Positions 1-64,000 of a DNA stretch of 64,000 nucleotides are shown piece by piece. Position 1 is the first letter of the stretch, and each line of letters begins with the position of its first letter. The notes beneath the pieces were generated by a model. That model saw only the letters and a program-made list of their open reading frames with translations. It ran no database searches and had not been told where the DNA came from. The DNA comes from Alkalispirochaeta sp. (GTDB lineage Bacteria > Spirochaetota > Spirochaetia > DSM-27196 > Alkalispirochaetaceae). The stretch covers positions 896,001-960,000 of the forward strand of contig OZ271854.1 of NCBI GenBank assembly GCA_965601925.1. The letters are read 5' to 3'. The position numbers and the translations under genes are program-made.

Positions 1-2
1 GC

Positions 3-1232
3 TCCGCGTTGGCCGACGTTCTGACGCACTTCGGTCCGATCCGGCGCGCATTGGCGATCCCGCCCGACTTCAGCCGATATCACTCCTTCGCAGGCGAGAT
101 CACGTCGATGGTGCACGATCTTCTCGGCGATCGTCTCACCGACGTTCTTCCCGCGTTGGGTACCCACCGACCGATGACGCCGCGCGAACGCGAGACGATG
201 TTCCCCGGCGTGCCGGAGGGGCTCTTTCGTATACACGACTGGCGTAACGACTTGGTGACGCTGGGAGAAGTTCCTCGCGCGTTCATCCGAGAGCAGAGCG
301 AGGGCAAACTCGACTGGCCGTGGCCCGCACAGGTCAACCGTTTGGTCGCCGAGGGCGGCCATGACGCGGTGCTCTCAATCGGCCAAGTGGTGCCCCATGA
401 GGTGATCGGCATGGCGAATCACGCCAAAAACCTGTTCATCGGCACCGGCGGCAAGGACGGAATCAATCGCAGCCATTTCCTGGGCGCCGTCTACGGCATG
501 GAGCGCATCATGGGGCGAGCGGACAATCCGGTACGCGCCGTGGTCAACTACGCGGCAAGAGAGTTCCTGCGCGCCGTGCCGGTTGTGTTCGTGCTTACGG
601 TGGTGGGACGCCGTCCGCCGGGACCGGACGGACATGACGCCGGTTTGGCTGTGCGGGGACTTTTTGCCGGTCGCGGTTTCGACTGTTTCTATCAGGCCGC
701 TCAATTGGCGCTGGAGACGAATCTTACCTTGATAGACGAGGAGCCGGACCATGTGGTGGCGCGACTCGATCCCGCCGAGTTTCACAGCACCTGGTTGGGG
801 AACAAGGCTATCTACCGCACACGCATGATGATCGCCGACGGAGGACGTCTGACGGTTCTTGCTCCCGGAGTCGAGAGTTTCGGAGAGGACGCCGATATCG
901 ATAGACTCGTGCGCAAACACGGATACCACGGGACGCCCGAGACCCTGAGGGCGGTGGAGCGAGACCCTGAGCTCGCCGACAATTTGGGCGCCGCGGCGCA
1001 TCTGATTCACGGATCGAGCGAGGGACGATTTAATATCGAGTATGCGCCCGGTAAACTTACTCGCGAAGAGATAGAGGGCGTCGGCTTTACGTATCGCGAC
1101 CTCGCGGAGGTGACCGAACAGCTTGCTGTAGACACACTTATCGACGGTTGGAATATCCTCCCGTCGGGGGAGCGAATATACTACATCTCACAACCGGCGC
1201 TGGGCTTGTGGGCCTTTAAGAAGCGGTTTTAA
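3..1232 (+). CDS. LarA (lactate racemase)-family nickel-pincer hydroxyacid epimerase, 5'-truncated; possibly a D-mannonate/D-gluconate 2-epimerase
   Basis: The frame is open from the window edge. Motifs PPDFSR, ALGTH, PHEVIG..NHAK and ADGG..L..APG are typical of DUF2088/LarA proteins. It lies 10 bp upstream of gnd. Confidence 0.75.
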   Translation, partial: SALADVLTHFGPIRRALAIPPDFSRYHSFAGEITSMVHDLLGDRLTDVLPALGTHRPMTPRERETMFPGVPEGLFRIHDWRNDLVTLGEVPRAFIREQSEGKLDWPWPAQVNRLVAEGGHDAVLSIGQVVPHEVIGMANHAKNLFIGTGGKDGINRSHFLGAVYGMERIMGRADNPVRAVVNYAAREFLRAVPVVFVLTVVGRRPPGPDGHDAGLAVRGLFAGRGFDCFYQAAQLALETNLTLIDEEPDHVVARLDPAEFHSTWLGNKAIYRTRMMIADGGRLTVLAPGVESFGEDADIDRLVRKHGYHGTPETLRAVERDPELADNLGAAAHLIHGSSEGRFNIEYAPGKLTREEIEGVGFTYRDLAEVTEQLAVDTLIDGWNILPSGERIYYISQPALGLWAFKKRF

Positions 1233-1242
1233 GGAGTGATAC

Positions 1243-2730
1243 GTGGCACGGAAAGCGGATATCGGACTCATCGGGCTTGCGGTCATGGGGCAGAACCTCG
1301 TGTTGAACATGAACGACAACGGGTACACCGTCGCGGTCTACAACAGGACGGCGCAAAAGACCCGTGACTTTCTGTCGGGGCCCGCGGCCGGGCGGGAGAC
1401 GATCCTTCCGACCTACGAGATCGCCGAGTTCGCGGCGACCTTGGAGCGACCGCGACGCGTGATGCTCATGGTGAAGGCGGGCGAGGTCGTCGATAGATTC
1501 ATCGAGCAACTCCTTCCCCATCTCGAAGCGGGGGACATCGTCATCGACGGCGGTAACTCGCACTATCCCGACTCGACGAGACGCACCCGAGAGCTTGCCG
1601 AGAGGGGCATTCTCTTCGTGGGATCCGGCGTCTCCGGCGGCGAGGAGGGGGCGCGCCACGGGCCGAGCATCATGCCCGGTGGAAATGCCGCCGCATGGCC
1701 GCACATTAAGGAGATCTTTCAAGCTATTGCGGCCAAGACGTCATCGGGCGAGCCGTGCGCGGACTGGGTCGGTGCGGACGGCGCCGGTCATTACGTCAAG
1801 ATGGTCCACAACGGGATCGAGTACGGAGATATGCAGCTCATCAGCGAGGCGTACCACGTTATGAAGTACGGACTCGGTATGACCAACGACGAGATGCAAA
1901 GGACCTTTGCGGCGTGGAACGAGACGGAACTCGATAGTTACCTCGTGGAAATCACATCGGATATTCTCAAGGCCAAAACCGAGGACGGAACCTACGTCCT
2001 CGACACGATTCTCGACGCCGCGGGACAAAAGGGAACCGGGAAATGGACCGGCATCAACGCCTTGGACGCCGGGATTCCCGTTACGCTCATCGTCGAGGCG
2101 GTCTTTGCGCGTTCATTGTCGGCCCTCAAGGAGCAACGCGTGGCGGCCAGCGAAATCCTCGAAGGTCCCGCCGGTTCTTCCGCCGGCGACGGTGGCGGTA
2201 TCGAGCCGATTGGGGCTCCTCGTACGGAGTTTTTGGAGGATCTGCGCAGAGCGCTTCTCGCCTCCAAGATCGTCTCATACGCCCAGGGGTTCATGCTGAT
2301 CCGCGAGGCGGGTGAAAGCAACGACTGGAACATCGACTACGGGAACGTGGCGCTCCTGTGGCGCGAAGGATGTATCATTCGCAGCGCCTTCTTGGGACGT
2401 ATCAAGGAGGCCTTCGTTCATAATCCCGACCTTCAAAATCTCCTGCTCGACGATTGGTTTCGAACGGTAATCGGCGAGGCGCAGTCCTCGTGGCGCCGCG
2501 TTATCGCTGCCGCCGTAGTGTCGGGAATACCCGTGCCGGCGTTTTCCACCGCCCTGGCCTTTTACGACGGCTATCGCAGCGGACGCTTAGCGGCCAACAT
2601 GATTCAGGCACAGCGCGACTATTTCGGAGCGCATACGTTCGAGCGCGTCGATCGTCCCAGAGGAGAGTTCAGCCACTTCAACTGGACCGGTACCGGCGGC
2701 AACACGACGGCGGGCACGTATAACGCATAG
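1243..2730 (+). CDS. gnd: 6-phosphogluconate dehydrogenase, decarboxylating (NADP+)
   Basis: GLAVMG Rossmann motif, VSGGEEGA, GAGHYVKMVHNGIEYGDMQ, QKGTG and QAQRDYFGAHT. SD AAGGAG precedes a GTG start. Confidence 0.97.
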   Translation: MARKADIGLIGLAVMGQNLVLNMNDNGYTVAVYNRTAQKTRDFLSGPAAGRETILPTYEIAEFAATLERPRRVMLMVKAGEVVDRFIEQLLPHLEAGDIVIDGGNSHYPDSTRRTRELAERGILFVGSGVSGGEEGARHGPSIMPGGNAAAWPHIKEIFQAIAAKTSSGEPCADWVGADGAGHYVKMVHNGIEYGDMQLISEAYHVMKYGLGMTNDEMQRTFAAWNETELDSYLVEITSDILKAKTEDGTYVLDTILDAAGQKGTGKWTGINALDAGIPVTLIVEAVFARSLSALKEQRVAASEILEGPAGSSAGDGGGIEPIGAPRTEFLEDLRRALLASKIVSYAQGFMLIREAGESNDWNIDYGNVALLWREGCIIRSAFLGRIKEAFVHNPDLQNLLLDDWFRTVIGEAQSSWRRVIAAAVVSGIPVPAFSTALAFYDGYRSGRLAANMIQAQRDYFGAHTFERVDRPRGEFSHFNWTGTGGNTTAGTYNA

Positions 2731-2739
2731 CCGTCTCGA

Positions 2740-2769
2740 CGTGGGCCGACGCAAACAGCTCGGCCCACG
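2740..2769 (+). terminator. Stem-loop after gnd (possible terminator)
   Basis: 10-bp inverted repeat CGTGGGCCGA/TCGGCCCACG just after the stop codon; no clear U-tract. Confidence 0.45.
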
Positions 2770-2845
2770 CATGATAAAGATAGCACTTCGCTAAAATTTG
2801 TGTACAATAATCACATAATATCCGCACCTAAGGAGACTCGGTTGT

Positions 2846-3130
2846 ATGATGGGCGCAGGAATACAGCTCATGGTACTGGGCATGAGCGTGGTGATCGTCT
2901 TTTTAATCGTGTTGGTCCTGTTCATGGGGCTGGCGGCGGCGATGGTGCGGCGATTCGCGCCCCAAGCGGCGGAGTCGGACGCCGCGGATGCGGCGGTGCG
3001 GACCGCCGGCGGGCATAACGACGCCGCGGGCGAGACGCGCACCCACCGCATCGCCGCGGTCCTGGCGGCGGTGGCGATGCACCACCGGCGGCGACGGACA
3101 TCCACCACATCGCAAGGAGAGCACCGATGA
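2846..3130 (+). CDS. oadG: Na+-translocating oxaloacetate decarboxylase gamma subunit
   Basis: Single N-terminal TM helix (LMVLGMSVVIVFLIVL), Ala-rich linker and IAAVLAAVAMHH tail. SD AAGGAG; overlaps the oadA start. Confidence 0.85.
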   Translation: MMGAGIQLMVLGMSVVIVFLIVLVLFMGLAAAMVRRFAPQAAESDAADAAVRTAGGHNDAAGETRTHRIAAVLAAVAMHHRRRRTSTTSQGEHR

Positions 3131-4950
3131 AGAGGATCAACGTGATGGTTACGGCGTTTCGGGACGGGTTTCAGTCCGTCTTCGGTGCCCGGGTGTTGAC
3201 GCCCGATTTCATTCCCGCGTTGGAAGCCGCCCGGCACGCCGGCCTCACCCACTTCGAGGTGGGCGGCGGTGCACGCTTTCAGAGTTTGTACTTCTACTGT
3301 AACGAGGACGCCTTCGCCATGATGGATGCGTGTCGCGCGGCGGCGGGGCCCGAGGCGAACCTCCAGACCCTCGCCCGGGGGATTAACGTCGTCGGCTTAG
3401 AGAGTCAGTCGTCGGACATGATCAAGCTGCACGCGGAGCTGTTCAAGAGGCACGGTATTACGACGATCCGCAACTTCGACGCGCTCAACGATGTGGACAA
3501 CCTCGACTATTCGGGACGCTGCATCGTCGATGCGGGGCTGCACCACGAAGTCTCGGTCACGCTCATGGGCCTTCCGCCCGGGTTATCCGGCGCCCATACC
3601 GCGGAGTTCTATCTGAACCGATTGACACAGATTCTCGACGCCGACATTCCGATGCACTCCTTGGCGCTGAAGGACGCGTCGGGGACCGCGACGCCGCAGG
3701 TCGTGTACGAGACGGTGCAACTGGCCAAATCGAAGCTGCCGGCGGACATCCCCGTACGGTTTCATACTCACGACACGGCGGGCACCGGCGTGGTGACCTA
3801 CCGGGCGGCGCTGGAGGCCGGCGTCGACGGCATCGATCTGTCGATGGCACCGGTGTCGGGCGGTACGGCACAACCGGACATCATTACGATGTGGCACGCC
3901 CTGCGCGGCACTGAGTTCGATCTGGGTGTGGATATCGAGCAGGTGATGGAGGCCGAAGAGGTCTTCAAGGAGTGTATGCAGGACTACTTCTTCCCGCCGG
4001 AGGCGCTGCGGGTGGAACCGCTCATCCCCTTCTCGCCGATGCCCGGCGGCGCGTTGACGGCCAATACGCAGATGATGCGCGACCACAAGGTGTTGCACCG
4101 CTTTCCGGAGGTGATCGCGGCGATGCGCGAGGTGGTGGAACGGGGCGGGTTTGCGACCTCGGTCACCCCGGTCTCGCAATTCTACTTTCAGCAGGCGTTC
4201 AACAACGTCGTCATGGGGCCGTGGAAGAAGATCGCCGACGGATACGGGAAGATGCTGTTGGGCTACTTCGGTAAGACGCCGAATGCGCCGGATCCGGAGT
4301 TGGTACGCATCGCCGGCGAGCAGTTGGGACTGGAGCCGACGACCGAAAGTCCGCGCCTGTTGAACGACGCCGATCCGACCAAGGGCCGCGACGCCGCCGA
4401 GGCGGTCTTGCGCGCGGAGGGGCTTCCCGTCACCGACGAGAACGTCTTTATCGCCGCAACGTGTAAGGAGCGGGGCATCACGTTTCTCAAGGGCGAGGCG
4501 CGCGTACAGGTCCGCAAACACGGATCCGACGGAGCCGAGACGCCGGCCGCGAGCGGTCCGTCTCCTCAGACGAGTGTCGGACCGGCAACGTACTCGGTGA
4601 CCGTCTCGGGACAGACCTTTGCGGTAACCGTGGCGGACGGGAGTGCGGTGATCGACGGCCAGGCACATCCCTTGCCGTCGGCCGGCACGGCCGCACCCAC
4701 CCCGGGTGCCGCTCCGTCTCCGACACCGCCGGCCGGCGGCGCCACCGTATCCGCGCCCATGCCCGGGGTGATTCTCCGTACCCTCGTACGGGCCGGCGAG
4801 GCGGTCACCGAGGGGACACCGGTCGTACTCATGGAATGCATGAAGATGGAGATGAAGGTCGAGGCGTCCTCCGCGGGCACGGTTTCTCAGGTACACGTCA
4901 CCGACGGACAATCGGTTGAGGCGGATGCCGCGTTGGTATCGGTCGTATGA
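3127..4950 (+). CDS. oadA: Oxaloacetate decarboxylase alpha subunit (carboxyltransferase plus biotin carrier)
   Basis: RDGFQS, GGGARF, LKDASG, HTHDTAG, PGG, VTPVSQ; Pro/Ala linker; C-terminal biotinyl domain with ECMKME. Confidence 0.9.
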
Positions 4951-6086
4951 ATATCGCGCACTCTTTCGTCAATCTCTGGACGGCGACGGGGATCCACGCG
5001 ATCACCGGCGGCGAGCTGGTCATGATCGGCCTTAGTCTGGTGTTGATCTATCTGGCGATCGGCCGGAACTTCGAGCCGTTGTTATTGTTGCCGATCGGGT
5101 TCGGCGGAATACTCGCCAATATTCCGATCGCCGGCATCGCCGGGCCCGCCGGCTTCATCGGCATGATCGATGCGGTGGGGCTGGCGACAGGGATCTTTCC
5201 GCTGTTGATCTTCATGGGCGTGGGCGCGATGACCGATTTCGGCCCCCTCATCGCCAACCCGCGTACCGCCCTGTTGGGGGCGGCGGCGCAGTTCGGCATC
5301 TTCGCCACGGTGTTGGGCGCCCTCGCATTGAGCGAGTATCTCGGATTCGACTTTTCTCTGCGCGACGCCGCCTCGATCGGCATTATCGGGGGCGCCGACG
5401 GTCCGACGGCGATCTTCCTCTCCTCGCGGCTGAGTCCCGATCTGGTCGGCGCCATCGCGGTGGCGGCGTACAGCTACATGGCGTTAGTACCGATCATCCA
5501 ACCGCCGATCATGCGTGCGCTGACGAAACCGGAGGAGCGTCGTATCGTCATGACGCAGCTGCGCCCCGTGTCCAAGATCGAGAAGATCATCTTCCCCTTG
5601 ATGGCCCTCGGCCTGTGCATTCTCCTGCTGCCCACCGCAACGCCGCTGATCGGCGCGCTCATGTTCGGTAATCTGGTAAAGGAGTCCGGCGTCACCGAAC
5701 GCCTCTCGAAGACGCTCCAGAGCTCGTTTATCGACAGCGTCACGATTCTGCTGGGATTGGTCGTCGGGGGGAAACTACAGGCGGCCTACTTCCTCCGCCT
5801 GGAAACGATCGGCATTCTCTTGTTGGGGTTGGTCGCCTTCTCGATCGGCACCGCGACGGGGGTACTGTTGGCGCGCCTTATGCATCGTCTCTCCCGTACC
5901 CCGATCAATCCGCTGATCGGCGCGGCCGGCGTCTCGGCGGTTCCGATGGCCGCACGGGTCGTCAACAAGGTCGGACTCCAGGACAATCCCCGCAACTATC
6001 TGTTGATGCACGCCATGGGTCCCAACGTCAGCGGCGTCATCGGCTCCGCCGTCGCCGCCGGCGTCCTCCTCTCGGTCTTTATGTAG
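4947..6086 (+). CDS. oadB: Na+-translocating decarboxylase beta subunit
   Basis: [42 protein letters not shown] and HAMGPNV; polytopic membrane protein. Confidence 0.95.
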
Positions 6087-7632
6087 CCCGACCGGGGCGT
6101 GTCTCTCGGCGTACCGCGACGCTCCCGGCCAGCACGGTACACGGGAAGCGCACGAGAAAGGTAAGCGAATCCTCGACGGCAATGGAGAACATTCCACCCA
6201 AATCGGCCGCGAGGGAGCCGATGAGCGTGAGGCCCGTCCCCGCCTTCACATCTTCCGCTTCGTGCACATCATCGGGGAGCGGAGCACCGTCGCAGTACGA
6301 GAAGACCACATCATCGTCGACCGCGCAACAGTTGATGGTGATGGCGTTCGTGAGGGGAGCGTATTTCGCAGTATTGGTAAGAAGCTCGTTGGTGATGATA
6401 CCCAACTTCATCGCGACTCCCGACGGCGTGCGAGGGATATCGATCGATAATCGATACCGAAAGTCGTCTCGATCGCGATATGAACCCGCCGAGAAGTGGC
6501 TGATAAGCCCGTCGAGATAGACTTCGAGATCGATCTCGGTAACCGTCGGCTGTTTGGAGAGTTTCTCGTGAACGAGCGCCACGGCGCGCAGTCGCCCGAG
6601 GAGGTCGAAGAGCGTCTCGGCCTTTGACTTGTCGGCCTGCCACTGTTCTATCCACACCATCGTAACGAGCAAATTGAGGTTGTTTTTAATGCGATGGTTC
6701 ATCTCGACCAAGAGATCTCGTTGCTGCTCCGTAAGCCGCTTCAAGTGCTCTTCCGACTCCTTGAAGGCGGTAACTTCGTTGTGGGCGCCGAGCATTCTCA
6801 CCGGACGCCCTCGCTCGTCCCGAATCGCAATCCCGCGGCACCGAACCCACACAGTGGAACCGTTCTTATGGCGGTAGCGCACGATTTGATCGTACGGGTG
6901 CGTGGGATCCTTTAGATGTTTGCGGAAGTTCTCGACGACGATGGTGAGGTCGTCGGGATGAATCATGTCTTGCCACTCCTCGGGGTCGTGGCGCTTCTCT
7001 TCCGGGCCGTAGCCGAATGTGTTCCAAAAGGTGGGGCTCATCCACTCGTTGGACTGATTCTCCAGGTCCCAGTACCAGATACCGTCGAGAGATCCGACCT
7101 CCAAAAACTCGAAGAGGCGGCGATCTCTTCTTACCAGGTCGTAGAGCTCCTCCTCAAGATAGTGCATCGTACGTGTGCCGTTGACGGGCTTCGAAAAGGG
7201 CACGTAGAGAGAGCGCGACGCGTCCCTGTTACCTCGCCGCCTCACGATGCCGCGAATCGATTCGGCAAGAATCGGCAAGGCGGCATCGATGGGGAGAAGA
7301 CCGTCGTGAACAATAGCCGAGAGCTTACGGAGCACGGCCTCGTCCGCATTGTCGATAAGGAAGAGAATCGGCACATCGACGGCTGCGTGAATGCGACGAG
7401 CGGCATCGACGCATGCGTCGACGGATGCGGGTGTGCACGTGATAAGAATCACCTGTACCAGGGCCGCACCGGTGCCTCCTTTACACACCGATGCGAGAAC
7501 ATCCTCTCCATTCGACACCGTACGAACATCAAAGCCCGAACGGTACAGGAAATGAGAGCGTTCTCGCCCCCGAGGTAGATCGTCATCGACGACCAAAATT
7601 CGAGTAGAATCGCGCCGCAAACGGTCGGTCAT
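6079..7632 (-). CDS. Cytoplasmic sensor histidine kinase (degenerate receiver, PAS_3, HisKA_2/HATPase)
   Basis: N-terminal ILVVDDD; PAS GIWYWD...IHPDD...[11 protein letters not shown]-box [11 protein letters not shown]-box [17 protein letters not shown]. Confidence 0.85.
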
Positions 7633-7788
7633 GACCTACACCTTTCGGATAGAGCGTAATTCAAAGCGGAACTATTCGCAAATTTTTACTTGATATTACA
7701 CACTCCCTTCGTCTCGTTCCAAGGGAGCAATCCTCTTCCATCACATACGGACGGCGGCGAGGTGCGTCCGAGAGCTTCGGGAAGGGTG

Positions 7789-8622
7789 CTACACGGTCCG
7801 AGGGGTAACCGGAACGCGCGTTATCCGCAGAGACCTGTCGGCGTCGCGCCACTCCACTACGGCGAAGGAGGGGTTTGGTTCGACAAGGGCCCAAGAAGCG
7901 GCCGACGTATCGAAGCGTGTAGAGAGGCTGTCGAGAGAGAGGAGATGCGCTTCCGAATCGTCGCCTGGACTCACGGCCGCGGTATACGGCATCCACTGAT
8001 GAACATGCCCCCACACCACGATGCTCGCCATGGCGCGGGCACGTCTCGCGGCGGCAAGATCGAGCAGCTCGCGTCGGTGGGGGTGCGCCGTGGCGTCGAT
8101 CCACGATGTGCCGACCGGCACGAGATGGCGGTGGGTAACAACGACCAAACCGCCCGGCTCTCCGAAGGCGCGCCGTACCTCCGGCGTGACCGCCGAGCCG
8201 TCGGGGAGCAGTACAACGCGCATCGCGCCGACACGCAGAACGGTCGGTTGTCGATGAACGTGTAGTCTCGATCCACTCATCGCCGCGGCCATACTCGTCG
8301 GATCGTCGTGGTTGCCCGGTATGATGTGCCACGTCAGCGCACGCGGCGATCCGGATATCGGCTCCCGAGAATCGGCGACGCGGCGCGCCACGGCTCCGAG
8401 AACCGATCGCGCGAAGGCTGCGTAGATCCGCGATGAGGCGGGCCGAGAAGCGACGTCACCGGCGTGTATCACGGCCTCCGGCGCCGACTCGGCGATCCGC
8501 GCCAGCGCCGCAGTGGTTATGCGCCACGGATCGCTATTGTGATACGGCTCGCCCGCGGGCGTAAGGTGGGTATCGGCCAGTACGACGATACGCGTGACGA
8601 GACGTTTCGGTTGACGGACCAC
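7789..8622 (-). CDS. Calcineurin-like metallophosphoesterase (CpdA/Icc/GpdQ-like)
   Basis: Metal-binding motifs DTH, GD, GNHD, H and GHVH in order. Confidence 0.8.
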   Translation of the reverse strand: MVRQPKRLVTRIVVLADTHLTPAGEPYHNSDPWRITTAALARIAESAPEAVIHAGDVASRPASSRIYAAFARSVLGAVARRVADSREPISGSPRALTWHIIPGNHDDPTSMAAAMSGSRLHVHRQPTVLRVGAMRVVLLPDGSAVTPEVRRAFGEPGGLVVVTHRHLVPVGTSWIDATAHPHRRELLDLAAARRARAMASIVVWGHVHQWMPYTAAVSPGDDSEAHLLSLDSLSTRFDTSAASWALVEPNPSFAVVEWRDADRSLRITRVPVTPRTV

Positions 8623-8628
8623 TCGTCG

Positions 8629-9747
8629 TCAACTCGATCGAAAGGCGTGCACGCGTCGGACCGACAACCGAACGCGCGCTCCCGGGGCGGGCGGCGGCGC
8701 ATCGTCGAGTACACTCGCGGCGACGACCACCTGCCCGTCGTCAAGATCCACCTCATGGAGCCGGTAGTCGCCCATGAAGGTCGACACACGCAGGCGCCCG
8801 CTGAGTGTGCCGCTCTCTCCTGAGCGCTCCTCGCGTGGGTGCGCGTTTATCTCGAGTGCCGAATGGCGCAACGACACGACCACCGGGGCACCCTCCTTCC
8901 GGGGAAGATCCGGTGTTGCGGCGACTCGCAAGACGTCACCGGCGATCGCCAGTTCCAGGTGGTCGCCCGCCTTTTTCACCGTCCCGGTGACGATCGAAGT
9001 CCGCCCCAGAAACCGTGCGACGAACTCCGATGCCGGCCGATCGTGAATCTCCTCAGGGGTTCCGAGCTGTACGACATGCCCGTCCGATAGCACGGCGATG
9101 CGGTCGGACATCGCCAACGCCTCTTCCTGGTCGTGCGTCACATATACGATCGTAAGGGCGAGGCGGCGCTGCAGCTCCTTCAGTTCGAATCGCATTTGCG
9201 CACGCAGGCGCGCATCCAGATTGGAGAGCGGCTCATCGAGAAGGAGCGCCGTCGGCTTCATGACCAACGCGCGCGCCAACGCGACTCGCTGCTGCTGCCC
9301 GCCGGATAGCTGCGCCGAGCGACGGTCCTCGAGTCCGTTAAGACGTACCTGCTGCAGCGCGACGCGTACACGCTCCCGGACCTCCACCCTCGGGACTTTG
9401 CGCACGCTCAACGGATACGCGACGTTCTCTCCGACGGTCATGTGCGGCCACACCGCATAAGACTGAAAGACCATCCCCAGATCGCGCCGTTCGGGAGGAA
9501 TTAGGAGTCCCCGTCGCGGGTCACTGACCGTTCGCGTATCGATGGCGATCGTCCCCGCGTCTATCTGGAAAAAACCGGCGATCGCCCTCAGTAGGGTCGT
9601 TTTTCCGCACCCCGAGGGTCCCAATAAGGTAAAGAACTCTTGATCGCGAATGGAAAGCGAGACATCGGCCAGGGCCCGTTTATGCTGCCCCGGTGTGCGC
9701 CTGTTACCGTATCCCTTCGCTACTCCGGAAATCTCTATCTGTGCCAC
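8629..9747 (-). CDS. ABC transporter ATP-binding protein (FbpC/PotA type)
   Basis: Walker A GPSGCGKT, LSGGQQQR, DEPLSNLD, HDQ and C-terminal TOBE region. Confidence 0.93.
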   Translation of the reverse strand: MAQIEISGVAKGYGNRRTPGQHKRALADVSLSIRDQEFFTLLGPSGCGKTTLLRAIAGFFQIDAGTIAIDTRTVSDPRRGLLIPPERRDLGMVFQSYAVWPHMTVGENVAYPLSVRKVPRVEVRERVRVALQQVRLNGLEDRRSAQLSGGQQQRVALARALVMKPTALLLDEPLSNLDARLRAQMRFELKELQRRLALTIVYVTHDQEEALAMSDRIAVLSDGHVVQLGTPEEIHDRPASEFVARFLGRTSIVTGTVKKAGDHLELAIAGDVLRVAATPDLPRKEGAPVVVSLRHSALEINAHPREERSGESGTLSGRLRVSTFMGDYRLHEVDLDDGQVVVAASVLDDAPPPAPGARVRLSVRRVHAFRSS

Positions 9748-9764
9748 GCAACACCTCTCTTGTC

Positions 9765-11456
9765 TTACGTTCGCCGTCTCTCAATAACCCGCCGCGTCAA
9801 AAGGTCGACGACGAGCACCATCGCGATGATTACGATCGAAAGCGCCGACGCAACGGGCAGTAGTCCCTCCTGCATGATGTTGTACGCGGTGACGCCGATC
9901 GTCTCGTTTCCCGGAGAGTACAGGAGAATACTGAGTGTGAGCTCGGTCAAAGCGGGCATGAATACCAACATCCAGCCCGAGAGCACCGACGGCTTTACGA
10001 TCGGTAGGAGAATATCCCGACCGCTCTGCGCTGCGGTTGCGCCGGACAGACGCGCCGCCTCAACGAGGGTCCCATCGACGGAGCGGAGCGCCGCATCGAC
10101 GGACCGCATCGGGAAAATCATAAACCGAATTAAATACGCGACGGCGAGTATCCACCACGTGTTGTACAACCGGAGGCCGAGCACCGGTCGGATCCAGGTA
10201 ACGATGATCGCGATACCGATCACCATTCCCGGAACGGCATACGGAACGCTTGCGACGAAATCGACCAAACGCGCGATACGCCGTCGGAAGGCGGTACGTC
10301 CGTACCGTCGCACGAAAATCACGACGAGTGCGGCGGCGCTCGAGAGCGTCGCTATCGAGACGCCGAGCAGCAAACTGTTGCGAACCGACCGCTCTACGAC
10401 GGGCATAGCCGTCACGATTCGTCCGAAGTGGTCAAAGGTCAGATTCTCGAAGGACAGCGGGAGTCCCAACGCGCGCGTCAGTGCGGTAAGCAACACGGCG
10501 GCGATCGGTGCAACCACGCCCAAAGCCGCAACGATAACGAGTGCGGCGTACAGAGGCCATCGAAGCGGTCCGAGACGAACCGGCGGCGCTTGCGAGCTCT
10601 TGCCCGAGACGGTCACGAACTTCTCGTGTCGAATGAAATACTGTTGTAACCATAGGCCGACGGCGCCGATCACCAGAAGAACCAGCGACAACCCCGCGGC
10701 GATGTGGAGCCCCCATGGATTTCCGAAGCTCCCGACGTACGCGTAGATCCGTGTGGTGAGTACGACAAAGCGCCCCGGCACGCCGAGAATCGCCGGTATC
10801 CCGAACATCGACACGGTAGTCACGAACACGATTACGGCGGCGGCGCCGATGGAGGGCAAGAGCGTCGGCACCGTAATGTCCATCGCCGAGCGAAACGGTG
10901 TCGCCCCCGACACGCGGGCGCTCTCCTCCAAACTGGCGTCCATGTTGACCATCGCCTTGCGGAGAATCAAAAAGGCGAACGGGAAGGTATATATCGCCGA
11001 GACCGCGATCACGCCCCCGGCGCCGTAGATCGAAATCGGCGCTCGGTCGAGGTTGAGCGCCCACATAAGGAACCGATTGTAGTATCCCACGGGCCCCAGC
11101 AGCCGTGTCCACGCAAAGGCAGAGATGAACGGCGGTATAAAGTACGGAGTCACGAAGATCCACGAAAGAAAACGCGCTCCCGGTAGATCGGTGCGCGCGA
11201 GAAGATATGCAAGCACCGTCGCGACGGCGACGGCAATTATGGTGACGGAGACGCCCACGAACAGACTGTTGAGAAGGGCCCTAAAGTCGGACCCGCCGAG
11301 CGCCAACACCGATATGTTCTCGAGGGTCGCCGCACCGTCGCGGGAAAAAGCGATACCCCCAAGACGTACGAAGGGCCACACATAGAGAAAAAGCAACAGA
11401 ACCGTCGCGACGGCAAAGGCCGCGACGGTCATGACGCGTGAGGTGGAGTGTTCCAT
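9765..11456 (-). CDS. ABC transporter permease (FbpB type, duplicated TM domains)
   Basis: Two EAA loops (LEESARVSGA, LVEAARLSGA). Start moved to ATG 11456, just after the binding-protein stop. Confidence 0.9.
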   Translation of the reverse strand: MEHSTSRVMTVAAFAVATVLLLFLYVWPFVRLGGIAFSRDGAATLENISVLALGGSDFRALLNSLFVGVSVTIIAVAVATVLAYLLARTDLPGARFLSWIFVTPYFIPPFISAFAWTRLLGPVGYYNRFLMWALNLDRAPISIYGAGGVIAVSAIYTFPFAFLILRKAMVNMDASLEESARVSGATPFRSAMDITVPTLLPSIGAAAVIVFVTTVSMFGIPAILGVPGRFVVLTTRIYAYVGSFGNPWGLHIAAGLSLVLLVIGAVGLWLQQYFIRHEKFVTVSGKSSQAPPVRLGPLRWPLYAALVIVAALGVVAPIAAVLLTALTRALGLPLSFENLTFDHFGRIVTAMPVVERSVRNSLLLGVSIATLSSAAALVVIFVRRYGRTAFRRRIARLVDFVASVPYAVPGMVIGIAIIVTWIRPVLGLRLYNTWWILAVAYLIRFMIFPMRSVDAALRSVDGTLVEAARLSGATAAQSGRDILLPIVKPSVLSGWMLVFMPALTELTLSILLYSPGNETIGVTAYNIMQEGLLPVASALSIVIIAMVLVVDLLTRRVIERRRT

Positions 11457-11460
11457 CGAG

Positions 11461-12477
11461 TTAGTTAATGCCGAAGATCTCTCCGTAGGTGGCGAGGATC
11501 TCTTCACGATTGCTCCGGAACACCTGCCAATCGGTCGTCAGAATGGCGATCTCGTCGGCCGGCGTCATGCCCTCCGGTAAGGCGACGTTGCGATTGACCG
11601 GCAGATAACCGCGTGCCGAGAGCTGGAGTTGCCCCGGTACACTCAAAAGGTAGTTGATGAACGCTTCCGCCAACACCGGATTATCCGTCGTCGACAGCGC
11701 GGCGACGGGCGTCGGTACGTAGAGTGATCCCTCCTCCTGGTAGACGTATCCGACCGGTGCGCCTTGAGCCATCTGGGCACGGGCCATGAAATCGATCGTC
11801 AACCCGAGGGCGAACTCTCCGGTTGCGATTCGATTGGCGACACCACCGTTACCTCCACCGACCACCGCACCGTTGGCGGCCAGCGCCTCGTAGAACTCCC
11901 ACCCGAACCGGTCGTCGTTGGAGAGGGTCGCCGCCTGAGTCAGTGTGGCGCCGGAGGTAAAGGGAGAGGCTGAACCGACGCGCCCGCTCCAGCGCGCATC
12001 GGTGAGATCGGCCCATCCGGACGCTCCGTCGGGAACAATATTGGTGTTATACGCGACGACTTGATAGATTAAGCGCGCCTCGTATGCCATTCCGTCGAAG
12101 TACACGTACTGCTCGGGAATATTCGCCGCCTCGGAAGGGGCTATCTGCAGAAGGTCGCCGGCGGCGGCGAAGTCCTCAAACAGCGCCATATCGGCAAACC
12201 AGATCACGTCGGCGGAGGGCGAACCGGCCTCCATTTCCGCCGAAAGGCGAGCGACCAGCTCGGTCGTTCCGAGACGAAAAATCTCGACCTGGGTACCGGG
12301 GTTGAGCCGCTCGAACTGATTGACATAGAGCTGCACGTCGGTGAGCGTCTCGGACGTGAAGAGCGTGATGGTGCCCGCCGGACCGTCGGCGGAAGCCGCT
12401 TCCTCCGCTCCTCCGCCGGCGAAAGTCAAACCGACGACCAATACGAACACAAGCAAGGTGAAAAAATTTCTGATCAT
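11461..12477 (-). CDS. ABC substrate-binding protein (FbpA/AfuA-like fold)
   Basis: Signal peptide ending FAGGG, ADVIW, YNTN and AEAFINYLLS..GQ; SD GGAGG. Confidence 0.88.
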   Translation of the reverse strand: MIRNFFTLLVFVLVVGLTFAGGGAEEAASADGPAGTITLFTSETLTDVQLYVNQFERLNPGTQVEIFRLGTTELVARLSAEMEAGSPSADVIWFADMALFEDFAAAGDLLQIAPSEAANIPEQYVYFDGMAYEARLIYQVVAYNTNIVPDGASGWADLTDARWSGRVGSASPFTSGATLTQAATLSNDDRFGWEFYEALAANGAVVGGGNGGVANRIATGEFALGLTIDFMARAQMAQGAPVGYVYQEEGSLYVPTPVAALSTTDNPVLAEAFINYLLSVPGQLQLSARGYLPVNRNVALPEGMTPADEIAILTTDWQVFRSNREEILATYGEIFGIN

Positions 12478-12684
12478 GAAAGATCCTCCAGGAGTGTATG
12501 AAGTAGAGCCTAAAGTCGATACAAACGGTTAGAATCGTGTTACACATCCGTAAGAATGCGGTTAATCGACACGTCGTCACATCAAGAATGATCGCGGACG
12601 TCCCGTGTGCCGTTCGGCCCTGGAGATTTTTTGTTTGCCACGCACGTATGCGAAAAAGTGTGTGCATCCGGTCGGATCAGGTAC

Positions 12685-12697
12685 TATACTGCCGATA
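12685..12697 (+). promoter_or_regulatory. -10 box immediately upstream of the GDH start (probable leaderless mRNA)
   Basis: TATACT at 12685-12690, 6 nt, then ATG at 12697; no SD visible. Confidence 0.5.
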
Positions 12698-15576
12698 TGA
12701 TACAACTCGACGAAGTCGCGCCGGCTACACATCTCTCTGCTGATGATCTCGACTACCTGGCCGATTTTCTTCTCTCGACCGGCTCTCTAACGCCGGAGGC
12801 GGTGCGGGAAAACATCGTATGGTTCGTCAGAGACTTGGGAATCGATGCGTATTATTTTCGCACCACACCCTTGGAAGAGTTGGGGCGCCATATCCTGGCG
12901 TTGGCCTCCTCGGAGATGGTGGCACGCCACGGTGGTGACGGCGTCGCCGTTCAACTAATTAGCGAGCAGAGTCACAAAGCGATCTACATTGTCGAGGATC
13001 GTGCCGAGCGCATCCGCGAGGTAGAACTGCGCATCGAAAAGCGCTATGCACGATTTCGTTTGGAGAGTTATCTCACCGGAACGCTCCAGGGAGGCGGTGT
13101 GCTCCGCTTCTATATCGCCACACGCCCCGAGTATCCCGATCCCGCAACTACCGCGATACGTGAGGACGCCCGTCGCTCCGACGGCCGCGAGCCGTTCCCG
13201 CTATGCGCTACGACGAGCTTCTTGGAGCGATCATTACCGGCCACAATCGAACGCTACCGTTCCATCTGGAACGATCTTAACGGTCACTTGGCGCCGATCG
13301 TCCATATCTCGGAGAAACGGGACAGTGAAGAGATGCGTATCATGGTCGGACTCCACGGCGCCAAGAGCCGTAGAATCCTCACTTCATTTTCGCAACTCTT
13401 CGACAATATGCGGATTCTCGTTCGTCGGCGCTACATCGAGCCGTTCAACGACAACAAGTACGTCCTTACGTTCTATACGCCGCCGGTCGCCGACGATCGG
13501 GTGGAGACGTTGCGGCGCGAGTTGAACGCCGTGGCGATGCTTCCTCAAAATCCCATCACGGCGCTCTTCTCCGGGGAGCGTATGTCGGCACAACAGACGA
13601 TGTACGCCATCGCGGCGGCGGCGTTTACCCACCAGTTCGTGTCGGAGTTCTCCGAGGGATACCATCTGCTTCAGGAAGCGGTGGCGTCCAATCCCGAGGC
13701 GCTCGGCATTCTGGACGCGATGCGGTCGAACATGACCAAGAATACGTTTTCGACGGCGCGGATCGCCAACACGGTGCTCTCTCACCCCGACGTCGTAGCG
13801 CTCCTCTACCGACACTTCTGCGCGACCGGCGATGAGCGCGAACGTGCGGCGGTCGCAATCGAGGAGGCGCTTAAACGGGATGTGCCGTACCACCGCGACA
13901 GGACGATTCTCGATTACTTCAGGCGCTTTAACGAATCGGTGAAGCGCACCAACTTCTTCGTGCACGACGCGGCGGCGCTCGTGTTTCGGATGGGGAGCGG
14001 ATTTCTCGACTCTCAGGACTACGCCGAGGAGCCGTTCGGCATCTTCTTTCTCGTCGGTCGCGAGTTCAGCGGGTTTCACGTACGATTCCGCGATATCGCG
14101 CGCGGAGGCATACGTATCGTTCGCAGTCGCACCGCCGATGCGTGGGGACGCAACGTCGATACGATCTTCCAGGAAAACTACAACCTGGCGGCGACCCAGC
14201 AACGAAAGAACAAAGATATTCCGGAGGGTGGGAGCAAGGGCATCGTCCTGTTGAGCCCGGAGTTCGGAGAGGATACCGAGGCCACCGACGGCGCATTTCG
14301 CGGTTATGCGGACGCCCTCATCGATCTCATGGTGCAACCGTCGGACTCCCCGGAGGTTCTCTTTCTCGGCCCCGACGAAGGCTCGGCGGGACTGATGGAT
14401 TGGGCGGCGCTCCACGCAAAGAAACGGGGCTATCCGTTCTGGAAAAGTTTCACGACCGGGAAGTCGCTCGCCTTGGGCGGCATCCCCCACGACCGCTACG
14501 GTATGACGACCAGAAGCGTCCATACCTTCGCCACCGCCGTGCTGGAGAAACTGGGCCTCGAGGAAGAGTCAATTCGCAAAGTGCAGACCGGCGGCCCGGA
14601 CGGCGACCTCGGAAGCAACGAGATTCTTATCTCACGCGACAAGACCGTCGCGATCGTCGACGGGAGCGGCGTGCTGTACGATCCGGAAGGAATCGATCGC
14701 GACGAACTGGTTCGTCTCGCGCGGTCACGTCGAGCGGTCGCGGCATTTCCGCGCGATCGCTTGAGCGCCCACGGGTTCTTCGTCGGTGTGGACGATCGCG
14801 ATGTCACCCTTCCCGACGGCAGCGTTCAGGCCAACGGTGAGCAATTTCGCAATAAGTTCCATCTCAGCCGCTACATGGACGCCGAACTCTTTGTGCCGTG
14901 CGGCGGCCGCCCCGGAGCGATCACCATCGCAAACTGGAAGGCGCTGTTCCACGAAGATGGTACACCGCGCATCCGCGCATTGGTAGAGGGAGCCAACCTA
15001 TTCGTAACTCAGGAGGCGCGGATCCGTCTGGAGGAGCGCGGCGTGATCGTGCTCAAGGACGCGTCGACCAATAAGGGCGGCGTGACAAGCTCGTCTCTGG
15101 AGGTCTACGCGGGCCTCGCAATGAACGATGAGGAGTTTGAGCACCATATGTGCGTGGACGCGGACTCGGAAGACGAGTCGCCGTTCCGCACGGCGTACGT
15201 TGCGGCGATCATCGAGCGAGTAGAGATCAACGCGCGCGCCGAGTTTGACGTGATGTGGGCCGAAAGGGAGCGTAGCGGGCGACCATTGACGCACATCTCG
15301 GATGAGGTGAGTGCGCGTATCAATCGTATCACCGACGCGATCGGGCGCTCCGATCTGTTGCGAAACGCCGCGATTCGTCGCGCGGTCATCGCGGAGTACA
15401 CGCCGAAGCCGATGTTGGAGCTCGTCGGTTTGGAACGGATCATAGAACGCGTTCCGCAGTCGTACCTCGACGCTATCGTCGCCAGTCGAATCGCCTCGCG
15501 ATTCGTGTACGATCGCGGCCTACGATCCACGGAAGTGGACTTCGCGATGTACGTCGAAGAACTCGGGCGCACGTAG
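12697..15576 (+). CDS. Large NAD-specific glutamate dehydrogenase (~960 aa, Gdh2-like)
   Basis: ARGGIR, KNKDIPEGGSKG, GPDEG, TTGK..LGG..HD.YGMT, QTGGPDGDLGSN, EGANL and NKGGVTSSSLEV. Start placed at ATG 12697. Confidence 0.9.
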   Translation: MIQLDEVAPATHLSADDLDYLADFLLSTGSLTPEAVRENIVWFVRDLGIDAYYFRTTPLEELGRHILALASSEMVARHGGDGVAVQLISEQSHKAIYIVEDRAERIREVELRIEKRYARFRLESYLTGTLQGGGVLRFYIATRPEYPDPATTAIREDARRSDGREPFPLCATTSFLERSLPATIERYRSIWNDLNGHLAPIVHISEKRDSEEMRIMVGLHGAKSRRILTSFSQLFDNMRILVRRRYIEPFNDNKYVLTFYTPPVADDRVETLRRELNAVAMLPQNPITALFSGERMSAQQTMYAIAAAAFTHQFVSEFSEGYHLLQEAVASNPEALGILDAMRSNMTKNTFSTARIANTVLSHPDVVALLYRHFCATGDERERAAVAIEEALKRDVPYHRDRTILDYFRRFNESVKRTNFFVHDAAALVFRMGSGFLDSQDYAEEPFGIFFLVGREFSGFHVRFRDIARGGIRIVRSRTADAWGRNVDTIFQENYNLAATQQRKNKDIPEGGSKGIVLLSPEFGEDTEATDGAFRGYADALIDLMVQPSDSPEVLFLGPDEGSAGLMDWAALHAKKRGYPFWKSFTTGKSLALGGIPHDRYGMTTRSVHTFATAVLEKLGLEEESIRKVQTGGPDGDLGSNEILISRDKTVAIVDGSGVLYDPEGIDRDELVRLARSRRAVAAFPRDRLSAHGFFVGVDDRDVTLPDGSVQANGEQFRNKFHLSRYMDAELFVPCGGRPGAITIANWKALFHEDGTPRIRALVEGANLFVTQEARIRLEERGVIVLKDASTNKGGVTSSSLEVYAGLAMNDEEFEHHMCVDADSEDESPFRTAYVAAIIERVEINARAEFDVMWAERERSGRPLTHISDEVSARINRITDAIGRSDLLRNAAIRRAVIAEYTPKPMLELVGLERIIERVPQSYLDAIVASRIASRFVYDRGLRSTEVDFAMYVEELGRT

Positions 15577-15697
15577 TACGCCGGTCCGACAACGCCTGCG
15601 GACTCGGCCGCGTCGCAGAATGCTTCGCGGCAGACCGTTGCGCTATGCTCTATCGAACACACGACGCGCCGGTTCGTCCGTCCGATTGCGCCGTCGA

Positions 15698-17302
15698 CTA
15701 GCGGCGCGCGACTCCCAGCGGCCCGATGTGGCGCTCGAAGTGGTCGACGAGGAGCTGCGCATACTCCTCTTCGTAACGAAAGAGCGCGTCGTACAGCGCC
15801 GCCGCGAGTTCGCGATTCTGCAGGATACCGCCGTAGGAGATATGCAGCATTTGCCGCGCGTTGGCGTCGTCCAAATATGCGGGAAGGTCGGCATCGTCGA
15901 CCGAGTCGGGCGGTGTGATTGCGTCGAAATCGGCGGTAATGTGATAGAAACGCAACGCCGTCGGATAGTATTGCAATACGAACCGGTGAATCCGGCGGTA
16001 GAGCGCCGGATCGTGAACCGCGATCGTCCGGAGAGCCTCCAGCCAACTCGTACCCGACGTCTTGAGATGCAGCCGAAGTCCCGTTTCCCGTCCGACGATC
16101 GGGTAGACGGCAAACTTATCGCTTCCTGAGTGGACCGAAATTTTGTAGTTGCCGTAGGAGCGCGCGATCAGGCAGTGCACGCGAAACTGCCGCTCGAACT
16201 CGGCCACATCGCCGATGTAATCCACCGCCTTTTGAAAGTCGCCGATAAACCGTGGCGCAAGGCTGTTCACCAGAACGCCGCGGTGTTGCAGCTCCCGGGC
16301 GATGAACAGATGGTGGGCGGGAAGCGTCGGCGTGGTCGTCTCGTCGATCGAGATTTCCAGATCGTACGCTCCATCGGTAGCGCGATCTAGATGGTCGTTG
16401 ACCCGGCTGCTGAAGGTTAACGCCGGCCCGTACATGACCGCGCATCGCCGAGCGTCGGCGGTGGTAAAATGAATCTCCACCTTGTTGCCGTCGCCGTCGG
16501 TACCGACGGCGAACGTCTGCCCCACGTACTCATGATCGACCCTATCTCGAAAGGCGTCCTCAAGCTCACCGAATGCGCTCAATACTTCGGCGTCGCTCCA
16601 CTGTGCCACCTCCGGGCGCATGACCTCGGTGAGGTCGAGGGTAATCATCGGCATCGAGGAGCTGAGTGCGATATCGATGGAGGAGACATTCTTGAGATGG
16701 TCCCCGTCGGCGCCGTACCCGTCGCGATATCCCTCCTGAAAGACACCCCACGTCGCGTTGGCAACGACATCGTCGAACGTGCGGCCGATGAAGTCGTTTT
16801 CCCGCACGCTCTGCTGGGCGAGCACCGGCGCCGCATCGAACTGGCGAACGGCGCGAATGTGGCCGGGAGTCGCAACGCCGACGCGGTCACCCATTCCGAT
16901 CGTAGTACGACGCTCTCTAAGTGAGGTTGGTGCGGTCCACGGAAAGAGCGCGTGAAGCGCGACGGCGTTCTTTTGGGTAAGCTCGGCGGTGGCGACCCAC
17001 GGGGAGTGCTTGGAGACCTCAGCGAGATCGAGCGCACCTACCGCGTCGTGGGCTTTACCGTGTCGAGCGGCGACGAAGAGGTGTCGAGTGCCGGAACCGG
17101 CGGACTCCTCGGAATCGAAACGCACCATACCGAAGAGCGCTCCTTCGTGCCACGTCAGGCTTCGGAGATATATGCGAACCGCACCCGAACCGATACTCGG
17201 ACTCTCAGAGAGGGCCAGACCGGCCAGGCGTCGGTGAAGTCCCTCCTGTATCGCGTCGTCCAAAAGTCCTTCTCTCTCTATCAATGTTACCAGCATATCC
17301 AT
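15698..17302 (-). CDS. uxaE: Tagaturonate/fructuronate epimerase
   Basis: GMGDRVG, AQQSVRE, GADGDHLK, EISIDE, SVHSGSDKF and HLKTSGTSWLEALR; directly downstream of uxaC. Confidence 0.9.
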   Translation of the reverse strand: MDMLVTLIEREGLLDDAIQEGLHRRLAGLALSESPSIGSGAVRIYLRSLTWHEGALFGMVRFDSEESAGSGTRHLFVAARHGKAHDAVGALDLAEVSKHSPWVATAELTQKNAVALHALFPWTAPTSLRERRTTIGMGDRVGVATPGHIRAVRQFDAAPVLAQQSVRENDFIGRTFDDVVANATWGVFQEGYRDGYGADGDHLKNVSSIDIALSSSMPMITLDLTEVMRPEVAQWSDAEVLSAFGELEDAFRDRVDHEYVGQTFAVGTDGDGNKVEIHFTTADARRCAVMYGPALTFSSRVNDHLDRATDGAYDLEISIDETTTPTLPAHHLFIARELQHRGVLVNSLAPRFIGDFQKAVDYIGDVAEFERQFRVHCLIARSYGNYKISVHSGSDKFAVYPIVGRETGLRLHLKTSGTSWLEALRTIAVHDPALYRRIHRFVLQYYPTALRFYHITADFDAITPPDSVDDADLPAYLDDANARQMLHISYGGILQNRELAAALYDALFRYEEEYAQLLVDHFERHIGPLGVARR

Positions 17303-17305
17303 GCT

Positions 17306-18748
17306 TTACTCCTTGGATACCTCCCGCGGAACCTCATCGATACCGAAGTAGTCATGTGCGTTGTACCACGAGATATTCTGAATCATACCGCCGAGGAGTT
17401 CGAAATCACGGGGCGCCTCGCCGGCATCCACCCACCCTCCGATGAGGTCGGCGAGGATACGCCTGAAGTACTCATGACGAGGGAAGGAGAGAAAACTTCG
17501 GCTGTCGGTCAGCATTCCGACAAAGCGACTTAACAGACCCTGGTTGGCAAGACTCGTCATCTGCCGGATCATCCCGTCCTTTTGGTCGTTGAACCACCAT
17601 CCCGATCCGTGTTGCATCTTCCCGGCCACCGAACCGTCCTGAAAGTTACCGATCATCGTCGCGAGAAGCTCGTTGTCCCGAGCGTTGAGCCCGTACAAAA
17701 TCGTCTTCGGCAGTTTCCCGTCCCGTTCGAGTCGATCGAGAAATCCGGCGAGGGGGGCGGCGACCTCCCCGTCGACAATCGAGTCGAACCCGCTGTCGGG
17801 GCCCAGGGCACGAAGCATTCTGGTGTTGGTGTTGCGCAGTGCGCCGATGTGAATTTGCAATACCCAGTCGCGCTCCGCATACTCCCGGCACACAAAGTCC
17901 AACACGGCGGTGGTGAACGCCGCGGTATCCTCGTCGGTAACGCGACCGCCTGAAAGCACGGTGGAGAGTATTCCGTTGAGCAAGCCCTCGGTGTAGTCGG
18001 TGTTCACCGGTAGGACCAGAGCGTGGTCGCTGACCCGACATCCCGCCGCGGCAAAATAATCGATACGACGTCGCAGCGCCTCGCGAAGATCGTCGAAGGT
18101 TTCTATCGCTCCCAGTCCGGCGGCCTCCGCGAGCCGCCCGATCCAACTCCGATACGCGCCGGGATCCCGAATCATGAACGCTTTATCAGGGCGAAAACTG
18201 GGTCGCACCACGACGGGGAACTCCGATTTGGGTAGTACCGCCAGCGCCTTGTGGTGAGAGAGGTCGTCGATCGGATCGTCGGTCGTCCCGATGTAACGCA
18301 CGTTCATCGCCGTTATGAGGCCCCGAACGGAAAAATCCGGCGAACCGATCCGACGATTGGCCTCCGTCCACACTGAATCGGCCGTTTGCGGATCGAGTAA
18401 CGAGTCGATGCCGAAGCAGCGCTGTAGCTCCAAATGCGTCCAGTGATACAGAGGGTTGCCGATCAGGTATGGAACGGTGGCCGCCCAAGAGTCGAACTTT
18501 TCCCGCCACGTCGCGTCTCCCGTAACGCGCGGCTCGGCGATACCGTTGGCGCGCATGGCACGCCACTTGTAGTGGTCGCCGCCGAGCCAGAGCTGTCCGA
18601 TGTTTTCAAACCGCACGTCGTCGGCGATCTCTCGAGGCGGCAGATGGCAATGGTAGTCGAAGATCGGCATATGGCGCGCGTAGTCGTGGTACAACCGCCG
18701 CGCCGCCTCACTGTGAAGCAGAAAGTCCTCATCGATAAACGGTTTCAT
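17306..18748 (-). CDS. uxaC: Glucuronate/galacturonate (uronate) isomerase
   Basis: FIDEDFLL, DYHCHL, GDHYKWRAMR, GNPLYHW, WWFND and GMLTDSRSFLSFPRHEYFRR. Start at ATG 18748 behind GGAGG. Confidence 0.96.
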   Translation of the reverse strand: MKPFIDEDFLLHSEAARRLYHDYARHMPIFDYHCHLPPREIADDVRFENIGQLWLGGDHYKWRAMRANGIAEPRVTGDATWREKFDSWAATVPYLIGNPLYHWTHLELQRCFGIDSLLDPQTADSVWTEANRRIGSPDFSVRGLITAMNVRYIGTTDDPIDDLSHHKALAVLPKSEFPVVVRPSFRPDKAFMIRDPGAYRSWIGRLAEAAGLGAIETFDDLREALRRRIDYFAAAGCRVSDHALVLPVNTDYTEGLLNGILSTVLSGGRVTDEDTAAFTTAVLDFVCREYAERDWVLQIHIGALRNTNTRMLRALGPDSGFDSIVDGEVAAPLAGFLDRLERDGKLPKTILYGLNARDNELLATMIGNFQDGSVAGKMQHGSGWWFNDQKDGMIRQMTSLANQGLLSRFVGMLTDSRSFLSFPRHEYFRRILADLIGGWVDAGEAPRDFELLGGMIQNISWYNAHDYFGIDEVPREVSKE

Positions 18749-18771
18749 GGTGCTGTCGTCCTCCACGCCGA

Positions 18772-19617
18772 TCAGATGTTGTCCACGAGATATCCGCCGT
18801 CGACGGGAATCGTAACGCCGGTGACGAATCCCGCCGCGGCGCGACTCGCCAAAAAGAGGGTCGCCCCCTCGATATCGGAGATCTCACCAAACCGTCCGAA
18901 GGGCGTACGATCGATAATCGCCCTACCACGCGCGGTGAGCTCTCCCGTCTCATCGTTCGCGACGAGGAGCGCACGATTCTGATACCCCAGAAAAAACCCG
19001 GGCGCTACGGCGTTCACCCGAATGCCGTGCGGCGCAAACTCGCGTGCCGCACCTTCGGTGAGGTTGAGAACGGCACTCTTCGAGGCGTTGTACGCCCACA
19101 CCCCGGAGAGCGCCTTGTAGCTCGTCATCGACGCCACGTTGATGACGCTACCCGGCACCGAACCGTCGATCCATCGTCGCGCACACGCCTTGAGAGGGAT
19201 CACGAGCCCGGCCAGAAGATTCATGGAAAGGACGTCGCTGAACGTGTCGATGTCGATATCGACGAACTCGCTCTTGCCGCGATTGCCGCCGACGCCGTTC
19301 ACGAGGATCGTCGGCATGCCGACGCGCGCCACCGTCTCGTCGAGGGCACTCGCGACGGCCGACTCGCTCCCGGTATCGACCGTGACCGCAACGACCCGCT
19401 CGTCCGATACGCCGGTCTCGGCGACGAGCGAGTCTGCGGCCTCTTGCACCGGATGATTGGCACCACGTCCCCAGAGCGCGACACGGGCCCCGGCACGGAC
19501 GAGCGTTCCGGCCATGGCCGAGGGCAGCACCCCGGCTCCACCGGTAACGACCGCGATCTCCCCTTCCAGTGAGAATAGTCGTTCCACGTACTCTCGATCA
19601 GCTTGCATATCAGTCAC
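18772..19617 (-). CDS. SDR oxidoreductase, probable D-mannonate oxidoreductase (fructuronate reductase, Bacillus UxuB-like)
   Basis: TGGAGVL, GGN, YNASK, RVNAVAPGFF...QNRALL...GELTARG..II..TPFGRFG; lies in the uxa operon. Confidence 0.8.
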   Translation of the reverse strand: MTDMQADREYVERLFSLEGEIAVVTGGAGVLPSAMAGTLVRAGARVALWGRGANHPVQEAADSLVAETGVSDERVVAVTVDTGSESAVASALDETVARVGMPTILVNGVGGNRGKSEFVDIDIDTFSDVLSMNLLAGLVIPLKACARRWIDGSVPGSVINVASMTSYKALSGVWAYNASKSAVLNLTEGAAREFAPHGIRVNAVAPGFFLGYQNRALLVANDETGELTARGRAIIDRTPFGRFGEISDIEGATLFLASRAAAGFVTGVTIPVDGGYLVDNI

Positions 19618-20388
19618 CTAATCCTCCTCGTATGGTGCGACACGAACGACGTGAAGCCCCGCCTCCTCCAGACGTCGACATTGGCTCGCGTCCCCGTCGG
19701 TTACGAGGACATCGATCTCCTCGGCGTCGGCAAACACACTGAATGCCTGGACACCGATCTTACTCCGGTCGACCAGGGCGATAGAGCTCCGCGCCGTGGC
19801 GATGACCGAGCGTTTGAACTGCGATTCGATATTGTTCTGCGATGAAAAGCGCCCGGACCGCGAGACGCCGGTGGCGCCGAGAAAGGCGTGATCGACCTGC
19901 ACGGAACGAATCGCGCTGTCGGCCCACGGTCCTATGAAACTCCCGGCGTCGTGGCGGTACGATCCACCGACGACGAACAGTGCAATTCCGGGCCGGTCGG
20001 CGAGATGGTTGAGCACCTGAAGACTGTTGGTCACCACACGCAGCTCCATACCGGCGACTTCGTCGGCGAGAGCCGCGCAAGTGCTCCCCGAGTCCAAATA
20101 GATCGTCTCGCCGTGATTTATCATCTTTCGCGCTTCGGCGGCGATGGCGCGCTTGGCCGCGGCGTGCGTTTCACTGCGTGCCGAGAGCGTCCAATGGGGC
20201 TCTACGCGCTCGGCGAGCACCGCTCCTCCGTGTGTTCGCTCCAGATAGCCCTGTTCCTCCAAGAATGCCAGATCTTTGCGAATCGTTACGTCGCTCACAT
20301 CGAGGCGCTCCGATAGCTCCGACACGCGAATCGCATCGCGCACGTTGAGGATCGATAGGATCGCCTGTCGTCGTTCGAAGGAGGCCAA
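19618..20388 (-). CDS. DeoR/GlpR-family transcriptional regulator
   Basis: ERRQAIL...VSDVTIRKDL..LE..G...RTHGGA and YLDSGST. Likely TTG start at 20388 after AAGGAAA. Confidence 0.92.
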   Translation of the reverse strand: MASFERRQAILSILNVRDAIRVSELSERLDVSDVTIRKDLAFLEEQGYLERTHGGAVLAERVEPHWTLSARSETHAAAKRAIAAEARKMINHGETIYLDSGSTCAALADEVAGMELRVVTNSLQVLNHLADRPGIALFVVGGSYRHDAGSFIGPWADSAIRSVQVDHAFLGATGVSRSGRFSSQNNIESQFKRSVIATARSSIALVDRSKIGVQAFSVFADAEEIDVLVTDGDASQCRRLEEAGLHVVRVAPYEED

Positions 20389-20462
20389 TACTTCCGTTTC
20401 CTTTTCAAAATCACAGTATACCGAAAGAAAAGTCGTGTCAAACTTTGTGGTATAATCATAAT
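20389..20462. promoter_or_regulatory. Back-to-back promoters (DeoR-uxa operon on -, two-component system on +)
   Basis: On -, TTGACA (20441-20436) and TATACT (20420-20415) with a short 15-nt spacer. On +, extended -10 TG-G-TATAAT (20448-20456) 6 nt before ATG 20463. TTTC/GAAAG repeats may be DeoR sites. Confidence 0.55.
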
Positions 20463-22040
20463 ATGTTCGGGAGACGTTCGGTAATTCGTCGGCGGTCCGA
20501 CGGTGACTCCGCACGACGATTCTCCCTACGACGCCTCTCTCTTCGACGTCAACAGCTGATCTTCTTCGCGGTGGTCACCGCCTTCGTGCTGCTTCTGATC
20601 GGTATCGCGATAGGTGTAAGTGCCCAATACTCGCAAGTATTCGGTACGAACCTGAGCCGATACTTCCACATCCACGAGATCAGAACGGGCCTATCCGCTA
20701 TTCACGGCGATCTCCGGCAGTATCTCCGCGGCGGTGAGGATGAGTTCATCGAGTCGGTCGAGTCGCGCATCCCGGTGATCGAGGAGCGTTGGAGCGCCTT
20801 GGTAGGTATGGAGTTTCGGGACCGCGCAAGCCTCTTTGAGCTCAACGCGAGTTACTACGGCTTAGTGGCGTATCGAGAGGCGGCGCAGCGAGCGATACGC
20901 GAATACCGCGAAGAGAACGAGGGATACTACTTCACCCTCGAATACGCCGATCGAGTTCGCGGCTATATCGACCTCTATTTGGAGCGCCTCTTTCAGATTC
21001 AGCTCGACATCGGACGACGCGAGTATCGCGCGGCACTCGGTCGACAGGACTCGATTCGATGGTGGACCTTCGGCGGGATAGCGCTGGTCGGCGGCGCGCT
21101 GTCGCTCTTCGCTCTCCTCTTTTCCCGAAGCGTCACTCGCCCCCTCGAACGATTGGTACGACGGGCCCACGCCTTGGCCTCCGGCGACTTCGATCAGCCG
21201 GCGCTGGATGTTCCCGAGAGCGAGGAGTTGCGCGAGGTGGCGTCGGCATTCAATGCGATGAGCGCCGGCATTCGCACCTTGGTCAACGACCTGAGGGACA
21301 AACGCGAAATCGAACGACGACTCCATCAGCAGGAACTTTCGAACGTCAGCATGGAACGGTTGTTGAGAGAGGCGCAACTCGTGGCGCTTCAAAGTCAGGT
21401 CAATCCGCACTTTCTCTTCAATACGCTCAACAGTATCGCGCGCACCGCGCGAATCGAAGGGGCCGAGGGAAGCGAGAACCTCATCAGGGAGCTCTCGACG
21501 GTACTGCGCTACGTTCTCCGCAATCCGCGCCGTAGCGTCGCGCTCAGGGAAGAACTGCGAGTGGTACGCGACTATCTGGCGCTCCAGCAGGTTCGATTCG
21601 GCGACCGCCTCGACGTTGACATCGACGCCGACCCGTCAGTCGAGGAGGCCCAAATTCCACCGCTCACACTCCAGCCCTTGGTGGAAAACGCCATCCATTA
21701 CGGCATCGAGCCGCTGCCGGAAGGCGGTACCGTATGGGTGCATGCTCGCGAAGACGGGGAGGGCGCGCACCGGCGTATGACGATAGAGATCGGCGACAAC
21801 GGTGTCGGCATGGACGCACACACGGTAGACCATCTTCTACGGGACGAACCGGAGACGGGCGGAGAATCGACGAAGGGTATCGGCGTACTGAACGTCCGGG
21901 CCAGGCTCGACCTATTCTTCGGCGCGGCGCAGGTGTTCTCCCTGTCGAGCCGTATCAACGAGGGAACGGTGATCACGATCGGCATTCCCCTGCATCGCGA
22001 AGCGGAGACCTATGGAATACACGATTCTCATCGCCGATGA
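20463..22040 (+). CDS. YesM/LytS-type sensor histidine kinase (2 TM, HAMP, His_kinase)
   Basis: Two TM helices, HAMP (TRPLERL...ELREVASAFNAM), LQSQVNPHFLFNTLN, LQPLVENAI, DNGVG and GIGVLNV. Confidence 0.93.
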   Translation: MFGRRSVIRRRSDGDSARRFSLRRLSLRRQQLIFFAVVTAFVLLLIGIAIGVSAQYSQVFGTNLSRYFHIHEIRTGLSAIHGDLRQYLRGGEDEFIESVESRIPVIEERWSALVGMEFRDRASLFELNASYYGLVAYREAAQRAIREYREENEGYYFTLEYADRVRGYIDLYLERLFQIQLDIGRREYRAALGRQDSIRWWTFGGIALVGGALSLFALLFSRSVTRPLERLVRRAHALASGDFDQPALDVPESEELREVASAFNAMSAGIRTLVNDLRDKREIERRLHQQELSNVSMERLLREAQLVALQSQVNPHFLFNTLNSIARTARIEGAEGSENLIRELSTVLRYVLRNPRRSVALREELRVVRDYLALQQVRFGDRLDVDIDADPSVEEAQIPPLTLQPLVENAIHYGIEPLPEGGTVWVHAREDGEGAHRRMTIEIGDNGVGMDAHTVDHLLRDEPETGGESTKGIGVLNVRARLDLFFGAAQVFSLSSRINEGTVITIGIPLHREAETYGIHDSHRR

Positions 22041-23556
22041 CGAACCGCTCGAGCGGCACGCCCTACACGAGCTGGTGGCGCAGAACGCCCCCGGCACGCC
22101 ACGCATACGCGTTGCCGGAGACGGTATCGGAGTGGTTCGCCTCGCCGATACCGAGCGAATCGATATCGCACTCCTGGATATCCGCATGCCGGGGATGACC
22201 GGGTTGGATGCCGCCGCCCACCTACGGCGCGTGCATCCGTCGGCGGCGATCGTCTTCCTGTCGGCCTTCGATTACTTCTCGTATGCGCAAGCGGCGTTAC
22301 GACTGGGTGCGGTAGACTATCTCATCAAGCCGGTGGAAGACGACGCGGTCCTTCGCGTTCTGGAACGATATCATCGCGCACTCGCCGATCGGAGACCGCA
22401 GACCGATGTTCATGATTCACGCTTTCAGGAGGCGGCGCGGTTTCTGGAGTACGAGCTTCTCGACGATCTGGTTGCCGGCGACCCCGATCTCGAGCTGCTT
22501 CGCCGGGCGTTCGATTTGTTGGGATGCGATGAGGTTCGCGGTCGTGCGATCGTCATACGTCCGAGCCTCGCCGATTACGCGTTTCGCCTCCAGACCGATG
22601 CGCAGAAACGAACCGTTGTGCTCAGAGTACTACGTGCGATAGCGCCGCGGGTCGCGGTCCCGGGTAGTCGCGTCCTATTTCGTGCTCATCCCGACTTTGG
22701 ATACATGCTGTACTTGAACGGCAGCGACGGGGAGGACGTCGACCTTACGTCGCGTATGGCCGCCGGGTGCACCGATGCACGGGAGCGAACGGGAATCGAA
22801 ACGGCGTACGCGACATCCCCGGTCTACACCGCGATCGAAGATCTCGGTACGGGAATCCTCGCGGCGCGCTCAGCACTGCGCGAACGGCGGTCGGCGCACC
22901 CGCTCGATGAACGGCCGACGGCATCGGACGCGATCGTTCGTTCGGAGCGCCACGTCCTTGCGGCGGCATTCGAGAGAAACGGAGAGGAACTCCGCGAGCG
23001 CGCTGCGGAGCTGTGGGACCGCATACGGGAGCATTACCGCGAGACGACAAAAGACGACGTCGTGCGTGAGGCGAACGAGATATTGGCGTTTCTCTCCCAC
23101 AGCCTACGAGTCCACGGTGATAGAACGGAACGTCGCGCATGCTCACTCAGTGCGACGCACAGTCTCAGGGACCTGCGCGACGGTTTTCTCGACGCAGTAC
23201 AACGCCTCGCGGCACAGTCGAACGCCGCCGACGGTTCGCGTTTCGCCGACACGGTTCACGAATGGTTGTGGGAGCACTACGCTGCGGACGTCGGTCTCCC
23301 GGACCTGGCGCGCCATATGGGTATATCGGAGAGCCACTGCAGCCGCGAGTTTTCACGCGCAGTCGGTGCGGGATTTCGCGAGTATCTGCGTGATATGCGT
23401 ATCGCCGCCGCAAAGCGCCTCCTCGCAACGACGACGCTCCCGGTGCGAGAGGTAGCCGAGACGGTGGGGTTTCACGACGCGAACTACTTTTCCCGCGTGT
23501 TTTCCGCCACACAAGGCGTGAGCCCTCGATCCTTTCGACGCTGCACCGGTCGTTGA
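22012..23556 (+). CDS. YesN-type response regulator (REC plus AraC HTH)
   Basis: ILIADDE, LLDIRMPG, DYLIKP; C-terminal AraC motif AETVGFHDANYFSRVF. Confidence 0.92.
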   Translation: MEYTILIADDEPLERHALHELVAQNAPGTPRIRVAGDGIGVVRLADTERIDIALLDIRMPGMTGLDAAAHLRRVHPSAAIVFLSAFDYFSYAQAALRLGAVDYLIKPVEDDAVLRVLERYHRALADRRPQTDVHDSRFQEAARFLEYELLDDLVAGDPDLELLRRAFDLLGCDEVRGRAIVIRPSLADYAFRLQTDAQKRTVVLRVLRAIAPRVAVPGSRVLFRAHPDFGYMLYLNGSDGEDVDLTSRMAAGCTDARERTGIETAYATSPVYTAIEDLGTGILAARSALRERRSAHPLDERPTASDAIVRSERHVLAAAFERNGEELRERAAELWDRIREHYRETTKDDVVREANEILAFLSHSLRVHGDRTERRACSLSATHSLRDLRDGFLDAVQRLAAQSNAADGSRFADTVHEWLWEHYAADVGLPDLARHMGISESHCSREFSRAVGAGFREYLRDMRIAAAKRLLATTTLPVREVAETVGFHDANYFSRVFSATQGVSPRSFRRCTGR

Positions 23557-23668
23557 ATAGGATGAGTCGTGCCGACCGGCTGCATGAAAGTCCTATCTTT
23601 GGCAAGAAAATACAGTGCGCGAACGCTGAAACGGGGTGACTATGAGCGAAAGATTCAAGGAGGTATCC

Positions 23669-24682
23669 ATGAAAAAGCTCTCGTGTATCGTCGTATTGCT
23701 CGTACTCACACTGGGCGTCGTGTGGGCCGGCGGTCAAACGGAAGGGGCCGAACAACCCGAGGCGACGGCGGAACCGATCGTCCTGAGGCTTGCGGAGACG
23801 CACTCCCAAGACTATCCGACGACCCAAGGCAACTACTATTTTGCACAACTGGTCGAGGAACGCACCGACGGACGCATCACCGTCGAGGTGTTCCACTCTG
23901 CACAGCTCGGGGAAGAACGAGCCGTAATCGAACAGGTGCAGTTCGGCGCGATCGATATGACACGCGTCTCGATCAGCCCCCTCGCAGCATTCAGTCCGGG
24001 CTTGGATGCGCTACAAATGCCTTATCTCTACGACAGCACCGATCACATGTGGCGCGTGCTGAAGGGTTCGATCGGCGATGAGATGCTCGAAAGCGTCAGA
24101 GACGCCGGATTCGTCGGCCTCGCGTGGTACGAGTCGGGCGCCCGTTCGTTTTACAACTCCGTCCGTCCGATCGAAAGTGTCGCGGACCTCGACGGCTTGA
24201 GGATCCGCGTCCAGGAGAGCCGCCTGATGGTCGGTTTGGTGGAGGCCCTCGGTGCGGTCGCGACGCCCATGCCCTTCGGCGAGGTATACGGCGCATTGCA
24301 GACCGGCGTCATCGACGGCGCGGAGAACAACTGGCCGAGCTACTACTCCACGAGTCACTTTGAGGTGGCGCAGTACTACACCCTCGATCGCCACACACAA
24401 GTTCCGGAGATTCTCATCGCCAGCACGATCGCCATGGAGCGGTTGAGCGCGGAGGACCAAGAGATCATTCGCCAGGCGGCGCGGGACTCGATCGACTTCC
24501 AGCGTGAGCGGTGGGCGGAGTTCGTCGCCGAGGCCGAGGAGGAGATTCGCGCCAACGGCAACGTGATCACCGAGTTGTCGCCGGAGGCGCTTGCGGAGTT
24601 CCAGGCGGCGATGCAACCGCTGTATGAGGGTCTCAACGACGAAGCGGTTGCGGTAGTCGAGCGTATCCGCGCCGCGCGCTAA
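23669..24682 (+). CDS. dctP: TRAP transporter substrate-binding protein (probably sugar acid/uronate)
   Basis: Signal peptide, SAQLGEE, GARSFY, GLRIRVQ, EVYGALQTGVIDGAENN; SD AAGGAGG before ATG 23669. Confidence 0.93.
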   Translation: MKKLSCIVVLLVLTLGVVWAGGQTEGAEQPEATAEPIVLRLAETHSQDYPTTQGNYYFAQLVEERTDGRITVEVFHSAQLGEERAVIEQVQFGAIDMTRVSISPLAAFSPGLDALQMPYLYDSTDHMWRVLKGSIGDEMLESVRDAGFVGLAWYESGARSFYNSVRPIESVADLDGLRIRVQESRLMVGLVEALGAVATPMPFGEVYGALQTGVIDGAENNWPSYYSTSHFEVAQYYTLDRHTQVPEILIASTIAMERLSAEDQEIIRQAARDSIDFQRERWAEFVAEAEEEIRANGNVITELSPEALAEFQAAMQPLYEGLNDEAVAVVERIRAAR

Positions 24683-24717
24683 CGCACGTTCTGCTATACT
24701 CGTAATACACACATCCG

Positions 24718-24762
24718 AGGCGGTCCGGCGGGATCGAGAGTTCTGCCGGACCGCCTTTTTTT
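24718..24762 (+). terminator. Intrinsic terminator-like hairpin between dctP and dctQ
   Basis: 12-bp stem AGGCGGTCCGGC/GCCGGACCGCCT followed by a T-run that abuts the dctQ SD (GGAGG). Confidence 0.75.
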
Positions 24763-24772
24763 GGAGGCTTGC

Positions 24773-25288
24773 ATGCGCGCCGTCGGATTAGCCCTCGTAC
24801 ACCTCTTCGACACGTTCTTCACCGTCGCCCTGGCTCTGGCGCAGGCGCTTTTGGTGGCTATGGTGCTGTTGATCGGCACAAACGTGTTCATGAGATATGT
24901 CCTCAACTCGGGAATCTTCTGGGCTGAGGAGATCTCTCTGGTCATGGCGGTCTGGTTTATATTCATCGCCATGCCGCTGGGCGTGAGGAAAGATCTCCAT
25001 ATCAGTATTCACCTCTTTCGTAGTCCCAAGCCGTGGCTGGATCGAACCCTAAACAACCTGAAGGCCGTTGCGGCGCTCGTGGTAGGATACGCTCTGTTGC
25101 GTTACGGCTGGATTCTGATCCAATTTACCAGTCGCTCCATCATGCCGGCGACGGAGTTTCCCTCGTCGATCCTGTACCTTATTCTGCCGTTTTCGGCCGT
25201 GCTCATGATCTACGAAGCGATTACCGACTTGGTGGGATTCGATACCGACGCGGCGGACCGTCGCAATACCGATACGTTGGAGACCTGA
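24773..25288 (+). CDS. dctQ: TRAP small permease
   Basis: Four TM helices; VFMRYVLN..IFWAEE and HISI motifs. Confidence 0.9.
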   Translation: MRAVGLALVHLFDTFFTVALALAQALLVAMVLLIGTNVFMRYVLNSGIFWAEEISLVMAVWFIFIAMPLGVRKDLHISIHLFRSPKPWLDRTLNNLKAVAALVVGYALLRYGWILIQFTSRSIMPATEFPSSILYLILPFSAVLMIYEAITDLVGFDTDAADRRNTDTLET

Positions 25289-25290
25289 CC

Positions 25291-26589
25291 ATGCCGAATC
25301 TTGTACTAGCCTCGTGGATCTTAGTCATCTCTTTCTTCGTGCTACTGATTCTGCGCGTCCCCATCACCTTCACTCTCGCCGTCTCGTCGATCGTCACGGC
25401 CTGGTATCTCGATATCCCCATGATGGCGATCGTCCAGCGCATGGTGCAGGGAGTGCGATCCTTCAGCCTCTTGGCGATACCGTTCTTCATACTCGCCGGT
25501 GAGATCATGAGCCAAGGAGGCATTTCGCGTCGCCTGATCGACTTTTCCAACGTGATCATCGGTCGCGTACGGGGCGGGTTGGCGCAGGTAAACGTACTGG
25601 CGAGTATGTTCTTCGGCGGCATTTCGGGATCCGCGGTGGCTGACGTGAGCTCCATCGGTACCATCATGATCCCGGTGATGAAGCAAAAAGGGTATGACGC
25701 GGACTACTCCACGGCGGTGACGGTAACGAGTGCTTGTCAGGGTATTATTATCCCGCCCAGTCACAACATGATCATCTACTCCTTGGCCGCCGGCGGCGTC
25801 TCGGTGGGACGCCTCTTCCTGGGCGGATTCGTACCGGGCGTCCTTCTCGGTATCGCGCTGATGGCGATCAGTTACATCATTGCCGTCAAACGGGGCTACC
25901 CCAAGGAGCGGAAGTACACACTTCGCGAGGGGCTGGCGGTGAGCCGCGATGCTCTCTTGGGGCTCTTAACGGCGGTGATCATTATCGGCGGCGTCATCTC
26001 CGGCGTCTTCACCGCGACCGAGAGCGCCGCGGTGGCGGTGATCTACGCGTTCATCGTTACCTTCTTCGTATACCGCGAAATTCCACTCTCTCGGATGTCG
26101 ACGATTCTCGTTAACGCTCTCAAAACGCTGGCGATGGTGATGAGCTTGATCGCCGCGGCGAGCGCCTTCGGATACCTTTTGGCGTTTCTCCGGATACCCG
26201 CCCAGGCGACTCAGCTCCTTTTGGGAGTGACGACGAATCACATCGCCCTTCTCTTGCTCATTAACGTCCTCCTTCTCTTATTGGGAATGATCATGGATAT
26301 GGCGCCGCTCATTCTGATTACTACGCCGATCCTCTATCCGGTAGTTGTGGGAGCGTTAGGCATGGATCCGGTGCACTTCGGAATCATGTTAATGCTCAAT
26401 CTCGGCATCGGCCTTGCGACGCCGCCGGTCGGCTCGGCGCTCTTTGTCGGGTGCGCCGTGGGTAAGGTATCGGTGGAACGGGCAACCCGCGCAATGCTCC
26501 CGTTTTACGCGACGATGGTCGTGGTCCTACTCCTGGTGACCTTTGCGCCCGAGCTTGTCATGTTCGTCCCCAATCTCATTATGGGATGA
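25291..26589 (+). CDS. dctM: TRAP large permease
   Basis: LLAIPFFILAG, GISGSAVAD, IIPPS, FTATESAA, DPVHFG and TPPVG. Confidence 0.94.
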   Translation: MPNLVLASWILVISFFVLLILRVPITFTLAVSSIVTAWYLDIPMMAIVQRMVQGVRSFSLLAIPFFILAGEIMSQGGISRRLIDFSNVIIGRVRGGLAQVNVLASMFFGGISGSAVADVSSIGTIMIPVMKQKGYDADYSTAVTVTSACQGIIIPPSHNMIIYSLAAGGVSVGRLFLGGFVPGVLLGIALMAISYIIAVKRGYPKERKYTLREGLAVSRDALLGLLTAVIIIGGVISGVFTATESAAVAVIYAFIVTFFVYREIPLSRMSTILVNALKTLAMVMSLIAAASAFGYLLAFLRIPAQATQLLLGVTTNHIALLLLINVLLLLLGMIMDMAPLILITTPILYPVVVGALGMDPVHFGIMLMLNLGIGLATPPVGSALFVGCAVGKVSVERATRAMLPFYATMVVVLLLVTFAPELVMFVPNLIMG

Positions 26590-26767
26590 AACGGTCGGCG
26601 GGCCGATTAACGTCGGTGCCGCGACGTCGGGCCCCGAACTCGCGCAAAACGTGAACGATTCGCCGCAGGGATCTCGCCGACAGCCGGCTGAACGGTCGTC
26701 TCTATTCTACGTATCGAGCATCGCCGTCGAGTACACACGGCGCTCATGAACAAAGAGGAGGACCCAT

Positions 26768-27385
26768 ATGGTGAGGTTAGAAAGGCAAGAAATCGTTCAA
26801 GCAAGTCACGTACTGGGAGCCGCCTTCTTTAACGACCCGATTTGGAGAGGCTTTGTACCCGACGGCGAACGACGCGAACGCTTTTTGCCGGCGCTGTTTG
26901 AGTTCCTATTGCGGTGCGGCGACAAATACGGCCGCATATGGGCATCGAGCGATCGTATGGAGGGCGTCGCCATTTGGTTTCCGTCCGAGACGGCGAATCT
27001 CGGCTTTTTTCGTATTCTCCTCGGCGGACTTCTCGGACACGTATCGAAACTAACGTCTGCATAAAAACCGGAGATGCGGGATCTACAGAAGAATATGACG
27101 GTGCTTGAAAAAGATCGCAATCGATTCATGAAGGACCAAGACCACCTCTATCTCGCCGCAATCGGCGTAGCCCCCGAGTTTCAACGCAAGGGTCACGCTC
27201 GGAGACTACTGACGGAGCTGTTCAACGTGTCGCGCGAGCGACGTGTACCGATCTATCTGGAAACCGAGACCGAGGAGAACGTTCGATTGTATGAGCACTA
27301 CGGATTCCAGACGATCGGCGAACGCGATTACTCCCACAAGGGATTTCACATTTGGCAGATGGTGCGACGGCAACAATCGGACTGA
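26768..27385 (+). pseudogene. GNAT N-acetyltransferase interrupted by an in-frame TAA
   Basis: ORFs 26768-27064 and 27074-27385 share one frame and are separated only by TAA 27062-27064. Joined, they give AAFFNDP...GVAIW...YLAAIGVAPEFQRKGHA...YLET...NVRLYEHYGF. Confidence 0.8.
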
Positions 27386-27616
27386 TCCGCCGTTCCGGCG
27401 TCGCGCGAAACGGTGAGACCGTTGCGGACCCTCGGCGTGACACGCCGGAGTCTCGGTCCTTTTGGATCGACAACGAGCCGACGCCGAGATACTATGAAAG
27501 GCAGCGAGCCTAACGGCGGGTACCCGATTGAATCGTCGGGCCGGATCGCGGGGTGTACCCACGTCGAAAGGGATCCCGACCGACCAAAGCGCGGTTTCGA
27601 CCGCGGGAGGTAACGC

Positions 27617-29122
27617 ATGCATTCCGGTATCACCCAGCGGAGTCCATCCCGTGTCTCGACGCTCTTGCTACTCGTAGCCGGTTTCGGCTTATTCGCCTTT
27701 ACGAGGCGCAGCAATCTCGTTCCGACGATTCCCGCGGCTATCGTGGCGGCGCCGATCTTGATCCTTCGATTTTCTCGCACTCTTCCGACCGGTCGCGCGA
27801 TAGTCCTAACGATAGCCGGCTTCGTTCTCTCCATGAACGTGGCGTTGTGGGGTCTGTTCGGTCTTGACGACGCCGCATCTACCGTTCTACTCAACGTGGT
27901 TCGTAGTACGCTTTTGGCGCTACTCTATGCCGTTCCGTATGTAGTCGACAGAGTGATCACACCGCGCTTAGGCGATCGTCCGTGGACGACCTTGGTCTTC
28001 CCGGTGGCGGTAACGGCGATTATGTTTCTCTCATCTCTGGAGGGACCCTTCGACGGTACCACCGCAAAGAACGTGTACGCCACGGGTCCGCTTGTTCTGC
28101 TGCAGATCTATGCGATAACCGGTCTGTGGGGTTTCGTCTTTTTGTGGTCGTGGGTTGCATCCCTCATAAACTTTGCGTGGGAGCGCCGTTTTGCCGCGCG
28201 CTCCACCCTGATTGCCGCAGCGTCGTTTTGCGTAGTGTTCGGGGCGATCGTTCTCTACGGCGGAGTGCGTCTGTATCGAGCACCGGAGGGTGAAACGGTC
28301 ACTCTGGCCGCAGTGGTACTCATTCCCGAGGACGGCACACCGGTCTCCATGGAACGGCTCAACGCCGAGAGGATTACGGTGCCGTACGCGGAGACGCTGC
28401 GACGAATCGAAGCGCTGACCGCCGAGGCGGCGAACCACGGCGCCCGGATCGTCTCCTTCCAGGAGTACGCCATGACGATCGGGAATGAGGACGTCGCACG
28501 TCTCCGAGCGGACTATGCACGTATCGCTTCGGAGTGTGGGGTGTGGCTGTCGGTGACGTACGCCCGATACGCGGATCAAGGCAAGGGAGCCAACATCCAT
28601 GTACTGATCGACGACCGCGGTCGGATTCGCGCCGACTACCAAAAGCGGTATCTCCTGGGGTTGGGTCCGTTCGGCGAAACCGGCGTCTTTTCAAAGGGGG
28701 AAGAGATTATCCAGACGGTCGATACGCCGTACGGCCGTATCGCGGTCTCCATCTGCCGCGACATGAGTTTTCCCGCCTTTGCCAGACAAGCGGGACGGAT
28801 GGGGGCGGACATCATGCTCACGCCGTCGTACGACTTCCCGGCGAGTCGAGGGCTGTCCGACTCCGGGCGGGCCATCGATACGGGGTTTACTCACGTGCGC
28901 CCGACATACAACGGCATCTCCTACGCCATGGACCCCTACGGGAGGGTTCTGGCGCGCATGGCGTCGGCCGACGGGGGAAACGGCATCATGTACGCCGAGC
29001 TCCCGACGCGCGGAGCGCGTACCCTGTACGCTCGCTTCGGCGACTGGTTCGGTTGGCTCACCGTGGCGGCACTCGCCTTTTTCGCCGTGAGAGCCGTCGT
29101 CTCTCGACGTGCAGAACGATAG
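27617..29122 (+). CDS. Membrane-bound carbon-nitrogen hydrolase (apolipoprotein N-acyltransferase/Lnt-like)
   Basis: Multi-TM N-terminus; nitrilase triad E (FQE), K (YQKR), C (ICRD); C-terminal TLYARFGDWFGWL. Confidence 0.8.
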   Translation: MHSGITQRSPSRVSTLLLLVAGFGLFAFTRRSNLVPTIPAAIVAAPILILRFSRTLPTGRAIVLTIAGFVLSMNVALWGLFGLDDAASTVLLNVVRSTLLALLYAVPYVVDRVITPRLGDRPWTTLVFPVAVTAIMFLSSLEGPFDGTTAKNVYATGPLVLLQIYAITGLWGFVFLWSWVASLINFAWERRFAARSTLIAAASFCVVFGAIVLYGGVRLYRAPEGETVTLAAVVLIPEDGTPVSMERLNAERITVPYAETLRRIEALTAEAANHGARIVSFQEYAMTIGNEDVARLRADYARIASECGVWLSVTYARYADQGKGANIHVLIDDRGRIRADYQKRYLLGLGPFGETGVFSKGEEIIQTVDTPYGRIAVSICRDMSFPAFARQAGRMGADIMLTPSYDFPASRGLSDSGRAIDTGFTHVRPTYNGISYAMDPYGRVLARMASADGGNGIMYAELPTRGARTLYARFGDWFGWLTVAALAFFAVRAVVSRRAER

Positions 29123-29391
29123 ACACGCGCGAGCGATCGACTCCCTCGACCTCATCCGCATATGCAATGCGGGTCGGTAGCCGAGATCCCCGGCGGCGGA
29201 CACGGTTAGAGCGTGGCCTCCGGTACTCCCTTCGGAGCCCTCGGTACGAAATGTAAGAAATCCATAGCGGTGTACGGAAACCGTCACCGCACGAACCCCG
29301 GCATGACCGTTTCACTCAGAAATAACTGGTTATAGCCAACATCGCTTGCAAACAATCTCTTTTTCTTTGCAATGGTTCTCGCATGGTATGA

Positions 29392-29685
29392 AACAAGCCG
29401 TCTGAAGGAACGATCGTAAGCGCCGCTTTCACGGAGCTCCGTGATTGGACGCCTTCGGCTGCGCTCAACCTCGATGGTGAGACGAACGTGCTTCGCGCCG
29501 AGATCGACGGCGGTTCACTCACGGTTTCGTTGAACGGAACCGAAGTGCTGTCGACGGTCTATACACCGATCGGCGGAACGCGCGTCGGCGGACGGGTATC
29601 GATCGGCGAAGAAGCGGATGAAAGCTTCCCGAACACACCCGTAGACGTCCGGCTCCGCGTCACGCAGCCGGTCGCGATCCCGTAG
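29392..29685 (+). pseudogene. Orphan C-terminal fragment of a beta-sandwich (LamG/ConA-like) protein
   Basis: The open frame after TGA 29389-29391 reads FTELRDWTPSAALNLDGETNVLRAEIDGGSLTVSLNGTEV, which is protein-like, but there is no convincing start or SD. Confidence 0.4.
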
Positions 29686-29913
29686 CCGACCGGAGTGCGT
29701 TCCGCGTAGGTCGAAGGACGCTGAAGACCCGACCCATCGCGTTGGTGGAGCCGGAATCGAACATTTCACCGGTGCACCGTCCGGTACGGAGACGTGTCGT
29801 ACCCATCATCCTACGTTCGAGAATCGATCTCACTTTTTTCGATGTTGAAGTGACCGATGTCCCCCGTTCTCGTGTTACTCTGTATATCGATTACCAACGC
29901 AGGAGCCCGAGGT

Positions 29914-30990
29914 ATGAAGCACACTCTCGCCGCAGTCGTCGCGTTCTGGCTTACGCCCCTATTCCTCATCGGCTGTATATCCAACGGCACTTCACGCGCC
30001 GAGTTCGTCCGGATTGAACACGAAGACGAGCGCTTGAACCTGCAGGCGGCTCCCGAAGGTCGCCCGCAGTTTTTTACGGTTGCGGCGCAACCGTCCCGCG
30101 GTTTTCACTATGAGTATTACCTGTTCGTCCCGGCGCGCCTGCAGTCCGGGGAAGCGTCCAGACTGTTGGTGGAACCGAACAACACCGGCACCGTCGACGA
30201 CAACCATTCGCGGCACGCGGAGGGCGCGCGCCGATTCATATCGGATAGTCACACTCGCCGGATCGCCGAGCGACTCGGCATCCCCTTGATCGTACCGACC
30301 TTCGATCGTCCCGAAACGGGATGGAGACGATATACTCACGCCCTCGACAGCGACACCATGGCCATACAGGACGGACCGTTAGCCCGGATCGATCTGCAAC
30401 TTATTGCGATGATCGACCACGCCCGAGCCCTGCTTGCGGAAGAGGGGATCATCATCAAAGAGCGAGTCCTGATGAACGGGTTTTCCGCATCCGGCACGTT
30501 TGCGAACCGTTTTGCCGCTCTCCATCCGAATCGCGTTCGAGCGGTCGCCTCGGGCGGAGTGAACGCTATGCCGATCGTGCCGCTGGAATCGAAAGACGGC
30601 GAAGAGCTGACGTATCACGTCGGTGTGGCCGGCGCCGAGGACCTCACCGGTGTACCGTTCGATATCGACACGTACCGTACCGTAGCGCAGTACATCTATA
30701 TGGGTGAGTTGGACGATAACGATACGCTTCCGTACGACGACGCGTACAATGACGACGAACGGGCGGTAACCGCGGCTATTCTGGGTAATACGATGTCCGA
30801 GAGGTGGGGGAGCGCACAGGCGATATACCGCGAGTTGAACCTACCGGTCCGCTTCGTCACATACGCCGATATCGGTCACGACATCACGAACGATATCGTG
30901 AACGATCTCATACGCTTCTTTGAAGCCAACATGGACGACACGGTCCGGCTGCCGGAGCCGCACGGGGCTACCGTATCGCGGATGCGTTAG
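29914..30990 (+). CDS. Probable lipoprotein alpha/beta hydrolase of unknown specificity
   Basis: MKHTLAAVVAFWLTPLFLIGC lipobox-like signal; nucleophile elbow GFSASG; candidate Asp (GELDDND) and His (IGH). Confidence 0.7.
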   Translation: MKHTLAAVVAFWLTPLFLIGCISNGTSRAEFVRIEHEDERLNLQAAPEGRPQFFTVAAQPSRGFHYEYYLFVPARLQSGEASRLLVEPNNTGTVDDNHSRHAEGARRFISDSHTRRIAERLGIPLIVPTFDRPETGWRRYTHALDSDTMAIQDGPLARIDLQLIAMIDHARALLAEEGIIIKERVLMNGFSASGTFANRFAALHPNRVRAVASGGVNAMPIVPLESKDGEELTYHVGVAGAEDLTGVPFDIDTYRTVAQYIYMGELDDNDTLPYDDAYNDDERAVTAAILGNTMSERWGSAQAIYRELNLPVRFVTYADIGHDITNDIVNDLIRFFEANMDDTVRLPEPHGATVSRMR

Positions 30991-31338
30991 TTTCATGGGT
31001 TGAATAGAGATCGGGCTTTTCGTTGTTCTTCGGCACTGCCGGCGGTGCACTCCGGGGCTTGTCGAGAGCATTCTCGATCTCGCGGTACAGGATTATACGG
31101 AGGAGGCGAGGTTCATACGCGCAGAAGTGCGCATGGGGCCGCAAGAGCCCTACAACCTCGAAAGCCGTTTGGTAGGTGCCGTGACTATCGACGAGTATCC
31201 GTTCGTGCTCGGATACCCGCCCGAGCCCGTCTTCTATTAGGTGAGGAGGTCCGTCGGCGACGACGGCGGGCCGATGGACACCACGTCACCGTCGATACGT
31301 GACCGGAGCGCCGCAGGGCGAATCGAGGCGTCGCCGGC

Positions 31339-32805
31339 CTAAAACTGTCGCGTCCACGCCTTGGGCCAGCGCTCCACCACGACCTTGGTCTGCGTGTAGA
31401 ACTCCACACCGTGGCGTCCCTGGGCGTGCAGATCGCCGAAGAAGCTCTCGTTCCACCCGCTAAAGGGGAAAAAGGCCATCGGAGCGGCGACCCCGATGTT
31501 GATGCCGATGTTGCCGGCGTCCGCTTGGTAGCGAAACGTGCGTGCCGTCGCACCGTCTGAGGTAAAGATACACGCCATGTTGCCGTAGGCGCGTTGGTTC
31601 ACGGCGCGGATCGCGTCGTCGAGCGAGTCCGCATGCATCAGGCTCAAGACGGGACCGAAGATCTCGGTGTGCGCGATCCGGCTGTCGAACGGGACACCGT
31701 CCAATATCGTCGGAAAGATCCAGTTGCCGTCCTCGTAGCCCGAGACCGTTTTGCCGCGCCCGTCGACGAGCACGTCGATCTTTTCTTTCTCGCCCTCGGC
31801 GATGATACCCTCGATTCGCGACTTGCTTTCGGGGGTGATGACCGGCCCCATCTCGACACCGGCGTCCAGCCCGTAGCCGACGGTACGCGAGGAGGCGATG
31901 TCGGCGATCTGCTCGGTAAATGCAGCGCGCGCGCGACCGACGGTGATCGCGACACTCGCGGCAAGACAGCGTTGTCCGGCGCAGCCGAAGGCGCTGTCGG
32001 CCATGATGCGCGTCGCCGTTTCCATATCGGCGTCCGGCATGATCACGACCGGATTTTTGGCCCCGCCCTGGCACTGCGCACGTTTCCCCTGTTCGGTAGC
32101 GCGACGATACACGTATCTCGCCACCGGCGTGCTGCCGACGAAGCTGATCGCCCGGACCAAGGGGTGATCGATCAGGGCGTCGACCGTCGCTTTTCCTCCG
32201 GCAACGAGTTGGAGTACGCCCGGAGGAAAGCCGGCGATCTCGATTAACTCAAACAGCTTGGCCGAGGTCATCGGCACACGCTCACTCGGCTTCAGGATGA
32301 AACAGTTGCCGGTAGCGACCGCGTACGGCAGGAACCAGAGCGGAATCATCCCGGGAAAGTTGAACGGCGTAATCGCCGCCACGACGCCCAGGGGTTGCCG
32401 GTACATATGCTCGTCGATTCCGCCGGCGATATCCTCGTTGTTGTAACCTTGGATCAGCGCCGGTGTGCCGCACGCGACCTCCACATTTTCGATGCCGCGA
32501 CGCAGCTCTCCCACGCTTTCTTTCTTTGTCTTACCGCATTCGTTGGTGATCGTGGTCGCAAGCTCGTCCAAGTGCTCCTCAAGCAGCGCCTTGAGACGAA
32601 ACAGGTACTGAATGCGATCGGTTACCGGTGTCGCACGCCAGTCGTTAAAGGCGCGATGCGCCGCTTCCACCGCACGCTCGACCTCGGCGGCGGGAGTCAG
32701 CACCATCCGTGCCAACTGGACGCCGCTGGCGGGATTGACGACTGGGTGATAATCCGAGGCGGGTCCGTCGGACCACGTATTGTCGATGTAATTCAATATC
32801 TTCAC
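31339..32805 (-). CDS. iolA: CoA-acylating (methyl)malonate-semialdehyde dehydrogenase
   Basis: [42 protein letters not shown] and [17 protein letters not shown]. Confidence 0.9.
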
Positions 32806-32856
32806 GCATACGCTCCTTTTCGCGTGGTTGCCGGCGGCGGCTCCGATCGGTCGCGG

Positions 32857-33945
32857 TCAGGCGTCGGGATTCGGCAGCATGAACTCGCGAACGAGGGCGC
32901 AGAGTTCCGCGTAGCTGGCGATGAACCCACGCAGGGTGCGCACCGTCGCGCCGTAGGTGTCGAACTGTGCCGGCTCCATACCGTCGACGTCGTAGGCTTT
33001 GGCAAAGTCGTCAAACTTGTCGCGTAGCTTGGCTACAAGGTCGGAGTCGACCGGATCGTCGATTCGATTACGCACGGCGATATCCGAGCCGTTGAAGCGG
33101 ACCGCCCACTTGTACGGCATGCTGCAAATGACGTCACCGCCGATAAACTCCGACCAGTGATAGTGGTTGCGGTAGGCCGCCGCCAACAGGCGCGATCGGT
33201 AGCCGCGCTCCTGAAAGTGACGATAGGCGTGCTTCATGACCGCAACGCCGGCCCACTCGAGGTAGTCGGGATTGACGATGATATCGTGTTTGGCGGCCAG
33301 GACCTTGATCCAATCGTCGACGCGTCCCACCATGATCGTCACCACCGGCGCCATCTGCGCCGTCGATTCGCCCGCCGTCTCGCGTCGCGCGAGGCCGCGT
33401 TCGACCGCCTCGGCGACGGCGATCGCTTGCGGCACGGTGAACGAAACGGTTGCGTTGATGCTGACACCCCGATAGGTAACCTCTTCCATCGCCTCGATTC
33501 CGGCACTGGTGGCCGGGATCTTGACGTTGATGTTCGGCGCCAGTGCGGCAAACGACATCGTCTGCTCCACCAACTTGTCCTTGCTGCGGAAGTACTCGGG
33601 GTTCGTCTGGATCGAGATACGGCCTTTCAAACCGTGATGCCGGTCGAAAACCGGCCGCAGGATCGCGGCGCCGGCCTGCGCCATCTCCTCTATCACTCGC
33701 CACGCAACCTGACCTTCCGTCCACGTCGGATTGTCGCCGACGATCGTCGCGATCCGATCGCGCCACTGCTTCAACTGTTGTCGTAAAACGGTGAGGACGA
33801 TCGTGGGGTTGGTCGTCGCCCCGACCGCGCCGTGCTCGACGCCGTAGCGGAGCTCGTCGGTATTGCAGGAGTCGTTCCAGTAGTCGGTAAGTGTGGTCTG
33901 AGACATATGGTGTAACGGGCTCTTGTATGCGGTCTGCGTCGTCAT
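32857..33945 (-). CDS. Transaldolase-family protein with non-canonical active-site residues
   Basis: WNDS, GATTNP, Schiff-base NINVKIPAT, NATVSF..PQA and MVGR; directly upstream of iolA. Confidence 0.85.
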   Translation of the reverse strand: MTTQTAYKSPLHHMSQTTLTDYWNDSCNTDELRYGVEHGAVGATTNPTIVLTVLRQQLKQWRDRIATIVGDNPTWTEGQVAWRVIEEMAQAGAAILRPVFDRHHGLKGRISIQTNPEYFRSKDKLVEQTMSFAALAPNINVKIPATSAGIEAMEEVTYRGVSINATVSFTVPQAIAVAEAVERGLARRETAGESTAQMAPVVTIMVGRVDDWIKVLAAKHDIIVNPDYLEWAGVAVMKHAYRHFQERGYRSRLLAAAYRNHYHWSEFIGGDVICSMPYKWAVRFNGSDIAVRNRIDDPVDSDLVAKLRDKFDDFAKAYDVDGMEPAQFDTYGATVRTLRGFIASYAELCALVREFMLPNPDA

Positions 33946-33989
33946 GTAGGTCTCCTTTCCGACGTACGATGGTACGGTTACGGAGTGTT

Positions 33990-34027
33990 TATCATATTAT
34001 CATAATATCAGACAATATACGGTGCAA
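33990..34027 (-). promoter_or_regulatory. Sigma70 promoter of the transaldolase-iolA unit overlapped by a probable FadR/GntR operator
   Basis: On -, TTGCAC (34027-34022), 17 nt, TATGAT (34004-33999). Palindrome ATATTAT-C-ATAATAT at 33994-34008; TATCA(T/G)A repeats at 33990, 33998 and 34006. Confidence 0.65.
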
Positions 34028-34032
34028 GAGAT

Positions 34033-34767
34033 TTATCCCCTCGGACTCAAGTTAAGCAGCTTGCGGGTGCGGACAAAGTGCTCGGCGTGGCGCGCGACTG
34101 CTGCGTCTACCTGCGCTTCCTCTAAGATCTGCAAAATCTCGCCGTGGTCGACCGCTGCGTCGTGTAAGCGCGTCATACTCTTGTACGACTGCGCGATCTC
34201 CTCGGTCATAAAGGCCTGCAGCGTGTGGTAGATCGCCACGAACAATCGATTACCCCCGGCGGATATGATCTGTTCGTGGAATCGGTAGTCCGCCTCGGCG
34301 ATCGCACGCTGGTCGTCGCGCTCGGCCGCCTGAGCCATCGCCTCTACCTCGCGATGCAAGCCGGCCAACACGCTTTGCGACTCCCCATCGCCCCGCCTGA
34401 CTCCCGCGGCGAGGCGGCGGAAGCAGATCGACTCGATCGCCTCGCGGAGCTCAAACACATCGACCAAGTCGTCGTCGCCCAGAAGCAACGCCCACGTGAT
34501 CGCCTCGAGGGAGATGTGCGCTCGGTCTTTCACAAACGTCCCTTTGGCGGCCTTTGATTCCAGCACCCCGAGGTGCTGAAACACCTTCATCGCCTCGCGA
34601 ATCGACGACCGGCCGACGCCGAAGCGCGTGGCGAGCTCTTGCTCCGTCGGTAGCTTGTCCCCGGGCCGGTAGTGGTCCGAGGCGATCAGTTGCTTAAGCT
34701 GCGACATCACCTGCGCGACGACCGTCTGCTGGGTAATGAGCTGGTACTGCGGTGCTACACGATTCAT
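34033..34767 (-). CDS. FadR/GntR-family transcriptional regulator
   Basis: PGDKLPTEQELATRFGVGRSSIREA HTH; FCD domain with ADYRFH and DH. Confidence 0.93.
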   Translation of the reverse strand: MNRVAPQYQLITQQTVVAQVMSQLKQLIASDHYRPGDKLPTEQELATRFGVGRSSIREAMKVFQHLGVLESKAAKGTFVKDRAHISLEAITWALLLGDDDLVDVFELREAIESICFRRLAAGVRRGDGESQSVLAGLHREVEAMAQAAERDDQRAIAEADYRFHEQIISAGGNRLFVAIYHTLQAFMTEEIAQSYKSMTRLHDAAVDHGEILQILEEAQVDAAVARHAEHFVRTRKLLNLSPRG

Positions 34768-34906
34768 TTGCTTGGCGCCCCACCGATCACGATATGTACA
34801 AGATAGGGCGAAAATCCGTGACAGGGAATCCTTCTTTCGCCCCCCGCCGCGACCGATGACTCGGGGACGCCGCCTCCGCGTCGTGTGCGGCTCGTACGGC
34901 TCCGAC

Positions 34907-36772
34907 CTAAAACCGGCGCACGTCCGGTAGGTGCGCTTCCAGCTCCTTACGCGCCGAGCGAACCCCTGCGCTGGAGGAGACTTCCGGCACGCCGACGCGC
35001 CACCAACTCTCGTATCCCCGGGTCATCGATTTTTGCGTCACCTTCACGTCGATCACGACCGGAGCCGCAGCTCGGAGACCGGCGGTCACCGCATCGGCCA
35101 ACTCGGCAAGGGTGCGGACGGAGTAACTCTCGGCACCGTAGCCACGGGCAATCGCCGCATAATCGATCGGGAGATACCCGCCGCCGAGATCGCCGGTGGT
35201 CCGATCGCGTCGACGCCACTCGTTGCCGTAGCTCCTGATACCCTGATTGGTCTGTAGGTTATCGATGACCTGAAAGCCGTTGTTATCAAAGACGATTATG
35301 ACGATCGGCAGCGCCTCCTGAATCGCGGTGACCAACTCGCTGTGGAGCATGACAAAACCGCCGTCGCCGACCATCGCTATCGCCGGTCGCCCCGGTTCGG
35401 CGAGCTTTGCGCCGACCGTGGCGTTGATCTCGTAGCCCATGCAGCTAAAACCGTACTCCACGTGATAGCTACCGCCGCTCCGGGCGCGCCACACCCGCTG
35501 CATGTCGCCCGGCAGGCTGCCGGAGGCGCCGACAACCACCGCATCGGGGGGCAGAAGCCGTTCGTTCAGCTCACCGAGCACCCGCGTTTGGCTGAGTCCG
35601 TGCGGATCCTCGGTACGGTAGAGCCGATCGACCTCGGCGTTCCAAGCGTCAATCGCCGCGGCGGGCTCGTTACGGTAGCCTGCGGTCCACCGGCGATCGC
35701 GCAACAACGGGGTGAGCTGCTCGAGCGCCGTTCGCGCGTCGGCGATAAAGGGCTCGGCATCCATTTTGTAGGCGTCAAAATCGTTGATGTTGATCGTCGC
35801 GACGCGTAGATCGGGATTCCGAAACGCGTACTTACTGGCGGTGGTGAAATCGCCGAGCCGCGTACCGACCGCCAAAAGCAGGTCGCAGTCGCGGGCGATC
35901 ACGTTCGCCGCCTCGGTACCGGTGACGCCGATACCGCCCAGGTTCAGCGGATGGTCCCACGCGATCGTGCCTTTGCCGGCCTGCGTCTCGCCGAACGGCA
36001 CGCCGAACTCCCGGGCAAACCGATCGAACTGAGCGCCGGCGTCGCTGTACCGCACTCCCCCGCCCAGAATCAGCAACGGCCGCTTGCCCGCGGCGATGAG
36101 GTCCGCCAGCCGAGTCAGAGCGGCGGTACTCAGGGAGCGCCGTTCCAGGTGGTGTACACGCTTCTCGAGAAAGGAGACGGGGTAATCGTAGCTTTCCGCC
36201 TGAACGTCCTGCGGCAACGCCAGCGTAACCGCGCCGGTGGCCGCCGGATCGGTCAGCACTCGCATCGCGTTGATCGCCGCGCTCATCAGCTGCTCCGGAC
36301 GCCCGATACGATCCCAGTACGCGCTGACCGGCTTGAACGCATCGTTGGCACTGAGCGTCAGATCGCGCGCCGACTCCACCTGCTGCAGCACCGGATCGGG
36401 CTGGCGACAGGCGAAGGTGTCCCCGGGCAAGAGCAACAGGGGAATCCGGTTGACCGTCGCGGTGGCCGCTGCCGTCACCAGGTTCATCGCACCGGGACCG
36501 ATCGAACTGGTTGCCGCGTAAATGCGACGACGATTGTTTTGCTTTGCAAATCCGATCGCCGCGTGCGCCATACCCTGCTCGCTGTGCCCTTGGCGAAAGA
36601 TCAGTCCGTGTTGCCCCTCGACGATCGCCTCGCCCAGCCCCACAACGTTACCGTGGCCGAAGATACCGAAGATGCCCTCGACGAACTTGTACTCGGTGCC
36701 GTCGACCTCCAGATACTGGTTATCCAAAAACCGTACCAACGCCTGAGCCATCGTCAGCTTGATCGTTTTCAT
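34907..36772 (-). CDS. iolD: 3D-(3,5/4)-trihydroxycyclohexane-1,2-dione acylhydrolase (ThDP-dependent)
   Basis: MKTIKLTMAQALVRFL, GIFGHGNV, RQPDPVLQQ, HVEYGFSCMGYE, GDG and YESWWRVGV. Start ATG 36772 overlaps the iolB stop. Confidence 0.96.
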   Translation of the reverse strand: MKTIKLTMAQALVRFLDNQYLEVDGTEYKFVEGIFGIFGHGNVVGLGEAIVEGQHGLIFRQGHSEQGMAHAAIGFAKQNNRRRIYAATSSIGPGAMNLVTAAATATVNRIPLLLLPGDTFACRQPDPVLQQVESARDLTLSANDAFKPVSAYWDRIGRPEQLMSAAINAMRVLTDPAATGAVTLALPQDVQAESYDYPVSFLEKRVHHLERRSLSTAALTRLADLIAAGKRPLLILGGGVRYSDAGAQFDRFAREFGVPFGETQAGKGTIAWDHPLNLGGIGVTGTEAANVIARDCDLLLAVGTRLGDFTTASKYAFRNPDLRVATININDFDAYKMDAEPFIADARTALEQLTPLLRDRRWTAGYRNEPAAAIDAWNAEVDRLYRTEDPHGLSQTRVLGELNERLLPPDAVVVGASGSLPGDMQRVWRARSGGSYHVEYGFSCMGYEINATVGAKLAEPGRPAIAMVGDGGFVMLHSELVTAIQEALPIVIIVFDNNGFQVIDNLQTNQGIRSYGNEWRRRDRTTGDLGGGYLPIDYAAIARGYGAESYSVRTLAELADAVTAGLRAAAPVVIDVKVTQKSMTRGYESWWRVGVPEVSSSAGVRSARKELEAHLPDVRRF

Positions 36773-37632
36773 CACCTCTCCTTCCGTTCGGTTGTCCGGT
36801 GGGCAAGCACCGTTTCCAACGCCGCATCGGGCCATATCGGTGCGTCGGAGTCCATCAACCAGGTGTGCTCGCGTCGAAAGACGCGCGAATCGGGGCCGAA
36901 CCGATCGCCGGGTAGATGGGGAATCGCCCATACGTAATACAAGGCGTAACCCGGTGCCGCGCACTGAGCGTGCGTCACGCCCGGAGGGATCGCGTACGTG
37001 TCGCCGTCGGTGATCTTGTACACTTCGTCCTCGCACTCGGCGTGGCCGTGCCCGTGGGGCGGGAAGACCCGGTAGTGATAAATCTCCGGGTGGGCGTGGT
37101 CGTGAGGGGGATAGCTGGACCACTTGCCGGGAAAGTTGACCACCTCCCCCAGTACCATCTGGCTGTACGGTGCGGTGGCGGCGTCGAAGATCGTACGTAC
37201 AATGCGCGTGCCGGTCTCTTGTAAGGTGCCCTCGCCGAACCGTTCGCTACGGTAGTCTCCGGGTCGCCACAGACGCGCCGGAAACGACTCGGCGTTGGGA
37301 CGTGCCTGCACTACGAGCTCAGCCTCACCGTCCAACGCCTCGACGCGAACCTGAGCGCCGGGACCGGCGTGTAACGCAACCGGATCGTGGTCCAGCACGT
37401 TGGTACGCTCCCACTCGACGTCCGCTTCGGTGTCGCCTTCGACCCAGGTAAAGCGCACCGCACCGGTCAACAGCAGTACGGCGCGCTCGCGATCCGCATC
37501 CGACTCCCACATCTCGCCGGCGGCCAGCTTCAAGATGCCGAAGTCCATCAGCATCTCCTCGTGGGGTCCGCCGATCGCCGTGATCGGTTGATATCCCGGG
37601 GCAAACGGTCCGTCGTGTTTGATAATCGCCAT
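36772..37632 (-). CDS. iolB: 5-deoxy-glucuronate isomerase (KduI/IolB family)
   Basis: LGEVVNFPGKWSSYPPHDH..PEIYHY and HAQCAAPGYALYYVWAI. Confidence 0.9.
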   Translation of the reverse strand: MAIIKHDGPFAPGYQPITAIGGPHEEMLMDFGILKLAAGEMWESDADRERAVLLLTGAVRFTWVEGDTEADVEWERTNVLDHDPVALHAGPGAQVRVEALDGEAELVVQARPNAESFPARLWRPGDYRSERFGEGTLQETGTRIVRTIFDAATAPYSQMVLGEVVNFPGKWSSYPPHDHAHPEIYHYRVFPPHGHGHAECEDEVYKITDGDTYAIPPGVTHAQCAAPGYALYYVWAIPHLPGDRFGPDSRVFRREHTWLMDSDAPIWPDAALETVLAHRTTERKER

Positions 37633-37655
37633 ATCGGCACCTCCTAACGTCTGAA

Positions 37656-38675
37656 TCAGTACCGAACGCCGATCGCCCTCCGACTACGGAGGCTCTCAGT
37701 CGCCGCATACGCCACGGCGGTCGCCCGGGTGCCGTCCTGCACAGTCACCTCCGGCGACCGTCGGTCTCGAATACACGCGGCAAACTCGAGAAACTCGTTG
37801 CGGAACGCCTCGGCAAAGCGCTCCGGAAAGGACTGAACGACAGGCTCTCCGACACCGTCGCCGGTGTATACCACCGCGCGCGTGCTACGCGGCACCCCGT
37901 CGATCCGAATCGCACCCTCGGTACCGACGACCTCGGTCTCGATGTGATACCCGTGGGCCGCGGTGCGACCGGCATAAAACAGCCCCATCGCGTTACCGTC
38001 GAACTGCATCAGCGCCGTGGCGTTGTCCACATCGCCGACCTCGCCGAATTGCGGGTATTTGAAGGTACCGCCGATCGCGTGCACCATCCGCACCTCGGCC
38101 TGCAGCAACCAGCGCGCCAGATCGATATCGTGGATCATCATGTCGAGGAAGATCCCCCCGCTGGTGGCGGCGAACTGGATCGCACCGGCGGCAAAGCGAT
38201 CGGGGTCGAGCCCGTAGGCGCGCACCAAAAACGGCTCGCCGATGACTCCCGCGCGAATACGCTCGACCGCATAGCGGTAGGAACGGTCGTACCGCCGCAT
38301 GAATCCCAACATGAACCGCTGATCCGGATGGTCGGCCACGACCGCCTCGGCCCGGCGGCACTGTTCGATCGTCGTTCCCAACGGCTTCTCACAGAACACG
38401 TGCAGCCCGGCCTCGATCGCCATAACGATTTGATCGGTGTGAACGGCGCTGGACGAGGCGATCACCACGCCGTCAAGGTCGGCCTCCTCGATCATGCGTT
38501 CGTACTCTCCGTAGCCGGCGGCCACATCCAGCTCCGCTTGGGCGCGCGCGACCTCGGTGGCAATGGTGCTGCACACCGCGGATAGACGAACTCCCGGCAC
38601 GCCGAACCGCAGAATGCGCGCGTGCTCCAAGCCCAAGCGGCCCAGACCGACGATACCCAAACGGATCGGTGTCAC
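37656..38675 (-). CDS. Inositol dehydrogenase-like Gfo/Idh/MocA oxidoreductase (second iolG paralogue)
   Basis: GLGRLG, FCEKP, GFMRRYD and SGGIFLDMMIHDID. Confidence 0.85.
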   Translation of the reverse strand: MTPIRLGIVGLGRLGLEHARILRFGVPGVRLSAVCSTIATEVARAQAELDVAAGYGEYERMIEEADLDGVVIASSSAVHTDQIVMAIEAGLHVFCEKPLGTTIEQCRRAEAVVADHPDQRFMLGFMRRYDRSYRYAVERIRAGVIGEPFLVRAYGLDPDRFAAGAIQFAATSGGIFLDMMIHDIDLARWLLQAEVRMVHAIGGTFKYPQFGEVGDVDNATALMQFDGNAMGLFYAGRTAAHGYHIETEVVGTEGAIRIDGVPRSTRAVVYTGDGVGEPVVQSFPERFAEAFRNEFLEFAACIRDRRSPEVTVQDGTRATAVAYAATESLRSRRAIGVRY

Positions 38676-39688
38676 GGCATCACCTCGCGCACCTCGACGC
38701 GGCGAGCCTCCGCAAACGACTTTTGCGCCGCCAGCGCGATATAGATCGGTGCCAGTCCGTCCCGACCGGTGACGGGAACCGGCCCGTCGCCGTTGATCGC
38801 GGCCACAAACGCCCGCGACTCCGCGACGAACGCCTCGCCGTAGCGCTCCAAGAAGAAGTGGAGCGGGTTACGGCCGTGGCTGCCGTCTCGGTCGAAGATC
38901 TGCACGCGGTTCGACAGATCGTTCTCGACCCTGACCATTCCCGCGCTCCCGAACACCTCACTGCGTTGATCGTACCCGTAGACGGCGCGGCGACTGTTAT
39001 CGATGACCGCGATCGCGCCCGATTCGAGCCAGAGTGTGACGACCGCGGTATCGATGTCGCCGGCCGCTCCGATCGCGGGATCAACCAACACCGTCCCGGC
39101 GGCGTGCACCGCCGTCACCTCACTGGCGGAAAGAAAGCGTACCATGTCGAAATCGTGAATCATCATGTCGAGAAAGAGCCCGCCCGACGCCGCGACGTAT
39201 TCGGGGGGCGGCGGCTCCGGGTCGCGGCTAGTGATCTTAATCAGCTCGACCTTCCCGACTCGTCCCTCGCGTACCGCCCGGGCGGCCCCGGCGTGGTTGC
39301 GGTCGAATCTCCGGTTGAATCCGACCTGTAACAAGACGCCGGCCTCGCGAACCGCATCCAACGCCTCTTGAACCCGCAGCGGATCGAGATCGATCGGTTT
39401 TTCGCAAAACAGATGTTTGCCGGCTCGCGCGCCGTCGATAACGATCCGGGCGTGCGTATCGGTGCTGGAACAGACGTAAATCGCCTCGACAGCCGGATCG
39501 GACAACAGGTCGCGGTGCGACCGATAAGAGACCGGTATCCCCAACTCATCGAGCCACGGCGCTTCGGCGGCGACGGGGTCGGAGACCGCGCTCACCGTCG
39601 CCCCGGGGACGCGCTGCGTCAGCACCTCGGCGTGTAGTCGGCCGATCCGACCGATTCCGACGATGCCGATTCCAATACTACGTTCCAT
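38672..39688 (-). CDS. iolG: myo-Inositol 2-dehydrogenase
   Basis: GIGRIG, FCEKP, GFNRRFD, SRDP.PPP.EY, GGLFLDMMIHDFD, YGYDQR and FFLERY. Confidence 0.9.
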   Translation of the reverse strand: MERSIGIGIVGIGRIGRLHAEVLTQRVPGATVSAVSDPVAAEAPWLDELGIPVSYRSHRDLLSDPAVEAIYVCSSTDTHARIVIDGARAGKHLFCEKPIDLDPLRVQEALDAVREAGVLLQVGFNRRFDRNHAGAARAVREGRVGKVELIKITSRDPEPPPPEYVAASGGLFLDMMIHDFDMVRFLSASEVTAVHAAGTVLVDPAIGAAGDIDTAVVTLWLESGAIAVIDNSRRAVYGYDQRSEVFGSAGMVRVENDLSNRVQIFDRDGSHGRNPLHFFLERYGEAFVAESRAFVAAINGDGPVPVTGRDGLAPIYIALAAQKSFAEARRVEVREVMP

Positions 39689-39725
39689 CTTACATTCCTT
39701 TCCCGGGCTCTCCGCGTTCCGCGGA

Positions 39726-40760
39726 CTACCCGCACCCGCAGGTACTACTCGAATCTCTCACGACCAGCTGCGGTTGCAGCGAGATATGTCGCGGTCGGTG
39801 CAAACGACCGCCGGCTCGATCCTCAATCATCTCGATAAGGCGCTCGCACGTCATAAACGCAACCGCCTCCGACGGTTGTCGCACCGTGGTAAGGGACGGG
39901 TGTAATATCGCGGCCAAGGGCGTATCATCGTACCCGACCACCGCGATATCGTCGGGCACCGAGAGCCCCGCGGCGGCGCACCCTTGGATCGCACCGATCG
40001 CCAACAGGTCGTTCAGTGCAAACACCGCGTCGGCGCGGCGAATCGTATCGAGATTGTCGCTCACCAGCCGGTACCCGGTTTCCAGCGAAAAATCGCCGTT
40101 GACGACCTCGATCTCTGTGGCCCGATCGGCGTGGGTGAGCGCCTTGCGAAGCCCGTCGGCGCGTTGACGAAACTCCAGCGCACGATCGGGATCCCCCAGC
40201 ACGACGATCCGACGATAGCCGCAACAGTAGAAATGGTCCCCGACCAACATACCGCCGCGCTCGTGGTCGACAAAGACCCAATCGACGTCGGGCCGCGCCG
40301 ACTCGGGCGGATAGTGCGAAAAGACGTACGGAGTCTCGGTCTCCTTCAAGAACGCCTCGGTCTGCGATTCGATCGCGGTGCCGATGATAATCAGACCGTC
40401 GACCTTTCCGCGCCGTACGATCCGGCCGATGTTGTCCGAATGGTCGTTGCGGTTGCGGGCAAAGCCGACGATCAAGTCCAGTCCGGCGCGCTCCAGGGCG
40501 CGACGCAGATTGTTGTGCAGACTGGAGTGGTAGAGCTGCACGTGAAAATGGTCAAACTCTTCCGGCAAGATGACGCCGATCGTACCGACGCGCCGCGTGA
40601 CCATCCCACGGGCACCGGCGTTGAACTCGAAGCCCTGCCGATCGGCGATCGACTTGATGCGTCGCTTGGTCGCCTCGGCTACCAGTGGGCTGTCGTTCAG
40701 ACTACGGGACACGGTGGACACGCTTACCCCCGCGATCTGCGCAATATCCTTGATCGTCAT
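39726..40760 (-). CDS. LacI-family regulator of the inositol cluster
   Basis: MTIKDIAQIAGVSVSTVSRSLN, VPDDIAVVGYDD and LTTVRQP. Confidence 0.94.
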   Translation of the reverse strand: MTIKDIAQIAGVSVSTVSRSLNDSPLVAEATKRRIKSIADRQGFEFNAGARGMVTRRVGTIGVILPEEFDHFHVQLYHSSLHNNLRRALERAGLDLIVGFARNRNDHSDNIGRIVRRGKVDGLIIIGTAIESQTEAFLKETETPYVFSHYPPESARPDVDWVFVDHERGGMLVGDHFYCCGYRRIVVLGDPDRALEFRQRADGLRKALTHADRATEIEVVNGDFSLETGYRLVSDNLDTIRRADAVFALNDLLAIGAIQGCAAAGLSVPDDIAVVGYDDTPLAAILHPSLTTVRQPSEAVAFMTCERLIEMIEDRAGGRLHRPRHISLQPQLVVRDSSSTCGCG

Positions 40761-40785
40761 GTATGCCTCGCGTCGCCGCCATCGT

Positions 40786-41802
40786 TTAGCTCTTTTGAAT
40801 GTTCTTGCGAACGTCGATGATGACGGCAGCGACTATGATAATTGCCTGCATTACTTGTTGAAAGTCTGCCGAGACATTGAGTAGATCGAGTCCGTTTTTC
40901 ATCACCCCGACGATCAGCGCCCCTACCAGCGCTCCGGCCGCGGTACCGAGACCGCCTTGGAGGCTCGTACCGCCGATGACCGACGCGGCGATCGCATCCA
41001 GCTCGTACATCACGCCCAAACCGGGTTGGCCCGACCCGATCCGCGAGGTTAAGACGATCGAAGATACCGCCGCGAGGAATCCGGCGTAGGCAAACACCTG
41101 TATCAGATAGCGGTCGACGTTGATACCGGAGACTACGGCGGCCCGGCGGTTGCTGCCCAGAGCGTACGTATAGCGCCCCCACAGTGTGTGTTTCAGGATG
41201 ATATGCGTTACCACCACGCAGACCAACAACACCCAAACGGGATTCGGAATGCCGAGAATCGAACCTTGACCGATCATCATGAAACGCTGCGCGAGGCTGC
41301 CGCGCGGCCGGCCGTCGGAGTAGATGAACGCCCAGCCCCTGGCAAAGGTCATCATGCCGAGGGTGGCGATAAATGCCGGAATTTTCGCCTTGGCCACGAG
41401 AAGACCGTTCACCAGCCCGGCCCCGGCGCCGACCGCCAGGCCGATCAGTATCACCGGCACGATCGGCCACGGCGACCCGCCGGCAAAGAGTCGGTCCGGC
41501 GCATCGATCGTCTGGATCAAACTGCCGACGATCACCGACACCAGGGCGACGACCGAACCCGATGAGAGGTCGATCCCTCCGGTAATGATCACCATCGTCA
41601 CGCCCAATGCGATAATCGCCACCACGCTGACCTGCCGCAGCACGTTGAGCAAATTGCGTACGCGGAGAAACACGCCGCCGGTCAGAATCGAAATGAGAAT
41701 GACGAGACCGACGAGAATCAACAGTATGCTGTAGTTGCGGAAGAAGGTGTTCCAATCGATTTTGCCGCCGCGGATCTTCGCTGGTCCTTCCACTTCACTC
41801 AT
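40786..41802 (-). CDS. Sugar (inositol) ABC permease, RbsC type
   Basis: GIDLSSGS, IPAFIATLG and YELDAIAASVIGGTSL.GG.G. Confidence 0.93.
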   Translation of the reverse strand: MSEVEGPAKIRGGKIDWNTFFRNYSILLILVGLVILISILTGGVFLRVRNLLNVLRQVSVVAIIALGVTMVIITGGIDLSSGSVVALVSVIVGSLIQTIDAPDRLFAGGSPWPIVPVILIGLAVGAGAGLVNGLLVAKAKIPAFIATLGMMTFARGWAFIYSDGRPRGSLAQRFMMIGQGSILGIPNPVWVLLVCVVVTHIILKHTLWGRYTYALGSNRRAAVVSGINVDRYLIQVFAYAGFLAAVSSIVLTSRIGSGQPGLGVMYELDAIAASVIGGTSLQGGLGTAAGALVGALIVGVMKNGLDLLNVSADFQQVMQAIIIVAAVIIDVRKNIQKS

Positions 41803-41813
41803 CGGGGTGCTCC

Positions 41814-43340
41814 TTAGTAGTAGTGCACGTCGGTAAACGTGTGTAACGGTTCACCGGTGGCCATGTGCAGAATCTTCTCCTGGCTCGCCTCATCCCGGTC
41901 GATCTCGCCGACCTTGCGTCCCTCGTGCATCACCACGATCCGGTCCGACATCGCAAGAATCTCCGGCAGCTCGGAGGAGACCATAATGATCGCCTTGCCG
42001 CGTCCCGCCAAATCGCCCATCAGGCGATAGATCTCGCTCTTGGCCCCGACATCGATACCCCGCGTCGGCTCGTCGAGAATCAGCACCTCGGGCTCGGTAG
42101 CCAGCCAACGCGACACCAACACCTTCTGCTGATTGCCTCCGCTGAGGTACATCACCAGCTGTTCCAAGCTCGGTGTCTTGATCGCAAGACGGTCCAGCGC
42201 CCGGTCGCAGATCGAACGGATCGCGCGGTGGTCGATAAACGGGCCGTGCATGTGACGCGCTACGCTCGCGATCGCAATGTTGTCGCGAACCGAAAGGTTA
42301 AGGTACGCGCCGGAGCCCTTGCGATCCTCGGTAAGAAAGGCCATGCGGTACCCGATCGCGTCGTGGGGGCTACGGATATCGACCGTCCGGCCGTGGATCT
42401 TAACGGTACCGGCGTGGTGCGGCGTGACACCGAACAGCGCCTCCATCACTTCGGTCCTGCCGGCACCGATCAGACCGGCAAAGCCGAGTATCTCTCCCCG
42501 GCGCACGGAAAAATCGATCTCTTCGAACACTCCGCGACGCGTCAGCCCCTCCACCTCCAACACAACGTCGCCGGGGACCGCCGTCTCCTTGTGGAAAAAA
42601 CTGTCCATCGAACGGCCGACCATCATACGAATGAGCGACTCCTTGGTCAGGTTCGACGATCGATCCGATCCGACATATTCTCCGTCGCGATATACCGTGA
42701 CCTCGTCGGTGACGGCGAACACCTCGTCCATCTTGTGTGTGATGTAGATCACCGCAACTCCGCGCCCCTTGAGGTCGCCGATGATCCGAAAGAGGTGCGC
42801 CACCTCCTTTTCCGTGAGCGCCGAGGTCGGCTCGTCCATGATCACCAACTTGGCGTTGTACGAGACCGCCTTGGCGATCTCGACCAACTGCATCTGCGCC
42901 ACGCTTAGCGTGCCCATCGTATCGGTGGGTCGGAGGTCGATCTGTAGGTCCCGTAGGATCGCCGCGGTCGCGTCGTTGATCGCCTTGTGGTCGATGAGCT
43001 TGAGCTTGGTCAGTTTTTCACGACCGAGAAAGATGTTTTGCGCAACGGTCATATACGGGAGCGGGTTCAACTCCTGGTGAATCATCGAGATGCCCAACGC
43101 GAGCGACTCGTGAATCGTCGACATCGACACCGGCGAACCGCAAAATCGAATGGTCCCGCCGTCCGGGCGGTACAGTCCGATCGCGATCTTCATCAGGGTC
43201 GACTTACCCGCTCCGTTCTCGCCCATCACACCGTGGACCGTCGCCGGCCGGACGCGTAGGTCCACCCCCTTGAGCGCTTTGACGCCGGGAAACGTTTTGA
43301 CGATTCGTTCCAGCTCGAGCACGTAGTCCGACACCGCCAC
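41814..43340 (-). CDS. Sugar (inositol) ABC ATPase, RbsA/MglA type
   Basis: GENGAGKST, DEPTSAL, LSGGNQQK and DEPTRGIDVGAK. Confidence 0.95.
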   Translation of the reverse strand: MAVSDYVLELERIVKTFPGVKALKGVDLRVRPATVHGVMGENGAGKSTLMKIAIGLYRPDGGTIRFCGSPVSMSTIHESLALGISMIHQELNPLPYMTVAQNIFLGREKLTKLKLIDHKAINDATAAILRDLQIDLRPTDTMGTLSVAQMQLVEIAKAVSYNAKLVIMDEPTSALTEKEVAHLFRIIGDLKGRGVAVIYITHKMDEVFAVTDEVTVYRDGEYVGSDRSSNLTKESLIRMMVGRSMDSFFHKETAVPGDVVLEVEGLTRRGVFEEIDFSVRRGEILGFAGLIGAGRTEVMEALFGVTPHHAGTVKIHGRTVDIRSPHDAIGYRMAFLTEDRKGSGAYLNLSVRDNIAIASVARHMHGPFIDHRAIRSICDRALDRLAIKTPSLEQLVMYLSGGNQQKVLVSRWLATEPEVLILDEPTRGIDVGAKSEIYRLMGDLAGRGKAIIMVSSELPEILAMSDRIVVMHEGRKVGEIDRDEASQEKILHMATGEPLHTFTDVHYY

Positions 43341-43366
43341 TCCTCACGCGCCGCCGCGACGCATGC

Positions 43367-43398
43367 GCTCGGCAGCTCCGGAACCGGAGAAGCCGAGC
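43367..43398 (-). other. Stem-loop after the inositol binding-protein gene
   Basis: GCTCGGC-ag-CTCCGG-aa-CCGGAG-aa-GCCGAGC interrupted inverted repeat between the binding-protein and ATPase genes. Confidence 0.5.
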
Positions 43399-43416
43399 CG
43401 TCGTCTTGAGAGTTTT

Positions 43417-44349
43417 CTACCGGTAGTCCCCGTAGTTATCGCCGGTGACCGGCTCGAACGGGATCTCGACAAAGTTGTCGACCGCCTCGCCGTTAACCAG
43501 CCGCAACGCGGTATCGACCGCGCCGCGCCCCTGGGCGCCCGCATTTTGAAAGACCGTCATATCCAGACGGCCGGATGCGATAAACTGAAGCGCATCGGGG
43601 GTTGCGTCCACGCCGGTTACGATCACCTGGTCCTTGAGCCCGGCCTCCTCGAGCACGAGAACCGCGCCGATCGCCATTTCGTCGTTGTTGGCGATAATCG
43701 CGTCGATCCGATCGCCGCTGTTGAGCCAGTTTTCAACGACGGCGACCGCCTCGGCGCGTTGGAAATCGGCGGTTTGCTCACGAATCACGGAGATATCGGG
43801 GTACTGGGCAAAGGCGTCTTTTGCTCCCTGGGTACGACCGATCTGCGGTGCGGAACCCATCGAACCCATCAGGATCGCCACGTTGCCTCGACCGCCCAGC
43901 TCGCCGGCGACAAACGCCGCCTGCAACGCACCGGCCACCGGCTCCGGCGACGCGACGGCGACGATCAGGTCACCCTCGAGTGCCGTATCGTCGGGGCGAC
44001 GGTTGACATACACCATCGGAATGCCCGCCTCGCGCGCCTGGCGGCTCATCTCGGGTGCCAAGGTCTGATCGATCACATGGATAATGATCGCATCGACGCC
44101 CTGGGTAATGAAGTTCTCCACCTGCTGCAACTGCTGGTTGGGATCGCGATCTCCGTTGGCGGCGCTCACCGTTACGCCACGCGACTCGGCCTCATCCATC
44201 AGCTCGTCGAGTAGAAAGCGCATAAACACGTCGTTGAAGTCCTCGATCGTGACACCGAGGGTAATCTCGCCGTCCTCCCCACTTCCGGCGGCAAAGAGGG
44301 GGCTCGCAACGATCAGCGACATGCACACGAACGTTAGCAGTCGTCTCAT
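43417..44349 (-). CDS. Sugar (inositol) ABC substrate-binding protein, RbsB type
   Basis: Signal peptide, QQLQQVENFITQGVDAII, ANNDEMAIGA, GVDATPDA and TVFQNA..QG. Confidence 0.92.
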   Translation of the reverse strand: MRRLLTFVCMSLIVASPLFAAGSGEDGEITLGVTIEDFNDVFMRFLLDELMDEAESRGVTVSAANGDRDPNQQLQQVENFITQGVDAIIIHVIDQTLAPEMSRQAREAGIPMVYVNRRPDDTALEGDLIVAVASPEPVAGALQAAFVAGELGGRGNVAILMGSMGSAPQIGRTQGAKDAFAQYPDISVIREQTADFQRAEAVAVVENWLNSGDRIDAIIANNDEMAIGAVLVLEEAGLKDQVIVTGVDATPDALQFIASGRLDMTVFQNAGAQGRGAVDTALRLVNGEAVDNFVEIPFEPVTGDNYGDYR

Positions 44350-44375
44350 GCTGTCCTCCTTATTGGAATAACTTC

Positions 44376-44570
44376 AGCGTAGGAGCACTTTGTGCAGTTG
44401 TCAATGAAAAACAAACGTTTGCATTCAAAAAAACGATTTCAAGATGAAATGTTATTATTTATAATACAATAATTTATTAACGATTAACAGTGGATCAAGA
44501 GTGTTTTCAAATTGCCTCTATGCAAACGCTGCTTTGCAAACTTGCAAAAAGCGGTCAACAGAGGTAGGCT
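44376..44570. promoter_or_regulatory. Divergent promoters of the iol ABC operon and iolE with LacI-type operators
   Basis: On -, TTGACA (44404-44399), 17 nt, TACGCT (44381-44376). On +, TTGCAA (44542-44547), 17 nt, TAGGCT (44565-44570). Palindrome CAAACGTTTG at 44412-44421 and TGCAAACGCTGC at 44521-44532; AT-rich spacer. Confidence 0.65.
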
Positions 44571-44598
44571 GCATTCTCGGAGGGAAGGAGGACATGTT

Positions 44599-45498
44599 GT
44601 GATTCGTATCGCCAACGCGCCGTGTTCTTGGGGCGTTTTAGAGTTCGATCTGGCCGGTGAGACGGTCGACTACCGGCAATTCTTGAATGAGCTCGTGGAG
44701 ACCGGCTATGCCGGAACGGAGTTGGGCGATTGGGGATTTATGCCTACCGATGCCGCGGCACTGGGCGACGAGCTTCGGGCGCGAAACGTCGAGTTGGTCG
44801 GCGCGTTCGTACCGATGGCGTTGGCCGACCCGACGCGTCACGAAGAGGGTATTCGGGCCGGGGAGCGGACCGGATCGCTAATGGCGTCCGCCGGCTTTCC
44901 GGAGGCGTTGGTGGTCCTCGCCGACGACAACGGCACCGTCGCCGCGCGCACGGACAACGCGGGACGTGTCACGCCCGATACCGCCCTGGACGCCGACGAC
45001 TGGCGGCGCGTCACCGATGCGACGGCGCTGTTTGCACGCCGGGTTCGTGACGCGTCCGGCCTATCGACCGTCTTCCACCACCACTGCGCCGGCTATGTCG
45101 AAACGCCGGCCGAGATCGAAAAACTACTGGCCTCCACATCGGAGGAGACGTTGGGATTGGTGCTCGATATGGGACACTACCGGTTTGCCGGAGGGTATCC
45201 GGAAGCCGCGTTACGCTTGTTCGGCGATCGTATCCGACACATCCATTACAAGGACTGTTCGACGCAGCTTGCGGCGCAATCGCGAGCCGAAGGGTGGGAC
45301 TACTTCACGTCGGTCGGCAAAGGCGTCTTCTGCGAGCTGGGCACCGGTACGGTCGATTTTGCCGCTATCACCGCGGAGCTGACCCGCAGAGGATACGACG
45401 GATGGATCGTCGTCGAGCAGGACGTGCTCCCGGGTATGGGTAGTCCCAAGGAGACGGCGCGTCGCAATCGAGCGTTCCTGAACTCTCTTGGGTTGTAG
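44599..45498 (+). CDS. iolE: Inosose dehydratase-like TIM-barrel protein (IolE/MocC family)
   Basis: IANAPCSWG, GYAGTELG, FHHH..GYVET, LDMGH, HIHYKD, FCELGTG.VDF and GWIVVEQD. GTG start after GGAGG. Confidence 0.8.
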   Translation: MIRIANAPCSWGVLEFDLAGETVDYRQFLNELVETGYAGTELGDWGFMPTDAAALGDELRARNVELVGAFVPMALADPTRHEEGIRAGERTGSLMASAGFPEALVVLADDNGTVAARTDNAGRVTPDTALDADDWRRVTDATALFARRVRDASGLSTVFHHHCAGYVETPAEIEKLLASTSEETLGLVLDMGHYRFAGGYPEAALRLFGDRIRHIHYKDCSTQLAAQSRAEGWDYFTSVGKGVFCELGTGTVDFAAITAELTRRGYDGWIVVEQDVLPGMGSPKETARRNRAFLNSLGL

Positions 45499-45542
45499 CC
45501 GCCGGCCCGACGGAGCGAGGGGATGCGCTTCGGTGGGCGAAC

Positions 45543-46736
45543 CTACGTATGTCGCGGTTGCACGCTCTCGTCCAGTATCGGCAACTCCTCAAAATCACCG
45601 ATCGTGACGAGATACATATTCGAGTATGCCGTAAGGTCCGACGTGTAGAGGATGCTCCTTCCATCGGGTGTAAACCGCGGGTGGGGGTGGGCGTGCTGGT
45701 CGTTGAAAGTGCTGCGATGATAGGCGAGGATGCGCGGTCCCTCGTACGCCGTACCGTTCCATCGAAAGAGCTGAATAAAGGGCTGCGCGACTCCCTGATG
45801 GGTGAAGACCGCCGCCGGCGAGCCGTCTCCCACCACGAGCGATTCGTCCAAACTGTGAAAGTGGGTCGAGCGGAAGGGGAAGTGCCGCTCCACGTGATCT
45901 CGGTTGTCCCACGTGATGAATCCGAAGACGTGATCCCCCGTACCGTCGCGTCGCGCCCCGTGGTAGCCGATCCGCCGTCCGTCGGCAAACCAGTACTCGT
46001 GTCCCACCGCCAAGTCGAGGCCGTCGTCCTGGGGGCGGATCTTCCACGACTCGCCGGTCTCGATATTGAGCCCCCAGATGCGCTGCTCGACGAGGTCCCA
46101 CGGACCCTCGTGACAGAAGGTCATGATCCGCGGCAATGAGGGTGAGGTGTTGAGGTGCGTGATATATCGACGGTCCTCGTGCAGTACCTCCGTCTCTCCC
46201 GTTTGCACATCGGTCCGCGTGATGCGGGTGAGGGGGCGTCCGTCGTAGAGTCTCCTGAAGCCGGAGTAAGAGAAGGTGATCCCCCCGTCTCCCGACTCGA
46301 TCGGTTCCTGGAGCTTGCTGATCACGTAGCGACCGTCGGCGGTCGGGTTGGCACGCTCCCCGGGGTCCATGCCTTGGGGTGCCTCGTAGATCGTCCGCTC
46401 GTCACGGCTCGCGGGATCGAGTTCCATCAATCGTCGTCCGTCCCAGAAGTAGAGGCGCGCGTTTGCCTCGCTCCAGCAGGCGTGGGGGCGCCGACGCTCG
46501 GTAAAATCGGTCAGCTGGGTAATCGCGTAGTCGTCGAGATCGTAGCGGTAGATGTTGCTCCGGTTCCCACGGTCGGAGGTGAACAGGAACGAACGGCCCG
46601 ATGCGAGCCAGCACGGATCGGTAAAGTAGAAGTGGTTGGAATGTCCCAAGTAGTCGGTCAGACGAGTTATCTCCCGCCCGCTGTACTCGTCGCGATACCG
46701 AAGAATCGGGTCGCGATAGACGGTGCCTTTTGCCAT
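45543..46736 (-). CDS. Oligogalacturonate lyase-family beta-propeller
   Basis: HFYFT, FCHEGPW..VEQRIW, GHEYW and QHAHPHPRFTPDG; no signal peptide. Confidence 0.8.
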   Translation of the reverse strand: MAKGTVYRDPILRYRDEYSGREITRLTDYLGHSNHFYFTDPCWLASGRSFLFTSDRGNRSNIYRYDLDDYAITQLTDFTERRRPHACWSEANARLYFWDGRRLMELDPASRDERTIYEAPQGMDPGERANPTADGRYVISKLQEPIESGDGGITFSYSGFRRLYDGRPLTRITRTDVQTGETEVLHEDRRYITHLNTSPSLPRIMTFCHEGPWDLVEQRIWGLNIETGESWKIRPQDDGLDLAVGHEYWFADGRRIGYHGARRDGTGDHVFGFITWDNRDHVERHFPFRSTHFHSLDESLVVGDGSPAAVFTHQGVAQPFIQLFRWNGTAYEGPRILAYHRSTFNDQHAHPHPRFTPDGRSILYTSDLTAYSNMYLVTIGDFEELPILDESVQPRHT

Positions 46737-46742
46737 ATGCCC

Positions 46743-47474
46743 TCACAGTCCCTCGCCGCGGAGAAACTCCACAAACGGACCGGGGCGGTCGAGATTGACC
46801 ATATCGTAGTTCAACTCGACGACCCTCCGGTACAACGCGTGGAGCTCCTCGGCGTTCGCGGCGCTCTTTCCAAAGACGTTCGCCATCATCTTTATACCCA
46901 GCTCGCGACAGGCCGCCGCCACCGCCGGCGTCGCCTCGTTCGGCCCCTGTTCGACGATCTGATGGTCGAAGAGCGCTTTGTGGCGGCGCACATCCTCAGG
47001 GGTGCGACTGTTCATCTTGAGCGGAATGTCCGGCGCCAGCGCGCGAAACCGCTGCGCTCTGCGATCGAAGGGAAACCAAAAGAAGACGTGGGCCTCCATG
47101 CCGCGCTCGCGAATCATCCGCACGATACGGCGAAGACTGCCAGCCTTGACGTCCAAGTAGACCTTTGTACGGCCTCGTGCCCAGTCCAGGAACGCCTCCA
47201 GACGCGGCACACGCTCCCCCGCAAACTCGGGTGAGAACCACGACCCGGCGTCGAGGCGATCGATGTAGCGCGACGTCCGCAGAGCGATGGGACCGGTGCC
47301 GTCGGTGGTGCGGTTGAGGGTGGGATCGTGCATGACGTAGTGCTCGCCGTCCAGGCTTCGCCAGACGTCGATCTCTACGTAGTCCGCTCCCAGATCGACG
47401 CACGCTTGGGCGGAGGCCATGGTGTTCTCCGGAGCGATGTCGGCCGCCCCGCGGTGCACGACGATTTCCATCAC
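46743..47474 (-). CDS. Glycerophosphodiester phosphodiesterase (GDPD) family
   Basis: HRGA...PENT, EIDV, HD.TL.RTT.G.G, LDAGSWF..EFAGERVP.L. Confidence 0.92.
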   Translation of the reverse strand: MMEIVVHRGAADIAPENTMASAQACVDLGADYVEIDVWRSLDGEHYVMHDPTLNRTTDGTGPIALRTSRYIDRLDAGSWFSPEFAGERVPRLEAFLDWARGRTKVYLDVKAGSLRRIVRMIRERGMEAHVFFWFPFDRRAQRFRALAPDIPLKMNSRTPEDVRRHKALFDHQIVEQGPNEATPAVAAACRELGIKMMANVFGKSAANAEELHALYRRVVELNYDMVNLDRPGPFVEFLRGEGL

Positions 47475-49231
47475 GCTCCGGTTCCCCTCTCTCGCGAACC
47501 GGGGCGACCGCTGAGCGTGAGTATCGCGGTACCCGGTACGAGAAACGATCCGTGGATAATCTGAAGCGGCGGACGGTGTTTCTCACGCTCCATGGCACGT
47601 CGCATCCGGTCGTGGTCGCCGTAGTCGCGCTCCGCCGGAATCCACGGGTCGCCGCGCTGTGCCTCCAAGGTGATGTCGATCTGTGATGTACCGTTCTCGA
47701 CCGTCGCGCGGCGGGGCTCCGCGTTCCACCCCTCCACCTCGACGGCGGATTCCGGATCGACGGCGATCTCGACGCACAACGCGACCGCCGTAGTCGAGCG
47801 CCCCTCGAAGGCGACCTCACACCGAGATCCGGCGCTGCGGACTGCAATGGAGAGTCCCACGGACTGTACGTTGGAACGCGCCCGCTCCGGGAGATCCGTT
47901 GCGCTCCAGAAACGACCGTCGCCGGTGGTAAGCGCATAGCGACCGTCGGGGCGCCGTTTTTCCGGCGGGAGCGGCTGGAAGTAACCGACCTCGCGCGCCG
48001 CTTCCAACCGGCACAGGCCGGCACCGGGCGACACCATACGGGGGCGCAGATAGCCGATGTTGAAGAATCGCGGCACGATACGCACCCAACGGATCGACGC
48101 CGGACCGACACAAAAGGTGAGGAAGGTCGGGTTACCGGCACGCCCCGAGACCTCCGGCGTCACCTCGCCGTCGCTCCAGCGGTCGTGCCCTCCGAAGATC
48201 GTGACCGCTACCTCTCCGCGTCGCTCCCGGTAGAGGCCCGACTCCGCGAAGATAGCGGCAAAGTCGGTAGGCACCGTGGCCGTATCGCCGCCGGGCAGCG
48301 CGGCCCTCATCGCGGGAAAGGCAAAAAAGGCGATCGCGTGGCCGGAGAGAGGGGTGCCGTGGTCACCGTTCCAACGCTCCAAGGAGCGCGCGGCCGCAGC
48401 GAAGCGCGGATTGCCGTCTATGGCGGCCAAGACCCGCAACGGCACGTAGTAGTTGAACCACCGGAGGGTCGTGTCGTACTGGTCTTGCCGCCGAGAGGCG
48501 GTGGTGTCGATGCGCCCGTCGGGCTGGGCTAAGAGGAGTGTCGTCTCCAAATTGCGGCGCACCGGTTCCAACAGCTCGTCTCGTCCCAACAGGAGGGCGA
48601 CGTTGAGGAGCGCCGAGGAGGACACTGCGGAGTAAATGCCCGAGCTGTGCTCCGAGTACTGACCGTCCTCGTCGATGTCGATACCTTCGGTGAGCCACTC
48701 ATCGATCCGAGCGAGATACTCCGACCTCCCGTAGAGACGGTAGGCAAAGGCGAGGGCCGAGGAGACGACCCACCGGTGGTTGGGAGTGTGCACGCCCCCG
48801 GTCACGAGGGCGGTGGCGGCACGACGCATGAACTCGTTCGCCCCGGCGACGACATCGGCGAGGGCGGGCGAAGGAATCTGTGTGCCGTAGACCTCCCGGA
48901 GTGCGAGGAGCGCGGCGCCGACGGTCTCCATCACGAACCCCGTATCCGGCGGCGTCCTGATATTGGACCCGTCGATCGTACCGTCGGGGTTCTGCAGCGC
49001 CAGAAGCGACCGGGCGTCGGCGGCGATCTCCCGCGCGAGTGCTTCACGTTCTTCGCCGCCTTCGCCCCGCACCCCGGTGAGGCCGAGGTAGCGGACCACG
49101 CCGGCGCAGACGGCGCCACCAATCGGCCGCGCCCCTGCGCCGGCGCGCACGGCGGAAGAGTACGTCACGGCGTCGATAATCGCGCGAGCCCCTCGATCGA
49201 GACTGCGTACGAGATCATGTTTCGCGTTCAC
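47471..49231 (-). CDS. Conserved-looking hypothetical protein (helical N-domain plus beta C-domain)
   Basis: 586-aa ORF translationally coupled on both sides; motif-like segments PPDTGF, GGVHTPNHRWV, DGQYSEHS..Y and SRRQD. Confidence 0.7.
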   Translation of the reverse strand: MNAKHDLVRSLDRGARAIIDAVTYSSAVRAGAGARPIGGAVCAGVVRYLGLTGVRGEGGEEREALAREIAADARSLLALQNPDGTIDGSNIRTPPDTGFVMETVGAALLALREVYGTQIPSPALADVVAGANEFMRRAATALVTGGVHTPNHRWVVSSALAFAYRLYGRSEYLARIDEWLTEGIDIDEDGQYSEHSSGIYSAVSSSALLNVALLLGRDELLEPVRRNLETTLLLAQPDGRIDTTASRRQDQYDTTLRWFNYYVPLRVLAAIDGNPRFAAAARSLERWNGDHGTPLSGHAIAFFAFPAMRAALPGGDTATVPTDFAAIFAESGLYRERRGEVAVTIFGGHDRWSDGEVTPEVSGRAGNPTFLTFCVGPASIRWVRIVPRFFNIGYLRPRMVSPGAGLCRLEAAREVGYFQPLPPEKRRPDGRYALTTGDGRFWSATDLPERARSNVQSVGLSIAVRSAGSRCEVAFEGRSTTAVALCVEIAVDPESAVEVEGWNAEPRRATVENGTSQIDITLEAQRGDPWIPAERDYGDHDRMRRAMEREKHRPPLQIIHGSFLVPGTAILTLSGRPGSRERGTGA

Positions 49232-50142
49232 GTATGCGCTCCTTCTCGTTCCGCCTCGAGTCGCTCGATTAAGGAGAGCAATTCGAGCGGTTTCTTGATC
49301 GTATGGTCCGGAACCTCGCTCGAGTCCGCCGGTACCTTCGCACGTCTGGGGGCCCAGTCGAGCCAGACGGAGGTGAGCCCCTCGTCGTTCGCTCCTTTGA
49401 TATCGCGAAAGAGATTGTTACCGACCATGACGACGTTGTGACGCTCGTCGGCGGGAATATCGAGGGCGTCGAGGGCCGTGCGGAACATGCGTGCATCGGG
49501 CTTGAGAGCCCCAACCTCACCGGAGATGGCGTAGGCGTCGAAGAGCCGCCAGAGGCCGCGGGGTTTCAGGACGTTCTCGAACGTTGCACGCGGGCCGTCG
49601 GCGACGAGCGCCAAGGTATGGCCCCTCCGCTTGAGGCGCCGCACCATCCGCGCGGCCCCGGGAATGAGCCGAGCGTTCCGGGTAACACCGTCGGCGTCCT
49701 TCACCTCCGTTCCCTCGTCGGCAATGGTGTCGCCGCAATCGAGGAAGACGACGATACGTCGCAGCCGCGGCTCGGGTCCCACCAAACCTTCGATCGCCTC
49801 GTTCTGCAGGCGGTCACGCATCGTCGTCAGCGACCGGAGTAGCTCCCTGCGCGACGTTTCGTCCGCGAAGGCCGGCGACCGTGTGAAATGAGTGATCAGC
49901 TTCTCGATACGCCGGTTCGCCTCCTCGCGAGCCTGCGCTTCGGCCCCAGGATGAGACGTCTCGAGCTCCTGAGAGACCCACGAGCGGGGTATCCGGCCGG
50001 TGGCATAGATCATCTGTGCGACGCGATGGGTGTAAAGGGTGCTCCTGCCCACCGCCCCACCGACAAAACGTGACAGTCCATGAACTCCAAATGCGAGGCC
50101 GAAGACGACGAGGAGAAAGAGTACGAGTGTCCACCACAGCAT
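49228..50142 (-). CDS. HAD-superfamily hydrolase fused to an N-terminal membrane-anchored domain
   Basis: N-terminal TM helix; HAD motif I FLDCGDT, motif III KPD and motif IV GNNLFRD; SD GGAGGG. Confidence 0.8.
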   Translation of the reverse strand: MLWWTLVLFLLVVFGLAFGVHGLSRFVGGAVGRSTLYTHRVAQMIYATGRIPRSWVSQELETSHPGAEAQAREEANRRIEKLITHFTRSPAFADETSRRELLRSLTTMRDRLQNEAIEGLVGPEPRLRRIVVFLDCGDTIADEGTEVKDADGVTRNARLIPGAARMVRRLKRRGHTLALVADGPRATFENVLKPRGLWRLFDAYAISGEVGALKPDARMFRTALDALDIPADERHNVVMVGNNLFRDIKGANDEGLTSVWLDWAPRRAKVPADSSEVPDHTIKKPLELLSLIERLEAEREGAHT

Positions 50143-50200
50143 CCGACCCTCCGTTCTGAAAAACGCAACTAAGCTATCATGCGTTATATTGTGAATTCTT

Positions 50201-50366
50201 GCAAACGTTTGCTATTGACAGCAAAGAAAAGTGGCCTCAGGATGAATTTCGCACGGTGAGGGAGTAAGCGACCGTCTCTAACGGCGGCGTCATATCACCA
50301 TGCCACGGTGAATCGCGCACATGCGGATGCACGGTTGCCGTTCATTCTTTTTCGGAATCGTTTGCA
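50201..50366. promoter_or_regulatory. LacI-type operators and promoter between the HAD operon and the Opp-type ABC operon
   Basis: Perfect palindrome GCAAACGTTTGC at 50201-50212, next to TTGACA at 50215-50220 (candidate -10 CAGGAT 17 nt later). Second site CGGAATCGTTTGCA at about 50353-50366. Confidence 0.65.
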
Positions 50367-50382
50367 AAAAGGGAGGTACGAC

Positions 50383-52293
50383 GTGCGACGGATACTTGTT
50401 GCCTTTTCGATGCTGCTGGCCTTTTCGATGCTCGCAGTCGCCGGGGGACAGACCGATGAGCCGACCGGTAGCGCTGTTGATGCGGATCAGATCGAGGCAC
50501 AGATGCTGGCTTCCATGGTGGCGACCGGCGAACTACCACCCCTCGATGAGCGACTACCGAGCGATCCCATGGTCGTCGATGATATGCCGGACGGCGTCGG
50601 GTCTTTCGGCGGTACGATCAACAAGAACTGGCTGGGACCATCGAACGATCGCTGGGGTATGGCGAAGAACTCCGAAGAGTTCCTGGTAATGATCAGTCCC
50701 GACGGGTCCGGTGTCGTTCCGAATCTCGCCTACGAGATGGAGACTCTCGACGGGGCGCGGCGCTTTCGATTTCACCTCCGCGAAGGGCTCCGGTGGTCGG
50801 ACGGTGACGATTTTACCACCGAGGACGTCGTGTTCTTCTGGGAAGAGATCGTCCTCACCGAGCTGACCCGACCGGTCAATCCCGTCTTCTTTACCGGCGA
50901 CGATGAACGTTCACGCGTGGAGGTCGTCGACGACTATACTTTCGACATCGTACACGCCGAGCCGTACTATAACTTTCCGATCGAGTTCACAATGCAGATT
51001 CGGGAGTTCTTCTACCCGGCCCACTACGGTCGAACGATTCTGCCGGCCTTCATCGGTGAAGATGAGGCGCTACGGAACGCCCAGGCCGAGGGATTTGCGA
51101 ACCTCGATCAGTATCTGGCGGCCAAGACGTACTACTTTTGGGTGGAGTCCGACGTTCCGTCGATGCGCCCCTTCGTACCGGTCAACGATTCCAACTCCGC
51201 GATCTTCCGCACGGAGCGCAATCCGTACTACTGGAAGGTCGATCGCGACGGTCGCCAGCTGCCGTACGCCGACGGCATCAACTATCGTCTGGTTGAGGAT
51301 GTCGAGACGATAATCTTATCGGCGATCTCCGGTGAGCTCGATTTTCAGGACCGGCGCATCGAGGCCGACGCCTTTACCACCCTTATGGAGAATCGCGACC
51401 GCGGCGACTACGATCTGATTCGGTGGGTCGGCTCGGCCGGTTCGAATGCGAACATCGCCCTCAACCACGCGGTGCCAGATCCGGTTCTCCGAGACATTTT
51501 CACCGACGTGCGCTTTCGCCGCGCCCTCTCGGTCGCTGTGGATCGTCAAGAGCTGGTCGATCTCGTCACCGACGGACTGGCTATCCCGCGCCAGGCGTCG
51601 ATCCTCCCCGGCGGCGCCTACTACAGCGAGAGTTGGGAACGCGCCTATGCACAGTACGATCCCGACCTCGCCAACCGCCTTCTCGACGAGATGGGGCTGG
51701 AGTGGGACGAGAATCGCGAGTGGCGTCTGCGCCCCGACGGCGAGGTGCTGGAGGTCGTTATGACGATCCAGACGATACCCGGGGTCGCCAATCCGTATGA
51801 GATCATCGAGGACTACATCCGCCGCATCGGCGTGCGGTGGATCATTCGGCCGGTAGACCGCTCGCTGCGTGAGGATATTCTGCAACGCCGGGAGCACCAG
51901 GCGACGCACACCGATTTTCAGGGCTGGAACTTCATCGTGCGGCCCACCGCATACGTGCCGGTGCAGCCCGACGGTACGTGGCACGGCGGCTACTACGACT
52001 ACATCACCAGCGACGGCGCCGGCGGTATTGAGCCGGAGGGGGACGTCGCGGAGTTGATTGCGGTATGGGACGAGCTCGGCCAGACGCCCCTCGGCCCCGA
52101 GCGCGACGCCCTTGCCCGACGCATCGTCGGGCTCCACGAAGAAAATCTGTGGGTCATCGGCTACTACGGCGGGGCACCGGTCATCTCGGTATTCAGCGAT
52201 CGCCTCGGCAACCGCCCGCCCGACGGCCTCATCCACACCGATCCCCTGCGCTCCCCGCTGAATGCGCGACCCTTCATCTGGTATTTTAGGTAG
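50383..52293 (+). CDS. ABC substrate-binding protein, family 5 (oligosaccharide/peptide type)
   Basis: Signal peptide, GELPPLDERLP.DP, LREGLRWSDG..FT.EDV and RNPYYWKVD..G.QLPY. GTG start after GGGAGG. Confidence 0.92.
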   Translation: MRRILVAFSMLLAFSMLAVAGGQTDEPTGSAVDADQIEAQMLASMVATGELPPLDERLPSDPMVVDDMPDGVGSFGGTINKNWLGPSNDRWGMAKNSEEFLVMISPDGSGVVPNLAYEMETLDGARRFRFHLREGLRWSDGDDFTTEDVVFFWEEIVLTELTRPVNPVFFTGDDERSRVEVVDDYTFDIVHAEPYYNFPIEFTMQIREFFYPAHYGRTILPAFIGEDEALRNAQAEGFANLDQYLAAKTYYFWVESDVPSMRPFVPVNDSNSAIFRTERNPYYWKVDRDGRQLPYADGINYRLVEDVETIILSAISGELDFQDRRIEADAFTTLMENRDRGDYDLIRWVGSAGSNANIALNHAVPDPVLRDIFTDVRFRRALSVAVDRQELVDLVTDGLAIPRQASILPGGAYYSESWERAYAQYDPDLANRLLDEMGLEWDENREWRLRPDGEVLEVVMTIQTIPGVANPYEIIEDYIRRIGVRWIIRPVDRSLREDILQRREHQATHTDFQGWNFIVRPTAYVPVQPDGTWHGGYYDYITSDGAGGIEPEGDVAELIAVWDELGQTPLGPERDALARRIVGLHEENLWVIGYYGGAPVISVFSDRLGNRPPDGLIHTDPLRSPLNARPFIWYFR

Positions 52294-52319
52294 GGCGGCG
52301 TCATACAACGGACCATGAT

Positions 52320-52345
52320 GATCGGCCCCGAAAATGGGGCCGATC
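52320..52345 (+). other. Stem-loop after the family-5 binding-protein gene
   Basis: 10-bp stem GATCGGCCCC/GGGGCCGATC. Confidence 0.55.
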
Positions 52346-52365
52346 GCGGGTGAGAGACGCGAAGT

Positions 52366-53361
52366 ATGCTGCAATTCATCGTTAAGCGCGTATTGATCAT
52401 GATTCCGACGCTCCTGTTGGTCTCGGTCATCTCGTTCTGGATCATTCAGCTCCCCCCGGGCGACTATGTAACGACCTACGCCGCCTCCCTGCGCGAGATG
52501 GGCGAGGAGGTCGACGCGGCGCGTATGGCGGCGCTCCGTGAGGAGTTGGGAATCGATCAGCCGTTCTTCCAGCAGTATTGGCGCTGGATAAGCGGCATCC
52601 TCTTTCGCGGCGATTGGGGCTTCTCGTTCGAATGGCGCGTGCGGGTCGGGCACCTGATTCAGAGTAGGATCGGCACGACGCTGATCCTGTCCCTCTCGAC
52701 GCTCCTCTTTACCTACGCCGTCGCCATTCCCATCGGTGTGTACAGCGCAACCCATCAGTATTCGGTCGGCGACTACGTCTTTACCTTTCTGGGATTTCTG
52801 GGTGTCGCTACGCCCAACTTTCTCTTCGCCCTGGTGCTCCTCTATCTCGCCTTCGAGTGGTTCGGGGTGAATCTCTCCGGTCTCTTCTCGCTGGAGTACA
52901 TGGATGCGCCGTGGAGTTGGGCACGGGTCTGGGATCTCATCAAGCATCTGCCCATCCCGATCGTCGTTATCGGTACCGCCGGTACGGCGAGCCTGATCCG
53001 CGTCATGCGGTCGCAGCTCCTCGATGAGATTCGCAAGCAGTACGTCATTACGGCGCGCTCGAAGGGTGTGGAGGAGCGCACACTCCTGTTCAAGTATCCG
53101 GTCCGCGCAGCGCTCAACCCCATCGTAAGCACCATCGGGTGGAGTCTCACCGGTATCTTCTCCGGCTCCACCATCACGGCAATCGTCCTCAACCTACAGA
53201 CCCAGGGGCCGCTGCTATATCGCGCCCTGCGAAGCCAGGATATGTACCTTGCCGGCGGTTTCCTACTCATTCTCGCGACCCTCACGGTCGTGGGAACGCT
53301 GCTCTCCGACATTCTGTTGGCGTGGCTCGATCCGCGGATCCGTTACGGGAGAAAGGCGTGA
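52366..53361 (+). CDS. Opp/Dpp-type ABC permease (OppB-like)
   Basis: IIQLPPGD, GDWGFS, TARSKGV and DPRIR. Confidence 0.93.
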   Translation: MLQFIVKRVLIMIPTLLLVSVISFWIIQLPPGDYVTTYAASLREMGEEVDAARMAALREELGIDQPFFQQYWRWISGILFRGDWGFSFEWRVRVGHLIQSRIGTTLILSLSTLLFTYAVAIPIGVYSATHQYSVGDYVFTFLGFLGVATPNFLFALVLLYLAFEWFGVNLSGLFSLEYMDAPWSWARVWDLIKHLPIPIVVIGTAGTASLIRVMRSQLLDEIRKQYVITARSKGVEERTLLFKYPVRAALNPIVSTIGWSLTGIFSGSTITAIVLNLQTQGPLLYRALRSQDMYLAGGFLLILATLTVVGTLLSDILLAWLDPRIRYGRKA

Positions 53362-54533
53362 TGCGGCTATGGCGGCGCGTAGCGGCCGCGCTCCCGTGGC
53401 GTCATCGGAGGAAGCGCATTGCACAGGAGGCGCTCCAACAGGAGCTGGGCGACGACTACTACCTCGCGAGCCAATGGACCCTCATGTGGCGCAAGTTTCG
53501 CAAGCACCGCCTCGCCAAAGCGTCCCTCGTGGTACTGGGCGTCTTCTATTTCATCGGTATCTTTGCGGAGTTTTTCGCCGTTCAGGGGTTGCGCACCTAC
53601 GACTCCCGCTTCACCTACGTGCCGCCCATGGGCATTCACTTTGTCCACCCTGAGCACGGATTTACGCTGCGCCCCTTCGTCTACGGGCTCAAGCAGGAGC
53701 GCGACCCCGAGACGCTGCGCCGTCATTACGTTGCCGATACGTCGGTGACCTATCGGGTGCGGTTCTTCACCCGCGGCGAGCCGTATCGGTTGTGGGGACT
53801 CATCCCGTGGGACGTCCACCTCTACGGCGCCGAAGGTGAGGGCCAAGTCTTTCTCCTGGGTACCGACAGTCTGGGGCGCGATCTCGTCTCGCGCCTCATC
53901 CACGGCGCCCGGATATCGCTCTCGATCGGCCTCGTCGGCGTTGCGATCAGCCTCGTCGTGGGCACGGTCATGGGATCGATCTCCGGCTTCTTCGGCGGCC
54001 TTGCGGATACGATCATCCAACGGATCGTCGAGGTACTGCGCTCGTTCCCGGAGATTCCGCTGTGGATGGCCTTGAGTGCGGCGCTGCCTCCGAACATGCC
54101 CCTCGTGCGGACGTACTTCCTCATCACCGTGATTCTTTCTCTTGTCGGCTGGACGGGCTTGGCGCGCGTCGTGCGCGGGAAGTTCATCTCCATGCGGGAG
54201 GAGGACTTTATAATGGCCGCCCAGGTAAGCGGGGCGACCGACGCACGGATCATACGGACGCATATGATTCCCGGTTTTATCAGCTATCTGTTGGTCGAGG
54301 TCTCCCTCGCCATTCCGCGGATGATTCTCGCCGAGACCTCCCTGAGTTTTCTCGGCCTCGGCTTGCGCTCGCCGGTGACGAGTTGGGGTGTTCTGTTGCA
54401 GGAGGCGCAGTCGGTACGCACCGTCTCGCTCTATCCGTGGCTTCTGATCCCGGTGATTCCCGTCATCATCACCGTGCTGGCGTTCAACTTTGTGGGAGAC
54501 GGTTTGCGCGACGCCGCCGACCCGTATGCGTGA
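53361..54533 (+). CDS. Opp/Dpp-type ABC permease (OppC-like)
   Basis: LGTDSLGRD, ETSLSFLGLG and FNFVGDGLRDAADP. TGATG coupling with the upstream gene. Confidence 0.92.
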   Translation: MRLWRRVAAALPWRHRRKRIAQEALQQELGDDYYLASQWTLMWRKFRKHRLAKASLVVLGVFYFIGIFAEFFAVQGLRTYDSRFTYVPPMGIHFVHPEHGFTLRPFVYGLKQERDPETLRRHYVADTSVTYRVRFFTRGEPYRLWGLIPWDVHLYGAEGEGQVFLLGTDSLGRDLVSRLIHGARISLSIGLVGVAISLVVGTVMGSISGFFGGLADTIIQRIVEVLRSFPEIPLWMALSAALPPNMPLVRTYFLITVILSLVGWTGLARVVRGKFISMREEDFIMAAQVSGATDARIIRTHMIPGFISYLLVEVSLAIPRMILAETSLSFLGLGLRSPVTSWGVLLQEAQSVRTVSLYPWLLIPVIPVIITVLAFNFVGDGLRDAADPYA

Positions 54534-54542
54534 GGAGGATCG

Positions 54543-55596
<1,054 letters not shown>

Positions 55597-55604
<8 letters not shown>

Positions 55605-56679
55605 TCGCGTGTCGAGCGGCGAAGAACTCTTGCGTGTAACCGACCTTAAGAAGTACTTTCCCGTCCATTCCGGATTCTGGAATCGCGTCACCGGCCATGT
55701 GCGGGCGGTGGACGGCGTGAGCTTCACGGTGGAGCGCGGGGAGACGCTGGGCCTCGTCGGTGAGTCGGGGTGCGGCAAGACGACCCTCGGACGGTCGATC
55801 GTGCGTGGAATCGTCCCGACGAGCGGGGCAATCGAGTTTCGGACGCGATCCGACGAGGTTGTAGATCTTGCGGCTCTCTCGCGGAAGGAACTCCGGGGGT
55901 ACCGCAAAGACTTTCAGATGATCTTTCAAGATCCGTACTCCTCCCTCGACCCGCGGATGTCCGTGTACGACATCATCGCCGAACCGTTGAAAATTCATCG
56001 CTACGGCACACAGGTGGAGATTGAGGAGCGCGTGAAATACCTCGCGACGGTCGTCGGCCTCAAGATCGAACACCTGAAGCGGTATCCCCACGCCTTCTCC
56101 GGGGGGCAGCGTCAGCGGATCGGCGTCGCCCGCGCCCTCGCAACCAACCCGGCGCTCATCATCGCCGACGAGCCGGTGAGCGCCCTCGACGTCTCCATTC
56201 AGGCCCAGGTGCTCAACCTCCTCAAAGAGTTGCAGGATGAGTTCAATCTCACCTACCTCTTCGTGGCCCACGATCTCAGCGTCGTGGAGTACATCTGCGA
56301 CCGCGTGGCGGTCATGTATCTGGGCACGATTGTGGAACTCGCGCCGACACGCACCCTCTTTGCGATGCCCAAACACCCCTATACGGAGGCGTTGTTGTCC
56401 GCGGTGCCCAAGCCGCACCCCGATGGGGCGGGGAAGCGTGTCAGGCTCTCCGGCGAGGTACCCAGCCCGGCAGATCCACCCCCTGGATGCCGCTTCCATA
56501 CTCGATGCTCCTATGCGCGGGATATCTGCCGCCGTGAGGTGCCCGGTCTGGTGGAGATAGGTCCGGGACGACGAGTTGCCTGTCATTTTGCACGGGAACT
56601 CGGGCTCGCCGGCGTCCGTTCAACCGGCGTCGCGCACTACCGCCTGCCCGCCGACGCCTCAACGCCCGAGAATCTGTGA
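55597..56679 (+). CDS. Opp/Dpp-type ABC ATPase (OppF-like)
   Basis: [25 protein letters not shown] and GCRFHTRC. Confidence 0.94.
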
Positions 56680-56689
56680 GAGAGTACGT

Positions 56690-57706
56690 TCAGGTCGTGC
56701 TTCTTACGACGAGTCGCGGCTCCAGGACGACCGCCTCGGGCGTACGCCCTTCGTCGATACACTCCACGAGCATACGGAGGGCGCGCCCGCCCATCTCGTG
56801 AATCGGCTGCGCAACGGTCGAGAGCTCCACATTGTGCAAGCCGGCCCACGTGATGTCGTCGAAGCCGATCACCGCGACGTCGTCGGGAACGCGATACCCA
56901 AGCTCGGAGAGCGTTTGGATCGCCGCGATCGCCAAGTTGTCGTTTTCACAGAAGAGCGCCCGCGGCATACGCCGGTCCCGTTCGGCGCGGGTTATAAGAT
57001 CGGAGGCTCCCTCGCGGGTGAAGGGTCCGAGCATCACCCGCCGTGGATCGTACCGGTATCCCGCCGATTCCAGGGCGGCACGGTATCCGCGCCGTCGTTC
57101 CGCGCCGGTGACGGAGCCGCTTTCGGCCCCGATGAACGCGATTGAGTCGTAGCCGCGGGAGATAAGGTGCTCGGTCGCGATGTAGCCGCCGAGGACGTTA
57201 TCGATCGCAACGTAGCCCGAAGTCACCTCCTCCGGTACGCTCGATACGTAGACGGTCGGAACCTCCGGGGGTACCGCCTCGCGGTAGCGCTCCGCCGATC
57301 GTGAGACGGGCGCCAGAATGATACCGTCCACCCGATGCTCTATGAGCAGCTCCAAATACCGATCTTCACGTCGTCCGTCCCAGTCGCTCAAGCCCAACAG
57401 AACGCTGTAGTTCATCTCTTCGGCGGCGGCCTCTATGCCGGCGGCGACCTCGGGAAAGAAGGGATTGCGCAGGTCGGGAATGACGATACCGATGGTTCCG
57501 GTCTTACGCGCGATGAGGCCTCGAGCGATTGCGTTAGGACGATAGCGCATCTCTCGCGCCGCGGTGATGACGCGCTCGCGTGTCGCCATCTTGACGCCGT
57601 ACTTGTCGTTGAGCGCCCGCGAAACCGTCGAGTACGAGAGACCCAGTCGTTTGGCGATGTCCTTGATTGTCGTACTCCGAGCTTGTTCTCTCCGCGTGGC
57701 GCCCAC
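56690..57706 (-). CDS. LacI-family transcriptional regulator
   Basis: TIKDIAKRLGLSYSTVSRALN, YRPNAIARGL and VPDDVAVIGFDD. Confidence 0.94.
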   Translation of the reverse strand: MGATRREQARSTTIKDIAKRLGLSYSTVSRALNDKYGVKMATRERVITAAREMRYRPNAIARGLIARKTGTIGIVIPDLRNPFFPEVAAGIEAAAEEMNYSVLLGLSDWDGRREDRYLELLIEHRVDGIILAPVSRSAERYREAVPPEVPTVYVSSVPEEVTSGYVAIDNVLGGYIATEHLISRGYDSIAFIGAESGSVTGAERRRGYRAALESAGYRYDPRRVMLGPFTREGASDLITRAERDRRMPRALFCENDNLAIAAIQTLSELGYRVPDDVAVIGFDDITWAGLHNVELSTVAQPIHEMGGRALRMLVECIDEGRTPEAVVLEPRLVVRSTT

Positions 57707-57855
57707 TATACCCCCGACGACGGCCCTGTAACGTGCAAATCAGAGTGACAAACGGTCTCGGGGTTGTCAATGAACGGAAATCGGCGGCCGAGCGTCTGCA
57801 AAGGCCGCACCCGACATGTCGTCATGCTACGGGCATCTTCCGGCCGGCGGGACAC

Positions 57856-58680
57856 CTATGATCGAGGAGCAAAGAAATCGGTGAGCCGAGCCAACAGCTC
57901 ATCGGGACGTTCCTCGATTACCAGGTGTCCGGCGTCGGCAATTGAATGAAACGCCGAGCCGGGTATCATTCCGGCCAGCGTTCTACCCCGCTCGATCGGT
58001 ATCCACGTATCGTCCTCACCCCACACGATCAAAACCGGTACCTCGATGTCGCGATATCGAGGCTCGACCTCCAGGGTGTATCGCACGTCGGCTTGGGCGA
58101 TCTGTCGATAAAACGCGCCCTTACCGTCGGCGGAGAGCCACGGGAGAACGGTACGAGCCACAACCTCCGGCGCCGGAGGTACGTGGGCGGCGTCACCGAC
58201 GTAGGCGCGAACGACGGCTTCGTGAATGTAGTCGGGAAGTCCGGAAAAGGCGTCTTCGTGTTTCTGCACATGTCGAAAGAAGGGCGAACCCCACGGCGAG
58301 ACGGCCACCGGATCGATGAGAGCGATCTTACCGAAAGTCAGCCCGTTGAGGATAAGTCCGCGAAGGACCGTCGCACCGCCGAAATCGTGACCGACCGCAT
58401 ACGGAGAGGAGAGGCCCCAGTGGGCAATCAGACGAGCCAAAAGCTCATTCTGCACGCCGAGCGAGACGTCGCCCGGACGCTTGTCCGACTCCCCGTACCC
58501 GACCATGTCGTAAAAAAAGACGGTGAAGTCGCGCGAGAGGCCGCGTATGAGGTGTCGCAGATTGTACGAAGACCACGGTGTACCGTGAACGATCACCAGT
58601 GGTCTTCCGGACCCGATAACACCGTAGCGCACTTCACGACCGTCGAAATCGTAGAGATCGTCGACTACCCAATCCGTCAA
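57856..58680 (-). CDS. Alpha/beta hydrolase (Asp-nucleophile, epoxide hydrolase/dehalogenase-like)
   Basis: HGTP, GYGESD, GHDFGG, WGEDD and AGHL. Confidence 0.88.
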   Translation of the reverse strand: MTDWVVDDLYDFDGREVRYGVIGSGRPLVIVHGTPWSSYNLRHLIRGLSRDFTVFFYDMVGYGESDKRPGDVSLGVQNELLARLIAHWGLSSPYAVGHDFGGATVLRGLILNGLTFGKIALIDPVAVSPWGSPFFRHVQKHEDAFSGLPDYIHEAVVRAYVGDAAHVPPAPEVVARTVLPWLSADGKGAFYRQIAQADVRYTLEVEPRYRDIEVPVLIVWGEDDTWIPIERGRTLAGMIPGSAFHSIADAGHLVIEERPDELLARLTDFFAPRS

Positions 58681-58823
58681 GAGAAAACCTCCCGCAGCAA
58701 CTCCATGCTCTCGCCGTATCGGTGGAAAGGTACCTACTCAGCCAAGAAAAAACCAACGGCGACACCTGGTAGTCGGATGTTCGTAATGTGACGTCGCCTG
58801 TGTACGCTGCTATAGTATAGCGT

Positions 58824-59177
58824 ATGGGCATCTTCAGGCCGACGACGCTATCGGCGCGGGATACACGGTCCATCGTCGAAAAAAAGCTCCACTGGATTCT
58901 TTCGGCGTGCGATCCCTTTGCGGTGTGGCTCTTCGGATCGGCTGCGAGAGGCTCAATGACCGAGGCGTCGGACGTCGACCTTGCTGTCGTTTTCGAGGAC
59001 GAGCACACCCTCGTTACGTCGAGACAAAGACTGCATACCGCACCTCGCATCGATGAATGGCCGCACGACATCGTCTTTTTTGTTGCCGAAGATCTCGTGG
59101 AACGATCTCGGATAGGAGGGCTTCCGATGCTTATCGTCGAGGAAGGCAGAAAAATATACCAGCGAGAGAGGTCATGA
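58824..59177 (+). CDS. Minimal nucleotidyltransferase (MNT)
   Basis: LFGSAARGSMTEASDVDL (GS-x10-DxD); extended -10 TG-C-TATAGT 7 nt upstream of the ATG. Confidence 0.9.
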   Translation: MGIFRPTTLSARDTRSIVEKKLHWILSACDPFAVWLFGSAARGSMTEASDVDLAVVFEDEHTLVTSRQRLHTAPRIDEWPHDIVFFVAEDLVERSRIGGLPMLIVEEGRKIYQRERS

Positions 59178-59590
59178 GTCCCAAGCATCAGGAACGTCGC
59201 TTTGCGAAGGGGTATGCCGAAACGCTTCTTCGCATAGCTGAAGGGGACTTTCGTACCGCGCGATTCGCCCAAACGGGTGTGCCCGACGGAGAGGTGCGGC
59301 CGGAGAACGTTCTGTTCTTGTACCAACAATCGATCGAGAAATTGCTGAAGGCCGTCCTCTGCCATCTCGAGCTTCCCGTACCGATGGTGCACGATCTTGG
59401 GGTGCTCTTGGCGAAGCTTCCGGAGGACACGCAGCCGGCCGTCGGATACGAAATCGCTCGCCTTAACGACTTTGCCGGCGTACGGCGTTACGAGGAGGGC
59501 TCTATTCTTTATGAACCGGAAGACATCGACGATGCGCGCGGGCTCTCAGAAGAGCTGCTCGCATGGGCACGGTCGGTCATCTCGTCGTGA
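59174..59590 (+). CDS. HEPN-domain protein
   Basis: QQSIEKLLKAVL, HDL..LL and RY motifs; ATGA overlap with MNT. Confidence 0.88.
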   Translation: MSPKHQERRFAKGYAETLLRIAEGDFRTARFAQTGVPDGEVRPENVLFLYQQSIEKLLKAVLCHLELPVPMVHDLGVLLAKLPEDTQPAVGYEIARLNDFAGVRRYEEGSILYEPEDIDDARGLSEELLAWARSVISS

Positions 59591-59597
59591 CGATCCT

Positions 59598-60773
59598 CTA
59601 CGAGGGAACGGCAACCTCTTCGCCGCGACGCTCCGCAGATAGGTAGGCGCCGTATACTACCGCGACCGTATCGGCTCCCAGGGCGCTGTCGCTCTCTACC
59701 GGCTCCCCGGTTGATGCGGCGCGGTAAAACGCCTCCATTTCGTGTTGGTAGCCGGTAAACCAGTCCTCGTCCGGGCTGGTAAAGGCCCATCCCTGTTTGG
59801 TTCCGGTCTTTTCCACGACGTAGATGTCGGCAAACTGCTCCTCGCGAGGGTTGTAGGTCTGCATCGCCGTGTTGGGGTTAATGTTGCAGATCGTCCGATG
59901 GTTGTCGGCGTGCACTTCGAGCCGGTTGGAGACGCCGCCGTGGACGAGCTCGTTGGCAAAGATGTCGGCAACCGTCCCATCATCAAAGACGACGTGGAGT
60001 GCCCCGAAGTCTTCGACATCGGTGTAGCCGGTACGGAGGAACCCCGTGTCTCGGTAGGCGGGAAGGCGCGTGATCGAGTGTACGCGCGCCGACACCGACC
60101 GAGGACGAATCGCACGTCCCGAGCCGGTACGACCTTCTACCCGCTTGAGATACAACGCGGCCGTAAGAGGGTGCACCGCCTTCCCCATCACCGATCCGCC
60201 GCCCGAGTGCTGCCAGACGCCGTAGGTGGGGCTGTGCGAGCCGGAGTGCGCTTGCAGGCCGTGCATCCACAAGATTTGGGCACCCGTCTTCTCGATGATC
60301 TCACGCTCTTTTTGTATCGCCGGGGCGTAGACCCAGTTTTCGGCGTAGAGAACGCGCCCTCTGCTCGTCGCCTCGGCCGCGCCGATACGGCGAACGCTCT
60401 CCATTGCCGTACGTAAACCCGCTTCCCGCGAAAAGGTATCGCCGTCGAGATCGCCGCCGCCGAAGTAGCCGGTGTACGGTTTCTCCACGACAGCGTCTCG
60501 ATCGGCGTCGAGCGCCGTTATCGCCAGCACCTCGTGGGTCGCCGGGGGTGTACAGATGTGGACGACGTCCGCGCGCTCGATGACGGCATCCGGAGAATCG
60601 TACGCCGTAAGGCCGTGCTCGGCGGCGAATCGCTCGCGGCTCTCCTTCGTCGGCGAGTAGATGCCGGATACATCTACCGTAACGCCGTACACGCGGCGCA
60701 AGGCGTTGAGGTGGAACGCCGCGGCAAAGCCGCTTCCCATGATTCCCGCTCGAATCGTCCGTTTTGTGCTCAT
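59598..60773 (-). CDS. Gfo/Idh/MocA-family oxidoreductase
   Basis: GSGFAA, VEKP, YAEN, HSGSHS and GGGS...AVHP. Confidence 0.88.
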   Translation of the reverse strand: MSTKRTIRAGIMGSGFAAAFHLNALRRVYGVTVDVSGIYSPTKESRERFAAEHGLTAYDSPDAVIERADVVHICTPPATHEVLAITALDADRDAVVEKPYTGYFGGGDLDGDTFSREAGLRTAMESVRRIGAAEATSRGRVLYAENWVYAPAIQKEREIIEKTGAQILWMHGLQAHSGSHSPTYGVWQHSGGGSVMGKAVHPLTAALYLKRVEGRTGSGRAIRPRSVSARVHSITRLPAYRDTGFLRTGYTDVEDFGALHVVFDDGTVADIFANELVHGGVSNRLEVHADNHRTICNINPNTAMQTYNPREEQFADIYVVEKTGTKQGWAFTSPDEDWFTGYQHEMEAFYRAASTGEPVESDSALGADTVAVVYGAYLSAERRGEEVAVPS

Positions 60774-60828
60774 GAGCGATGATCCCCTATGCCGTCGTGC
60801 GGCCTCCGTCTTTCATCGTGACGCACCC

Positions 60829-61287
60829 CTATCGACCGTTTCGGTAGCTCACGGGGCGAAATCCGTCGGCGTCCACTACATGAGTATCGGCGCCCGCGAC
60901 GCGGTCGGTATTTTGACAACTTACGATACGAAACCCGTCGTCTCGCCGATGGGCGACGACGCTGATGACCGCCACACGCGTCCCGGTCGATCCGCCGTCG
61001 GGCCCCGTTTGTCCGTCCAGGGTGGACACGGTGTGCACGATATGCACATCCGGGGAGAGCTCTCGTACCTTCAACTCGACCAGTTGAAGCGTAGCGTTCC
61101 GAAAGATCCGCTCAAATCCGTACGCGTGAGCCTTGCGAATTGCGCGTCGGTCGCGCCACCACAGGCCGACGACGTTCACGAAATCGGCATCCTCGACGAA
61201 CAGCTCGCCCAGCCCCTCGGCGTCTCCTCGGTTCCAGCGGTCAAAAAAGGCGCGCGTCACCGCCTCGCCGTCCTGAAAACGAGCCAC
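60829..61287 (-). CDS. NTF2-like SgcJ/EcaC (DUF4440) family protein
   Basis: WNRGDAEGLGELFVEDADFVNVVG....R.AI..AH and QNT. GTG start after AAGGAGG. Confidence 0.85.
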   Translation of the reverse strand: MARFQDGEAVTRAFFDRWNRGDAEGLGELFVEDADFVNVVGLWWRDRRAIRKAHAYGFERIFRNATLQLVELKVRELSPDVHIVHTVSTLDGQTGPDGGSTGTRVAVISVVAHRRDDGFRIVSCQNTDRVAGADTHVVDADGFRPVSYRNGR

Positions 61288-61534
61288 GTCGTCCTCCTTG
61301 TCGATGCTCGCCGGCCATCCCACCGCCCGCCGTACGAGGACTCCGGGTGTAAAGCCGCCACGAGTGCGCAAACTCGCGATAGCGGATATCACCCTCAAAG
61401 CACTGACGTCGATCATACCACGCAACGCCGCGAGAAGGGTCAACCACAATCTATCGGCGGCGGGCGCGGTACGCGGAGTGTCTTGCCCGCGATGTATTAC
61501 ATGCGACGGCTCACCGCCGCCACATGCAGCGGAC

Positions 61535-62428
61535 CTATTGGGCGCCTTTCGGAGTCTCCCAGCCGTCGGCGCGGAGGAAGTCCTCAAGAGATAACGCGTC
61601 GGGATACCACCGCTTGAGAAAGTGCGGATCACCGTCCTGACCAAATTGATCGAAGTACCGATACATGGCCGTCAGGTCCTCGCCCTGCGTCCGGAGGCAC
61701 GCGTCCCACGACATACGTACATAACGAACCGGTCGACCGATCACGCGGGAGAAGGTCTCCGCGATTTCCATAGGCGTCGACACCTCGCCCGCCAGCGGCA
61801 CGATCCGACCGGTCCACACGTCGGGATGTTCCAACGCGACGACCGCCATCGCGGCTATGTCTGCTACAGCGACCTGGCGGTAGACCGTGGTCGGGGCAAG
61901 GGGCAGTGTAATAAAGCCTTCGCGTTCAATCTCTTCTCGATCCCACGCCCAGTTATCCATGAAGGCGGCGGGGCGAAGGACGGTCCAGGGGATATCGAGG
62001 GATCGTACACGCTGCTCGACGCGCCACTTGCTGTCCAAATGGGGGACACCGGTACTGCGATCCTGGGTACAGGCGCCGTTGTAGACGATATGGTCAACCC
62101 CCGCGGCGGCGGCCGCATCGGCCAGATTGAATCCCATTGTCACCTCGACCTCGACACCGGCCTCCAAAAAATCCTGAACGGAAAACACCGCACCCGCTCC
62201 GGCCAGCGCGCCCTCGAGCGCGGTGCGATCGGTGAGATCGGCTTCCACGATTTCGGCACCGCTCCGTTTGAGTGCGATTGCGGCCGGCTTGTCGGGACTA
62301 CGGGTCAATGCACGCACCGCGTGGCCGCGCTTCAGGAGCCTGCGGGCGACGGCCCCTCCCTGGCTCCCCGTCGCGCCGGCCACGACGACCGGACGTGTAT
62401 AGATTTTGGATGTGCTTTGCTTCGTCAT
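61535..62428 (-). CDS. NmrA/HSCARG-family NAD(P)-binding protein
   Basis: GATGSQGGAVA, VPHLDSK and LRPAAFMDN. Confidence 0.92.
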   Translation of the reverse strand: MTKQSTSKIYTRPVVVAGATGSQGGAVARRLLKRGHAVRALTRSPDKPAAIALKRSGAEIVEADLTDRTALEGALAGAGAVFSVQDFLEAGVEVEVTMGFNLADAAAAAGVDHIVYNGACTQDRSTGVPHLDSKWRVEQRVRSLDIPWTVLRPAAFMDNWAWDREEIEREGFITLPLAPTTVYRQVAVADIAAMAVVALEHPDVWTGRIVPLAGEVSTPMEIAETFSRVIGRPVRYVRMSWDACLRTQGEDLTAMYRYFDQFGQDGDPHFLKRWYPDALSLEDFLRADGWETPKGAQ

Positions 62429-62505
62429 TCATACTCTCCCTACGAAAAGATGGCTATGTTCGTGCGAGCGCCCACCCGAACAAATACTAAATCAAATCAA
62501 TCATA

Positions 62506-62548
62506 TATGATACGGTACAGTATCGTACTATCGTGTGCGTATCGTCAA
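62506..62548 (-). promoter_or_regulatory. Probable TetR operator over the nmrA-like promoter
   Basis: Near-palindrome GATAC-G-GTAC-A-GTATC at 62509-62524; TTGACG on - at 62548-62543; TetR gene immediately upstream. Confidence 0.55.
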
Positions 62549-62677
62549 CGCTTCGTTCAAAGATCTCGGGAGACAGTCTTCAACGGGAGCCGGACACGAG
62601 GCGCGGCGAAGAAGGTCTACGGATCCCGTACCGTGGATGTGAAGAGTGCCGGACGCCGATGTGAGGTGTGCTGCGAC

Positions 62678-63265
62678 TTACGGGAGTGTGACGCCAAAGA
62701 GCGTTTCGACGCACTGATTCGCCCAACGCTTGGGAGTTGTCGACGGCTCAGCGTCGAGTCCTAAGCGCGCTCTCACAAAGGCCAGCCCTTCCCACATACT
62801 GAGCAGATTGTCCGCCAAATCGTTCGCAGCGAGAGGCTTTGTCACGAATCCACGTCGCTTTCCGTGTTCGATCAGCTCGGCAACGTAAGCATGGGTGCGT
62901 TCGTAGGTGGCGTGGTAATAGATCTGAACCATATGTGTATGGTTGCGCACCTCCTCTTGAATCATCTGATGGAACTGGACGACCCTGCGGCTCCTCAGTA
63001 GTGTTAGTAGATTCTCGCCGTACCGCGCGATGGAGAGCCAGAACTCTTCGGGCGTCTCGGGATGCTCGGTCACACCCAAGGTAAAAGCGTTACCTTCCAG
63101 CGTGACAACGGCCTCGAAGACGCCGTCCATGCTCCCAAAGTACTTGTAGATCGATGTTTTTGAGACGCCGGCTTCCTTTGCGAGACGATCGGTGGTAATC
63201 GCGGAGAAGCCCTCATCGAAAAAGAGCCGTCGCCCGGTCTCCAAGATTCTCGCCTCGGGCCTCAT
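62678..63265 (-). CDS. TetR/AcrR-family transcriptional regulator
   Basis: ILETGRRLFFDEGFSAITTDRLAKEAGVSKTSIYKYF HTH. Confidence 0.92.
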   Translation of the reverse strand: MRPEARILETGRRLFFDEGFSAITTDRLAKEAGVSKTSIYKYFGSMDGVFEAVVTLEGNAFTLGVTEHPETPEEFWLSIARYGENLLTLLRSRRVVQFHQMIQEEVRNHTHMVQIYYHATYERTHAYVAELIEHGKRRGFVTKPLAANDLADNLLSMWEGLAFVRARLGLDAEPSTTPKRWANQCVETLFGVTLP

Positions 63266-63485
63266 CGATCCCCTTTGCTGAGTGCGCTCGTCGTCGCCTC
63301 GTCTCGTCCCGGTACTAATATCGGCCCGAACCCTTTCATCGGTATCTCTCCCATGCGCCCGACTAACTGCATCTTACGTCGCACGTTCGTCGCCCCGGCA
63401 CGCCGATTCGTGCTCCGAGCTCCCGAAGAGACCGACGAGTGATGATAGGAAAAGCCGGTCCGTCGCGCAACGGCTCCTCATACGC

Positions 63486-64000
63486 TCACTCCCGATGCTC
63501 GTCGCGCATCCACTGCCCGGGCGCGACCCCGACATGCTTGCGGAATGTTCGATAAAAGTTTGCCAGGTCGTCAAACCCCACCGCGAATGCGGCTCCTACG
63601 ATGGAATGGTCGTGATCGCGCATGAGCTTCTGCGCCGCCGTGATCCGTAGTCGCTGCACGCTGACGACGAAGCTTTCACCTACTACCATGCGCCAGAGTT
63701 CCGAGAAACGCCTTCGTGAAAGGTGTACCTCCGCCGCCGCCTTATCCAAGGGCCATCCTTCATGTACGAGTTCAGGAAGTGTCGCGGAGAAGGCCCGCAC
63801 CCGTTCGCGGGCGTCGGGGACGCGGGGGCGCTGCTGCAGTCGGTGGAGCTCCACCAGGAATCGGCTGAAGGCGGTCTCTATCTCCAAGCGGCGCGCACCG
63901 CCGTGAGGCGCCTGTGTACCGCGCGCATCCGACAAAGCCGGTCGACTCAGGGCGATCAGCTCTCTCCACGGCGCATCGCGAAGATGCATCGGAGCGGAGT
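63486..64000 (-). CDS. AraC-family transcriptional regulator, 5' part outside the window
   Basis: AAAEVHLSRRRFS...RITAAQKL...AFAVGFDDLANFYRTFRK..G..P. Confidence 0.88.
   Translation of the reverse strand, partial: SAPMHLRDAPWRELIALSRPALSDARGTQAPHGGARRLEIETAFSRFLVELHRLQQRPRVPDARERVRAFSATLPELVHEGWPLDKAAAEVHLSRRRFSELWRMVVGESFVVSVQRLRITAAQKLMRDHDHSIVGAAFAVGFDDLANFYRTFRKHVGVAPGQWMRDEHRE

Follow-up and report, generated by a model that had tools for sequence, protein, structure and literature searches.

Catabolism of myo-inositol has been described for Bacillus subtilis and Anaerostipes as a pathway of IolG, IolE, IolD, IolB, IolC, IolJ and IolA (PMC8355322, PMC9430895), and iolC is counted, in the part of this literature available to us, among four core genes regarded as essential (PMC9430895). 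The closest kinase-free logic is that of the sulfo-TAL pathway with SftT (SqvA), where, according to the accessible parts of the reports, an isomerase is followed by a transaldolase-fold enzyme that removes dihydroxyacetone from an anionic ketose and then by an aldehyde dehydrogenase (PMC12890257, PMC11659671), an order of steps that the locus presented here would share. Two reported inositol users had to be set apart. For Megamonas, iolC and iolJ were stated as not found (PMC13617567), but the supplementary table of the same paper lists two genes right after iolD, one for an iolC-type PfkB and one for a class II aldolase, so we do not count it as a user of the route proposed here. Dysosmobacter is a different case, as iolJ is lacking but DKG 6-phosphate was detected, and the available part of the report mentions no transaldolase (PMC13311982). 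In the literature searched we found no description of a kinase-free, transaldolase-type inositol variant.

The locus belongs to Alkalispirochaeta sp. (GCA_965601925.1; OZ271854.1 positions 896,001-960,000, a stretch of 64 kb hereafter called the window), whose 5.05 Mb genome is assembled in 1 contig and is 96.7% complete. We use tal as the label for the transaldolase-family gene at 32857..33945 and its relatives, and DKG for 2-deoxy-5-keto-D-gluconate (5-deoxy-D-fructuronate). We infer, with a probability of roughly 0.7, that the tal product would cleave unphosphorylated DKG to malonate semialdehyde and a dihydroxyacetone unit, thereby replacing IolC and IolJ together.

Gene content of the cluster

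The cluster occupies 31339..45498 and, apart from a single divergently transcribed gene, lies on the minus strand. ABC uptake, two iolG genes, iolE, iolD, iolB and iolA had been named in the first-pass annotation, and each is present; the gene coordinates also stood overall, except for two starts, which we corrected to 36772 (iolD) and 44599 (iolE). Uptake is represented by an ABC permease (40786..41802, PF02653), an ABC ATPase (41814..43340, PF00005) and a sugar-binding protein (43417..44349, PF13407). The inositol 2-dehydrogenase gene iolG1 (38672..39688; TIGR04380 431 bits, cut-off 355), the trihydroxycyclohexanedione acylhydrolase gene iolD (34907..36772; TIGR04377 889 bits, cut-off 715) and iolA, for a CoA-acylating (methyl)malonate-semialdehyde dehydrogenase (31339..32805; TIGR01722 564 bits, cut-off 448.5), all exceed their NCBIfam cut-offs. 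Three cluster genes miss theirs, namely the second inositol dehydrogenase iolG2 (37656..38675; TIGR04380 335 bits, cut-off 355), the iolB-like 5-deoxyglucuronate isomerase (36772..37632; PF04962 E 5e-50, TIGR04378 78 bits, cut-off 205) and the iolE-like inosose dehydratase (44599..45498, plus strand; TIGR04379 182 bits, cut-off 290). The latter two belong to divergent subfamilies that occur in iolC operons too: the IolE-like protein shares 53-61% identity with iolE products of three iolC-containing operons (61% for L135 and L147) and 23% with a fourth, and for the IolB-like protein the identity is 43-44% with the iolB products of iolC operons L151 and L152, and 34% and 23% with two others.

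The tal gene (32857..33945; PF00923 E 1e-38) encodes a large transaldolase-family protein of 362 aa. As had been claimed, it sits directly upstream of iolA, with a gap of 51 bp, and just one gene, for a GntR/FCD regulator (34033..34767; PF00392 and PF07729), separates it from iolD. This regulator gene, the gene for a LacI-family regulator of the upper iol genes (39726..40760; PF00356 and PF13377) and the operator preceding tal had been omitted from the earlier annotation.

The reported absence of a PfkB kinase and a class II aldolase from the window is borne out both by tblastn searches (queries: five IolC, four IolJ and ten PfkB/FBA proteins of this genome) and by Pfam scans of 77 ORFs. Genome-wide, the best TIGR04382 match scores 115 bits (cut-off 300), no DUF2090 was found, and five real IolC proteins reach an identity of at most 29%. 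A genome-wide look for iolJ gave none linked to the cluster, although four class II aldolases exist 0.47-3.8 Mb off, in other settings. We rejected a hidden IolC or IolJ among the genome's own PfkB kinases and class II aldolases on the grounds of low identity and other settings (for example, a ribokinase over its cut-off and DhaKL clusters). A cluster with the full upper iol set and tal but without iolC and iolJ is thus confirmed.

Distribution of tal and iolC across genomes

We assembled 117 iolD-positive genomes, picked independently of tal presence, in which IolC alone occurs in 77, tal alone in 25, both in 4 and neither in 11, counts to be read with the caveat that related genomes are not independent of one another and that MAGs are in the majority. 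IolC and tal thus largely exclude each other. The pattern is found in Prolixibacteraceae (IolC only 37, tal only 10, both 0, neither 0) and Anaerolineae (31, 11, 3 and 5, respectively); the 14 Clostridia genomes (p 0.56) and the 6 Spirochaetota genomes show no significant exclusion. When genomes are reached from the tal side, IolC is retained in 7 of 44 tal-bearing iolD-positive genomes. In the tal-only genomes tal lies no more than 4 kb from iolD in 22 of 25, the other 3 having the two genes on different contigs, and none of 40 iolD-negative controls has a tal match at E<1e-100.

Two genomic findings would have spoken against the first-pass annotation, an IolC orthologue in this genome and tal orthologues detached from iol genes; neither was seen, and across the iolD-anchored sample tal is associated with iol genes and negatively correlated with iolC. 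Its interpretation of tal as a kinase-free DKG-cleaving step is supported, as far as sequence comparison can speak to it. Since iolC is missing from 36 of the 117 genomes and tal is present in 25 of these 36, a lower pathway without the kinase would be widespread among environmental anaerobes; if the reading is right, such inositol clusters are now misread as incomplete assembly.

Operon structure

In Prolixibacteraceae, tal takes the place of iolC or of iolJ in operons that otherwise match. The order iolJ-iolB-iolC-iolD is found in 7 of 7 fetched iolC operons, and the tal-bearing orders are iolJ-iolB-tal-iolD (L144, L145), iolB-tal-iolD (L078, L142, L143) and tal-iolB-iolD (L058, L068, L070, L071, L079, L146). 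Across these operon types IolD is 82-89% identical, and the inserted tal is of two kinds that are mutually just 50% identical.

These operons bear on the alternative that tal replaces IolJ alone, its product acting on DKG 6-phosphate as a class I aldolase, with an unrecognised kinase elsewhere in the genome. The 12 weak PfkB matches in the present genome leave room for such a kinase, Gln113 of Tal is FSA-like, tal takes the iolJ slot in six Bacteroidales operons, L126 and L127 hold iolC next to tal without iolJ, and iolJ is missing likewise from four fetched Anaerolineae iolC operons (L147-L150). We nevertheless consider this improbable, as L144 and L145 lost iolC and retained iolJ (75% identical to the iolJ of an iolC operon), no kinase recurs across 80 tal loci, IolC is wholly missing in 25 of the 29 tal-bearing genomes of the iolD-anchored set, and N164 and T203 of the C1-hydroxyl pocket are kept even in L126 and L127. 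A real IolC/IolJ pair occurs in one of the 80 loci, and DhaK, DhaL and GldA in none; in L044, tal, iolC and iolJ are adjacent to one another.

About half of the tal relatives lie outside iol clusters: iolB or iolD is nearby in 34 of 81 tal rows, and iolE or an inositol-type binding protein is near 7 more. The family also serves settings besides inositol. Where iolA is missing (L045, L050 from Petroclostridium sp. X23, L073, L075 from Anaerotalea alkaliphila, L130), a SauS-like CoA-acylating aldehyde dehydrogenase and/or decarboxylase subunits are found, which fits conversion of malonate semialdehyde to malonyl-CoA. Four IolE-tal fusions were also seen, two of them over the IolE cut-off, and some may be read-through. 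Of eight longer forms of tal, LacI-tal, BamA-tal and a partial tal-ALDH resemble products of read-through or misassembly and were left unused, and in a fourth the second domain is not identifiable.

Sequence and predicted structure of Tal

Tal belongs to the PF00923 transaldolase/FSA superfamily (134 bits, cut-off 27), with a Schiff-base Lys, an Asp and an Asn in what is predicted to be a transaldolase-fold TIM barrel (pLDDT 96). It scores below every transaldolase and FSA family cut-off, with 117 bits against the large-transaldolase model (cut-off 367) and 45 bits against the FSA model (cut-off 246), and the ESM Atlas returned generic transaldolase clusters only. The family is large, as 7,972 of 8,000 scored 90% clusters match at E<=1e-60, and one isolate genome has four tal-like paralogues.

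The key residues D25, N46, Q113, K142, N164, T203, M205, R208, A257 and R259 are invariant or nearly so across 108 relatives; the Schiff-base set D25, N46 and K142 is invariant, and N164 and T203 retain the C1-hydroxyl pocket. The catalytic Glu and Phe of classical transaldolase (EC 2.2.1.2) are absent, with Gln113 and Met205 instead in 108 of 108 sequences. The FSA water triad of Gln, Thr and Tyr is incomplete, Gln and Thr being kept. Tal thus has neither of the known acid-base residues (Glu of transaldolase, Tyr of FSA), and we spotted no substitute, so an assay or structure of Tal would bear on this mechanistic question.

Both phosphate-site arginines are retained, which is what one would expect if Tal were a fructose 6-phosphate (F6P) aldolase or ordinary transaldolase in a supporting role (GAP regeneration, triose/hexose phosphate balance), with DKG cleaved otherwise. 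Moreover, 2 of 5 genomes checked have no PF00923 gene besides tal, some tal loci carry a transketolase as partner, and Borusak et al. propose an F6P aldolase for a Faecalicatena protein with the same Asp/Gln/Lys/Asn/Thr spacing (PMC11659671), whose gene cluster includes a glycerol dehydrogenase and a DHA kinase. This reading has, in our view, little chance of being correct: a housekeeping role predicts neither the iolC exclusion nor the absence of tal from 40 of 40 iolD-negative controls, the FSA tyrosine is Met in all 108 sequences, tal-type iol operons show no second recurrent lyase candidate, and the F6P aldolase was proposed without an enzyme assay by its authors (PMC11659671).

Regulation and neighbouring modules

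A putative GntR/FadR-type operator lies upstream of tal-iolA (33998..34019, minus strand). It scores 38 bits, against 18.6 for the genome runner-up, with a matrix of sites upstream of 12 relatives whose seed pattern was picked once this site had been seen, and with that caveat tal-iolA would be under its own GntR operator in this genome. A generic promoter/terminator scan did no better than chance level. The GntR/FCD regulator travels with tal in spirochaetes: the regulators encoded immediately upstream of tal in L001-L004, L007, L010 and L015 share 51-66% identity with it. The effector of the regulator would be DKG.

A separately controlled GntR-tal-iolA module could also serve another 5-keto acid (fructuronate, 5-ketogluconate, or DKG from 2-deoxygluconate) and stand beside iolD by chance. 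The operator is the genome's single strong site, the nearest tal relatives sit beside a UxuB-type dehydrogenase without iolD, uxuB-uxaC-uxaE lies 12-16 kb away in the same window, an IolO epimerase-tal fusion was seen, and L018 is flanked by a GntP permease and a glycerate kinase. In a FastTree tree with long-branch warnings, the window tal falls among spirochaete copies that are not part of iolD clusters, and the genome of its closest relative (L001, 70%) has iolC and iolJ about 35 kb away. A chance neighbourhood nonetheless seems quite unlikely, as the partner is an MMSDH-type IolA, whose substrate arises from a 2-deoxy acid only, the genome has iolD and iolB yet no other known route to use DKG, and a regulator of the same type is found within complete iolE-gntR-iolB-iolD-tal-iolA operons (L005, L006) as well as next to divergent iol clusters (L059, L060). 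It is also compatible with DKG cleavage by Tal, and both could hold.

Proposed route and implications

In the proposed route, a standard upper pathway (IolG, IolE, IolD, IolB) would convert myo-inositol to DKG, unphosphorylated DKG would be bound through its C5 to Lys142 as a Schiff base, and the C3-C4 bond would then be cleaved, releasing malonate semialdehyde to IolA for conversion to acetyl-CoA and CO2. The carboxylate of DKG would be held by Arg208 and Arg259, where transaldolases hold phosphate. By our own reasoning, DKG has the 3S,4R configuration, from glucose-type C3/C4. Transaldolases likewise make and break 3S,4R bonds, according to the part of the source available to us (PMC3962226).

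For the bound dihydroxyacetone unit we lean slightly towards transfer to glyceraldehyde 3-phosphate, giving fructose 6-phosphate; its release, with salvage via DhaKL or glycerol, has a little under an even chance. DhaK is enriched in tal-type genomes yet not required, by a hand tally confounded by taxonomy (29 of 57 against 3 of 23 iolC-type controls; Bacteroidales 4 of 16 against 1 of 12, Anaerolineae 13 of 21 against 2 of 11). Transfer would save one ATP per inositol with a pyrophosphate-dependent phosphofructokinase, which is present in this genome and over its cut-off in just 2 of 5 genomes checked.

More speculatively, and with considerable doubt, tal and its relatives may make up a large functional class within the transaldolase superfamily whose catalytic arrangement (Gln and Met) is a third type. 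Such enzymes would cleave unphosphorylated acid-ended ketoses: in inositol breakdown, ending it without a kinase in seven or more bacterial phyla and one Asgard archaeon; in 5-keto-hexonate settings (UxuB/IolO); and, in the Faecalicatena-type cluster, on 5-deoxy-5-sulfoxylulose to give sulfoacetaldehyde. 5-Deoxy-5-sulfoxylulose is the sulfonate twin of DKG, and its cleavage would join the two branches of the sulfoquinovose pathway. Tal could also supply a function for the sulfoquinovose-induced Faecalicatena protein, and could give a new dihydroxyacetone-dependent biocatalyst.

Comparison with known systems

With the canonical pathway, as far as the available text describes it, the cluster has IolG, IolE, IolD, IolB, IolA and uptake in common, as well as the proposed C3-C4 cleavage to malonate semialdehyde; it differs in having no IolC kinase, IolJ class II aldolase or DUF2090 fusion, and in the proposed cleavage of the unphosphorylated acid by a Schiff-base enzyme. 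The parallel with sulfofructose transaldolase drawn earlier holds for pathway logic and, since the active site of Tal is unlike those of transaldolase and FSA, does not extend to family membership. SftT, in the parts of the reports at hand, has about 220 aa, an Asp-Lys-Glu triad and a Trp-Ala-Arg sulfonate motif, whereas Tal has 362 aa, Gln113 and Arg208, and it gives only a short local match to 8bc2-8bc4.

The best structural matches of the predicted model are the large transaldolases of Corynebacterium glutamicum (3r5e) and Neisseria gonorrhoeae (3clm, 7bbx), with TM-scores of 0.79-0.84; these share the Asp, Asn, Lys, Asn, Thr, Arg core but are 20-21% identical, and their Glu is Gln and their S-F-F is T-I-M in Tal. 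FSA of E. coli, which accepts unphosphorylated donors, has Gln at the transaldolase Glu position, as in Tal; the Tyr of its Gln-Thr-Tyr water triad, described in the accessible part of PMC13259622, is Met in Tal. A further counterpart is the F2 "second transaldolase" of Faecalicatena sp. DSM22707 (IMG 2956859251; PMC11659671), which differs in sitting in a sulfoquinovose cluster and in its proposed F6P aldolase role. Its D23, Q111, K140, N162 and T201 agree in spacing with D25, Q113, K142, N164 and T203 of Tal at five of five positions (compared by reported residues), and a Faecalicatena-type cluster (L132) has a 46% identical tal member; with a constant offset of 2, the two are very probably one family.

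Gene Content and Genome-Wide Search

The ORF list and family scans bear out the inositol gene set, tal included, that the first-pass annotation had described. On the minus strand lie genes for a sugar-binding protein, an ABC ATPase, a permease and LacI together with iolG1, iolG2, iolB, iolD, a GntR/FCD gene, the transaldolase-family gene tal (32857-33945, 362 aa) and iolA, while iolE is divergent on the plus strand. The NCBIfam cut-offs are passed by window IolD, IolA and IolG1 and missed by IolG2, IolE and IolB; in pairwise comparison IolE and IolB are 53-61% and 43-44% identical to genes of iolC-bearing operons, with other such operons matching them more weakly (23-34%). As had been read from the sequence, the window holds neither a PfkB kinase nor a class II aldolase by tblastn and a Pfam scan of 77 ORFs. 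Extended, as also proposed there, to the whole genome (one contig, 5.05 Mb, completeness 96.7%), the search gave no IolC over cut-off and no DUF2090: the best of 12 PfkB-like matches to TIGR04382 stopped at 115 bits, with the cut-off at 300, and no match to five real IolC proteins taken from fetched operons exceeded 29% identity.

The genome has four class II aldolases, all distant from the cluster and two clustered with genes for dihydroxyacetone kinase, as well as DhaKL, a glycerol dehydrogenase and a pyrophosphate-dependent phosphofructokinase. Its three PF00923 genes are tal, a 30% identical paralogue and one for a small protein, set among sulfoquinovose-pathway-like genes. A sulfoquinovose-like cluster at C1:4054000-4076000 (L155, L156) comprises a small transaldolase, an aldehyde dehydrogenase, an SftI-like isomerase, a glycerol dehydrogenase, a transketolase and a SauS-like dehydrogenase. 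Elsewhere in the window, 15701-20514 carries uxaE-uxaC-uxuB-like hexuronate genes and a DeoR regulator, adjoining a two-component system and a TRAP transporter, and 45543-56676, directly past iolE, encodes an oligogalacturonate-lyase-like protein, a glycerophosphodiester phosphodiesterase, a HAD hydrolase, a 586-aa protein that matches nothing in Pfam, and an ABC system of peptide type on divergent genes.

Largely Exclusive Occurrence of tal and iolC

A GTDB genome scan returned 248 tal relatives, and the best 80 loci (54-70% identity) were retained. The closest relatives of tal make it probable that the organism itself is a spirochaete. These best 80 of 248 come from Spirochaetota, Chloroflexota, Bacteroidota, Bacillota, Acidobacteriota, Planctomycetota and Fusobacteriota, with one proteobacterial MAG and one Promethearchaeota archaeon, and 31 of them have iolD within 10 kb; by our own labelling, 34 of 81 rows are in the neighborhood of iolB or iolD, and for another 7 the neighbor is iolE or an inositol-type binding protein. 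True IolC and IolJ occur together in one of the 80 (L044), an FGGY kinase in three (2.7-6.6 kb off, opposite strand), and DhaK, DhaL and GldA in none. Among the genomes behind 50 of these loci, which were hand-picked with 41 leaning to iol settings, 41 have IolD and 5 have IolC over cut-off (4 of these IolD-positive); four further genomes include three with IolD, the same three having IolC, so that 7 of 44 tal-bearing, IolD-positive genomes in this tal-side sample retain IolC.

A second sample was anchored on IolD to avoid selecting on tal, by drawing evenly among genomes at least 90% complete and keeping the IolD-positive ones: 7 of 301 from the phylum of the window, 51 of 251 Anaerolineae (class of G009), 51 of 201 Prolixibacteraceae (family of G025) and 15 of 300 from the class of G014, which we take to be Clostridia. 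The four centre genomes were left out, as were three Prolixibacteraceae that the tal-side sample already included; all seven have tal and lack IolC. This left 117. With IolC called over cut-off and tal at E<1e-100, 77 genomes have IolC only, 25 tal only, 4 both and 11 neither, which supports the anticipated co-occurrence in iolC-lacking genomes; the Fisher p of 4e-13 for this exclusion is overstated since kin are not independent. In the same order the counts are 37/10/0/0 in Prolixibacteraceae, 31/11/3/5 in Anaerolineae and, with exclusion not significant, 6/3/1/4 in Clostridia and 3/1/0/2 in Spirochaetota. Of the 25 tal-only genomes, 22 have tal and iolD no more than 4 kb apart, and 40 iolD-negative controls gave no tal at E<1e-100 and two distant matches (37% and 33%).

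Four loci from IolD-positive genomes that have neither IolC nor tal (L116 in G345, L117 in G826, L118 in G1026, L124 in G965) share a recurring set beside the iol genes, which may constitute a third lower inositol route. All four carry one PGK-like gene and one for a type II GAPDH-like protein; a malic-enzyme-like gene and a gene for a nickel racemase of the LarA family are each present in three, and L124 also has transketolase halves.

Operon Anatomy and Fusions

All seven iolC-type Prolixibacteraceae operons have the order iolJ-iolB-iolC-iolD, and tal-type operons read iolJ-iolB-tal-iolD (L144, L145), iolB-tal-iolD (L078, L142, L143) or tal-iolB-iolD (L058, L068, L070, L071, L079, L146), with the same transporter, iolA, iolE and iolG in both types. 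IolD is 82-89% identical between the types, yet tal of L142 shares just 50% identity with its counterparts in L068 and L144; tal was therefore probably inserted on two or more separate occasions. Kinase loss is possible with iolJ retained, as in L144 and L145. The reverse state, tal-iolB-iolC-iolD without iolJ, is found in L126 and L127 and is what one would look for if tal took over the role of IolJ only, a reading that we consider improbable.

An IolE domain is fused to tal in four proteins, of which P0004 and P0308 pass the IolE cut-off and P0305 and P0306 miss it, and an IolO epimerase in one; some fusions could be read-through errors, and P0004 is a singleton. Links to the Thermotoga-type inositol route are an IolN that passes its cut-off and lies near tal in L009, and the IolO-tal fusion P0303, with three members.

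Active Site and Proposed Reaction

tal scores under every transaldolase and FSA cut-off. Its AlphaFold model, built with 108 relatives (pLDDT 96), ranks large transaldolases of Neisseria and Corynebacterium first in Foldseek (TM 0.79-0.84, 20-21% identity). D25, N46, K142, R208 and R259 are invariant across the family alignment; Q113 aligns with the catalytic Glu of transaldolases and T203-I204-M205 with the Ser-Phe-Phe motif, Q113 and M205 being invariant in 108 of 108 sequences. A257, at what is presumably the position of the phosphate-binding Ser of transaldolases, seems to replace that residue, a weak indication as the small PF00923 protein of the same genome has Ala there too. In the accessible parts of the respective papers, FSA relies on a Gln-Thr-Tyr water triad (PMC13259622), TalB becomes an aldolase by a single Phe-to-Tyr change and the TalB phosphate site consists of two Arg and one Ser (PMC3962226). 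With Gln at the Glu position and Met at the Tyr/Phe position, the tal family has neither known acid-base residue, and by the residues tested tal falls outside SftT, classical transaldolase and FSA alike. In L007, L041, L055, L073 and L077, genes for a xanthine-dehydrogenase-like molybdoenzyme and a transketolase precede the family member, and four of these five members make up a separate clade with altered active-site residues.

The pathway order up to IolB yields DKG, in the text available of PMC8355322. As reasoned here, DKG would be a 2-ketose that is glucose-type at C3/C4 and ends in a carboxylate; on the simplest reading, K142 would form a Schiff base with it and cleave it, malonate semialdehyde would be released and passed to IolA, and the remaining dihydroxyacetone unit would be either transferred to GAP or released. 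Toward transfer point the missing Tyr, the lack of a DHA kinase next to tal in all 80 loci and the finding of none in 28 of 57 tal-type genomes; toward release point Gln113, DhaK in 29 of 57 tal-type genomes vs. 3 of 23 iolC-type controls, the DHA kinase and glycerol dehydrogenase of the Faecalicatena cluster, and a second, weak match to the operator in front of glpF-glpK. We assign a probability of roughly 0.7 to tal cleaving DKG.

Regulation and Settings Outside iolD Clusters

The 87 bp upstream of tal hold a putative operator site, which recurs ahead of tal in each of the 12 GntR-linked relatives examined; in a matrix from those 12 sites, whose seed pattern was chosen after the window site had been seen, the window site scores 38 bits vs. 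18.6 for the next in the genome. Because this site is common to GntR-linked relatives and alone strong in the genome, gntR-tal-iolA is predicted to be a separately controlled module joined to the LacI-controlled upper cluster. The second site (C1:4948436) is, at 18.6 bits, barely over the background of 17.2; lying before glpF-glpK and a divergent oxidoreductase, it gives a weak hint that the C3 unit might exit through glycerol.

In a FastTree tree, window tal clusters with spirochaete copies whose neighbors are a SauS-like aldehyde dehydrogenase and a dehydrogenase of UxuB type, not iolD, and the genome of the closest copy has iolE-iolG-iolD-iolC and iolJ about 35 kb from it. This kinship, with iolC/iolJ in the nearest genome, is the main reservation for the window locus. 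The module's own operator and these relatives outside iolD clusters speak for a chance neighborhood of tal and iol genes in this genome, a reading to which we give little credence.

IolA ends many of these outside settings (74-75% identical to window IolA in L033 and L048) and others end in a CoA-acylating dehydrogenase and decarboxylase subunits (L045, L073), and either ending suggests that the product there is malonate semialdehyde or a compound closely akin to it. In L045, L073 and L075 tal adjoins a methylmalonyl-CoA-decarboxylase-like carboxyltransferase. L045 and L073 also have a CoA-acylating dehydrogenase of the SauS-like kind, and in L073 a biotin carrier and the beta subunit of a Na+ pump are present as well; these sets suggest conversion of malonate semialdehyde via malonyl-CoA to acetyl-CoA with sodium pumping. 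Nine loci without iolD nearby (L002-L004, L018, L033, L034, L038, L043, L048) combine tal and a UxuB-type dehydrogenase with either IolA or a SauS-like enzyme, and might serve to break down 2-deoxygluconate or other hexonates; L018 has a glycerate kinase and a GntP permease in addition. The acidobacterial operons L040 and L047 (Zn-dehydrogenase, iolE-like, iolG-like, tal, DegT-family aminotransferase) possibly serve aminocyclitol catabolism.

Comparison With Known Systems

Our full-text literature search, with most subscription papers outside its reach, found no description of a transaldolase in inositol catabolism, in line with the first-pass view of the kinase-free variant as undescribed. 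In the accessible text of one survey, iolBCDE are essential, missing core genes are ascribed to assembly and a transaldolase is never mentioned (PMC9430895). Three further papers, as far as their available text goes, concern organisms using, or possibly using, IolC (PMC13311982, PMC13617567, PMC12130570). According to the text of PMC13617567 iolC and iolJ were not detected in Megamonas; we rejected this candidate, as rows MGYG000308111_00095-00097 of its table S2 show an iolC-type kinase and a class II aldolase directly after iolD.

Nearest among published proteins, and very probably of the same family, is a second transaldolase from Faecalicatena DSM22707, sulfoquinovose-induced and, in the portion of the paper available, guessed by its authors without assay to be an F6P aldolase (PMC11659671); its five reported residues match tal at constant offset. 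That tal, too, is an F6P aldolase, in a supporting role, would agree with this guess; tal and IolC largely exclude one another among the IolD-positive genomes, and we think such a role unlikely. A cluster of the same kind, L132:1854-12835 (G984), encodes GH31, a small transaldolase, an SftI-like isomerase, transketolase halves, an RpiB-like protein, an Fe-ADH and a tal family member (46% identical) whose substrate could be 5-deoxy-5-sulfoxylulose, the sulfonate counterpart of DKG, with sulfoacetaldehyde as a cleavage product.

A non-orthologous stand-in for the IolC/IolJ step, from an uncharacterized transaldolase-fold family, is real and recurrent, with cleavage of DKG as its proposed reaction. 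The sulfo-TAL pathway, from what is accessible of PMC12890257, is a working analogue of the tal route, yet its enzyme differs and is small; the parallel drawn earlier with sulfofructose transaldolase therefore holds for the route and not for the enzyme, since tal is not an SftT member by the residues tested.
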